From positions 21,266,995 through 21,330,994 of the forward strand of contig OZ037765.1 of assembly GCA_964035545.1 (NCBI GenBank): a DNA stretch of 64,000 bases, given 5' to 3'. The notes below the pieces were generated by a model that was given only the letters and a program-made list of their open reading frames with translations, did not search any database and had not been told where the DNA came from. A program made the translations under genes and the position numbers. The DNA is from Bugula neritina (lineage: Eukaryota; Animalia; Bryozoa). This document shows, piece by piece, positions 1-64,000 of the stretch (the stretch's first letter is position 1; every line of letters begins with the position of its first letter).

Positions 1-3000
1 CCCTTAGCTTTGTCTTTTATTTTGAGCATTTTCTACAATATACTATAATGATCATAATACTACATTTTTATAAGTTACTCCCCCCCACATGTACAGTCCG
101 TGTTCTTTCAAAGGCAATAAAACATTGCAGAAATGATAATACTACACCGATTCCAAGAAACATGCTAAAAAGTGTTTAAATATTAAAAGAAAGTTTTATT
201 TTTCAAAAAACATTCATGTATATTTTTAGTAATTTGTGATTGAAATTTGCAATAGCTGGATACTGCTTATAGGCATTTTGTCAAAAACTTTCTTTGCAAT
301 AGTAATGTCATTTGTTTTAGGATTTTTTGCTTAAAATTTGTGTTAATTAAAGCTCAAATAAGAGAATAACAAGATATTGCATTGAATAATATGTTTTATA
401 AGCTACCCTCATGTAGGATACAACAGATCTTTTCTTTATACTTTCATGTAGACCTGTACCAGTGTACCTGTCTCTACCAACAGATGCACCAACAAAGTTG
501 TCTCACACACTCAGAATGGAGTCAGTAAGCTGTGGACTTCAAGGTGTATGTCGGTACTTTGTGATATCATGAAATACAAAGGAAAAAAGTGTAATTTTCT
601 TATTTCTTCTCAGTAGATCAATATAATATACATGTATATGTGTGTCTATACTTAGACATTCAGGTTTATACATTAAAGAGTCTAGAAAACTGATGGTAGC
701 AGGAGTTTGCAAAGTATGATTAAATAAAGAAACCACCTGGTATACTAAAACTTGGACCTTGATAACAGCTTTTAGTTTCTTTTACCGGATGCTTCTAACC
801 CTTTGATCTGTTAGAATTTGAGAAATGCACCCCTTCATTTGATGTAACAAGTTATAGATACAATCGCAATATTACAGCTTAGCTCAGACCCCTATATCAT
901 TTCCATTCTTGTTCTGATAATTTATTCTGCATAATATATTGTATCTTGAGGTTAATTATTAAAGTTTTAAATTATTTACTTAATTTATAACGAGTTTGTT
1001 ATAATTAACACGGCCTGTAAAGAAATTACCATTGTTCAGGAGGCACAAGATAGACTATAAGTTGCCCATTTGTGGCAGATTATCAACTATCTTTGAATCA
1101 CTTAAGGCTTCAAGTTTGTATTCATTATAATTGTTACAGGGTTTTATTAATTGATGGATTAACAAGATTTGGATCTGCTCATGGTGTTAAATTACATCCC
1201 AATAATGTATTGTTATTGTTTAGAGGCACCCTTACACAAATGTCAGAGTATGATTACTAATTGGGTTAACTACGTGCATTCCAGCGTCTTATGTTCATCA
1301 AAGTTATGTATACAATTTGTTTATAGATTATTTGTTAATAAATACCAATACTCTATGTGGTTCCCCACTGCAGATCTGCTTACTGTGGGTATGTCTTTGT
1401 AATTGTGAGCAAAAAGCATTGAGAATAAATTATGTTTTAAAAATAACTGACCAAAATTCGGCCACCCCAAAGTTGGGAATGTGATTTTATTACACTTGCT
1501 TGAGTAGGCAGATTAGCACTTCAAAGTTTTGTTTCTCATCGTATTGGCTTTTGATTATGACATCCCGCCATGGGATCTAAAAGGGACGTTGCTATGAAAT
1601 CTGTGTGATTTGATTGTGTTTTCTTTGCTCTCACAGTCATGGCCAAGTGAAGATTAGCCGTTAGCACTTACAAATCAACCTAATTTTAGTAGTTGAGCAA
1701 AGAAGTACTTGATTAGTACCACGTATTCTTATTGGATATCCGATAAGTTCTACCTTTGTTCCCTCGCTAAGTAAAGAGTTTTTAGCATTAGATAACTTTT
1801 GTTATCTCTATCCAGCATCTAGGCCCGTCAATTGTCTAATACACTTAATAATCTTAGAATGCTGACAACATAATAGGGCTAGATTTAGTTTTCACATATA
1901 TTTTAGACTATTGTCAATATTTGGAACTGTATATTAGATTATGAAGTATTGCACTTTGTCTGCCACACTGGATGGGTAACATATACTTGAGTCTAATCCA
2001 ATAAAACTAACTGGATTTTTGGCTATCCAGGCCTGTCTACCCAGTGTTCAGCTTTGCCAATTGGAACTATGCCGTTCAGATTTATTTTTGCATCGCCTGT
2101 CTATATCTGATTCAAAAACACCCTTATAATACTACTCTATGACCTGGGCACTCACACTCACCCACTAGAAGTAGTATTTTGATTCAATTAAGAACCCATG
2201 GATCCACAAGTCATGCATAGACTGATTTCGATAACACATTGCTATATTTGGTGTTCTACACATTTCTGGGTATGCTTATGCTAGTGTAACTGCAATCTCT
2301 CATGGTATCTTCATATCATCTTTAATTGTCGGGCGACTTTAAAATAGAAAGGCACAAAAGATCATCTGTCAGCTAAACTTTGTCCTTAAAACAAATTTAA
2401 ATTAGGAAGCTAAAGTGTCTGGCAATATTTTACAGTGATAGATCATAGGGTAGCTTATGGAATGGTAATCCTCAGAGCGGATATATACGATTGTATAATT
2501 AATGAGTTGCATTGCTTGTTTATTAACGAGCTGATGTATTATTAATGATATGGTAGCACCTTCGTTTCGTTAATCCACCCACTGGTAATTACAATTGAAA
2601 TTGGTTTCCATCTCCGTAAAATAGGATTTAAACTTGCAGATCAATTATCTAAACGTGATGCTTCAACCAGTCCACAGCATGATATTCAAAACAGTTGTTA
2701 CCAGGCTGTTTAAAGAAACTTTTATGGGTAATTTCATTAGAGGCTATATAACATATACCCTGCTGCATTTCTTATGGGTGTAATCATGTCATCATGAGTT
2801 CTTGAAATCATCAAAATGCATTTAGGCATGCATGAGCTATTTGTTCTAAGCTTTGCACATCAAAACTTAGCAAAGGCAACTTAAGGCTTTTTTCTATAAT
2901 TACATTGAAAGAATTCAGGAACCGAAACCTTACCAACGATGATTCATTGCATATGACTAAAGGGGTAGTACTTTATAAAAACTAATTTTTATTGCAAAAA

Positions 3001-6000
3001 GTAAGCTCGTTAAGGAATATTTATATGATGGCTAATTAGAGTGTCTGGTTTTATAGGTGAAGGTATTATCAACCAATCAATCAATGATATGCATGGGAAC
3101 TCTGTGCGATATTCAGCCATACTGGATATTATATGGAAGATGCAGTGATGTTTCACCTCGGTAACCTTAGATAATCTAGCAATTGCTACATCTCCATCTG
3201 CTCCGTTTCGTGACCAAAATGAAATTATTGCGGTTACCACTGTTGATGATTTCCAGTTGTCACCATTGGACATAAATCACAGATTTGAGGAAGTTGAGCT
3301 TTGTAGAAGCTTGGAATGGGTTTATTGCAATGTCTAATATTTATTTTTACTTTAACTCAGCAAAAAATAAATGAACTTTGCAATGGTGTTCGATATTTAT
3401 GGCACTTCTTAAATATTTATTAATTACATTTAGTGCTTTCTTACCTACTGTCACCCCCCCTCCCCACAGCCCTATACCTGCATTTACAGTAATATCATAA
3501 TGTATTTATAGCAATATTATTATAGCTATTACTCAAGCAATACCGGGATACTATAATACAAAGTGACTTGAGTTAGCAGAGACAGCTATTTTAGTTGATT
3601 GAGACAGCATTGTAGAGATGATCTGAGTAGTCTATACAGTAATCCTTGCAGGCTACACTTGATATAAACTAATCTGATTGCACTAAATTAGTGAATATAC
3701 ATTCTAGGCCTACTTTCCTAAATATATGCCATATGTTAGCATAGAAGATTATAGTCCAACTGGAGCCATTTGGATCAAATAAGCTATCATAGTTTACTTT
3801 TTGCATGTCAGAATAGAATTATTGATATAAGAGTGAAATCTGCAGCCAATAATCGCATTACAAAAATTCCTAGGCATAGTTTTAATCAAATAATATAATA
3901 AGGTGCTTCTGCCCCACACATGTAATAAATATTGTATTTTATCAGTATTGTGTAACTGCAGCATAATGTACTTTAGATGGTTTAGCTAACCTCAAATTTG
4001 ATTTTCTCACAAGATAAGGAAAATTCATAGAAGGCATTCAGTTAGCTTTGAATAGCTTTAGAAAAAGCAGCATTACTGCAGAAGTTGCACCCTCAATCTT
4101 GATTTTAAAATGTGAAGAGTATTGGTTGGTTATAGGATAAGGAATGGAGATAAGAGTGTCATATTTGCCAAACATGTAAGAGCTCTAATGTAGGGCTTGA
4201 AGATGCAATTATTTGTGTTGGCAAGGGATAGGTAATGCTCAGCCTCTCATCCGAAGGCATCGACTACTGTTATATGACTCAGGTCATGAGATCACTGTGA
4301 TCTATTATTTTGATGAGGAAATAGTATATCCTTGACAGGATGCTGTATTTGATGGCCTGCTGCAATAGTTTTCCTGTAGTCCAGTCAGATATACTGCACA
4401 CTCAATATATTTCATTGTGTTATTCTGACCAGCAAATTATGTCAACTATTTTAAGCATCGGCACTTTGGCTGTGATATACAGGTTCCATACATCATTGAG
4501 TATTTAGAGGCAAGATTAAACTGATCTACCCCTTTAAATTTAGAAACAGGGTTTAGTTTATACGAAATTTTCTACTACATTTAGCTTAGTGAGCAAATAT
4601 ATTACTTCTAATTTTCAATATCACCAGACAATGACTGGCGGCTGTACAAGAGTTTTCAAATTTACTAGATTTAAGGAGATGGGAAAATAATTTGATTTTA
4701 ATAGCAAAAATGTTTTGGTGGCTGTTGATTTACCTGATAAAAATGAAAACATCCAACTATGTGTGAGTATAGGTTTAAGTTAGAGTCTAGGTTGGTGAGA
4801 GTTGCTACTTTTGCATTAGCGGAGTTCTTGCTTCTTGCAGTACTATTCGTACCATGACTAAGGTCATGAAAAAATCTGATAAGCATTTTTCAGTTTGTCT
4901 AGCGTTTTATCAATTTGCGTTATCTACTCTTTATTTGTATGAAACATGTACATTTGTGTGGTGAATGGTTTAGTGACATATTAAACATAATAATTATCAC
5001 TGAAATATCACTGCCTTCCCAGTAGTACGGTCCTGGTAATGCACTACTATAATTAATCAATACTGATTAAGGGTATAAACCCAACTGGATTACTATATTA
5101 GCAGGGAAACAACACAGGTGAATGATGTAATTAAAATGTTATTTGCTCTGGTCTCCAGCCTCTCCATTAGCGGCTCAGGTGTGCATGAACTGTGGGTATT
5201 CAAGTAGTGATCTACTGCGATGTTAACCCCCTGTTCTATGCAGGACATGCGCTGGTGCATTTAAATAGTGTTACATGGGCTGGTGCATTGCCTATATGTC
5301 TGGAGGTATTTTTAGAAACATTATATCCTAATGTATCTAAGGAATTCATTAATCTTTAGAGCTTTAGGATACATAATTCATCGGCTCTATATTAGGCATG
5401 TTATATTAACTATAAAGTGACAGATAGGTGTATAAGCGGAGAAGTCACATGATTGATGTCCTTTCTCTGTTGTTATGCCAACTCTCCTGCGAGCTGTAAC
5501 CCTAGCGATGTGATTGACACAACTAGAGCTGTATTGTAATAACATGGCTCTACTTTCAGCAGGATGCATGGCTGCAGCAGCCAATCGAGACTATATTTAG
5601 CTACATTCAGGGCTTTCTATTTATGTACAGTCACTGATAATGTTATGCATGGAAGGACTGTTAATTTGGAGCTGATTAATGTGGTGTAATTTCGTGTCTA
5701 TTGTGGTTTCCCTTATGCCCTTCCTATCTAACTATAGCAATTATTTGGATTATCCTGTTTTCAAATACAATCTGTCACTTGAGAGATAATTAATGACCTC
5801 ACTAGAAAGTTGACACTTTGCCATTGTCTGAATTTTTTTGAATAATTATTATAATTTAATCAGTGAATAATGTAAATAATAATTTAATCCCTTGTGACAT
5901 TTTAAAATAAATTCTGCATAAATTTAAAAGGTTGTTAGATGAATTGCCAGGTGAAAATATCTAGAGGCTGCGCATTATTATTAGTGGAAAACTGCACTGT

Positions 6001-7028
6001 TGAAGCATATAGTGTCCAACTGAGTTACAGCCAAGCCTACTATTAGAAAAGATTATCAATGGTATACAGAGAAAGGATTTATTAAAATCAATATAGCTAA
6101 GCCCTGCTGTCGGCATATTTAGTCTACTAAAACTGATTTAATATACCGCTTGTTAAATCGTATATGGCATTATAAGTTCACTACTTCATTCATTTGTGTT
6201 TTGTCTACTAAGTAGGCATAATTCTAATTCTTATGGTCCTGGGCTCTTTCGTGCTAGATTCAAAGATCAAATGCTGGATAGTTAGATATTTTATAATCAG
6301 GTTATTATAATCAGCAGAATAACTCTTGATGGGTATAGATCGTTCTTTGAAGATATTATGCCATTTAATAGACTGAATTGAATCTCTAATTAGATGAGGA
6401 ATAAGACACACTGCAGCTAAGTCAAAATTTATATTTTGTAGAGGGAAATTAGAGGATTTTTCTTCTAGGCGCAGGTGGTTTATCTATAATCAGGAATAAC
6501 CTTTGATAACACATGTACACGTAGATAACAAGGCAAGATAGCAGAGTATATAATGTAGTGATATATAGTTATATATCGAATGCAGTACATATATACATTA
6601 ACTGCATATATTATACAGCTTATTAGGAGGGAACATGCCTTAAAGACAGCTCAGACACTGCTATTATACCTGGACAATACAGTAGCTTAATCCATGGCAC
6701 TATAGCATGAAATGCATCCCTGCTAAACAGAATTTATGCAAGCCCTTGAGGCATCTTCTCTATAATGAATTTGAATGTAATGGTTAGTTTAACTTTGTTG
6801 ATAGACCATTCTCCGGGGAGAATATCTATGAATAGGGTAATAATCTCAATCCGCTTCATTTGTATTCCAACTCTTTTTATCTCTGCCAACCTATTCAATA
6901 AAATATGAGGAGATCAGCAGTCAATAATTTATTTCCAAACACTCTGCATATTATAGATTTTGTATATATATACATATTTATTTTGTATATAGTATACATA
7001 TTTATTTGTGTTATGTGCTATGGCCTAC

Positions 7029-7390
7029 GTGTGTGTTAAATGTTGTGTCAAGTGCTGTGTGTGTTCAGAGTTGTGTGTCGAGTGTTGTGTGTTGTGTACT
7101 GTGTGTGTTCAGAGTTGTGTGTCGAGTATTGTGTGTTGTGTACTGTGTGTGCTAAGTGTATACTGTGTTGTGTACTGTGTTGTGTACTGTGTTGTGTACT
7201 GTGTTGTGTACTGCGTTGTGTACTGCGTTGTATACTGCGTTGTGTACTGCGTTGTGTACTGTGTTGTGTACTGTGTTGTGTACTGTGTGTGCTAAGTGTA
7301 AACTGTGTTGTGTACTGTGTTGTGTACTGTGTTGTGTACTGTGTTGTGTACTGTGTTGTGTACTGTGTTGTGTACTGTGTTGTGTGTGTG
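7029..7390. repeat. Minisatellite, 12-bp unit (TGTGTTGTGTAC)n with TGCG variants
   Basis: Tandem TGTGTTGTGTAC units are directly visible at ~7164-7383, with degenerate longer units from ~7029. They explain the low-complexity ORFs in all frames. Confidence 0.95.
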
Positions 7391-8837
7391 TTATTATACA
7401 TAAGATGGTTTTATTCAGCAGATAAAATGTATTTAGATTTTAAAGAATGTATAAATACAGATCAACATCAAAATCTTTTATTCATTTTTAAGCAAAGATT
7501 TGAATAGAAGCCTTAGCCAGGCTTTGAATGCACGTGAATAGCCACATGCGCTTTAAAAGGTATTTAGTATTAATCTAGACGATTAAAGTGAACTTTTCTG
7601 GAGTTATAACTCTCACATTCCATCTAGTCTAGGCAGAGAGGAATAGTTAATTGCAGGACTCCGTTTCATATCCCAAGAGCTTATATTCCATTATTTATAA
7701 CCTTGTAGACGGAGGGAACCCAGAATAAACAATATTTAAATAAATATTTTATGCAATGGGGCCCGTCTTTCCTGCTTATACTTTAAAGCTTGTAGAAGGT
7801 AATCTTGCACCTTCTTTTCTTGACCATGTAACACTACCATAATAATATGCACAATACATTAAACCTTTGTATAGTGAAGACAGTTGTTGTATTATGTTAT
7901 CAAATAGCAATAGATTGTGCATATCAAGTTGATACTATTCTTCTCAGCAAGTTTGAGTGACACTCTTCCACTTTTTAGGCACTCTTTTTTGATGCTACTA
8001 CATTTTCCTACTCACTAATCAAGTGCATGCTCTAGGTATGTTGACCTTTTGAGATAAATTTTGTTCTACGTTATGCTTTAGGTTTGAAGGACAAATTCTT
8101 TCTTCCTAATGTTAATGTGTGTGTATATAAAAGTAGGTTGGGCTGCAATAAACTGCTGCGTTAATACAATCCTCCGCCATGAATGATGTGATGTATATTT
8201 TAGTAGAGGCAATGTTTGACCTTATACTGGTAATCTAGCCTGGCAAGTATTATCTTTAGAATTCGTGTAGATTATAGCAATATTTAATGTATTGTTTGAA
8301 CAGTGATAACGCTGAATATCCTAGCCTTTCTATGAGAACCCTTAATACCGGTTGTAAAAGCTCTTAAAATATTCATTAGCTAAGTTGACAGGTTGTCAAC
8401 TTTATTCCTTTGAATAAAAGATAAAGGGATTAAAATTTGGCTAATCTAAATGGTTTTATTCAAGAGCAAACATCGTATGTTGCAAATAATATGGGTCTTT
8501 TGTTTAGCCGAAGCTAAATTGAATTTGCACAGTCATTGGCTGAATAGGGAAAACCGCAGTAAGCCTTTACGATCAACAACGAATGTTCTATTAATATAGA
8601 GGATTAGCGTTGAGTTGAATAAAGTTCACTACAATTATAACGGGAGTGAAGTTAATACTAACCCTTCATTGGTCAGTCCGCCCATGTGTATTGAACTGCG
8701 AGGTCGCGTTTAAGAGCTAAGCTACAGATAAAGCATATAGATTATTGCTAGTAGGTGGTGGTGCATTGGATTGTGTCATTACCTATTTTATTACTCTTTA
8801 TGGTTTTGATCGGCCTGCTTGCATTCAGAGAGATACT

Positions 8838-11800
8838 ATGAGTACTTCCTTAAATGGCGATGGTGAGTTTTTATTACTTCTAGTTTATCGGATTAAATAT
8901 ATCAGCTAAAAGCAGAAATTAACCATAAACTGTGATGCTTATTATACATTTGCTTTAGTAACTATGTTTATGAATAAATTGCCCATGGTAAATAATGGCA
9001 ATTTTACATCTTTTGGACTAACATTCAAAAACATTTGTATAAATTCTAGGATGCAATAAAATTGTAAAAACAATACAATCCATTATTATTTTGTGGTATT
9101 TTGTTTAATCTGTTAGCCAAGGGTTACTGTGCCTAATTTAAGATGTCAACCTGGTGCATCTTCATACTTTTATTATATTTAATATTTAATATTTAGTAAT
9201 ACTAATAGTAATAGTGATAGTAATAGTAGATTGTGAAGTGTGGTTGAATTTTATAGTTTACCTTTTTTACATTTTTACCTGTTCAGGCTAGACTAATTTC
9301 TTCAACTAAACAGATAAAATTTATAAGGATGCTTTTAAATTTGGTACAGTTCAACACTATAAATATCCTGTAAATAATCTGTTTCTTATTGATATTTCAT
9401 TATATTTTATATTGCATTTATAGTTATAGCTGAACTTCTCCATGTAGTCAATTTGTCGATTACTAGAACCATAGCTTCAAAATTAGGTGCATCCATTATT
9501 CAGTAACTATGCAATCTTATTCGGTATGAATATGTACTTAAATAGATAGTAGCTGTGGGTTAGTAAAAAGTTATTTTGAAAAAATAGGACTGTACTATAT
9601 AATATGTTAGTTTAAACACAGCTGTACTCACTCAAATAGATTGTGTTTATTAAGCCCATTTCATAACCTGGTTCTTTTTATCGTAAATTATAGTATTTCT
9701 TAGTTTATTGCTTATACTGTTTGAAATCATAACCTTCACTTCTCTACATTGTAATTAACTTTGCTATGTGGATGTTGTGAGATTTCATGACAATTGGATC
9801 AGCATATTGAACAGCCTACATCTGTACACTCGTATGAATATTTGCTCAAAAGTAAAAGCATAAAATTTGGCATTACAAAAGTAGCCAGCTGAATTTTAGG
9901 CTAGACTGTAAGATTTGAGCAAAAAGCTTTCTATAAACTTGTAAGGGGTTTTGAAGTAGGACAGAGCTCCTACCCTCCTCCAAGAATGAGCAAATTCTAA
10001 TTTCCCTTCTAAAATTTTCAAATCATAATTTATTTTACAGTGAAATCAATACCAATCAGATGCGTTATAGAGGAGAAATTGGACCATCAATCATGTTTGG
10101 TTAGCAGTGGTGTTCCAGTCAAACCAGAATCCTTTGCCATTGTACCTTCTAATACCTTATTTAAAGATGTGGTAAAGACAGTTTTGTTAAAACTTGGCTA
10201 CTCAACAAACGAAGCTCTTTCTGCCAAAGGTAAATTCTTTTCAAGTATGTAAATGAGCAATAGATTATTTTATCTGCTCTATCCTGTGTGAGCTACTTTA
10301 ATGTACACGTCTAAAAATAACTAATAGTCATGCTTTATGAAAACCCATTACCCTTTGAAGATGTCATTTTGGCAAAGTTCTTGTCTCTTGATGTAACTAG
10401 TTTTATAGTTTTATAAGTACACCATACATGTATGCTTCATAGCTTAACTCTGTGAAAGCTTTAAAATTAGAAAAGCAGATGGCCGTTTGACTAAATAATG
10501 TAAGATAATTACTGGAGGTTTAACACCTAATACCTAACTAATAATAATTATACACTAATAATATTGCCATTGTAAGAAGGACAAAGTTGACAAAGGAGTG
10601 CATTCATTCACTCGGCAGTGATAATGTAGTGTAGTAATCCAGTAAAAGGCTAATCTACTAGTTAAAATGCTTCACATTCACAACTTCATATGATTAGATG
10701 CTTACATAGCCAACTGGCTTTGCTTGGACAAAGGCAACCCTTTGGAGTACTCAACTTTTAAGCATATTATATATTATTAACCATGATTAGTGTGTGCTTG
10801 TCACATAATTCATAGGCCACACAGTGTGCTATTTTGATTTAAAACAAGATTAGTAGTTATTATGGATGCACTTTAAATACCCCAGGTTTCAGACATCTTT
10901 TTTTCTCCTTCCTCGTAAGACTAGAATAATACATACATGCTATAGTTTATTAAAGCTTTATATCAATTTACAATTTATAATATTCTATCATCTTGTTATA
11001 TTATGATGAGGAAATAACATGCTGATTCTTACAGCACCAGATTTGGTAGTGTAGCAGGTTCATACGCTTGCTTATGGATGCGAAACTTTTATAATATTGA
11101 CTTTAATTTTTTCTAATTTAGAAATAAATAAATTGAGCTTTTGACTAGAATAATAGTTTAAGTTTTTAGTGCAGACCTTGGAATATCAGGATTATGCAAT
11201 GAATGTGAATACTTGTACATGAATGCCAGTCATAGGCATAAACTAGCAGCACAGCTGAATGTAAAGTGATTGATGTTTGATAATGAACTCCGAGTGGCTA
11301 AAGGCTAACTGAGATTACTAGGAAAATTGAATTTTATCAAACGGGCTGGTGTGAGCATTAGAATAAAGAAACTGATTATACTGCAATGATGAGATTGCCT
11401 GGCTTAATAAAGAACAAAATCCATATATCTCTAGCTTAACTAATCAATTACAGGCTAACTAGCCATCGAGCTGCTCAGCTCCTTTCGAATGTTGATATTT
11501 ACTGCTGGTGGAAGGGAAGGGGATATGCTAGCTATGTTTACTACAGCTAGAAAAATTGATGAAGGAAATCAATTCATCACTCTTTAATCTCTGCCTGGAT
11601 TAGTGATCCGCCATTAGTGTGTAGTGTTTTGCATTGCCCCTGTGTGACACATCCTTACATTTATATTTCATTTAAATTCCTCCTTTGATTGGTTTTAGGC
11701 GAGGTACAGATAAAAAAATGGAAGCCTTTAGACTTAAATTCAGTCTCGGAAAATGAACAAGCCAGCGTGGAGGACATGCTAGGAGACTTGGCTAATATAG

Positions 11801-13837
11801 CCACATTAAGAATAAAAATTAGGTAATTCTACTCATCATGCGCGATACACTCATCCTTGTGGAATAATGCTTTGATCCTGCATAGTTATTTAAGTACCGT
11901 GTCAGGTAGATAGACAGAGCAACTGTTTTTTGAGATGTTCGTTGCTTGCAGTTATGTCTATTTCATTGATGGGCTGACCTGGTCATGTCTGATGCCTTGG
12001 CTTACCTATTGTAAGAACAACTATATTATACTAATCATTACCTATCTATTTATAACAGACCTAGGTCAGATGATGTGAAAGACAAGCTGCTATTAATGCT
12101 TCTACGACAGCCATATGATGCTCTTGCAAGCAAAGGATTTCCTATATCTAAGGTAGCTGCAGCTATAACAGGCACAATAATGTCAGACTTACACCTAATG
12201 CAATGCTAATCTTGAGCATAAATCTTTTTATACTATTGTATCATAGAATTTTTATGTATAATCAAAATTACAGTCTGTTTTGTCTACATGCAGCAGTTCT
12301 GACCGACTGGTGGTGATTTTTCTACTGAAATCTGGTTACTAATCTGCATATTCAAAAGTAGTATTGAACTGATCTAGGTTATTATGCAAATCTGCCAACG
12401 ATATAAATTTCTTTTTGGGTTTTGTCAGTACTTAAATGGCACCAAATATCATTTATATTAGCATCTTGAGGGCAAGCTGTAATCCATGTCATTTGCATTG
12501 TGGAGCGTTGGCTCCACAGTGACCCATTCAATTTTAAACGGAAATGCAAGTAGACATGTCTAATCTCTGTGTTGTAGGATATTGTGGAAGGAATTGTGAC
12601 AGGCCAAGACAATCTTTCAGAGAAACTTCTAAAAGAGTTTTATCTGTGGTACAACAAGCATATCAACTCTCCAGAAGAGGATCTAGGGGAACAGCGGTCT
12701 GCATCAGCCAGCAAAACTGCAGGTTCAAATAAAAGTAGACTTCGTGTATCTTTTAACCATGCAGAGGCAGCTAAGCTACAAGAATGGTTTGAGATTGATG
12801 CTCAACCATCTAAACAAACTATGAACAAATATTTAGCAGAATTGAATGAAGCACCACCAAGAGGCAATGGACTCAAGCTCGATCTCACGAACATTATGTA
12901 TTGGTTCAAAAATGCCAGGGCAGCTGTGCGTCGTAATGGGCGTTCAACAACCAGTGAAGACCTATCTGAAGATGAAGGCCACATTGAAAAAGAAATAGCT
13001 ACTGTACCTCCTCTACCAAATAGCAATGCTGTTTATGTTATCAAGAACCCTATTGTAGGTGAAGATAGCGATGACAAAAAGGGGGAACCACAGACCACCA
13101 AAGGAGTTGCCGAGGAAAGTGATATGGAAGAAGAACTGAGTGTAACGGATGATGAGAGTGAGATGAATGACAAAGACGCCTCCAACGAGTTGACCGGGAG
13201 CTATGATGTTAAAACAGATAATAAAAAAGATGAAGATGATCAACTAGAATCCCAAATTCGAGTCCCTTCCGCCACATCTAGTCCACAAATGCACTCCAAC
13301 TTTGTACCAAATGTTGCTCCACGTATTCCTGGGTATCCCTTTACTTATGGCGCATTTCCGATGGCATACCTCCAATCTACAGCCATGCAGAACTCATTTT
13401 ATAAAGAATGGAATGAGAAAATGCAATCTGCAGCAGCAGTAGTACAAGCTCAACAAGTTAATTCTGTGCAACAAAATTTAGCTCTGTTAAAAGCCGATTC
13501 TTTGAAAGTTGATTGCGAGCTAAGCAAAGCAGAGCGGCAAAAGCGTCATCGTGCTTTTATTGACCCTGTTAGTGAAATTCCAAAATTAGAACAATGGTTT
13601 GAAAAGGAAACACATCCTTCTCACTACGTTATTGAGCAAATCTGTGATGATTTAAATCGTGGTGAGTTTAGGTCTAGGTACCCTAAACTTAGTCCAAAAA
13701 ATATTCAACTATGGTTCAAGAATCACAGAGCAAAAGTAAAACGTATGCGGGTTGGTGGTTCCGGAATAAACTATAATGATCTAGACTCCTCTCAAATTAA
13801 GATGAGCCCGCCTCATCTAGCAGTGCAAATGATGTAA
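8838..13837 (+). CDS. dve: Defective proventriculus / Compass (SATB-related) homeobox protein, ~563 aa; exons 8838-8862, 10041-10229, 11699-11822, 12059-12152, 12578-13837
   Basis: GT-AG exons join in phase (25+189+124+94+1260=1692 nt). N-terminal CMP/ULD-like domain (KSIPIRCVIE...FAIVPSNTLFKDVVKTVLLKLGYS...AKGEVQIKKWKPL...VEDMLGDLANIATLRI), then DVKDKLLLMLL. Two atypical homeodomains follow (RLRVSF...KLQEWF...YWFKNARA; RHRAFIDPVSEIPKLEQWF...LWFKNHRAK). The 25-nt first exon is the least certain part. Confidence 0.88.
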
Positions 13838-15213
13838 TTTAAAATGACATTGATGTATATTTTAGTATTAATACTAATCATGCTACGTAGTAATTAATTA
13901 GTCATAGTATTCTTAGTAATTAAAACTTTAATACCAAAAATTCAATCAGTCCATTCCTCATTCAATCATATATTCATGTAAAATGGAAAATATATTTTTT
14001 TAGTAACCATGACATTGGGAATAGATAATCAGTTCCCAGTTGCTATTTTTTAGTCTGTAAATAGATAGAAGTATGCACTAACTGGTTTCCATTTCTCATT
14101 ATGTCTGGTAGAATGCAATTACCAGTAGTGCAATAATATAAAATAGACTGCTAGAGCTTATATTTTCTGTATAACTGTTTTGAAGTTGCTTACAAAATTT
14201 CATAACTAAGTATTGGTTATTGTGTTTCCAGGTATATATTGAACAATCAAATTTTTGAAAGTTAAAAGTTGTTTTGTTTGTTTAGTTTATTCATGCTGAT
14301 GTTTGTTGTAGCTCTATGTTGATGGAAAAAATATATTTGTTAATTTTGAACCTACAGTATATAAAATATTGCCACGTCATGGCGCATATCTTAAGTAAAA
14401 ATCAAAGTTATTTGATTGCACAGGTTAAAGCTCAGACACAGAAACACTTTTTAAACCTAAAGGAAGTATTAGATCAATCAATTGTCCGGATCTGTCATGC
14501 CATCTAGCTTTTTTAATACTTGCCTCTATTTTTCCAGACAGGACTAAGACTTCATTACTAAATTTGGAGGCGTATTTCAATTTAGATATAATGATTGAAC
14601 ATGAATTGGAGGTTTTTCTAGAGGCATGGACAAACCGTTTTACATAGATACTGTCATGGCTAATATAGAATAACAACACTGCTTTTCTGTCAGATGAATA
14701 AACAAAATCCATTTCCTTGCAAATTCATGACTTGGGTTCATAAATTTTTTCTGGCACTTAATATGGTAGCACAACTCTCAATGAATGACTTATATTTTTC
14801 TAAAGACAATGAAAACTTGTACAAATAAATGTTTTTGTGCATTTGAAACGTATGTACACAGAGAGGCACCACAAGCATTTGTCTATAAAAAATATCACTT
14901 TCACTCCCAACTGTACATTTTATATAAAAATATGACTTATAGTGAAATTTATATCATGGAACTTACAACTAATGCTTATAATAAGGTTATGACAATCAAA
15001 ATACTCTTTATTGTTTATTAGCAATAACTGTGGACAAACATACACCTAACATTATATACATCTATATATAATGTGCAAGAACAAACAACTCCATAATGTT
15101 ACACTAATCATGTACAGGAAATTTATGTTGAATAGGCTAATATACAGTTTATCCTTTGGTATGGCAATATTTGAAGTACACATTATATATAAAAAATTAG
15201 TAATATATACACT

Positions 15214-17081
15214 TCATTCTGCTGCATCAGAATGTGGCTGTGACTTTGTTGATGCACCAAATAGACTACCCAACACATTCGACCGAGACTTTTCAAGTTG
15301 TTTCACTCTTTTACTCCCTGCCTTTCTTTTTTGTATTTCTTCATCAGTTAATTTTTGTGTATAATCATATGCCCGTTTGTTAGATTTCCAGTCAGCATGC
15401 TTGCTTGCCATTCGCACATGTTTCTGGTTCCATTCTATTTGTTCGGCATAATGGTGAGCTTCTTGCCGAGCTTGGTTGATTTCAGTTCTCATGCGTTGCT
15501 GATTGGAAGCCTGTTCGTATGCCAAACGCTCTGTTAAGTGGCTCCATTGAAATTTTGGCAAGTACCTCATATGCCAAATGCAATCATACCACTTGCTTCG
15601 CTTCTTACCTAACAAGCAAAATATGCAATAGAATATAAATGATAATGCCTTGGCACAAATATTTTGTTTTACTTTTCAAAGAACAGCTATTTAGAACCAG
15701 TCATCACGCAATTATCTAATATGTTTTATCTACATATTAATGGTGATCCACTCAATGATCTAAGTTATGGTATTCTTATTTATGGCTATATATCACCCAG
15801 TGAGGCCAGTATTTAATATCCTTATCCTTTTTTTGAGCGACGCACTAAACTGTCAGGATCAGTAATAAATTATTGTAATTTCCTTTTCCAGTTGAATTTA
15901 CTCCTTCAGCATGTGAAAAATAAAGATGTCAAGACAATTATTATATAAAAATGATTATAGTAAATTTTGTGTAACACAATATTGTAGTACTTACATGTTT
16001 GGGCAGTTATTAAGCCTTTAGTTGTACGATAAAAAATAAATATATTATTTTCCACCAGAGTGATTTCGAATACTAAAGTGAGTAGAAATCATATTGCATG
16101 AGCAGAATGGGCAAAATTCAGAAAAACATTACTCATCAAATTAATCATATAAAATATTTATTACTGTTCTCAAAATAAACTAAAATGTAGTTAATTTAGG
16201 AGCATTAAAATTCCTAAAAATGGTAAGATAACTTATGAAATGGTTGTGCTACATAGGCCTTTGGAAGTTGTCTTCCAGCAAAAACTTGATGCTAATCAAT
16301 GCTGAAGACTTTTGTGCAGCTACATAAAGTAAACAAGTGTTAGGTAGCTAAATTAACTTTTTTAAAAAGTCCAACTTTAGAAAGTTGAGTATTGCATTAG
16401 TTTTTAAAATGAACAAAGTTATTTATTGCTTGCAATTCAAACTGATGTTCAAACAAACCTCCAACACGCTGGTTATTAAGCAGGAGCACACATCTCTTTG
16501 CCTTCTTTTTATCCAGAAACTCAATCCAGCCTTCTGCAAACCTCTTCTTCTTAGCGTGATGGGGCTGGGGTCCTAAGTTCAGAATTAAAAAAATTAATAA
16601 GTTTTTTTGCCGATGCATTATGGGTTGACAACTCCTACTTATATAAACAAATTTATATCAAACGGGAAGCATAACATTCTAACACACATTATATATATTT
16701 TGTAATACAACCATTGCTTTGGAAAATTATTTTAATCTAAAAGGGCAACAACATTCAAGTATTTTAAACATATGCTGATTCCTTTAAAGTAAACAATTAA
16801 AAATTTTCTTGTTAATAGAATCACGAATTGGGTGTGTGTACAGTACCTCCAGTTTGCAAAGAAATTCTTCCAACGTCTCCCAATTCACTGAATACACGAT
16901 AGACATCATTGTATTGCATGCCTTCAGGAATACTACTAAGATATATTACACCAGGCGTCTTCTCCTTGACCCTGGTTGACTTCTGTGTTTCTTTCTCTTC
17001 TTCTACCTCAGGAGACTTTTCAATAGACTTTTGATCGTCATTTGGTGCAGAAGGTTCAAGGTCATCCATTACTCTTAGCAT
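15214..17081 (-). CDS. ABT1: Activator of basal transcription 1 / pre-rRNA processing factor ESF2, ~247 aa; exons 17081-16847, 16572-16459, 15608-15214
   Basis: In-phase GT-AG exons (235+114+395=744 nt). Family motifs PGVIYLSSIP, FAEGWIEFLDKKKAK..LNNQRVGGKKRSKWYDCIWHMRYLPKFQWSHLTERLAYE..RMRTEINQA. Confidence 0.93.
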
Positions 17082-18263
17082 TTATCTACATATTTATATT
17101 ATACGTACAGGTATTATTCTCTAAAAAGTGACTAATTTGCTAGAAAAAGTAACCAACTTTTAATTTTTGTTTCTGTTATGATAACTAATATTACAACTAG
17201 TTACTAATCACTAGCAAACATAAACACAGAGTCAAATTTAAATTGATTGCATAATAATAACAGTTATTATTACTATCACTACTAAAGTTTCAGCTGGCTA
17301 TATTTTCCAATTATGCATTAACAATAGTTTTTACTAATTATCTAGACCATATCGCCACTACAATCAGGTGGCCCAAGTTGAGGAATAAATTTAATACATA
17401 CATAACATGCAATAAAAATTTATTTATAATGGGTATACAACTCTAAATCTGTATTTGGGTTGCAGTCAAAATATTTTTGCAGATTATAATACTAAATAAA
17501 TTTAATTCCTTAGGCCTCCTTCAACTAAGTTTGCTATGTTGGCATCACTATTTACTCAATTTTTTTTTTCGAATTAACAACTTAATACTTGAAAATATCA
17601 GTTCTGAAATAACAAATAATTTAGAAATTTTCAAGGTATTTCGCGAATAAGGAACTTCTTTACAGCACGAGTTAGAATACAACCATTTTCAAGATTATAT
17701 TATTTGTTTTATCAATTTCAAATAAGCTGAACTATAATTTGTATAATATACTATAGAAACATATGGATCTGAACTGCAAGAAGTTTGCTAAGGCATAGTT
17801 AATTGTTTGAAACTGTGAGGGGATAAATCTTATGAGTTTGCTTTCATGGAACTTAAATTTGTATCATTGTCTTCACAAATTGACCTTTTGAATGACTCGC
17901 TTTCTCTATTTTCTAAATGTGATGTAAGTTAAGTTTACAAAAAACCAGACCGGTTGTAGGATATCCGAGCATTAGATTAAGGAGAGCCTGGGACACCTAC
18001 GCAGGTGTGGAGAATGTAGTGAAGAATATGATAACGTCCTCAAAGCTGTGGCTGAGCTGTTGGAGACAGACATTGGCAGCAGCTGATATAATCTACTGGA
18101 ATCAAGTTTACTATGAGTGAGACAAAAACCCTCAGTGAGCTGAGTATGAGGATGAGGTGTGTTTGACCACATGTACTGAATATATTGTGTGATATCCTAG
18201 TATATACGGCTGTATAGCAAAAACAGTGTAGCTAAGGTGTGCTCTCTACTCTCTTAACCCACA

Positions 18264-19690
18264 TAGTAATAATAATACCATTACCATTTAGTAATAATAT
18301 GAGTAATAATAATATTTACTTGCTATAGTTGATACAGTAAAACTAAATCTAACACCAACAGTAATCAGTAATGCTAATATTAATAATACTTATACTAATA
18401 GTAATACTAAATCTAATACCTAGAGTTAATAATAGTATTACTATTAGTACTACCTATTAAACATTACGGCTTTATGGTTACATTTAGTTTTACTGTATTG
18501 TACTTATAATAGTATACTAATAATCAGCATGAGTGGCACTAATACTAATACACAATAGTCTATTCAATAGTATTACTCTTATTTAAGACAGTAATAAACT
18601 TGATGTTCTAATAAAGTGGGACATTTATTTTAGTAATAGTAATACACATGTTCATAGTATCAGACACAGTGACTGTGATTATGATACAGCAAATTATAAA
18701 TCAAAATGAGTAATACTTATACTAATAAATAATCAGTTCAACAGTTATGGTAATAGTAATACTGTATTACTATTAGTATTAATCTATTACGCACATACAT
18801 ACTGATAGTATCAGCATGAATATAAGTACCAGTATCACTGTGACTGTCACTGTATGTGTAACCGTAAGTGTATGGGCATCAGACTGAGTATCAGTGTGAG
18901 TATGAGTATGCCTAATACTAATAGTAATAGTGATACTAATACTGCGAATATAAGTATCACTCAAAGTCACCGCTATTCAGTATTAGTATGGATATTCACT
19001 CACCATAATAATAAACAATTGATCATTATGGTCTATCACTATGAGTATGACTATCACTATGAGTCTGAGTGTATCATTATTACCATGAGCATTAGTATCA
19101 GTATGACTATCACTTACAGTTACACGATCACTGACAGTGACACTATTACTATGTCTCAGTCTGTCACATTCGTTGACATTATGAACAGTATGAAGTATCA
19201 GTATGACCATGAGGCATGATACTCGTAGGCTACTGCTATGACATTACTATCACTATGAGTATGGGATTGAGTATCAATTATCATTATCAATATGAGTATG
19301 AGTATGACATTGTGATTCTGATTGGGTATCACTATCATTGACTATTAGTATTAGTATTACTATTAGTATTAGTATGAGTATCACTATCAGCATCATGATC
19401 ATCATTATCAATTATCATCATGATTATGATTTATGAATATCAATAACAATTACTATTAGTATTAGTATTACTATTACAATGTTGAATGTGACATTGAATA
19501 TCAATTATCAATATGAGTATGACTATCACTATGAGTATGACCATCACTAAGTCAGTGACTAAGTCAACTCTAAGTCTTTTCTATTGGTTAGTATATATAT
19601 ACGTGTAGATATTACTTAATAGTAATACTATAACTATTACTTATTTACAGTAATAGTAACAGTTATAGTAATAGTAATACTAACGCTAGC
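18264..19690. repeat. Long cryptic simple-repeat tract (TAGTAA / ATGAGT / ACTATC tri- and hexamer mosaic)
   Basis: Period-3/6 low-complexity sequence such as agtattagtattactattagtattagtatgagtatcactatc. ORFs here are compositional artefacts. Confidence 0.8.
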
Positions 19691-21180
19691 AGTAGCTAAC
19701 TTGAAAGTCACCCACGAGAATGTGTACGCACATACATGTGTTGGTGGACTGAGGCCGGTCACGCAAATTGTCGGAAAGTTTCATTTCAGACACAATATAA
19801 GAAGAGCCTTAGTAGAACCACTAGCTTATCAAGAGGACAACTCCTTTATATATGTTGCATATTTTATAGCTGCACTTGTGCACTAATACCCTCTCAACAC
19901 AAGAGGAAATTTTTTGAATTTTTACATCTCTCCTTTGTGTAATTATTTTCAAGTGCTTAAGTATGTGAATGAGCTTTCATTACTAATCAACTAATGATAA
20001 TTACCTGCATTAGTATTATTTACCAGTGTACAACTGTGAAACCTACCATTGCTTTTGGAGTATACATACAGTACAACGAAATTGGTTGTAAGTACTTGAG
20101 TTGTTTAACCAATCATATTGGCTTACATACAGTGTTACATTTGTCTCTCTTACAGACAAAAAGCTTCTAACTATAAACAGAAATGTGAATTCCGTAGCAG
20201 TTAGTATTCTACCTATGTAAATTATATGAAGAGCCTCTTTTACACTTGCATCCATCTAAACTCAGCAGACTATACTGTCTATACAGATTACTGAAATTGT
20301 GTTCCGTTTATAGATCTCAGCAGTAGCAGGAAGGCAGACCCTTTAACAATATTAGATAAATATCTTTTTCCAGGCTTGTGTTGGTTCATTTAGTGCGTGT
20401 GCTAGTCACACCCATAAACTTGTGACTTTAATCAAAATGCTCATGATAAATTGAAAGCAATATAGTATAAAAATAATACTCTTGATTATTTAAAATTTAG
20501 ATAATCTGTCACTACAAATAATTGAATTTTCACACTTTGTTGCAAGCTGATAGGTCTTCTCATGACTAAAATCTCAACTCACAAATTATTTACAAGCACC
20601 TTCAATCTAAAAAACTACTTTTTTTATAAACAATGTGAATATTAGCAACATACATTATTAAAAGGTATTAGTTATTACTATAAAAATTACAATAAGCAGG
20701 GTTTGGGTTGCTTTTAGCACCTACTAAACTAGCATGTGTGTGGAGTAAGGTCTTATCCAGTATCTAATGCACTATCATACTAACTCTAAAGGAAATACAA
20801 TAATTTAATTGGTATAGTGACCGGCCAGTTGTTTCTGTTTCTATTCCTCACTATTTGTTATCTATTTTATACCTATGGTTTAAAGACTTCGGCTTTTGTC
20901 TTCAGACTACATGAGGACTGAATCATGAAAGAATAAAACCAGCATGATCACATGCATATACGTACTGATGGACACTGTATTATGCCTTACCATTCTATCA
21001 ACATGCAAATAAATTGTTTAGTTAAAACACTTATACATCTAAATAAATTCCTAGAAAAGTTCAATAGTTGAAATACAAAATAAATTCAGTAGTATCTACA
21101 TTAATATTAAAAGTTACAAATTTACAAAAAAACCTATGTTCATTCATATAAAACAATACTTTTTATGAGATCAGATGCTC

Positions 21181-24100
21181 TTACTTCCTTTTCGTGATTT
21201 TTCTCGACTGTTTAGTTGGGTATTGGTCGACTCTAACTGGTTCACTTTTCTCAGGAGTATATTCAGTATTGAGAAATAAGTTTATAGACTGAGCATATTG
21301 TTTGTTAGACAAGGTGTTCTCCAAATCTTTCTGACTCAACCGACACAAATCCTGAATACTGTTTACATGGTCAGCAAGAAGAGAAACGTTCTTTGTTGTT
21401 ACACATGGAAGTTTCATTAGCAAGTCGTGAGCGGCAATGTTGTACTTTGCATCTCTAATTATGTCCTCAGTAGAAGTGACGGTCATTGCCTTGTCAACTG
21501 CTGGCTCAGTACTTCCTTTCTTTAAATTTACAAACAGGTCGGCAGTGGAATGTGAACTTTGGCACCAAAGAATTCGAAGCTTCGGAAAATGTAAAGTCAA
21601 CAAAGCTAATCTTGATTGAACATCATTGATTGAAATTTCTTGTTGAAGATTGAAATTTTTCTACAATCAAAACATTTAAAGATGATATATTGCTGCATAC
21701 AAAACAATTGTATGATGTGAGATGTGCTAACATAGCTATAATGTTTGGCTGCATTTCATATTTAGTTTCCATTCAACAATGCAGCATTAAGCTTTGTAAA
21801 ACACCAACAGCAAACTAACACTTGAGTATAATTTAGCTGCTGCCTGATTTATAGTTCAATAATGACTAGGATACATAATAACCATCTTTCACATGTTTAT
21901 ATTTACTAATGTGTAAATTTGGCAATTTTATTAAGAAAAACAGAAAACATTAAACTAAATAAATTAAAGAGCCCGAGACGAAAGAAGAAATAACGTGACG
22001 CTACCTGCAGAGCAAATGGCTTAGTTGGATCAAACTCAATAAGCAAGACTGGCCGCTTGTAATATCTACTCATAGCTACACATTGGTTGTAGAGTCTCCC
22101 GTTATTCAATGAGCCAATGAGATCTGAGACAGATTTCCGTTCAACACAGATGTCTTGCGTGAGAATATAATCACCAACCTCTAAGGTCACAGGTTCAAGG
22201 CCAACGCCTAATTTATGAATGAGAAAAGGGAGATCACTACGAAATTCTCTCATATCAACAATCACCTACAAAATGAATTTCCAAAAATTTGCAATGATCT
22301 CTATATACTTTGCTTACATAAAAACATGTAAGTGTAGCTATGTATGTTATTTTATCTCTCAACTAGAAGACAGTTTTACTTCAAAAGTTTGGGTAAATAG
22401 TTTTCTTCCCAGTTAATATATTTTATATCATGACAAAAAAGTCAAAAGAAGAAAGTATAAAATTAAAATACACGAATACCTTGCTATCCTGAGATTCCTT
22501 CGGTTGTAAGCCACCTTTTCTTGAAGTGACAGTTTGATTGGCAGCAACTGCAGCACATTGTGTGTTTTGGTCTTCTATGATCTTACCATCACGATCTTCT
22601 GGTATTATCATGGCCTACATGTAAGCCCACCAAGTTATTATTGGTAAATACAGAAGCCATATCAATCATGTAGCACAAACTGTTATTTAAAAGTTATTTT
22701 CTAAAAATCAAGGATATTAATACTAACAGCTTTTTGCCTAATAAGCTCTTCGAATGCAACTTTTTCTTTTCTTATTGAAGTGAGAAATCTCTGTTCTTCT
22801 GAAGATCCAGTAAACATCATGATGTATACTCTGAATTGTACACCAGGTCTGCATGCTTTAAATATCTGTTTAATAAACAAAATGCTTGGAAATTAAATAG
22901 AAACAGGTTGCAACACACTGCAACTGCTTTTAAGAGCAGAGATGACAATTAGATAACACACTATTCCTGTTTAAAAAAGACCGATAAAATTAAGATAAAA
23001 CCTATAATCTAACTTCCTAAATTTAGATTATTTAGTTATAATTATGTGAAAATTTAGGTAAAAATGTGTTCATAATGAGATTTGAGGTGTACAACACTGA
23101 AAATCATATTACATATCAACTCTTATATGAACTATAAGCTTTACCATTAGATTTACATTATTTATCTGAACTAACAAATTATTTCTGAGCTACAGGAAAG
23201 TTTAATCTAAAACATCCACTGATTGGAGAAGCTAATCAGTGTGATAGGAAGTTGACAGAAGATCATCACTTCTATTGCTGAGTGATCAATTCAGAGATGT
23301 TGAAAAATACCAAGTACCTCTAGCTGTCTTATATATGATATATCTGTGTCAAAGAGAATGACATATCTAGGCTGAATGACGTCTAAAGCTCTTATCAATG
23401 CATTTTGATCATTGTTAATTCGTAGAGCTAGCAGAGCTGTTTGCTGATTGGTTAAAGCAGATGCACAACTAGCACTGTCAACCACCTGAAGGCCTCTGTC
23501 CTCCATCACTTTGTCATCACACTACAAATAAACATACCAAGAGTATTACGCCCTGTTCACATTACAGAGTTTATTGCGGCTTTTGAGAAAAGTGCTTATC
23601 ATAGAGGTACATCATAGCTATCTTAACTTAGACAACAGCTCTCGATGGTTAGTGATAAGAGCCATGCGTCAAAAATATAACACAACACTCGGTAAACTCA
23701 CCTCTCAAAGGCAATGTTAAACACTTAATTTTCACTGTAGTGCAAATGGACATGAAAAATAATAAAATAAAAGCACATTTCAAATGCCTAATAAATATTT
23801 ACCAATACATAGCAATAAGTCATGTTGTACTGACAACTGAGGACACTCACAATTTCTTCTTTACAGGTAGTTTTAGAAGTTGTCTCTCCTCGTGCTAACT
23901 GAGTCAGAGTTGTCTGATTTTCTGCTGTCTTCTGTTTCTTGCCCTTACTGGGTCTTGTTGAAGTTTGATCACCATCCTCTTCTGAATTCTTATTTCCATT
24001 AGATTCCTGTTGATTACCAACACATAGACATAACATTAAAAGTGAATGTTTCATCTAGCGATCCCAACAAACTCCTTTTGCTCAAATATCACCAACTCTA

Positions 24101-27100
24101 TATTTTATAAAAAAGCACAATTTTTAATTGGTGACCAAAAATGGGAAAATTGCCAAGAACTAAACGTATCTTTTAACAATGCCATTATCAGAGTAAAATA
24201 AATACATAAAACCGTCCGTTAAACTAAATAAATACTAAAATGGATCCATACATCTCTCTGCTTTGGCTCATCTAGCCTAGCCAGGAGATCTGAGAGAACC
24301 TTAGTAGCTCCGTGAAGAATATAGTCTTTCAACTGACTGCAGGTGCTCTGAGAGTCTACAGCGACTAACACTCTAGCTACAGACGAATGCTTCTGATCAC
24401 CACATCTCAATGTCTCTTCTGTGTCACTAATTTCCTTCAGCACTTCTGTTAGAGCTTCCCATTTCGGATTTCTTTCCGACAGAACCACTAAAGAAGAATG
24501 TTTGTAAACATGTAAGTGTATTTTTCATAAATGTGAGATCTAGAAGAAAATAATGATGCAAAATCTATCAACAGTAACTTGTAACGTATATGTGGGTGGG
24601 GGTATATTCCTAATACTGCAAAAATAGGTAGAATTAAGAACAACCACTATACTTTTTTTATCTTTGATTCGAGACAAATTTTTGGCTTGCTCTTCTATTT
24701 TTCCATGAGCTCGCTCCTTAGCAAACTACAAAATATGATATAAATAGTAAAACGCATAGAAGCAGTCATAACATAGGGAGACAAATTCATGTGTTGCACA
24801 TTTTCATATAAGTCAATTATGTAAAAATGACAATGCGTTATTTTTTATATACATGTAAGTATATCTTATAGAGAAATATAATTTGCATAACTAGATAACA
24901 GCTGTAAGTATCGTCCAACACTTACCATATACAACTTGTCAGCAGCATCTGTATATAGCCACCCAGCATTGTCAAGAAACTTTTTCTCATTGGATCTAAA
25001 TCATCATATCACATAATTATTATACATTTTTCAAATGAGAAGAATTTTAAAATTTCTATAATATATTTGTTCCTTGAACTCACTTGATAGATCGAACCAT
25101 GCTGTAGAAAGTAACACAGTCGTAATGAGTGAGAGATCTAGAAATAGAATATTGAGTAAACATTATCGCAGCAAGCAACAAGACATAGTATTATGAAGTA
25201 CACAAAGTCATACTAATTGCATATAAATTATTTCTCTTAATCACTAATTATTAGTACATTGACGTTGCGATAATAAAACACTAAAAACCAGTGCATCATA
25301 CAAATAGTCATGATAGCTTTAAAAACTAGCTGAGCACCTACAATACTTGCTACACTAACAAGGCTAGTCGTGCCCTAGAGTAGAGGCAAAGGTATGAGCA
25401 GTCATGAACTAGCTGCAAAGGGTGCTTGTCCAACATGCACTAGGGCAATTCAAATCTCTTTTAAGTTACCAGTGATCCACAAAAGATATATAGTCACAAA
25501 TGACATGTTTTATTTAGCAAATTTTTAAGTAGCACCAGAAAATCTATAGAGATTGGGACCAACATGTCTAAAAATCGTTTGTTTGTACCCAGAAATTAAA
25601 TAAAACACACCAACACAAAAACCAATTGAAAACGAAAATTTATAGAAGCACCACTAGCCAACTGTGTGGACCTCTAACACATAGGTAATACATTACAAAT
25701 TTATTTATTTCAACAGAACTATTATTCATCAATAAAAGAGGAGAAACAATTTAAAGTGAATAATATGTCATATTTTCTCTTCAAAACTCAGTACTTGTTA
25801 TAAACTGTAAAACCTCAGCTTACCTTAAAAGTTCTCGAAGCGTCTTCAAATCAGCGATTAGTTGTTTAGTTTTGCTCGTCAGCTGATGCCACATGGGATC
25901 CAACTGGATCCGCACAGTGGCATCAAATGCTGTGCTGATCAAGTTCTCATAAGTCACACTCTCTAGATCAAGCTAAAAAGATTTTAGGTCACAGTAGATT
26001 AGTTACTTAAATGCTTTATATATAACGGTGTGGTCCTGGTAACCTAGGCTCTTTAAATTCAATGTTTAACAAAATTTCAAAACTGCAAGCTCATCTCATT
26101 GACTTTGTTTCATATACTCGTATTACTTAGAACATACTACCTACAGTGGTGAAGTGGTCAATTATCAATTGCTAGAACAATGCTAACAGATAACATATAT
26201 AATTATTAGAACTAAGCTACTTGCAAGCTAATCGGCCAACATTAAAAAAATTGAATCGATTCAAAGCCCAAGTAATAAAAAATATTGTCCAGTGACATTG
26301 AATATGAATTAATACTAAACTCACAGTTGGGTTGCATAGCTTGAGTTCCTTTATGCAAAGATTGATAAGTTCGAGCAATGCCATCTGACACCCCTTCATA
26401 GCAGGAGAACAAGGCACACCAAGTTCTATAACTTCTGGCTGTAACAGTTATTTTTTCAAATCAAAAACATTTATTTCTCAACATTCCATTCCATTTTAGT
26501 TTATTATTTAAACTTGCAATTAGTTACGATATATTTCTACTCGTTTCTAAAGTAGCTAGAAATAAAAGGTACAGGTAAAACTCAGAAAAAAATTACAAAA
26601 CAGCTGCCAATGGAGTGAAATGCTGACACCTAGTGGCCAGAGAGCCCACCTGACTTCTCTCAAGAGCGTCTTTCACTGATGCTTGAAAACGAGGATAAAG
26701 AAAAAGTTTTCTAAGGAACAGAGCTCGCATCACTTTCTCCGCTTGACAGTAACCATCAATAAAAGTGACCGGGTGATCAGAAAAAGCCTTTATAAAGCCA
26801 TCCTATAAAATCCGAGTGTATTGGACTATTAGAAACCATTCATGTCATAATGTCTGAACATGTTGAAGTAGCTGTGCACGGAGGGCTTACCTTATTCTTC
26901 TGTCTAAAGAGCCTCAAGATGAAAGCTTCCAAACCTGCTTCTTTCACCCTTCAATAAAGTTAAAAAATCATGGCAGTTGATCCAACCCAGTTTACTACAG
27001 CTCCCTACTACACAGCACAGCACACACTACATTTATACACTATCATTAACACAGCAAGTATGATATTGAACAAGTTTAGACAGTAATATAACAAGATTAT

Positions 27101-28400
27101 TATAAATTAAAATATATTATAATATTACATGTGATTTCCTCTAACGAAAAGCAGTTACTACATAAATGAGAGCAACAAAAAGTTAACATAGTTTATAGCA
27201 TACCTGTGTGCATTACAAACTATAATTCCAGTGACCAAATGAGATGGAATTTTCTCAGTTAACAGATCCATAACTAAAATCCTGTTAGATACAAACAGCA
27301 CTCCCCCGTTCATATATACACCAACTCTAAAAAAGTTATTATAATTAGAGAAGTTGCTATAAATCATGTCCAGCTTAAATTCGAATAACGCACAAAATTT
27401 ACATGCTAATTAGAAAAATTGAAAACATCTTGTGTACTCTGAGTAATAAGTATTTAGAAAGTTGAAGCACATTGTATAATATACTTTAAGCTGTTGCCAA
27501 AACAAGATATCTTATACTGACCACACCTGACATGCTCAAAGTTCTACTGACACATACTGCCAAACCGGCTAATATTAAATTATAATTGCCTCTCATCCCG
27601 AGATATCTCTGAGTTGATGACCTTAGGCATTTGTTCTACGCCAGCCAACTGCAACCTCTCAAAGTAATATTCCTCCTCATATATGGATGCATTGAGAACC
27701 AACACCAGGCTGGCAGGGTGACAAAAGGCCTTCATTAATGCCTCTATAATTCTATATATTCCTAAACCTCTGCAAAATAAACCCAATAGTACGAACCTAT
27801 TTTTAATATGCAAACTAGGTACATTTTCTGAAAACAAGCTATAATTTATTTATATGTAAATGCCATAGTTCTAAAATTGAGTTATAAAACTAGTGAACTG
27901 AATTTGATCCAACTTACAACATTCAACTTCTGAAATATTGCATACTTAACAAAATCAGAAAGAAATACATAACTAAACTTGCAAACACTCACTAAAATAC
28001 CGAATACTGCTTTAATTTAAATAAAACCAAATCTTATGAAATATAGGAACAATGATTAAATTCTGCAAAATCATAAAATTATAAATTGCTTTAAATCCAG
28101 GTTTTGCTTTTCATAAAATGCCTCAACAGGTAAATTTTTATAAAATCTAATAGCTATACCTTTATACAAAATTTTATCACGCTAATTTCAAAAGTCAAGT
28201 ATAATAACATGATTGAATAAAAACAGTAGCACGTAATTTAAAGGTGTATTTATATAATATCAAAATTCCTCATACGTAAACTTGGAACAAATAAACTAAA
28301 CAGATTGTATAAGTACAGTCAAATAATACCTAGCAAGCACCAGCAACCCATCATGCTCAAGTAGATCAGCAAAGATCTGCTTTTCATATTCCAGCAACAT
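21181..28400 (-). CDS. ERCC4: DNA repair endonuclease XPF; ~17 coding exons (28400-28330, 27769-27590, 27326-27204, ~26949-26891, ~26802-26651, ~26438-26325, ~25972-25825, ~25138-25085, ~24996-24926, ~24726-24650, ~24487-24253, ~24008-23851, ~23521-23318, ~22866-22729, ~22615-22480, ~22265-22006, ~21660-21181)
   Basis: N-terminus [27 protein letters not shown]...[11 protein letters not shown]; [16 protein letters not shown]; [22 protein letters not shown]; [17 protein letters not shown]4 nuclease domain [54 protein letters not shown], then [12 protein letters not shown] and an HhH2 tail. Internal exon boundaries marked ~ are approximate. Confidence 0.95.
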
Positions 28401-28537
28401 GGCCTACAAACAAAAATTATCACATATTAAAAATTCTCACCGAAAAAAAGAAACCTCAGTTTTTTACAAACACAACCTCTGAATATGATGACAGTTGAAA
28501 ACATTTACACAAAAATTATATCAATTATAGTAAAATT

Positions 28538-29619
28538 GGGTGTGACTAAAATGGGGTCAAAAACTAGGGGGTGTCGGGAAGAATTCAATACATGTATTTT
28601 AACTTAATTTCATAGTTATTTTTCAGTTTCTAGACATGCTGACTATGGAACCATATACATTAAACTAGTAAAAATACCGAGAGGAATATTAACAAAAAAA
28701 AATGTTCACAAAATGTAAAAATAAAACTAAAAATCTTTGCGACACCCATTTTAGTCATTTGGGGGGTGCTTTGACTAAAATAGGTGTCAGGGTGATTTTT
28801 GCTTTATTCTTTAGCTTTTTGGCAATTTTTGTTGCTAAATTGGTTGTTGATCAAAGCTTTAGGGAAACTCTAATATATAATAACTGTTTCACCCCAAATG
28901 ACAGTAGTATTAAATAATAATTTACAATAATAAAATATAATAAAAACCGAAACTATCAGTGACACTGCCTAGAGTTATCTTCCCTTAGTTCTTAGTTATG
29001 TTTTTATGATTTTTTTATAATATTTGTGAGTATTAGAGATTTTAATAATTTTAATTAGTAAATGCAAGTAAAAGTTTCAACATGACATAATTTATAGTAT
29101 CCAAAACCGCCCAGAAAGCTAAAAATAAAGCAAAAATCACCGTAACACCCATTTTAGTCACTGGTGGGTGTTTTTACTAAAATGGGTGTCGCGAAGATTT
29201 TTAGTTTTGTTTTCACATTTTGTAGACATTTTTGTTTGTTAATATTGCTCAAAACGTTTTTAATAGTTTAAAGTATATGTTTCATAAGTTAGCATGTCTA
29301 TGATCATAACGATAACAGTAAAATTAAGTGGAAATTAAATTTTTGATGAGGAAAGATAACTCTCGATAAGTTTAGTTTTTGTTAAAAATAATTTAATTTA
29401 ATCATTATTTGTTTATGTTTTTTGGTTTAAACAATTGTGAAACGTTAATTATTCACTGAAGATTTATTTAATAACAATTTCAGCAGTCACAAATGTCTAA
29501 AAATCTGAAAATAAAACGAAAATTTTTCGTGACGCCCATTTTAGTCAAAACCCCTCCTTATGACTAAAATAGGTGTCACAGACCGCGACACCGGGTGGCC
29601 ACCCATTTTAGTCACACCC
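28538..29619. mobile_element. Non-autonomous foldback/MITE DNA transposon, Mutator-like (9-bp TSD)
   Basis: 18-bp perfect TIR GGGTGTGACTAAAATGGG...CCCATTTTAGTCACACCC; AGTAAAATT duplicated at 28529-28537 and 29620-29628. Units 2 and 3 show the empty site (tatagtaaaattcgtc). Internal ~200-bp inverted repeat (~28630-28830 vs ~29100-29300) and repeated ACACCCATTTTAGTCA motifs. The superfamily is inferred from TSD length only. Confidence 0.9.
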
Positions 29620-29992
29620 AGTAAAATTCGTCACCATAGCCAAATTTCTTAAAGCTCAAGTTCAGGTAATAAATAAACAAACAAATTTTAAGAAACTATT
29701 ATCAATTACAATAAACAAAAACAAAATTTGTGTTGATATTATATTTACCACAATAATACTTATAGCCCATTAGTATAATTAAAATTGTAAAATAATATAG
29801 TTACATATTTATAGCCTCTAACAGTAACAACTAGTTCCAATACTAATACCAGAATACAAATTGTTCTCAAATTACAAACTGGATTTATAAATAATGATTA
29901 TATCATTTAAAAACAAGTTAGATAAGCTATGTAAAAATAAAAAACTAAATAATCACAATATATTGGTAATAATAAAATTAATAATAATAAAA

Positions 29993-30410
29993 GGTGATCA
30001 CAGTGAAAGAAAGCAGTGTAAGATGTGTAATGCAAAGGAAGAGTATATTTTTGAGCATATACTCAGTAAATGCAAGAAGCTAATATAAAATGAAACATGA
30101 CTATGTGACCTTAATGACTACAAAACAAGAAATGACTTGACCTGAATCAGCAAAGATATTTCACAACATAAAAATCTTGTGGGCTTTAAAAATATATACC
30201 TACCAGGCGTGTGGTAGTTGACAGAAGCAATTTAAAACAATAATAATCTTTATGGCTGTTCGTGATGACAATCAGTTAAAAGAAAAAAGCAAAAAAGAGA
30301 GAAGGATATAATCACCTGGCACTAAAATTAAAACTAATTTGCATGTGAACAACCTAAAGAAAAGTTGTCCTCAGGCCATGGTAATTAGAACTCCTAAACT
30401 TGGGGCTACA
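29993..30410 (+). mobile_element. Degenerate 3' fragment of an RLE-clade (R4/Dong-like) non-LTR retrotransposon, unit 1
   Basis: Frameshifted remnants in the expected order: CKMC..E..FEHILSKCKKL (CCHC knuckle), HDYV, KILW, VVDRS, MAVRDD..KEK..Y.HLA, PMVI. This matches the zinc knuckle + restriction-like endonuclease C-terminus. Confidence 0.62.
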
Positions 30411-31132
30411 TACACTTACAGGAATTCAGTCTGGAACTGCATGGTATTACTTCAACTTGAAATTATGTAAGTTATGTGACAAATTGCCCTATTGCAATGA
30501 ATAAAACTTATCAACTGTATAACATTGGCAGTAAAGAAGCATTAAATGTGAAAGACTCGTAAGCTGTACTTGTTATGACTCATAATGATAATATATAATT
30601 AAATATCAACTTCAGGATCACTTCAATATAATTATCACTATGACCAACAGTGTTAAGATCTGCCAACACTAACAGTATGAGTAACTACTAGTACTACTAC
30701 TAGTGGTAGTAGCAGTAGTACCCAGTATTATAATTACAGTTTGAGTATTATAATTACTATTACAGTATTAGTTTAAAATTACAATTTAAATTAGTAGTAC
30801 TATTAATATTACTATTAATACTAGTAACTGTAAGACTACGTCACTGTCAGTAGCTGGAACACTAACTCAGTAACTGAAAGTGTAAGATCTTCATCAATTT
30901 AAGAAAAGTCCTATCTATCAAGGCCTGGTAGAATCAGCGTGTTTACTATCTTATGTAAAATTAACTCAATAATAGGAGGCAATATTAGCTCAAGTTGTGA
31001 AGAAACCAATAAATAAGGATCATCATTTTTATTTCGACCACTGTTGGACTTGGAAGAAACTATATATTATATAACTCTGAGAAGAAACTATTTTATTGTT
31101 TACACTAAGCTAGAATGACGCAAATAACCAAG

Positions 31133-31335
31133 GTTCTAGAATAAGTAATTGCCTCATTGAATTGATAAACAAGTAGAATCTTCTAGCACAGTTTTAATTG
31201 GATACCACTGTGTTTTATGATTGGTTGAAAAGAGGAAATCCCAAGACTTCCACACGAGGCTAGAAAATACTGCAGTCGTCTAGAACGTTCTTAAATAGTA
31301 TAAAATAGCATTCCCAACCGTTTCTAGTCATTTAC
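31133..31335 (+). promoter_or_regulatory. HSP70 copy 1 promoter: heat-shock elements, TATA box, initiator
   Basis: gTTCtaGAAt 31133-31142; aGAAtcTTCt 31175-31184; cGTCtaGAAcgTTCtt 31277-31292; TATAAAA 31299-31305; TCATTT initiator-like at 31328, ~30 bp after TATA. Confidence 0.8.
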
Positions 31336-31417
31336 TGATCGAGCCGAAAAGTAGTTACAACTACCACATTACTACGACTTTCAAGGATATAAACGTCAAC
31401 TTTCAACGTATAGCAGT

Positions 31418-33880
31418 ATGGGGAAAACAATTGGAATAGATCTTGGAACGACCTACTCGTGCGTCGGAGTATTTCAGCATGGAAAGGTGGAAATTATAGC
31501 AAACAGTCAAGGTGAGTACAAAGCAGTGCCAATAGTATTACTATTGGTACACAAATTAAAAGCATATTCATTATCATAATGATAATCACTTACTCTAAAA
31601 CTCTTAATTTTTTTTAATAATGGTGATTTTTATGCAAAAATTAAACAACTGTGGGTTTAAAAAATATTGCAATTTTTATGACTATTAATTTCTCTTGATC
31701 CACTTTTCAATAACTAACATATAGCTATTACAATAATTATACATAGTTTTATAATGATAATCACTAATAATAAACCAACTTAAAAATAAATCATTGCTGT
31801 GCAGAGCAATATGAATATGTAGTTGCATAGCATTAAAATAACTTACTTTAGACCATCAATTCTCGAATTATTGATATTTTACAAAATAATTGCGGTACAT
31901 TTTTTCTCCTTTAGTAATTTGTGATAAACTCCTGGCTAGAATATCAAGTATATCACTATTAGTAATACCAGTGTCATCTGCTAGTGATAAATAAGATTTA
32001 CAGAAAACGCACTGTTCTATCTCATCTCATTAAATTGAATAGATACACTTATGAGATTTTAATGTAATTTATATTTCTAATTGCAGGAAACCGAACCACT
32101 CCAAGTTATGTAGCCTTCACTGATTCTGAAAGACTGATAGGAGATGCAGCTAAGAACCAAGTTGCTATGAATCCAACAAATACAGTCTTTGATGCAAAAC
32201 GATTGATTGGAAGAAAGTTTGCGGATGCTTCTGTGCAAAAAGACATGAAAACATGGCCTTTCAAAGTGATAGATGACAATGGTAAACCAAAGATTCAAGT
32301 CGAGCACCTTAATCAAACTAAAGTACTAACACCTGAAGAAATAAGTTCAATGGTGTTGACAAGCATGAAGGAAACAGCGGAAGCATATCTTGGAGAGAAA
32401 GTAACAGATGCTGTAGTCACAGTTCCTGCTTACTTCAACGATTCTCAGACAAGCCACCAAAGATGCAGGAGTGATTGCAGGGCTGAATGTGAAGCGAATC
32501 ATTAATGAACCAACAGCTGCTGCATTGGCTTATGGGTTGGATAAGAATCTGAGTGATGAAAAAAATGTGTTGATCTTCGATTTGGGTGGTGGCACATTTG
32601 ACGTATCAATCTTGAGCATTGACGAAGGATCGCTGTTTGAAGTAAAATCCACTGCCGGGAACACACATCTAGGAGGTGAAGATTTTGATGACAGGCTGGT
32701 TGAGCACTTCATTAAAGAATTTCAAAGAAAGCATGGTAAAAATATTAGAGGAAACCCTCGCTCACTCAGACGTCTGAGGACAGCATGTGAAAGGGCAAAG
32801 AGAACTCTCTCAAGCAGTGCTCAAGCAAATATAGAGATAGACTCCATGTTTGAAGGAATAGATTTCTACACCAGCATCACAAGAGCAAGGTTTGAGGAAC
32901 TTTGTGCTGACTTGTTTCGAGAGACATTGCAGCCAGTAGAGCAAGCTCTAAGAGATGCCAAGATGTCTAAAGGAGATATACATGAAGTGGTTCTAGTTGG
33001 TGGCTCTACTAGAATACCAAAGATTCAAAAGCTACTGCAAGAGTTCATGGGTGGAAAACAGTTGAACAAGTCTATCAACCCTGATGAGGCAGTAGCTTAT
33101 GGTGCTGCTGTGCAAGCTGCCATTCTTTCTGGTGACCAGCATGATACCATCAAAGATGTGCTGCTAGTTGATGTAGCAGCTTTATCTCTTGGCATAGAAA
33201 CAGCTGGTGGAGTCATGACCAATCTCATCGACAGGAACACCCGCATTCCTACCAAGCAGACAAAAGTTTTCACAACATATGCCGACAACCAGCCAGCAGT
33301 CACCATACAAGTGTTTGAAGGAGAAAGATCAATGACAGTCAACAACAACCATCTTGGCAAATTTGATCTATCAGGAATTCCTCCAGCACCCAGAGGTGTT
33401 CCACAGGTTGAAGTTACCTTTGACTTGGATGCAAATGGGATTCTCAACGTTTTGGCAGTAGAGAAAGGATCTGGGAAATCCAGCAACATCACCATCACCA
33501 ATGACAGGGGTAGATTAAGTCAAGCTGAAATTGATGCGATGCTGGCTGATGCAGAGAAGTTTAAAGCTGAAGATGAGAAACAGAGAAAGCAAGTGCAAGC
33601 TAGGAACTCATTGGAAAATCTTGTGTATCAATACAAGCAAGCTGCTGAAGAAAACGAGTCAAAATTGTCAGCAGACGACTCCAAACTGATAAAGGATGAA
33701 TGCCAGCAAGTCATAAGTTGGCTGGACAACAACAACTTGGCAGATGAAGAAGAGTACCAGCACCAGATGTCAGAACTCCAGAAAAAGTGTTCTCCTATCA
33801 TGTCCAAACTCCACCAATCAGGAGGAGGTAGCAACCATACAAGTAGCCAATCAGGACCTACAGTTGAAGAAATGGACTAA
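31418..33880 (+). pseudogene. HSP70: Cytosolic inducible-type HSP70, copy 1, with a 2-nt deletion frameshift near 32447 (pseudogene or assembly error); exons 31418-31511, 32087-33880
   Basis: [32 protein letters not shown]|[10 protein letters not shown]. Reads GATTCTCAGACAAGCC where copies 2 and 3 read GATTCTCAAAGACAAGCC, splitting the ORF into 32167-32505 and 32471-33880. Otherwise almost identical to copy 2. Confidence 0.85.
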
Positions 33881-35026
33881 TAGCAATGTACACTTTCTCT
33901 ACTTGATCATGTGATTTTTTGCCAGTACTTTTCATTTTTGTGCTTATCATTATGTTCTTCCACCAAAGTTATGTTAGTAATTAGTATGATAAATATGTAT
34001 ATTCTTATGGTATTTTTGTATAAAATTTATGTACTCATACCTATTTATTGTGGTTTCTTGCAAGTTGTATATTTGTATATCTATAGTTAATGCAATAGAC
34101 TATCTTTTAGCTCAAAGAGCAACCAGTTATGCTTGTTATTTATGTAGATATATTTTTGTTTAGCAAACAATCTCTAACAATATTCAATTCTGTATAGTAT
34201 TATTAGCATATAAATAAAAAATAATTTAGAACTCAAAGATTTCGGAGTATTGTGTAAAAAAAGTTGTCAAAAAGTCAGTTAAGCAATTAATATCACCAGC
34301 AAAAAATGTTTGCCTACATGTAGTCTTATACAATAAAAATATCACATTGTAAAAGCTGATAGCAAAACCACACATCTGAATACCTTGCATACTTCAAAGC
34401 TGTTGGCTAATGATACATAAAAACAAACTATTGGTACTTAGTTCATAACAGAGAGAAGTTTTGTCCAAAGTATATTTATAATGATCATTTATATAAAATT
34501 AAAACAATCAATAATTTCAAACAAAATTAAATTTAATAATACACCAATTTATAATACCAAGAATCTGCAAGCAACTTTCTTCACTAAATTACTTCTAAAT
34601 TTCTAATTTCTATAATTTGCTTAAAATCTTTTGATGTATACTTTTTTAATGCATTTCTTTTAATGTGCAAATGTGGTGATCAACAGTTAATGCTGTATCT
34701 TTTATGCAATTGAGCATAGAAAAGCACAACATCAACTGTTGAAGTTTTTGTATTAGTTAGAAAATAGCAACTCAACACACAGTGACCAAAGTATAATATA
34801 AAAAGTAATTTTTGTACATAAAACTACTGTATGTTAGTTATACAGAAAAGGGAAGCTAGTTTTACTGCAAAAAATATATACTTTCAAACAACAAGCATAA
34901 TAACATGATTGAATAATAAGAGTAGCACATAATTTAAAGGTGTACTTTATATAATATCAAAATTCCTTATATGTAAATTTGGAACAAATATACTAAACAG
35001 ATTGCATAAGTACAGTCCAATAGTAC

Positions 35027-35097
35027 CTAGCAAGCACCAGCAACCCATCATGCTCAAGTAGATCAGCAAAGATCTGCTTTTCATATTCCAACAACAT
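35027..35097 (-). pseudogene. ERCC4: Duplicated XPF coding exon 1 (orphan copy, unit 2)
   Basis: 71 nt encoding [23 protein letters not shown], identical in protein to 28400-28330 (one synonymous CTG>TTG). GT donor retained. No exon 2 follows within the unit. Confidence 0.88.
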
Positions 35098-35309
35098 GGC
35101 CTACAAAGATTATCACATAATAAAAGTTCTCACCGTAAAAAAAGAAACCTCAGTTTTTTTACAAACACAATCTCTGAATATGATGACAGCTAGAAACATT
35201 TACAATTAATTTATATTAATTATAGTAAAATTCGTCATCATAGCCAAATTTCTTAAAGCTCAAGTTCAGGTAATAAATAAACACACAACTTTTATAAAAT
35301 ATCATCAAT

Positions 35310-36375
35310 AGACGATGTATGTTTGGTACAATTAGTACCTTGTACTAAATCTAAAACACTCACCACTATAACTTATATAAACTTCTGCAAGTTCAAATGT
35401 AAAATGCATACTTCTAGAAAATAGCTGTGCAACTTTTATTACATGCATTATTTTATTTCATATCTTAACTTTATGAACCATGAGTTCATTTTTCAAAATG
35501 TTTAAATTAAATGCTTAAAAAATGCATTTAAAAAATGTATTCCTGCAAAAATGCCCTGGAGCAGCTTGACCACAACCCCAGCTGTTCTGGCAAAACACAT
35601 TTAATGGTTTTTTTATTGACATAGTGGTGAATGAGCTAGTTGTTTTTGGCAGTTGAATATAGCCACGTTGCAGGCAATTTTATACGATTCTGATTGGCTG
35701 GACTCTACATGACCAGCTAATGATTGTATCTGATAGGCCTAATAATGCATTTGTCTTTGAAAATGTAGAGTTTTATATGAGTTATAGTGGTGATATTTTA
35801 GAGTTGGTACACGCCCCTTTTTGGTTGAGTTTTATAGTCTGATCATGCTGTAGTCATCTATACAACACTTGAGTGTATGGGGAAATTATTAGTATTACGA
35901 AATCTGTTTTGGCTTACTTTGCTATGCCAGTTTTCTGACTTGGTTTGTAAGCAACTATGTAGGCAGTTATAACTTAGGATGATTTCATCAAAGGTAGACA
36001 TTACTTAGGCCTTAGAACATCAAATCAACCAGTGCTGTTACTTGGTTGTATTGTAAAGCATTATCGAGAGCATAGCGCACTAGCACAGTCACTGAGCTGC
36101 AATGGCAGTGCATGCTACACCAAACTTATCAGTTCTATTATAATATCTTATGTAAGGCACGTAACACTAGGCTAGTCTCTGTTAGTATGTAGAGCAGTAG
36201 CACAGTTACAGCAGTCACACCACCCTTCTCTATCCTGTCTACCTAGCACTGAGGTTGCAATAATGATAATCATTTCATGGTTTAGTTTTAAATCCATGCA
36301 TACTACTAAATACATTCTCATAGTCTGGTTACTTTGTGTGCTTCAGTTTACTTTGATGTACTTATTCAAAAAATT
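35310..36375 (+). repeat. Left terminal inverted repeat (~1066 bp)
   Basis: Reverse complement of 43487-44554. By eye it differs by only a few substitutions and one 2-nt indel. The match ends after cttattcaaaaaatt. Confidence 0.95.
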
Positions 36376-36735
36376 GTTTTACCTAGCATTTTGTCAACAG
36401 TTGTTAACAACAGACAATGCATGTAGACGTTTATCTATATATGTGTGAGTTCGCGAGCTTTCTTTCGGCTCTCTTTGTTGAAATCTATATATTATTATGA
36501 ATTAAAAGCATTTACATTTGTATAATATCTTCAGATCATATTTGACCTAGTCTTGTATTAACTATTTATTTATTAAAATAAGGCTTGGTATAAAAATAAT
36601 AAGTTTCAAAACAAATGAAATAGTTAATGTATATAAACAAAATATGCATATATTTGTATTAAATCAGTGGCAGTCATACAAAACCTCAGTCCAAAATGAA
36701 GATCAAGGAAAGACCTACTTTCAGTATTTTAACTT

Positions 36736-39054
36736 TCACTCCATTTTTGCTGCAGCTAAAGGCTTTGTTTCTATTTCTGAAAAACAGGTCTGCTTTTTTG
36801 AAGGCTCCTCAGTTTGATTATGCTGCAGCCAAAATGCTGGGCTGAGATAATCGTTAAAAAATCTGGACAGTTTGATGAACATGGTTTCTGTGAATCTCAA
36901 GTCATGTGTTATGCGTTGAGTTACACTTCCCCTAACAGTAAATACAAAAAAATCACAATATTTAGCTTTAGTTATTTTAAGCTGACCTTGTACTTGGCCA
37001 TAATATTGGTGTTTCTTTTTGAGGATTGACTTTGTGCCATCGAAAGATTTTTTTAGAAAGGAAACTGTATTGAATGATGGGAGATCATCTAAAGCCGGGC
37101 ACTTAATTTCCAGAATGCCTTCCCCGTGACACTCACAGCTCACTATCCCATCAGGGGAAGCACCTAAAAATGCAAACTCTGTGGACAAAAACAGTCCACA
37201 GTCCCTAACAGTTAGTTTCTTGTGATGAGGGCTGTTTAAATTTAAGTATGTCTGTTTTGCTTTAGCTTCCATTGAGCGGCCATGCTGAATGGAAGGTACA
37301 GAGCTTATGTCTCCTGGGCTTATTAATGAGCTTACTAATTTGCTCATGTCAGTACGTGCGTCCTTAACTTGAGATTCCATTCGTGTCTTCACACGATAGA
37401 AATTAGAAGCAGTAATTCGGCCATGTCTGAGCAATTTCCAAAGGGGGCTGTCACTCTGCTTCACTGTTGCTGCTTCTATTTCCCACACTTGATTTCTTGT
37501 TATGGACATGGTTCTGACCAATTTAGAGAAATGCTCTGGACTATCTGCGCTCTCTGCCAGGGTTGACATAACCAGATCTTTAAATGGTTCAACTTCTATA
37601 AGAAAACTTATCAATCTATATGTATGCTTAATGTACATACACAACACAAAATTTTTGTTGTGTATATCAAACATATGCAGTATTACAGAAAATAGAACAT
37701 TTAGATGGTCAGACATAGTACTCCTTATGTGTTGTACCTTTTAATAATGTGGTTTCTTGAACTTTTTGCCATTCTTCAAGGCTTGGTTTTTTACCATATT
37801 TTTCAAGAATATATGTACTCTCACTAGCAAAGATTTTAAGTTCTTCCTCCCACTCTTTGAAAATTACACCTCCATTGTTACTAGTAGCCACTTTTCTATG
37901 CATTCGGGCATAATTCCTGTCTTTTCCTGTAAACAGTAAAGTGCAGCAGTTATAACTATAAATGGCACCCTAATTCTATTTTACCAACAGTTAAAATAAT
38001 ATTTATTAACTCAATTATTATTTTAGTAAAAAATTCGCTAAGTAACAGTCATAAACAAAGTTACTTTAACAATTTAAGCCAAATATTTTCTCTACTTTAT
38101 TCTTGATGCTTACCTTTTTTATAATCTGGTTTAAAAAAATGAAGGTCAGCAAGACGCCTTGGTGTACACACACTTTTGGTGGAGCGTTTCCAGTTGCACT
38201 CTCCGTCAGTGCAACTTCTTTTGAATGGCTCTTTTTGGGATATATAATCAAGTTTGAAAACAACTGCTGCTATATGGTTGCAAGAGGAGCTAAGCCTGAA
38301 ATAAAAAATTTAGTTCAGCATGATATGTAAATATTTTTTAAAAACACAGAAAATCATACTCTGGCAAAATTTGCACACAATACTTATTTATAACTATCAT
38401 TAAGTCATTTGAAAAATTTGATAGAGCCGGAATATAATATGTCATTGCTTACCCTGCAGTACAGCTGCACCAAGCAGAAAGTATCTTCCCAGTTATTTGA
38501 AGGCAAGCAATCCAAACACTATGTGGGGTTGCAGAAATTCTTTCACTAGGTCTACACACTGTTGTAAAATATGCTACATTAGATGAAGGTTCATGGTAAT
38601 ATTTTATGGTGCTAACCCAATCATCCGCAAAATATGCATAGGCTTTTCCTTGCTTATATCTGCTATACATTTCTGCAGAAAGAGCAGTGTTGGCTTCGTT
38701 CACATACATAACAAGATCACTAAATAAAACTTTTGGCCACATTGAAATACTGTCTCTTTCTTCACTCCAATCTTTAATAGTCAGTGGATCCAGTATTACT
38801 GTGCCGTCATTAGTTTTAAGAAGATCTAAATATTCCCGTTTGCTTTGTGCTTCCATCTCTATTGCCGACTTTGCAGGCTGATAGTCAAGGTGCATTGCTC
38901 CATAAACTAAAGAGATTAACTCAACCTTACTTTTTTTACTATGTGGCAAGTTTCTGATTTTTAGATATTCTTTTAGAGCAGTTACTTTCCATGTAGAAAT
39001 TTCTTCAAATGTCTCTGTCAATTGTTTTTCTTTTGGAGAAACTGCTAATGCCAT
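36736..39054 (-). CDS. Transposon-borne SAP + SWIM zinc finger + YqaJ/lambda-exonuclease-like nuclease, ~610 aa; exons 39054-38453, 38295-38114, 37926-37738, 37595-36736
   Basis: Four GT-AG exons in phase (602+182+189+860=1833 nt, no stops). SAP-like WKVTALKEYLKIRNLPHSKKSKVELISLV; SWIM AWCSCTAG|LSSSCNHIAA; SCTDGECNW. YqaJ motifs TVKQSDSPLWKLLRHGRITASNF, HGRSME, GLFLS..FLGASPDG, GILEIKCP, YYGQVQGQL, CDFFVF. Confidence 0.9.
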
Positions 39055-40481
39055 GTTCACAACTGTAGCTGGTCCAGGATATTACAAGTTTATTTTTATG
39101 TTTGCTGGTAAAAACACAAAATAAGTTAAATTGATCATCATAATAAAAAGTGATATTTGTACATAAATGAAGTTACCTAAGAATGTGTAACAGGCATCAG
39201 TATACAGAGAAAGAAAATAGAATTATTTACTAGAGAAACAGTATTTGTTGCAATATGGTATGGTGTGTCATTATAACTATTAATTTTGAGTAAAACATGT
39301 ATAAAATATAACTAACCTGTTGGCTCATGTATACAGATCTCTATAAAATTGAATAAAGCAAAGGTCACAAATAATGGCAGTTTTTATAAGAAAGCAAAAA
39401 AAGCTAGTTCTAATAAAGTTGTGAAGAGTTTTCAAACTGAGCTGCGTTTTGCTGTATCTCTAAAACTACTGCAGCTGATGAGTATTAAACTATGGTATAC
39501 ATTCACTGCATAGCCCAAAGGTAGCTACATAGCCAGCAGAGGTAGGGAAATAAGGACAGTAACCCTAACAATAATGGTATAACCCTAAATCCAACAGTAA
39601 ACAGAAGGCAAATGAATCACATCACAGAGCTTGCTGACGTAGTCTATCTAATCGGAACTAGGAATTTTAATGAGAAATTTGTTGTTGCGACAGCATGAGT
39701 GAATCATACTGTGGGTGTCTGACAATCATTTACATTCATGTTGTAAATGTAAAATCTGCTAAGGATATCACTTATGTTTTGCTTGCTATATTATAATACA
39801 AATACCTTCTGTTAGAAACTTATGTTTATGTCATTAGTTTGTACGGTACTCGGGCATGCTGGTACTCATACTCATCTCCTCATAATGAGATTTAGTGGAT
39901 TATAGTAGCTACACAAAAGGTGAGTAACTATTTCAACAATAATTAACTAAAGTCAGTCGCTGAACATGTTATTTCTGTCCACATTTGGATAGTTCTGTAG
40001 CAAAGCACAGAAGTTTATTGAGCATATGCAGTCTATGTATTTTAGTAATAGATAAAAATTTGTTAGTCTTTCACTTTTTGCATTTCCAACTAGATCTGGC
40101 TAAAAATAGATTTATTTCAATCAGTTTACTGTGAAGGGCTGAGATGCTTGTGAGCAATTTTTCAAATGCTGTTCTTATTAAATGCACAACCTTTTGCAAA
40201 CAGGTAAAGGTTTCAGTCAACAATGGCTACTATATCAAATTTCCTCAACTTTTACTTACTCAAAGTTACCAACATTAATTACTGGCTTTAGCACAAAACT
40301 GTGTTGACAACTTATATTCCAAAATATCTGTGGTATATTCCTTAACTTTACAGCATGCAAGCATTTATGTTGGGGAAAAAACTTTCACTATCTTTTGTAA
40401 CACACATTTAGTTATCAGGTTTTGTTCTGGTAGGAATCTAATCCAATACCGAATATTTTGCTTGGCATTTTACAGATCGGC

Positions 40482-41215
40482 ATGAGAATCTGCGCAGTTA
40501 AAAACTGCCATAATGGAGAGTATAAACTTCAAAAGTTTCGAAAGAGCAATCCTGGAAATTGGATCCTTTCGCTCTTTATACGTTTCCACGAAAAAGTGAG
40601 CAACAGCGTCACGATTGGTGTGTTTTAATAAATCGGAAGGATGAATTAGGAAATTTATGGACTCCAAAACAACAATCCAGAGTTTGCTCCCTACATTTTA
40701 AGGATGGTCAGCCAACTGAGCAAAATCCAAACCCAACCCTTCACTTGGGATACAAATGCACCAAAACCTATAGTTCAAGAGGCACAGAAAACAGTGGTTT
40801 TGACAGAACAGCTGGAAAAAGAAAAGAACAGAAAATATATTCAACAAATGTAAAGCAACAAAATTCATCTTACAGCCATCCTTGTAGGCAAACTTCATTA
40901 GATGTACCTGAGCAAAATGAGACTTTGCCAGCTAATGCAAAAAAGAGTCCTAGGCTTTCAAATATTGGACCAAAAGTTACAAGAAAAAGCTCAGGACTTT
41001 CCAAGTTTAAACAAAAGGCAGGTGTTAGGAAAATTAAAGTTTTCAAAACGTTTACCACAACAGATGAAAGAACCAAGTTTTACACTGGAATACCTACACG
41101 ATCTCTATATTTTTCTTTAGCAAGGTAAAAGTTTATTACCGTACTGTTAAAAACACACACACCACACACACGCACGCGTATACATATATATATATACACA
41201 CACGCACGCGTATAC

Positions 41216-41312
<97 letters not shown>

Positions 41313-42568
41313 TATATACATATATATGTTTTTTTATTAAAAAATGCCACACCCTACTATATAGTTTCATACATTAAACTGCACTAAAAATAAATAAAAT
41401 GAAGAAAAATATAATATATTGAATTAAATCATCATTAAATATAAATATTGTAAATCGAAGATGTTAAAAATATGTTTACCCATCTCAAAAATTGAAAATT
41501 TTATGCATCAAGGCTCAACAGGCAACAGTGGCATTAAAGTTACTGTTGTGTGTTTAAAATAAATAGCAAAACTTATGAAATATTTTAAACATAAAATATT
41601 ATAAAGGAATGATAGTTAGCACAAATATTTGAGGCTATAAAAGTTTTTATTCCTCTTTTTATAATTATTAGACACAGATTAAGCTACATGAATATAAACT
41701 GAGTAATTAAATATATGTTGAACATACACTGATATAATTTCCAGCTGTCAATTTATTTTTTATTCTTTTATATAGATTTATATGCCCAAAGATGAGGTGT
41801 CTTACTCTCAGAAAAAAGTTAACAAGACAAGATGAGCTTTTGTTGGCTTTGATGAAGCTGCGTCAAGGTCTGCAGTTTCAAATGCTTGCTGACCTTTTTT
41901 ATATTTCTAGAATGCTAGCAAGCAAAATCTTCAAAGATACATTAACCATTCTAGCAAAAGAATTAAAAAATCTCATTATTTTTCCCCCTAGAGAGAAATT
42001 GAACATTCCTCTCAATTTTCAAAGTCAGTATCCCAACATTAGGTGCATTATTGATTGCACAGAAATATTTATATGCAAGCCACAGTCGAAGTTGGCACAA
42101 GCCTTGACATGGAGTGAATATAAAAAATCAAATACAATCAAATACCTTATTGCAATCACACCCAGAGGCACTATATGCTTTCTTTCACCTGGAATGGGAG
42201 GTAGGGCCTCAGACAAGTGCATAGTTAATGATTCTGGCTTCTTGGGTCTCATAAACCCAGGTGATGTGGTCATGGCAGATAAAGGCTTTATTATTGAAGA
42301 AGAGCTAATAGGAGCTGGAGCCAAGTTGGCCATGCCACCTGGGAAGAGAGGCCATTCTCAAATGACTAGAGCGAAGTTACTGCAAACTAAATTGATTGCT
42401 AACCTTCGAATCCACGTTGAAAGAGCAATAAAACGAGTAAAGGAATTTAATATTTTAAATGGTCCTGGGGGTGTAAGCTTACTGTTGACACCGCTTTTAG
42501 ATAAAGTAATGATAGTCTGCTGTGCTCTCTGTAATCTGCAGCCACCTTTGGTAGCCGATGAAGTGTAG
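40482..42568 (+). CDS. THAP-domain DDE transposase (HTH_Tnp_4 + DDE_Tnp_4, Harbinger/ISL2EU type), ~478 aa if a 1-nt frameshift at ~40526-40560 is corrected; exons 40482-41124, 41776-42568
   Basis: THAP start [11 protein letters not shown] (frame of 40482) continues in another frame as [24 protein letters not shown]. Then [10 protein letters not shown]|gt...ag|A splice, [23 protein letters not shown]. Catalytic motifs [25 protein letters not shown]. Confidence 0.9.
41154..41327. repeat. Compound (CA)n/(TA)n microsatellite inside the transposase intron
   Basis: Directly visible CA and TA runs with cacgcacgcgtatac interruptions. Confidence 0.95.
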
Positions 42569-43486
42569 CACTTTTATAATAATATTCTTCTTTATGTGCT
42601 ATTGTATACGTATTTGCTATACCACTATGCTTTATAAATAAAAGTCTGATATTATTACACTTTTGTCATATCTGCTTATCTTAATGATTGTTGAGAAGGA
42701 TTTTGGGTGAAAGTAAATGGCAGCTCAGACTTGATACTCATTTTATAAAATGCTAACTTATGCATAAATAATATTCTGTTAGTACCAATATTGTATGCAG
42801 TCAGCGTTGAAATATAATGCCTTCGTTTTGATGGAATCGACATTTTCTCTGTAGCTATCATGTTGCATCACACAATATGAAAAAATATTCAAGCCCAATG
42901 TTTAATGACCGTTTATTCTAACATTCCAAATTATTAGGAGAAAGCCTTTGTATTTTACCCAACTGACTAAAAAATGTATTGGAAACTCATTAGTAAAGTT
43001 GTTGATGTTATTGCATTAGCTTCAGAGCTAAGTACAGATGTTTCATCCAGCAATGACTTGAGACTGAGAAGTTCAACTTTAATATCACTTATACAAACAG
43101 GGCAAATTGCATAAAACATTACTTCACAGTTAAAAGAAACTAAACTATATTGTCCCATGGCTGATGTCATTACATTTGTAGAATAATCATACTGTTTAGC
43201 TAAGTAAATCGTATACAAGAAAGGGTTATCAACATGGTACCATGGTGATAATACCAACTAACAATATAGACCCACATGCAAGGCACTACATGCTAATACT
43301 CATTTTTATACAAAATGTCTACATTATCTATTGCTAATACCTGTGCATTTAAACTCAATGCAGATGAATATGTGACGGAGTAAAAAAATGCTGTTCTACA
43401 AATTTAAAATAAAATAGTATTGGGTACACAAGCAAATAATTTATGGCTATAGCTAGGCTAATGCATTTGTAATGAGCGTGTGAAAT

Positions 43487-44554
43487 AATTTTTTGAATAA
43501 GTACATCAAAGTAAACTGAAGCACACAAAGTAACCAGACTATGAGAATGTATTTAGTAGTATGCATGGATTTAAAACTAAACCATGAAATGATTATCATT
43601 ATTGCAACCTCAGTGCTAGGTAGACAGGATAGAGAAGGGTGGTGTGACTGCTGTAACTGTGCTACTGCTCTACATACTAACAGAGACTAGCCTAGTGTTT
43701 TACGTGCCTTACATAAGATATTATAATAGAACTGATAAGTTTGGTGTAGCATGCACTGCCATTGCAGCTCAGTGACTGTGCTAGTGCGCTATGCTCTCGA
43801 TAATGCTTTACAATACAACCAAGTAACAGCACTGGTTGATTTGATGTTCTAAGGCCTAAGTAATGTCTACCTTTGATGAAATCATCCTAAGTTATAACTG
43901 CCTACATAGTTGCTTACAAACCAAGTCAGAAAACTGGCATAGCAAAGTAAGCCAAAACAGATTTCGTAATACTAATAATTTCCCCATACACTCAAGTGTT
44001 GTATAGATGACTACAGCATGATCAGACTACAAAACTCAACCAAAAAGGGGCGTGTACCAACTCTAAAATATCACCACTATAACTCATATAAAACTCTACA
44101 TTTTCAAAGACAAATGCATTATTAGGCCTATCAGATACAATCATTAGCTGGTCATGTAGAGTCCAGCCAATCAGAATAGTATAAAATTGCCTGCAACGTG
44201 GCTATATTCAACTGCCAAAAACAACTAGCTCATTCACCACTATGTCAATAAAAAAACCATTAAATGTGTTTTGCCAGAACAGCTGGGGTTGTGGTCAAGC
44301 TGCTCCAGGGCATTTTTGCAGGAATACATTTTTTAAATGCATTTTTTAAGCATTTAATTTAAACATTTTGAAAAATGAACTCATGGTTCATAAAGTTAAG
44401 ATATGAAATAAAATAATGCATGTAATAAAAGTTGCACAGCTATTTTCTAGAAGTATGCATTTTGCATTTGAACTTGCAGAAGTTTATATATGTTATAGTG
44501 GTGAGTGTTTTAGATTTAGTACAAGGTACTAATTGTACCAAACATACATCGTCT
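43487..44554 (-). repeat. Right terminal inverted repeat (~1068 bp)
   Basis: Reverse complement of 35310-36375. Confidence 0.95.
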
Positions 44555-44773
44555 ATTACAATGGTGTGGTGGCTCGTGGAGCTACCAGCAGCACGATACG
44601 CAGGGTCGCGTAATTGACCCGGAACAGTGACAGCCAATTAGCAACTTTAGTAGTTAGTAGCAGTAATAGTTTTCCCGCTGTTAGTCAGTCGAAGTTAGAG
44701 TGTTGAATAGTCTAGATGTGTGAAGTATTAAATGTATTTGTATCGTTTTTGTAATGTGTTATTGTGTTTAAAA

Positions 44774-46629
44774 CAGGGATGTAGTGGTACCCATACGGTC
44801 CCATACGCCGTATGGCCTAGAAGAAAATAGACTGTTCTAGGCCATACGCCCGTATGGGCATAATTATTTTTGAAAGATGATTAGTGCCACAGGATAGTTA
44901 GGGCATTCTCACTGAGAATATCATAAATTTCGCTCACAATCTAATTTAAGTTCTTGCTATGTTAATGCTCTGTGGGTGGCATGCGTGTTGCCTACTTGTG
45001 ATTGTTTAGCCTGAGATTACACTATGAATAATATGCAGCTATCAACATTCCATCTTCTCATCTCTACGTGTTCATTGAAGCGCGAAGTGCTGTGCATTGG
45101 TGATTACTAAGGAAACATAATTTCATTTTCAGTGTATAAATCACTAACTTGTAGAAAATCTATGAAGGCTATTGAAAAGATAAAAAAATTTGCCATGCAT
45201 AAATTTTTCAGGTTTCCGACAGTGTTTGTTCTATTCGAATACCATGCTTTCCTGCTGAGATATTTGGCATGGATTGAAAAATAAATTTTTCAGGTAAAAT
45301 TGGCCAAAAATGAGTAGATTTTTGTCTAACTTTGCAAAAAAATATTGAAAACTCAAAAAAGCAGGCGCTCTGAGGAACAGGAAGATCTAAAACATGGTTT
45401 TTAAATTTTAATTCTAGCACAATTAAGTGAGGTTTTATTTTGCAGGACTGAATTCTTATAATATACCAATAATGTGGCCTCAGCAAGGCTGTGACAGCTA
45501 GAAGGTTGCCCTTATCTATTTTGTGTAGACTTGCATTTTGTTAATAAGCAATGGAATTTGGAAAAAGCCAACATGAAATCCAGAAATAAAATCAAAATGT
45601 CTTCAAGAAACAGTACCAGCTGCACCTGTAGACCTCAGTGATAAATTTTCATTAGCCTCTCCTACACATGTGTAGGAGAGGCTAATGAAAATTTATCACT
45701 GAGGTCTACAGGTACTATATCCACCTTTTGGTCAAAAACCTAGCGTTATTGCATGTTAATTATTAATGCAATAAGGTTTTGCAAACTGTACACCACCATA
45801 AGTAACCTTTTATGTTTGATTGTACTAATGTCTGGCTTTACATTTAATCATCTTCTAGGTTAACACATATTAAACCTGTCAAATTTGTTCTCTTGGGGAT
45901 ATTTCCTTGATGTATCTAGTGGAAGCTCAGGGGTTTTATTTTAACATACTCTTCTTGGGTGTACTTTATTGTGTGTAAGGAGGTGTGTAAGGAGGTGTGG
46001 CGGTATCACCTTATGGATTAGACTAGTACTCTAATAAACTCCAAATAGGTTTCAACCAATTTCTGCTTGCCAATGAGTTATCAATTCAAATTGCTCTTTG
46101 TAAATAACCAACACACATTTTCTGATTAGCAATCTTCCTCTGTTCTGATCTATTATTCTTTTTCTGTGCACGGCAGTGTATTAGTTATTTAAAGTAATCA
46201 GGTTGCATTTGGAGAGCACTTGTTACCTGCCTCTATCCTTCCATCTTTTTGAGATATTCAGCAATTTTTCTGTACAGGTTGGACTTAGTGTCAGAATAAA
46301 CCTAACTGCAGTTGAGTAAGACCACATTACATTACATTACAGTCAACAGGTATGGGACAAGACTGAATATTTATATAGTTTGCAGCAATGACCTGTCGTC
46401 ATGTAGCTGGTATGGTATGAAAATAATAGCGAGATGCACATTTCAACACAGATTTCTTTCAGAAGAATTATAATTCACAATGGCTTTAAATTGCATAAAT
46501 TTGCATCAGAAGCGCTCTGAGGGCTTCGGCGGCCGGGGCGCTGCCCCGGACCCCGCCGGGGGCCTAGGCGGCCCCCTGGACCCCCGGCCTGAGAGTATGG
46601 CCTAGAATATTTTTGCCACTACAACCCTG
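44774..46629. mobile_element. Non-autonomous hAT DNA transposon, 1856 bp
   Basis: 14-bp TIR CAGGGATGTAGTGG / CCACTACAACCCTG (1 mismatch); exact 8-bp TSD GTTTAAAA at 44766-44773 and 46630-46637. Subterminal CCATACG/GTATGGCCTAG repeats and GC-rich hairpins at ~46520-46590. No transposase ORF. Confidence 0.9.
45624..45713. repeat. Perfect 90-bp palindrome with no spacer
   Basis: ACCTGTAGACCTCAGTGATAAATTTTCATTAGCCTCTCCTACACA|TGTGTAGGAGAGGCTAATGAAAATTTATCACTGAGGTCTACAGGT, centre at 45668/45669. Confidence 0.95.
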
Positions 46630-47009
46630 GTTTAAAATATATACTCGTTCACTCGACTTATCCTGGTGAAGTTCTCTAGCAAGTAATTAGACTCTCTGGA
46701 TTGCATATCGACCCTAATTCTGAAAATCATAACAATAAACAAAAACAAAATTTTCATTAATATCATAATTACCACGATAAAGCCTATTAGTATAATTAAA
46801 GTTATAAAATAATATAATTACATATTTGTAGCCTCCAACAGTAACAACTAATTCCAATACTAATACCAGAATACAAATTGTTCTCAAATTATAAACTGGG
46901 TTTATAAATAATGATTATATCATTTGAAAACAAGTTAGATAAGCTATGTAAAAATAAAAAACTAAATAATCACAATATATTGGTAATAATAAAAGTAATA
47001 ATAATACAA

Positions 47010-47425
47010 GGTGATCACAATGAAAGAAAGCAGTGTAGGATGTGTAATGCAAAGGAAGAGTATATTTTTGAGCATATACTCAGTAAATGCAAGAAGCTAA
47101 TATAAAAAGAAACATGACTATGTGACCTTAATAACTCCAAAACAAGAAATGACTTGGCCTGAATTAGCAAAGATATTTCACAACATAAAAATCTTGTGGG
47201 CTTTGAAAATATACACCTACCAGGCGTGTGGTAGTTGACAGAAGCAATTCAAAACAACAATAATCTTTATGGCTGTATGTGATGACAATCAGTTAAAAGA
47301 AAAAAGCCAAAAAGATAGAAGGATATAACCACCTGGCACTAAAAGTAAAATTAATTTGCATGTGAACAACCTGAAGAAAAGTTGTCCTCAGGCCATGGTA
47401 ATTAGAACTCCTAGATTTGGGGCTA
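47010..47425 (+). mobile_element. Degenerate RLE-clade non-LTR retrotransposon 3' fragment, unit 2
   Basis: Paralog of 29993-30410 (CRMC..EHILSKC, HDYV, KILW, VVDRS). Confidence 0.6.
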
Positions 47426-48202
47426 GATACACTTACAGGAATTCAGTCTGGAACTGCATGGTATTACTTCAACTTGAAATTTATGTAAGTGATGTGACAA
47501 ATTGTCCTATTGCCATGAATAAAACTTATCAACTGTATACCATTGGCAGTAAAGAAGCACTAAATGTGAGAGACTCGTTAGTTGTACTTGTTATGACTTA
47601 TAATGATAATATAAAATTAAATATCAACTTCAAGATTACTTCAATGTAATTATCACTATGGCCAAAAGTTTTGAGATCTGCTAACACTAACAATATGAGT
47701 AACTACTACTACTACGACTAGTAGTAGAGGTAGTACTAGTAGCAGTAGTACCCAGTATCATTATTACAGTTCGAGTATTAGTATTACTATTAGTTTAAAA
47801 TTACAATTTGAATTAGTAGTACTATTATTATTACTATTACTAATAGTAAGACTAAGTCACTAAACTGAAACTATAACCGTTATACTTCAATGGCTGTAAC
47901 ACTAACTGTAAGTCACTAAGAGTAACTGTAAGTCACTAAGTGTAACATCTTGATCTTCATTAATTTAAGAAAAGTCTATCTATCAAGGCCTGGTGGAATC
48001 AGTGTGTTTACCATTTTACGTAAAGTTAACTCAATAATAGGAGGCAATATTAGCTCAAGTTGTGTCGTAACCAATAAATAAATAAATAATAAGGATCATC
48101 ATTTTTACTTTGAGCACTTTTTTACTTGGGAAGAAACTATATCACTCTGAGAAGAAACTATTTTATTGTTTACACTAAGCTAGAATGACGCAAATAACCA
48201 AG

Positions 48203-48403
48203 GTTCTAGAATAAGTAATTGCCTCATTGAATTGATAAACAAGTAGAATCTTCTAGCACAGTTTTAATTGGATACCACTGTGTTTTATGATTGGTTGAAA
48301 AGAGGAAATCCCAAGACTTCCACACGAGGCTAGAAAATACTGCAGTCGCCTAGAACGTTCTTAAATGGTATAAAATAGCAATACCAGCCGTTTATGTCAT
48401 TTA
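48203..48403 (+). promoter_or_regulatory. HSP70 copy 2 promoter (HSEs, TATA at 48369)
   Basis: gTTCtaGAAt, aGAAtcTTCt, taGAAcgTTCtt, TATAAAA and TCATTT as in copy 1. Confidence 0.8.
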
Positions 48404-48487
48404 CTGATCGAGCCGAAAAGTAGTTACAACTACCACATTTACTACGACTTTCAAGGATATAAACGTTGACTTTCAACGTATAGCAGT

Positions 48488-50942
48488 ATGGGGAAAACAA
48501 TTGGAATAGATCTTGGAACGACCTACTCGTGCGTCGGAGTATTTCAGCATGGAAAGGTGGAAATTATAGCAAACAGTCAAGGTGAGTACAAAGCAGTGCC
48601 AATAGTATTACTATTAGTATTGGTACACAAATTAAAAGCATATTCATTATCATAATCACTTACTCTAAAACTCTGAATTTTTTTAATAATGGTGATTTTT
48701 ATGCAAAAATTAACAACTGTGGGTTTGAGAAATATTGCAATTTTTATGACTATTAATTTCTTTTGATCCACTTTTCAACAACTAACATATAGCTATTACA
48801 ATAATTATACATAGTTTTATAATGATAATCACTAATAATAAACCAACTTAAAAATAAATCATTGCTGTGCATAGCAATATGTAGTTGCATAGCATTAAAA
48901 TAACTTACTTTAGACCAATTCTCGAATTATTGATGTTTTACAAAATAATTGCGGTACATTTTTTCTCCTTTAGTAATTTGTGATAAAACTCCTGGCTAGA
49001 ATATCAAGTATATCACTATTAGTAATACCAGTGTCATCTGCTAGTGATAAATAAGATTTACAGAAAACACACTATCCTATCTCATCTCATTAAATTGAAT
49101 AGATACACTTATGAGATTTTAATGTAATTTATATTCCTAATTGCAGGAAACCGAACCACTCCAAGTTATGTAGCCTTCACTGATTCTGAAAGACTGATAG
49201 GAGATGCAGCTAAGAACCAAGTTGCTATGAATCCAACAAATACAGTCTTTGATGCAAAACGATTGATTGGAAGAAAGTTTGCGGATGCTTCTGTGCAAAA
49301 AGACATGAAAACATGGCCTTTCAAAGTGATAGATGACAATGGTAAACCAAAGATTCAAGTCGAGCACCTTAATCAAACTAAAGTACTAACACCTGAAGAA
49401 ATAAGTTCAATGGTGTTGACAAGCATGAAAGAAACAGCGGAAGCATATCTTGGAGAGAAAGTAACAGATGCTGTAGTCACAGTTCCTGCTTACTTCAACG
49501 ATTCTCAAAGACAAGCCACCAAAGATGCAGGAGTGATTGCAGGGCTGAATGTGAAGCGAATCATTAATGAACCAACAGCTGCTGCATTGGCTTATGGGTT
49601 GGATAAGAATCTGAGTGATGAAAAAAATGTGTTGATCTTCGATTTGGGTGGTGGCACATTTGACGTATCAATCTTGAGCATTGACGAAGGATCGCTGTTT
49701 GAAGTAAAATCCACTGCCGGGAACACACATCTAGGAGGTGAAGATTTTGATGACAGGCTGGTTGAGCACTTCATTAAAGAATTTCAAAGAAAGCATGGTA
49801 AAAATATTAGAGGAAACCCTCGCTCACTCAGACGTCTGAGGACAGCATGTGAAAGGGCAAAGAGAACTCTCTCAAGCAGTGCTCAAGCAAATATAGAGAT
49901 AGACTCCATGTTTGAAGGAATAGATTTCTACACCAGCATCACAAGAGCAAGGTTTGAGGAACTTTGTGCTGACTTGTTTCGGGAGACATTGCAGCCAGTA
50001 GAGCAAGCTCTAAGAGATGCCAAGATGTCTAAAGGAGATATACATGAAGTGGTTCTAGTTGGTGGCTCTACTAGAATACCAAAGATTCAAAAGCTACTGC
50101 AAGAGTTCATGGGTGGAAAACAGTTGAACAAGTCTATCAACCCTGATGAGGCAGTAGCTTATGGTGCTGCTGTGCAAGCTGCCATTCTTTCTGGTGACCA
50201 GCATGATACCATCAAAGATGTGCTGCTAGTTGATGTAGCAGCTTTATCTCTTGGCATAGAAACAGCTGGTGGAGTCATGACCAATCTCATCGACAGGAAC
50301 ACCCGCATTCCTACCAAGCAGACAAAAGTTTTCACAACATATGCCGACAACCAGCCAGCAGTCACCATACAAGTGTTTGAAGGAGAAAGATCAATGACAG
50401 TCAACAACAACCATCTTGGCAAATTTGATCTATCAGGAATTCCTCCAGCACCCAGAGGTGTTCCACAGGTTGAAGTTACCTTTGACTTGGATGCAAATGG
50501 GATTCTCAACGTTTTGGCAGTAGAGAAAGGATCTGGGAAATCCAGCAACATCACCATCACCAATGACAGGGGTAGATTAAGTCAAGCTGAAATTGATGCG
50601 ATGCTGGCTGATGCAGAGAAGTTTAAAGCTGAAGATGAGAAACAGAGAAAGCAAGTGCAAGCTAGGAACTCATTGGAAAATCTTGTGTATCAATACAAGC
50701 AAGCTGCTGAAGAAAACGAGTCAAAATTGTCAGCAGACGACTCCAAACTGATAAAGGATGAATGCCAGCAAGTCATAAGTTGGCTGGACAACAACAACTT
50801 GGCAGATGAAGAAGAGTACCAGCACCAGATGTCAGAACTCCAGAAAAAGTGTTCTCCTATCATGTCCAAACTCCACCAATCAGGAGGAGGTAGCAACCAT
50901 ACAAGTAGCCAATCAGGACCTACAGTTGAAGAAATGGACTAA
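48488..50942 (+). CDS. HSP70: Cytosolic inducible-type HSP70, copy 2, 629 aa; exons 48488-48581, 49147-50942
   Basis: 94+1796=1890 nt, intact. Signatures [38 protein letters not shown]-terminus GPTVEEMD, no GGMP repeats. Confidence 0.97.
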
Positions 50943-52080
50943 TAGCAATGTACACTTTCTCTACTTGATCATGTGATTTTTTGCCAGTACTTTTCATTTT
51001 TGTGCTTATCATTATGTTCTTCCACCAAAGTTATGTTAGTAATTAGTATGATAAATATGTATATTCTTATGGTATTTTTGTATAAAATTTATGTACTCAT
51101 ACCTATTTATTGTGGTTTCTTGCAAGTTGTATATTTGTATATCTATAGTTAATGCAATAGACTATCTTTTAGCTCAAAGAGCAACCAGTTATGCTTGTTA
51201 TTTATGTAGATATATTTTTGTTTAGCAAACAATCTCTAACAATATTCAATTCTGTATAGTATTATTAGCATATAAATAAAAAATAATTTAAAACTCAAAT
51301 ATTTCGGAGTATTGTGTAAAAAAAGTTGTCAAAGAGTCAGTTAAGCAATTAATATCACCAGCAAAAAATGTTTGCCTATTTGTAGTCTTTTACAATAAAA
51401 ATATCACATTGTAAAAGCTGATAGCAAGACCACACATCTGAATACCTTGCATACTTCAGAACTGTTGGCTAATGACACATAAAAACAAACTATTGGTATT
51501 TAGTTCATAACAGAGAGAAGTTTTGTCCAAAGTATATTTATAATGATCATTTATATAAATTTAAAACAAATAATAATTTCAAACAAAATTAAATTTAATA
51601 ATATACCAATTTATAATACCAAGAATCTGCAAGTAACTTTGTTCACTAAATTACTTCTAATTTCTATAATTTGCTTAAAATCTTTTGATGTATACTTTTT
51701 TAATGCATTTCTTTTAATGTGCAAATGTGGTGATCAACAGTTAATGCTGTATATTTTATGTAATTGAGCATAGAAAAGCACAACATCAACTGTTGAAGTT
51801 TTTGTATTAGTTAGAAAATAGCAACTCAACACACAGTGATCAAAGTATAATATAAAAAGTAATTTTTGTACATAAAACTACTGTATGTTAGTTATACAGA
51901 AAAGAGAAGCTAGTTTTACTGCAAAAAATATATACTTTCAAACAACAAGCATAATAACATGATTGAATAATAAGAGTAGCACATAATTTAAAGGTGTACT
52001 TTATACAATATCAAAATTCCTTATATGTAAATTTGGAACAAATATACTAAACATATTGTATAAGTACAGTCAAATAGTAC

Positions 52081-52151
52081 CTAGCAAGCACCAGCAACCC
52101 ATCATGCTCAAGTAGATCAGCAAAGATCTGCTTTTCATATTCCAACAACAT
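52081..52151 (-). pseudogene. ERCC4: Duplicated XPF coding exon 1 (orphan copy, unit 3)
   Basis: 71 nt with intact ATG, ORF and GT donor. The upstream tttgtag acceptor-like sequence is retained. Confidence 0.88.
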
Positions 52152-52654
52152 GGCCTACAAACAAAAATTATCACATATTGAAAGTTCTCACCGAAAAAAA
52201 GAAACCTTAGTTTTTTTTACAAACACAACCTCTGAATATGATGACAGTTAGAAACATTTACATTTTATTTATATTAATTATAGTAAAATTCGTCATCATA
52301 GCCAAATTTCTTAAAGCTCAAGTTCAGGTAATAAATAAACACACATCTTTTATAAAATATTATCAATTACAATAAACAAAAACAAAATTTGTGTTGATAT
52401 TATATTTACCACTATAATACTTATAGCCCATTAGTATAATTAAAATTATAAAATAATATAATTACATATTTATAGCCTCCAACAGTAACAACTAATTCCA
52501 ATACTAATACCAGAATACAAATTGTTCTCAAATTACAAACTGGGTTTATAAATAATGATTATATCATTTGATAACAAGTTAGATAAGCTATGTAAAAATA
52601 AAAAAACTAAATAATCACAATATATTGGTAATAATAAAAGTAATAATAATACAA

Positions 52655-53065
52655 GGTGATCACAATGAAAGAAAGCAGTGTAGGATGTGTAATGCAAAGG
52701 AAGAGTATATTTTTGAGCATATACTCAGTAAATGCAAAAAGCTAATATAAAAAGAAACATGACTATGTGACCTTAATAACTCCAAAACAAGAAATGACTT
52801 GGCCTGAATCAGCAAAGATATTTCACAACATAAAAATCTTGTGGGCTTTAAAAATATACACCTAGCAGGTGTGTGGTAGTTGACAGAAGCAATTCAAAAC
52901 AATGTTAATCTTTATGGCTGTAGGTGATGACAATCAATTAAAAAAAAGCCAAAAAGATAGAAGGATATAATCATCTGGCACTAAAAGTAAAATTAACTTG
53001 CATGTGAACAACCTGAAGAAAAGTTGTCCTCACACCCATGGTAATTAGAACTCCTAGACTTGGGG
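52655..53065 (+). mobile_element. Degenerate RLE-clade non-LTR retrotransposon 3' fragment, unit 3
   Basis: Paralog of 29993-30410. Confidence 0.6.
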
Positions 53066-53831
53066 CTACATACACTTACAGGAATTCAGTCTGGAACTGC
53101 ATGGTATTACTTTAACTTGAAATTTATGTAAGTTATGTGACAAATTGCCATGAATAAAACTTATCAACTATACAACGTAGGCAGTAAAGAAGCACTAAAT
53201 ATGAGAGACTCGTTAGTTGTACTTGCAATGACTTATAATGATAATATAAAATTAAATACCAACTTCAAGATTACTTTAATATAATTATCACCAGACCAAG
53301 AGTGTTAAGATCTGCTAACACCAACAATATGAGTAACTTCTACTACTACGACTAGTAGTGGTAGTAGCAGTAGTAGTAGTACCCAGTACGAGTATCATAA
53401 TTACAGGTTGAGTATTAGTATTACTATTAGTTTAAAATTACAATTTGAATTAGTAGTAGGCCTACTATCAATATTACTATTACTATTAGTAAGACTAAAT
53501 CACTGTCAGTAGCTGTAACTACTAACCTGAAACTATAACCATTATACTTATAGTTCAATGGCTGTAACTGTAAGTGTAACATCGTCATTAATTTGAGAAA
53601 AGTCCTATCTATCAAGGCCTGGTGGAATCAGCGTGTTTACCATCTTACGTAAAGTTAACTCAATAATAGGAGGCAATATTAGCTTAAGTTGTGACGTAAC
53701 CAATAAATAAATAAATAATAGGGATCATCATTTTTACTTTGAGCACTTTTTTACTTGGGAAGAAACTATATCACTCTGAGAAGAAAGTATTTTATTGTTC
53801 ACACTAAGCTAGAATGACGCAAATAACCAAG

Positions 53832-54032
53832 GTTCTAGAATAAGTAATTGCCTCATTGAATCGGTAAACAAGTAGAATCTTCTAGCACAGTTTTAATTGG
53901 ATACCACTGTGTTTTATAATTGGTTGAAAAGAGGAAATCCCAAGACTTCCACACGAGGCTAGAAAATACTGCAGCCGTCTAGAACGTTCTTAAATAGTAT
54001 AAAAAGCAATCCCAGCCGTTTTTAGTCATTTA
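53832..54032 (+). promoter_or_regulatory. HSP70 copy 3 promoter (HSEs, TATA at 53998)
   Basis: gTTCtaGAAt, aGAAtcTTCt, cGTCtaGAAcgTTCtt, TATAAAA, TCATTT. Confidence 0.8.
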
Positions 54033-54115
54033 CTGATCGAGCCGAAAAGTAGCTACAACTACCACATTACTACGACTTTCAAGGATATAAACGTCAACTT
54101 TCAACGTATAACAGT

Positions 54116-56559
54116 ATGGGGAAAACAATTGGAATAGATCTTGGAACGACCTACTCCTGTGTCGGAGTATTTCAGCATGGAAAGGTGGAAATTATAGCAA
54201 ACAGTCAAGGTGAGTACAAAGCAGTGCCAATAGTATTACTATTACTATTAGTGCACAAATTAAAAGCATAGCATTATCATAATCACTTACTCTGAAACTC
54301 TGAAATTTCTTAATGGTGATTTTTATGCAAAAATTAAACAACCGTGGGTTTGCAATTTTTATGACTATTAATTTCTCTTGGCCCACTTTTCAATAACTAA
54401 GATATAGCTATTACAGTAATTGTATATAGTTTTATAATGATAATCACTAATAATAAACCAACTTAAAAATAAATCATTGCTGTGCATAGCAATATGTAGA
54501 TGCATAGCATTAAAATAAATTACTTTAGGCCATCAATTCTCGAATTATTGATATGTTACAAAATAATTGTGATACATTTTTTTCCTTTGGTAATTTTTGA
54601 TAAAACTCCTGGCTAGAATATCAAGTATGTCACTATCAGTACTGCCAGTGTCATCTGCTAGTGATAAATAAGATTTACAGAAAACACACTATCCTATCCC
54701 ATATCATTAAATTGAATAGATACACTTATGAGATTTTAATGTAATTTATATTCCTAATTGCAGGAAACCGAACCACTCCAAGTTATGTAGCCTTCACTGA
54801 TTCTGAGAGACTGATAGGAGATGCAGCTAAGAACCAAGTTGCTATGAATCCAACAAATACAGTCTTTGATGCAAAACGATTGATTGGAAGAAAGTTTACT
54901 GATGCTTCTGTGCAAAAAGACATGAAGACATGGCCTTTCAAAGTGATAGATGACAATGGTAAACCAAAGATTCAAGTTGAGCACCTTAATCAAACTAAAG
55001 TACTAACACCTGAAGAAATAAGTTCAATGGTGTTGACAAGTATGAAGGAAACAGCGGAAGCATATCTTGGAGAGAAAGTAACAGATGCTGTAGTCACAGT
55101 TCCTGCTTACTTCAACGATTCTCAAAGACAAGCCACCAAAGATGCAGGAGTGATTGCAGGGCTGAACGTGAAGCGAATTATTAATGAACCAACAGCTGCT
55201 GCATTGGCTTATGGGTTGGATAAGAATCTGAGTGATGAAAAAAATGTGTTGATCTTCGATTTGGGTGGTGGCACATTTGACGTATCAATCTTGAGCATTG
55301 ACGAAGGATCGCTGTTTGAAGTAAAATCCACTGCCGGGAACACACATCTAGGAGGTGAAGATTTTGATGACAAGCTGGTTGAGCACTTCATTAAAGAATT
55401 TCAAAGAAAGCATGGTAAAAATATTAGAGGAAACCCTCGCTCACTCAGACGTCTGAGGACAGCATGTGAAAGGGCAAAGAGAACTCTCTCAAGCAGTGCT
55501 CAAGCAAATATAGAGATAGACTCCATGTTTGAAGGAATAGATTTCTACACCAGCATCACAAGAGCGAGGTTTGAGGAACTTTGTGCTGACTTGTTTCGGG
55601 AGACATTGCAGCCAGTAGAGCAAGCTCTAAGAGATGCCAAGATGTCTAAAGGAGATATACATGAAGTAGTTCTGGTTGGTGGCTCTACTAGAATACCAAA
55701 GATTCAAAAGCTACTGCAAGAGTTCATGGGTGGAAAACAGTTGAACAAGTCTATCAACCCTGATGAGGCAGTAGCTTATGGTGCTGCTGTGCAAGCTGCC
55801 ATTCTTTCTGGTGACCAGCATGAAACCATCAAAGATGTGCTGCTAGTTGATGTAGCAGCTTTGTCTCTTGGCATAGAAACAGCTGGTGGAGTCATGACCA
55901 ATCTCATCGACAGGAACACTCGCATTCCTACCAAGCAGACAAAAGTTTTCACAACATATGCCGACAACCAGCCAGCAGTCACCATACAAGTGTTTGAAGG
56001 AGAAAGATCAATGACAGTCAACAACAACCATCTTGGCAAATTTGATCTATCAGGAATTCCTCCAGCACCCAGAGGTGTTCCACAGGTTGAAGTTACATTT
56101 GACTTGGATGCAAATGGGATTCTCAACGTTTTGGCAGTAGAGAAAGGATCTGGGAAATCCAGCAACATCACCATCACCAATGACAGGGGTAGATTAAGTC
56201 AAGCTGAAATTGATGCGATGTTGGCTGATGCAGAGAAGTTTAAAGCTGAAGATGAGAAACAGAGAAAGCAAGTGCAAGCTAGGAACTCATTGGAAAATCT
56301 TGTGTATCAATACAAGCAAGCTGCTGAAGAAAACGAGTCAAAATTGTCAGCAGACGACTCCAAACTGATAAAGGATGAATGCCAGCAAGTCATAAGTTGG
56401 CTGGACAACAACAACTTGGCAGATGAAGAAGAGTACCAGCACCAGATGTCAGAACTCCAGAAAAAGTGTTCTCCTATCATGTCCAAACTCCACCAATCAG
56501 GAGGAGGTAGCAACCATACAAGTAGCCAATCAGGACCTACAGTTGAAGAAATGGACTAA
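54116..56559 (+). CDS. HSP70: Cytosolic inducible-type HSP70, copy 3, 629 aa; exons 54116-54209, 54764-56559
   Basis: Intact. Differs from copy 2 at three residues in the ORF track (FADA>FTDA, DDRL>DDKL, HDTI>HETI). Confidence 0.97.
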
Positions 56560-59500
56560 TAGCAATGTACACTTTCTCTACTTGGTCATGTGATTTTTTG
56601 CCAGTACTTTTCATTTTTGTGCTTATCATTATGTTCTTCCACCAAAGTTATGTTAGTAATTAGTATAATAAATATGTATATCCTTATGGTATTTTTGTAG
56701 AAAATTTATGTACTCATACCTATTTATTGTGGTTTCTTGTAAGTTGTATATTTTTATAACTATAGTTAATGCAATAGACTATCTTTCAATCGTTAGCTCA
56801 AAGAACAATCAGTTATTCTTGTTATTTATGTAGATACATTTTTGTTTAACAGAAAATCTTTAACAATATTCAATTCTGTATAGTATCATTAGCATATAAA
56901 TAAAAAATAATTTGAAACTCAAAGCTTCAGGAGTAATGTATAAAACAGGTTGTCTAAAAAGTCAGTAAAACAATTAATATAACCTGAAAAATGCTTGTGT
57001 TACTTGTAGCTTTTTACCATAAAGATATCACATTGTAAAAGCTGATAGCAAGACCACACATCTGAATGCCTTGCATACTTCAAAACTGTTGGCTAATGAT
57101 ACATAAAAACAAACTATTGGTATTTAGTTCATAGCTATTTTGTCCAAAGTATATTTATAATGATCATATATATAAAATTAAAAAAATTAATAGTTTCCAA
57201 CAACATCAAATTTAATAATATACCAATCTATAATACCAAGAATCTGTAAGCAACTTCTTTCACTAAATTACTGCTAATTTCTATAATTTGCTCAAATTTT
57301 TTTGACAAATACTTTTTTACTGACTTTCTTTTGATCTGCAAATATGGTGATCAACAGTCTATGCTGCATTTTTTATGTAATTGAGCATGGAAAAGCACAA
57401 CATCAATTAATGTTGAAGTCTTTGTATTAGTTAAAAAAATGGCAACTTTTAACACAAAGTGACAAAATATAAAAGATAATTTTTATACAAGCAACTATGT
57501 TAGTTATATATGAAAGAGAAACTAGTTTTAATGCAAACAATATATAGAAAAACCTGGCAAATAGAACAATCTAATTATCGTTCATTTGGTATATTATATA
57601 AGTTTTATAGCATTATTTTAGGCAACAAAGATGAATTTACATGTATAGGTTACAGGCTAAGTTGTATGCGTTGGAACATGCCGATTAAGAGCATATACAG
57701 TACCTAATTACTGATTTAATGTAAATTCACTGTTACTAATATTATATTATATATACAGTTAACCCTTATGTATAAATAATATTATGGAGAATTTTGAATA
57801 AAATAGTTATTATGCATATTGGGTTTCAGCCAGTGTAAAGCAAGTTGAAGTTGTCTTCCACATTAGAAGTTCTAAAAAATTAAACCCGTTTGGTGAATCT
57901 GCTCAAGTTCTTAGATACAGTAATGACATAACATAACATGACATAACCTGAGTGGAACCGACAGCTGTGCTGAGATATTTAGCGAAAAAGCAAAATGAGA
58001 TTTGAATGAAATTGACTCAAATATTGTGAATAAACTATTAGTAAGCATTTAGCTTGCATCAGTTTTACTACCATGTTTCACCCTACAACAGACATACAAA
58101 TTTCACATGTACAAGTTACAGTATTTTTAATTTTCTCAGAATATTGTTGCAGAAGAAATAATAATATATTATCCTAGTCATATTTGTAGCTGCATATTCA
58201 AATAAGAAAATGTTCCGTGGCTTTATTATAGCATGCAGTCCCCTGCAAATAAAATTTCATTGTTTTGTTAGTGACTTTCAACATAATCATAGTATGCATG
58301 CAAAAACTTGATGCAAGTAATTATATAATAATGAAAACTGCAACCAATGTACTGCTTTCACAACTCACCAACAGCATGTAAGATACAAACCATAGTGTAG
58401 ATTTAATGTGAAATAGTATTCTAGGTGAATAGAGAATTATTAGACTTCTCAAACAATTATGTTATATTTGATATATTGTGCAGATTTGTTGAAGTTCACA
58501 TTTGATATATTATATAAACATCCTGAGTGTTATTGATATATTAATATATTTCAAAGAGAAAATGTGTCTATATGTATATAGCCTCCATGTCAGCAAAGTA
58601 TAAGTCTTAAATCTTGTATCAAGATACTAAATTTTTAAATTGTGCCAAATTAAAAAATAAACATATTACAGATTTTTAAATAAAGATTGAATTTGTGGAA
58701 GTTTTCAAGTTTTAGCACAAGTGAGTTCAAAAAATTTGAGCTAAAACTGAAAAGGTATTAAGAAATTAACAAATTGTATTACAATTTACAGTACAACACA
58801 TAGTTTTAAGTACTATTATACAGTTTCAATACAGTGTGTCAGACACCAATGATAAGTTATTCCTGCACATATTTTATGCAAGATAGTGGCAAGTATCATG
58901 TGAAAGCAACTCCAATAATGCTCATCATGATTATGATGTATGTATGATATACTGTACATGTATTTATTATAATACAAACTGAAAAACATCTGAATGTTAT
59001 ATCAATCTTCATTGTAGCATAAAAGATGCCAATATATATCATTTTTTATCTCAATATGTACAAAGATTGAAAATGAAAATATATATTATAGTAGCATGGG
59101 TGTACAGTGCTGTGAAATATTAATGAAAGCATTTTTGACATCACTCAACACTACCTTTCATGTCCAGGAATCAAGGTTATTGAAGATAGATTTCGAATTA
59201 TTCCAAAGAAATATTAAAAATTTTGCAGTCTATATATAGGCCTGTTGGATATTTTTTTTTCTATTCAGAATGGTAAAATCGATTCTTTTTACTGCAATTT
59301 CTATAAATTGTGTAACTAAGGATAAATATTTTCTAATGCTTATTTGGTTTTATAAAAAGAAAATTTGCAATTATCACTTTGACAGTTGTAAGAGATGCTT
59401 TCCATATTAGACTGGCAAAATATATGGTGTAAGTTGCCTTCTCCTAAATTATTTCCTAATTGTCAACAGTAAAGGATAGGAAATAGGTGAATGATAAATA

Positions 59501-62500
59501 TGTCCCCAAAACTAAAATATGCATCTTTCAAGTTAATAATAACAAACCATGAGAGCCTACTTGGGAAGCCAGTAATCAAACAAACTTACAAAGCAATAAT
59601 AATCAGCTGTTTAGAGTTGGGACCACTGAACTGAAACTATAAGGGGTTATAGTTCAATGGTTGAGGCTTAGGGTCTGGCTTGCACCATCTGTTGCTGCTT
59701 TGGTGCATGTGTGGTTTACAATAACATTAGGGAATTCCCCAGAGACAAATGGCGTATCTTGTTAAATATCTTTGTTATACTTGATTTTCAGTATGAATGC
59801 ACCTTTATTTCAACTCAGCCCTATTAGTTCTCATGGTATATACTGTAGAGTGTAGACTGTAGAGTGTGAGAGACTAGCAAATTGATAGAAATTATAGAAA
59901 CTATACAAAAGTTAGTACTACAAGTAAGGAAAATCATATAAATAATATACAGACATAGATATTTGAAAGCATTAGGAGACAAGCATATCATGTCAGTCGA
60001 GGTAAATTATTCACAAAAATCAGTTAATCTAATCTATCTATATAAGCATGCATAATATATTTGGCAACTTGCACTATAAAAAATGAAGGCTTTAGTCCGG
60101 TCAACATTAGTTTGCCTCACTAAAAGTTTATCCAAATGTAATCAGTCCTATTGCTTAAATTTTTATTTTAATCAAAATATCTCAACCAACAATTCTTTAC
60201 TGCTGCAACCCTTTTTGTCCAATAAAAACATATTAACACTTTAAAAATGTACATTTTGTATTAAAATACAAATAAAGTTAATATTGAAACTATCTGAACA
60301 ATTGAAAGATTTTTCCAGCTGCATTCAAAGCAGTACAATATATTTGAACAGCCTTTACAGCTCCATGGCCATTTTCTCTTCAAACCAAGAAAAAGATTTA
60401 CATATTTTCTCTATGATTCAAAACATATTTTGTCATCCCGCTCTGTATTTCTATAATGCAATCATTAGCTACCCACATAAGCTACATGCTCCGCGGTTAT
60501 ATAATAATTAATATGTCACAGGATCACACTGTTATATCAAATTTTGCTCATTATTTTCAGTTTATTGTAGTATGTTTACTACTTGTTTTGTCAAACAATG
60601 TCTGTCACAAATTAATACAGGTCGACTTTGAATGTTCAATGTCAAGCAGTAAATTAAACCATTTAATAACTCTTGTGAAAAATAAAATTCACTCGAACAA
60701 ATCTAAAGCTTCTTCCTGCATTAACATGATGAACAATTCAATTGCTATTAATGCATTAGCAAATAGAGCATTGATGTTTTGATAACTATTAAAGTGGCAA
60801 CTACTGTGTTATTATTGATTACTCATTGTCATTATACCCATAACATAGCTCTAGTAAATCTCAAGTATGCACGGCACTTGTAGCAGTACTCTTCACCTAG
60901 TAAGAAGTAGTTAATATTGCCTTGCTTGGATAGAGGTAAGTGTTTGTCTATTATACTCTAACTGTAGGAGATTTGATCTCTAGTTTTATCCAGCAATAGG
61001 ATTCTCCACAATATCCAGAAATACATGCTGAAAGTAGTTTATCTTAATTTTGTACTACTTTTTATGAAGTAGGACTGGGTCACTAGGTTATAGAGAGAGG
61101 TACTAGTAGCACTTTTATCCAACAAAATTAGAAGCTTCCTGGCTATACAATAAGAAAGCAGTCCTGTGTCAAGCACCAAGCCAAAAATTATAAATTCTAA
61201 ACTATAAGCAGAAATTCACACCCCTGTACCTACCAATGTTTCATATGATAGTAATAATAATAATGACAATAAAATAACATGACAACACCAACCTGCAAAG
61301 TAATTAACAACCTTGATTAATATGATACTGTAATATAATAACTACATTAAAAATATATTTACTATGCATAAATATAGTTTTAATATTTTTAACCTAAATG
61401 CTTATCTTAGTAACTGTAAGCTTACAAAGTCAAAGCGAAGCTATATAATGTAGATCAAGCCTGTAGGTAAAAATATATATGTATTACTAATACTATTGGT
61501 ATAGCTTACAGTTACATTAATTAGTTATATTTTATAAAATTCAGATCCTTAAAAACAGTAGCAGACTTTTTAGAAAATTCAATATTCATATTTATCTGGT
61601 GTTTGTCCTGAATTTATTTTGTTCCCTGTAAACACTTCCAATGCCTATGTAGTATGTTATGAATATGCCTTCAAAGTTATCAATGTTGAGTAATATATGT
61701 GTATACTAATTCAATTACAATGTATTTGATTTTATTTAAGGGTCTACTTTGTGAAATTTAAATTATAGGCAAAATATTATATTTATGTAAAGGAGTAATA
61801 GTATTAGTATTAATCAGATATTAGTTGCATTTCTAATTAAATTGACTTTTTGCTCTATTTATGAAACACATAACCTCTAAATTTCCAAGAGCTTCGAAGC
61901 CAGATATTATAAAGGTTCATTAAATAAACTTCCGCATTTTTGGTCACGAGGAAATATTGCAAAGAGATTCTATTAAGGAAAGCATAGTATGAGTATTAGT
62001 ATGCTGTTATATTTAGTTAAACTAAAACACAATCACACAACATGTAAATCTTGTTAAGATTATATATAATAATAATCGTCTGGAACATTGCCAAGATGTA
62101 TTGTACAGACATTTAGTGACTAATTTACTGCTATTAGCAGAAACATCATGTGATAGTGATAAAGGTATTCAGTCATTTAAATAGAAATCTAAATGATCTA
62201 TGCCTTTTGCATAGCTGCCTCACTAGTAAGAATAATTATTTTTGCAGTCAAGTTAAACTTTTAGCTTATAATCCAACAGTTTAAAAGCAACTATAAGGAA
62301 ACCATCATGGAAGCAAAATAAATTTAGCTCAAACAATTATAGGTGTATTGTATGCAAATCAATTAATTGTGTAGATATTTATTACTAACAGTATTTTAAT
62401 TATGTGGTTACTGAAGTCAATTATCAATTTTGTGAGCTAGCATAGTCTAAACTTTAGAGGCTAGTGGGCTAATCTCATTTTATTCATGTTTGTTAAGTAT

Positions 62501-62768
62501 GTTTTTATCAGGAAAATATTTTAGAAATGTGGTTACTAGTTTTATTTTGTTTGATAAAACTTCAATTTCAATAAATATAGTTCATTTTTTAATGAAAAGC
62601 TCATATTTAATCCCTGGGCAGCATATCAGAGCTATGAAAATATCTTTGGTATTCGCATTAGAATTTTTGGTATGAACTGGGAAACTGGAATATTGATCCA
62701 GTAGTAGTTGAACAGTTAGTAGCTTAATATACTTTTCTGTACTTATCAGGGTGATTGTAGTAGAGAGC

Positions 62769-63019
62769 ATGAGTGCTGTTCAACTGGACACAGAGAAAGG
62801 GTTTGGACTGGATCCAGAGAAAGGGTGTGAACTAAATACACTTTCAAAGAAAGGGCATGAGCTAAACACAGAGAAAGGGCATGAATCTGATGAACTAGAC
62901 ACAGAGAAAGAGCACAGCTGTGGACAGCAGAAACTTGGAAACAAGCATCGCCTAACAACTTCCTGTGTACAGAGGGCAGGCACAATCGTATCAGAAGGAT
63001 TAGAAAGGTTCTTCTATAA
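62769..63019 (+). CDS. Probable first coding exon of a patched domain-containing (PTCHD3/patched-related) protein; gene continues beyond the window
   Basis: ATG follows a ttgtag acceptor-like site, and the ORF ends at a strong AA|GTGAGT donor. Terminal peptide AGTIVSEGLERFFY resembles, from memory, the LExxFYxxGxxVAxxP segment preceding TM1 of patched-related proteins. No downstream exon is visible to confirm. Confidence 0.4.
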
Positions 63020-64000
63020 GTGAGTGTTATTATAGAGATGTTATCAAAGCTATATCTTACTTGGCGCCTAAAATACTTTTCAGAAAGTTGAATGTCTGGT
63101 GCTATAGCTCTAGAAACAGTAAGTATTTTGTCACATCCTGTCTGCAAAAATGTCACTGTTTGCTTTAGCACTAGAATGAACAGCTAACTTAAATGTCAAT
63201 ATGCATACTTCATATCTAATAATATCTCTGAACAGTACACGCAGTAGATCTGTACTTTTGCGTCCACAAAAAGTAACAATATTATTATTTACGAAGATAA
63301 CATGAAGTATAACAATTGAATATTGTTTTATCTTCAATCTAATCACTCATCAACATCACTCATTAGCCTATTCAGACTATTCCTATGTTTGTGTTATGTT
63401 ACCCATTGTTAGACTAGTAACAATTACAAATAATGCTTAGTTATTCAGTTGACTTTTGACTTATAACAAATCCGCAAATGTATATTGATTTTTGCCGAAC
63501 AAGTAAGATTTGAGAAACGCAAGTAACTGCAATATATTGTCATAAAATCTTGAGTTTATTGATTTTTGTTGGCTTTAATACATTTGATGCTCTGTAACTT
63601 TGTAGATGCATATACAACGAAATTGCCTATTGCAAGCTAACTAAACAAATAATCAATATCCTTTGGGTATTGCGTACACATATGTCCACATGTACATCTG
63701 CTCAGCTATACTATTAATTACTGTGAAGTCTATAATTCATTGTTATATGTCAAGTAGAACAATTTCTGCCAGGGAACTTTTTAGTAACAAAACTTATAAC
63801 AGTCAGTACACTCTCTCAACTTGCCTGAAAAAATTGCATTTGATGGTCTTGTTATATTTTGATAACTGCTAGAGAGATAGGTGACCATATAAGTATCTAG
63901 TAAGTAAGTTTTGGCCAGATTTGCATTGCATTTTACTTTCACATTATTTTGTTGATTGAGACAATACTGCATCCTTTAGGTTTGGCTATGCTATTGCTAG

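Follow-up and report, generated by a model that had tools for sequence, protein, structure and literature searches.

The ISL2EU group of DNA transposons is defined by a duplication of AT within the target A|AT|T, a transposase that combines THAP, HTH and DDE domains, and the presence of a further gene, which encodes a YqaJ exonuclease domain (PMC4482050). Spy, the sister clade of ISL2EU (PMC4122938, PMC11304231), possesses a transposase that is active in cells without a partner protein (PMC11304231). No bryozoan ISL2EU family is described in the literature that we searched.

The element analysed here lies in a 64,000-nt stretch of DNA (hereafter "the window") from a bryozoan-like genome and matches ISL2EU in its AT duplication in A|AT|T, its THAP, HTH and DDE transposase, its YqaJ gene and its animal host. 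Because the published definition of the group rests on these features, the element is of an already known kind and almost certainly belongs to ISL2EU, within the PHIS superfamily; an earlier note on this DNA had made the same assignment and had stated that such a pair of genes is nothing new. The nearest database relatives of the transposase include THAP-DDE proteins encoded beside YqaJ genes. Compared with the 25 catalogued ISL2EU families, which have ends of 6-259 bp, mostly starting with GG, and a mean length of ~4.8 kb (PMC4482050), the element has ends of 1,073-1,075 nt that start with AG, is 9.2 kb long and carries introns in both genes. The long, AG-starting ends and the large size are departures in degree and lie outside the ISL2EU definition. 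The two genes are arranged head to head, whereas a tail-to-tail order holds for the relatives from other assemblies and for those of a distant lineage in the same genome.

Boundaries, ends and copies of the element

The insertion comprises 9,245 bp with edges exactly at 35310-44554, as the earlier note had claimed; its outermost letters are AGACGATG...CATCGTCT and its flanks read AAT|...|ATT. The two copies of the AT target-site duplication occupy 35308-35309 (preceded by A, hence the target A|AT|T) and 44555-44556 (followed by T). The left terminal inverted repeat (35310-36382, plus strand, 1,073 nt, starting with AGACGATG) pairs with the right one (43480-44554, minus strand, 1,075 nt); the two arms show 6 differences and are about 99-99.4% complementary. 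The same AAT|element|ATT flanks were found in the window copy and in 8 other insertions checked, from its own and related families (C7, C8, C1b, the C6 deletion copy, one 2-kb derivative, L031, L032 and L033). The exact empty site reported previously was also recovered, as a paralogous sequence within a duplicated segment (52363-52373) that reads TCAATTACAAT and contains a single AT (52366-52367). On the right flank the match to this paralogue spans only 8 bases, followed by a second insertion of ~2.2 kb (44563-46728), and homology resumes at 46729. The two spliced genes are divergently transcribed from opposite strands, with ATG codons at 39054 and 40482, i.e. 1,427 bp apart, in agreement with the earlier figure of about 1.4 kb. 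The intergenic region (39055-40481) presumably acts as a bidirectional promoter, and its part from 39591 onward is kept in the nuclease-less derivative described below.

Four full-length copies, including that in the window, are 99.2-99.8% identical, and the family is therefore young; both genes are open in the copies on C7 and C8. A 5.95-kb derivative, in which positions 36324-39590 and with them the nuclease gene are missing while the transposase is open, occupies two different loci (L031 and L032), which are 98.5% alike and have a separate AT duplication each. Since this derivative has moved at least once, the nuclease is dispensable in cis, and with only two copies of it, weak dependence on the nuclease and its full dispensability look the same. 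The earlier note held that absence of the nuclease gene from related autonomous copies would speak against its reading; the derivative bears this out in part, at these two loci. There are also >20 TIR-only derivatives of ~2 kb each, and in L030 decayed nuclease remnants adjoin open transposase genes. The arms of C8 are set apart from every other arm by 8 shared substitutions and a shared 2-nt indel, with a single difference between the two; those of L031 and L032, too, evolve in concert, and at L033, which has no nuclease gene, the 1-kb arms are 100% identical. The public Bugula neritina assembly contains a ~91% identical copy, annotated merely as a hypothetical protein. Transposase and nuclease genes also lie side by side in two unrelated assemblies, as they do in a distant lineage within the window's genome, and their linkage holds at 33-39% identity in this genome and in other animals. 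The element is genuine: a two-gene transposon of the cut-and-paste type with recent activity.

The transposase and nuclease genes

Exon 1 of the transposase gene (40482-41124, plus strand) encodes a THAP zinc finger and a linker. The intron (41125-41775) contains a (CA)n/(TA)n microsatellite (41131-41340), the length of which differs among copies, and exon 2 (41776-42568) is open and encodes the HTH_Tnp_4 domain (6.6e-12) and the DDE_Tnp_4 catalytic core (6.6e-45, with the Pfam profile matched over its full length). The window copy lacks one C in exon 1 at 40556/40557, where it reads GGAAAT against GGACAAT in the 3 sibling copies; its THAP finger is divided over two frames, the ATG frame stops after 48 codons, and THAP scores 27.5 bits (a partial match), against 37.6 bits for the undamaged exon of a sibling. 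With this base absent from the THAP exon, the window copy yields no full-length transposase and is very likely non-autonomous; it would have to be mobilised by its C7 and C8 siblings. An assembly error might account for the missing base, though less probably so because the difference is not one of homopolymer length. The copy is thus not the complete transposon that it had been taken for, and it is a poorer template for reconstruction than claimed, in contrast to the C7 and C8 copies with both genes open.

The nuclease gene, on the minus strand, comprises four exons with canonical predicted GT-AG borders and consistent phases, which add up to 1,833 nt (610 codons) without an internal stop, as the earlier note had described. 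Exon 1 (38453-39054, ATG at 39054) encodes a SAP-like helix pair, a beta-rich module and the first half of a SWIM-type motif (…WCSCTAG), the second half of which (…SSSCNH…) is encoded by exon 2 (38114-38295). Exon 3 (37738-37926) is a linker with junctions that match those of the B. neritina gene model P0025, and exon 4 (36736-37595, stop included) encodes the entire YqaJ/lambda-exonuclease-like PD-(D/E)xK domain (Pfam YqaJ: 67.5 bits, 2e-18, cut-off 22). Both the ASPDG...EIKCP core and the QVQGQL motif, which had been noticed before, are in exon 4; in an alignment of 62 sequences they fall on the invariant columns D148, E162, K164, Q200 and Q204, and none of the invariant or near-invariant elements (W, R..R.TAS, ASPD, E.KCP, Q.Q.Q) is missing. 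The nuclease matches LHK-Exo (3SYY) at the sequence level (2.3e-6). The AF2 model of exon 4 of the window copy (pLDDT 93.4, pTM 0.90) retrieved with Foldseek the structures of LHK-Exo (3SYY, 5.2e-9, TM 0.74 on the target) and lambda exonuclease (1AVQ, 1.2e-8, TM 0.68 on the target), in accord with the fold proposed earlier. The model thus predicts that the C-terminal half of the protein is a nuclease of the lambda-exonuclease type. The Arg of its W..R.G.ITAS motif aligns with an Arg of LHK-Exo, and we take it to be the equivalent of Arg28 of lambda exonuclease, which reportedly binds the 5' phosphate in the 3SM4 structure.

The domain content predicted in the earlier note was confirmed for YqaJ, THAP, HTH_Tnp_4 and DDE_Tnp_4; the SAP profile scored below the Pfam threshold (14.7 against 23.9 bits), and SWIM is present in the form of a CxC...CxH motif. 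The homologous segment of a sea-cucumber relative (P0031) attains a SAP score of 32.9 bits, and a 7-sequence profile of the SAP-like segment found solved SAP structures (2KVU, 1JJR and 1ZRJ) among its top five matches, with weak E-values of 0.3-2.8. The SWIM-type motif (WCSCTAG|LSSSCNH) straddles the junction of exons 1 and 2 and is conserved in relatives; Pfam SWIM gave a sub-threshold 17 bits for P0017 (cut-off 19.6) and no match for P0025, which is titled "SWIM-type domain-containing" in one source, and the P0017 model shows four strands and a helix (pLDDT 70-84). The labels SAP-like and SWIM-type for the N-terminal region thus derive from motifs and homologues instead of significant domain scores, and should be read as provisional. 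Among 60 relatives, varied N- or C-terminal modules include PHD fingers (13/60), SAP (2/60) and SWIM (1/60).

Purifying selection acts on the nuclease and on the transposase with equal strength. Between the window copy and L029, omega is 0.167 for the nuclease and 0.180 for the transposase (dS about 0.73-0.75), and the comparison with the B. neritina copy gives 0.265 and 0.261, respectively (dS 0.09). All four nuclease exons are constrained, exon 2 with an omega of 0.05-0.06. Neutral evolution of the nuclease gene, which the earlier note had named as grounds for refuting its reading, is thus rejected. Such selection tells that the nuclease matters and is silent on its function. Within the family, the nuclease shows 5 nonsynonymous and 2 synonymous changes, counts too small and recent to bear on selection.

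Possible roles of the nuclease

We propose that this is a young ISL2EU element whose trans-acting nuclease is an accessory to cut-and-paste transposition, a reading that is probably correct as a whole. The THAP finger of the transposase would bind the ends, and the transposase would cut and paste the element; DDE cleavage would leave 5'-phosphorylated double-strand ends, upon which the nuclease, tethered to DNA via its SAP-like/SWIM module, would act in trans and chew the 5' strands. Such resection could steer the break (the donor gap and/or the element ends) into homology-directed repair, which would put the element back into the donor site and lead to a greater net gain of copies, the nuclease being an accessory fitness factor outside the core chemistry. 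It is quite likely that the nuclease is a trans-acting exonuclease important to the element; its specific role in resection leading to homologous repair, and with it the "cut-and-resect" mechanism of the earlier note, can be proposed only tentatively, with the chances somewhat against it. Host enzymes resect breaks already, and the gain from an element-encoded exonuclease is unexplained. We speculate, with considerable doubt, that resection refills the donor gap from the copy on the sister or homologue, which would make a cut-and-paste element effectively replicative and would also explain the mutual overwriting of the 1-kb ends. An accessory role in trans is favoured by the movement of L031/L032, by the >20 TIR-only derivatives and by the activity of Spy on transposase alone.

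The nuclease could alternatively serve the kilobase ends, with resection leading to annealing or gene conversion between the 1-kb arms, so that the arms are kept identical and damage is mended. The concerted evolution of the arms in C8, L031 and L032 agrees with this, but homogenised arms also occur without the nuclease gene (L031, L032 and, at 100%, L033), and in other systems host recombination between close inverted repeats suffices. Moreover, most catalogued ISL2EU families carry a YqaJ gene together with short ends of 6-259 bp (PMC4482050), so the gene cannot exist for the sake of long arms, and we regard this explanation as unlikely. It is still harder to accept the nuclease as a core partner in catalysis, one which cuts the second (5', non-transferred) strand, like TnsA beside TnsB, so that excision needs both proteins. 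A PD-(D/E)xK enzyme that is tightly linked to a DDE transposase over deep divergence, and equally constrained, would suit such a role; we know of no established mechanism of second-strand cutting by PHIS transposases, and the herpesvirus relatives of the lambda-exonuclease fold, which appear among the fold matches to the exon-4 model, also have endonuclease activity. However, the nearest folds are those of lambda exonuclease and LHK-Exo, exonucleases that depend on DNA ends and act processively, with no TnsA-type endonuclease among the fold matches listed, and the position that aligns with the 5'-phosphate-binding Arg is a conserved one. Copies that lack the nuclease but have an open transposase have moved (supply in trans is possible), and the transposases of Spy function alone (PMC11304231).

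A target other than the transposition break is very unlikely: the nuclease might limit the element itself by destroying excised copies that have yet to integrate, or its variable reader modules might direct it to chromatin or host DNA. The varied modules of its relatives suggest targeting of chromatin or DNA in general and not of element ends, but a gain in copy number explains element-level selection more easily. Most improbable of all is a roleless passenger, a gene captured from a virus or phage and drifting with the element. The existence and movement of nuclease-less derivatives, the decayed remnants beside open transposase genes in L030 and the within-family changes (5 against 2) would agree with it; nonetheless, the omega values of 0.17 and 0.27, the same as for the transposase, largely refute it, the catalytic and family-invariant residues are all retained, and the linkage of the genes is preserved at 33-39% identity. 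If the doubtful speculation above, on the refilling of the donor gap, is true, this would be a eukaryotic transposon that supplies its own recombination-initiating enzyme, with natural derivatives with and without the nuclease to serve as controls within a single genome.

Comparison with known systems

Spy resembles the element in its related DDE_Tnp_4-type transposase, AT-rich target and invertebrate hosts, but it inserts at AAA|TTT without target duplication and has a single gene, with neither THAP nor nuclease. PIF/Harbinger elements belong to the same transposase superfamily and also have two genes, and their second protein is required together with the transposase; in contrast to the nuclease of the element, this protein is of the Myb/SANT DNA-binding type; the target duplication is 3 bp long (TWA), and the transposase is devoid of THAP. 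With lambda exonuclease, LHK-Exo and the phage RecE-type YqaJ enzymes (1AVQ, 3SM4, 3SYY), the nuclease has in common the fold, the D...ExK core and the QxQxQ helix, at an identity of only 19-25%, and in contrast to them it carries an N-terminal region of ~320 residues with the SAP-like and SWIM-type module; no annealing partner of the Red-beta/RecT type is encoded within the element. The TnsA/TnsB pair of Tn7, likewise a DDE protein with a PD-(D/E)xK nuclease, offers an analogy in manner of working only, as TnsA is a restriction-endonuclease-like 5'-strand cutter, while the nuclease of the element has an exonuclease-type fold. KolobokE and KolobokD are eukaryotic DDE transposons that have independently acquired an exonuclease, lambda-exonuclease-like in the former and DnaQ-type in the latter (PMC9587614). 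They differ from the element in their transposase superfamily, and KolobokE has its nuclease as a downstream fusion to the transposase domain, not as a separate gene; a role of the nuclease in processing transposition intermediates is likewise no more than a presumption of the authors (PMC9587614).

Boundaries, target site and host locus

The element, an ISL2EU-group transposon copy that pairs a YqaJ nuclease gene with a THAP-HTH-DDE transposase gene, extends from AGACGATG at 35310 through CATCGTCT at 44554; both termini can be read in the sequence, and the coordinates 35310-44554 proposed in the earlier note are exact. Its terminal inverted repeats (arms) comprise 1,073 nt (35310-36382) and 1,075 nt (43480-44554) and are 99% complementary, with 6 differences between the left and the right arm. 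The copy is flanked as AAT/element/ATT. The left flank (33938-35309) exhibits 96.4% identity over 1.37 kb to a duplicated segment of the same window (51000-52367), which at 52363-52373 reads TCAATTACAAT, with one AT versus two at the filled site. The "exact empty site" of the earlier note has to be qualified: the right flank agrees over only 8 bases before the match stops at an unrelated repeat of ~2.2 kb (44563-46728); homology is found again from 46729. The element behaves as a cut-and-paste transposon whose target is staggered by 2 bp. A virus-derived island was considered as another origin and ruled out by the ends, the duplications, the empty site and the multiple dispersed copies, all of which speak for transposition.

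The surrounding host DNA is segmentally duplicated on a local scale, in three paralogous segments (28183-31813, 33938-35309 together with 46729-48884, and 51000-54500; 88-96% identity). The transposon occupies only the middle one, which is why an empty site is available. The repeat at 44563-46728 represents a second insertion directly adjoining the ISL2EU element and belongs to a high-copy family (at least 40 copies in the genome at 90-96%). The two copies of an 8-bp duplication at its borders read ATTACAAT and ATAACAAT; hAT-type elements typically have duplications of this length. The ISL2EU element is located in the AATT at the margin of this duplication.

The transposase and nuclease genes

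The transposase gene is predicted to consist of two exons on the plus strand (40482-41124 and 41776-42568). Pfam searches identified DDE_Tnp_4 (6.6e-45, over the full profile length), HTH_Tnp_4 and THAP. The description of the transposon as complete has to be corrected, since the window copy lacks one C at 40556/40557 (GGAAAT versus GGACAAT in the three other full-length copies of the same genome). Without this base the first and the second half of the THAP finger are out of frame with each other, and reading from the ATG reaches a stop after 48 codons. The intact sibling exon 1 matches THAP in full (37.6 bits). An assembly error could in principle produce such a gap, but it is an unlikely explanation, since the missing C stands alone outside any run and the change is no homopolymer miscount. 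The transposase intron contains a (CA)n/(TA)n compound microsatellite (41131-41340), whose length changes from copy to copy within the near-identical set of four (by indels of 14-36 nt) and is the source of most of the length difference between them.

The nuclease gene lies on the opposite strand, its start codon 1,427 bp from that of the transposase, and comprises four exons on the minus strand (39054-38453, 38295-38114, 37926-37738 and 37595-36736). The splice junctions are predictions supported by GT-AG borders, by an uninterrupted frame and by P0025, an independent gene model from the public Bugula neritina assembly, in which the junctions are identical; all three introns are GT...AG, and they split codons for Gly, Gly and Glu. 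The coding length of 1,833 nt corresponds to 610 codons plus stop, with zero internal stops, in agreement with the fully open four-exon gene reported earlier.

Domain searches were run on the individual exons, and the SWIM motif crosses the exon 1/2 junction. The whole nuclease domain is contained in exon 4 (Pfam YqaJ, 2e-18), and sequence searches with this exon matched the phage-type LHK-Exo exonuclease 3SYY (2.3e-6) and mimivirus R354. In an alignment of 62 sequences the invariant or nearly invariant residues, all encoded by exon 4, are W52, R56, R59, T61-A62-S63, A145-S146-P147-D148, E162, K164 and Q200-Q204. The AlphaFold model of exon 4 is of very high confidence (pLDDT 93.4, pTM 0.90). 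Its nearest neighbours among the matches listed are LHK-Exo and lambda exonuclease, with E-values between 5e-9 and 1e-8 and a TM of 0.68-0.74 relative to the target, followed by herpesvirus SOX/BGLF5, R354 and Cas4. The protein thus has a lambda-type nuclease fold, and its active-site residues are intact.

For the architecture at full length a database homologue, P0017, was modelled; it gave the same fold result and revealed, where the SWIM motif lies, a module of four strands and a helix. Of the nuclease-gene domains named in the earlier note only YqaJ was confirmed by Pfam, whereas both SAP and SWIM fall below threshold, and a profile search of the SAP-like segment against solved structures was concordant but non-significant. 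We therefore regard SAP and SWIM as putative, motif-level assignments. Among 60 eukaryote-type relatives, SAP was found in 2 and SWIM in 1, while 13 carry PHD fingers in place of SAP/SWIM; fusion of the YqaJ nuclease to modules that bind chromatin or DNA has thus occurred repeatedly and with various partners. The contig of the sea-cucumber homologue carries the queried gene as its sole annotated gene, and its neighbourhood is uninformative.

The family in the genome and selection on the nuclease

A survey of the genome (216 Mb, 321 contigs) identified three further full-length copies, on contigs C7 (6554030-6563318; 99.8% identity to the window copy), C8 (2186243-2195527; 99.25%) and C1 (14654820-14671564, retrieved as L025 and L026; 99.6%, both genes open). 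The last of these, C1b, contains a foreign insertion of ~7.5 kb within its right arm, with element positions 8659-8664 (six bases) found at both sides of it. Among the four copies the sole coding indel is that of the window and no substitution creates a stop, hence both genes are open in C7, C8 and C1b. Substitutions number 12 in the coding exons (3,269 nt) and 52 in the non-coding part (5,325 nt; Fisher test, p = 0.001). The 12 coding changes, of which 8 are nonsynonymous and 4 synonymous, arose after insertion and form too small a sample, so that within-family dN/dS was rejected as a test of selection.

Omega (dN/dS) was taken from Nei-Gojobori counts, per exon and then summed, for more distant pairs. 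L029, a diverged two-gene subfamily on C5 (7,530 bp, ends of ~0.63 kb), has all exons of both genes open; compared with the window it yields omega of 0.167 for the nuclease (dS 0.73) and 0.180 for the transposase (dS 0.76). L043, a ~91% identical copy from the public B. neritina assembly with several frameshifted exons and a transposase intron ~4.4 kb longer, yields 0.265 and 0.261, respectively (dS ~0.09). Constraint is seen in all nuclease exons, among them those with the SAP-like segment and the SWIM motif. These codon comparisons show that selection on the nuclease is as strong as on the transposase, and the neutral evolution that the earlier note had raised as an objection is contradicted at both distances and in every nuclease exon. 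Its other objection, absence of the nuclease from related copies, applies to the older copies L031 and L032 but not to C7, C8, C1b and L029, where the gene is present and open.

L031 and L032 (5.95 kb) belong to an older subfamily together with L030 and L038, which retain decayed nuclease remnants. Both lack exactly 36324-39590, i.e. the nuclease gene, and keep an open transposase; they are 98.5% alike, reside at different loci, each flanked by AAT and ATT, and share a deletion junction common to these two only. Their sequences show that derivatives without the nuclease gene have been mobile. L030 (G000:C9:3768500-3778400) combines an open transposase near that of the window (dS 0.086) with a stop-ridden nuclease remnant that is much farther (dS 0.47), which suggests a mosaic or recombinant element.

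Other deletion derivatives measure 3.8 and 3 kb, and at least 20 end-only derivatives of ~2 kb are 86-89% identical to the ends of this element. The latter (e.g. G000:C5:12560719-12562799, L027) contain little apart from the two long arms, are foldback-like with AAT/.../ATT flanks, and far outnumber every type of gene-bearing copy. A related family of 4.1 kb with many copies (L033 3364-7460, i.e. G000:C8:~1294860-1298960, and L034) has transposase exon 2 at 83-84% identity and arms of ~1.02 kb (99-100% complementary), whose inner edge extends into the transposase frame at its 3' end; neither a THAP-coding part nor a nuclease gene was found in it. A distant ISL2EU lineage (L035-L037; G000:C3:24832500-24839000, C6:2825500-2832000 and C5:13008000-13014500) carries a SAP-like/SWIM/YqaJ gene (33-39% identity) and a THAP-DDE gene (27-46%), tail to tail with an interval of just ~400 bp, and the retrieved stretches showed no long inverted ends.

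Possible roles of the nuclease and comparison with known systems

We propose that the nuclease would work in trans at the 5'-phosphorylated ends that DDE cleavage produces and would bias repair towards homology-directed restoration of the donor copy. It may, alternatively, be a second-strand cutter like TnsA; no TnsA-type endonuclease appears among the matches listed for the exon-4 model. The nuclease may also maintain the long ends. The two 1-kb arms of each copy evolve in concert: those of C8 have 8 substitutions and a 2-nt indel in common versus all other arms, with one difference between them, and the same pattern is seen in L031 and L032 (~11 sites differ between these two), so that homogenisation occurs also in elements without the nuclease gene. 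A search for sub-repeats within the ends as candidate binding sites revealed only a weak 38-nt internal inverted pair. Action on some other target may likewise be envisaged, whereas a mere passenger gene is unlikely because of the purifying selection evident from the codon data.

The family offers a natural system in which near-identical full-length copies with both genes open stand beside a window copy broken solely in the transposase, a derivative minus exactly the nuclease gene has nevertheless been mobile, end-only derivatives are numerous, and a diverged sister subfamily shows nuclease selection equal in strength to that on the transposase. With this set of natural variants it is therefore directly testable whether the nuclease switches the repair pathway, cuts the second strand or maintains the ends.

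The YqaJ exonuclease gene has been catalogued in ISL2EU elements for well over a decade. Among the papers searched, none tests the function of the ISL2EU nuclease and none describes a bryozoan ISL2EU family. The transposase of Spy, the sister clade of ISL2EU, works alone (PMC11304231), and Kolobok lineages have independently gained lambda-exonuclease-like and DnaQ-type nucleases whose role is merely presumed (PMC9587614). ISL2EU itself is defined by an AT duplication in A/AT/T, a THAP-HTH-DDE transposase and a second gene, which encodes a YqaJ exonuclease domain (PMC4482050; the gene pair likewise in PMC9179366 and PMC4122938). Its catalogue lists 25 families from 14 animal species; their ends measure 6-259 bp and usually start with GG, and their mean size is ~4.8 kb (PMC4482050). 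All three defining features are present in the window element, which departs from the catalogue by its kilobase ends, AG start, larger size, introns and head-to-head genes, and the known kinds of elements are unchanged by it.
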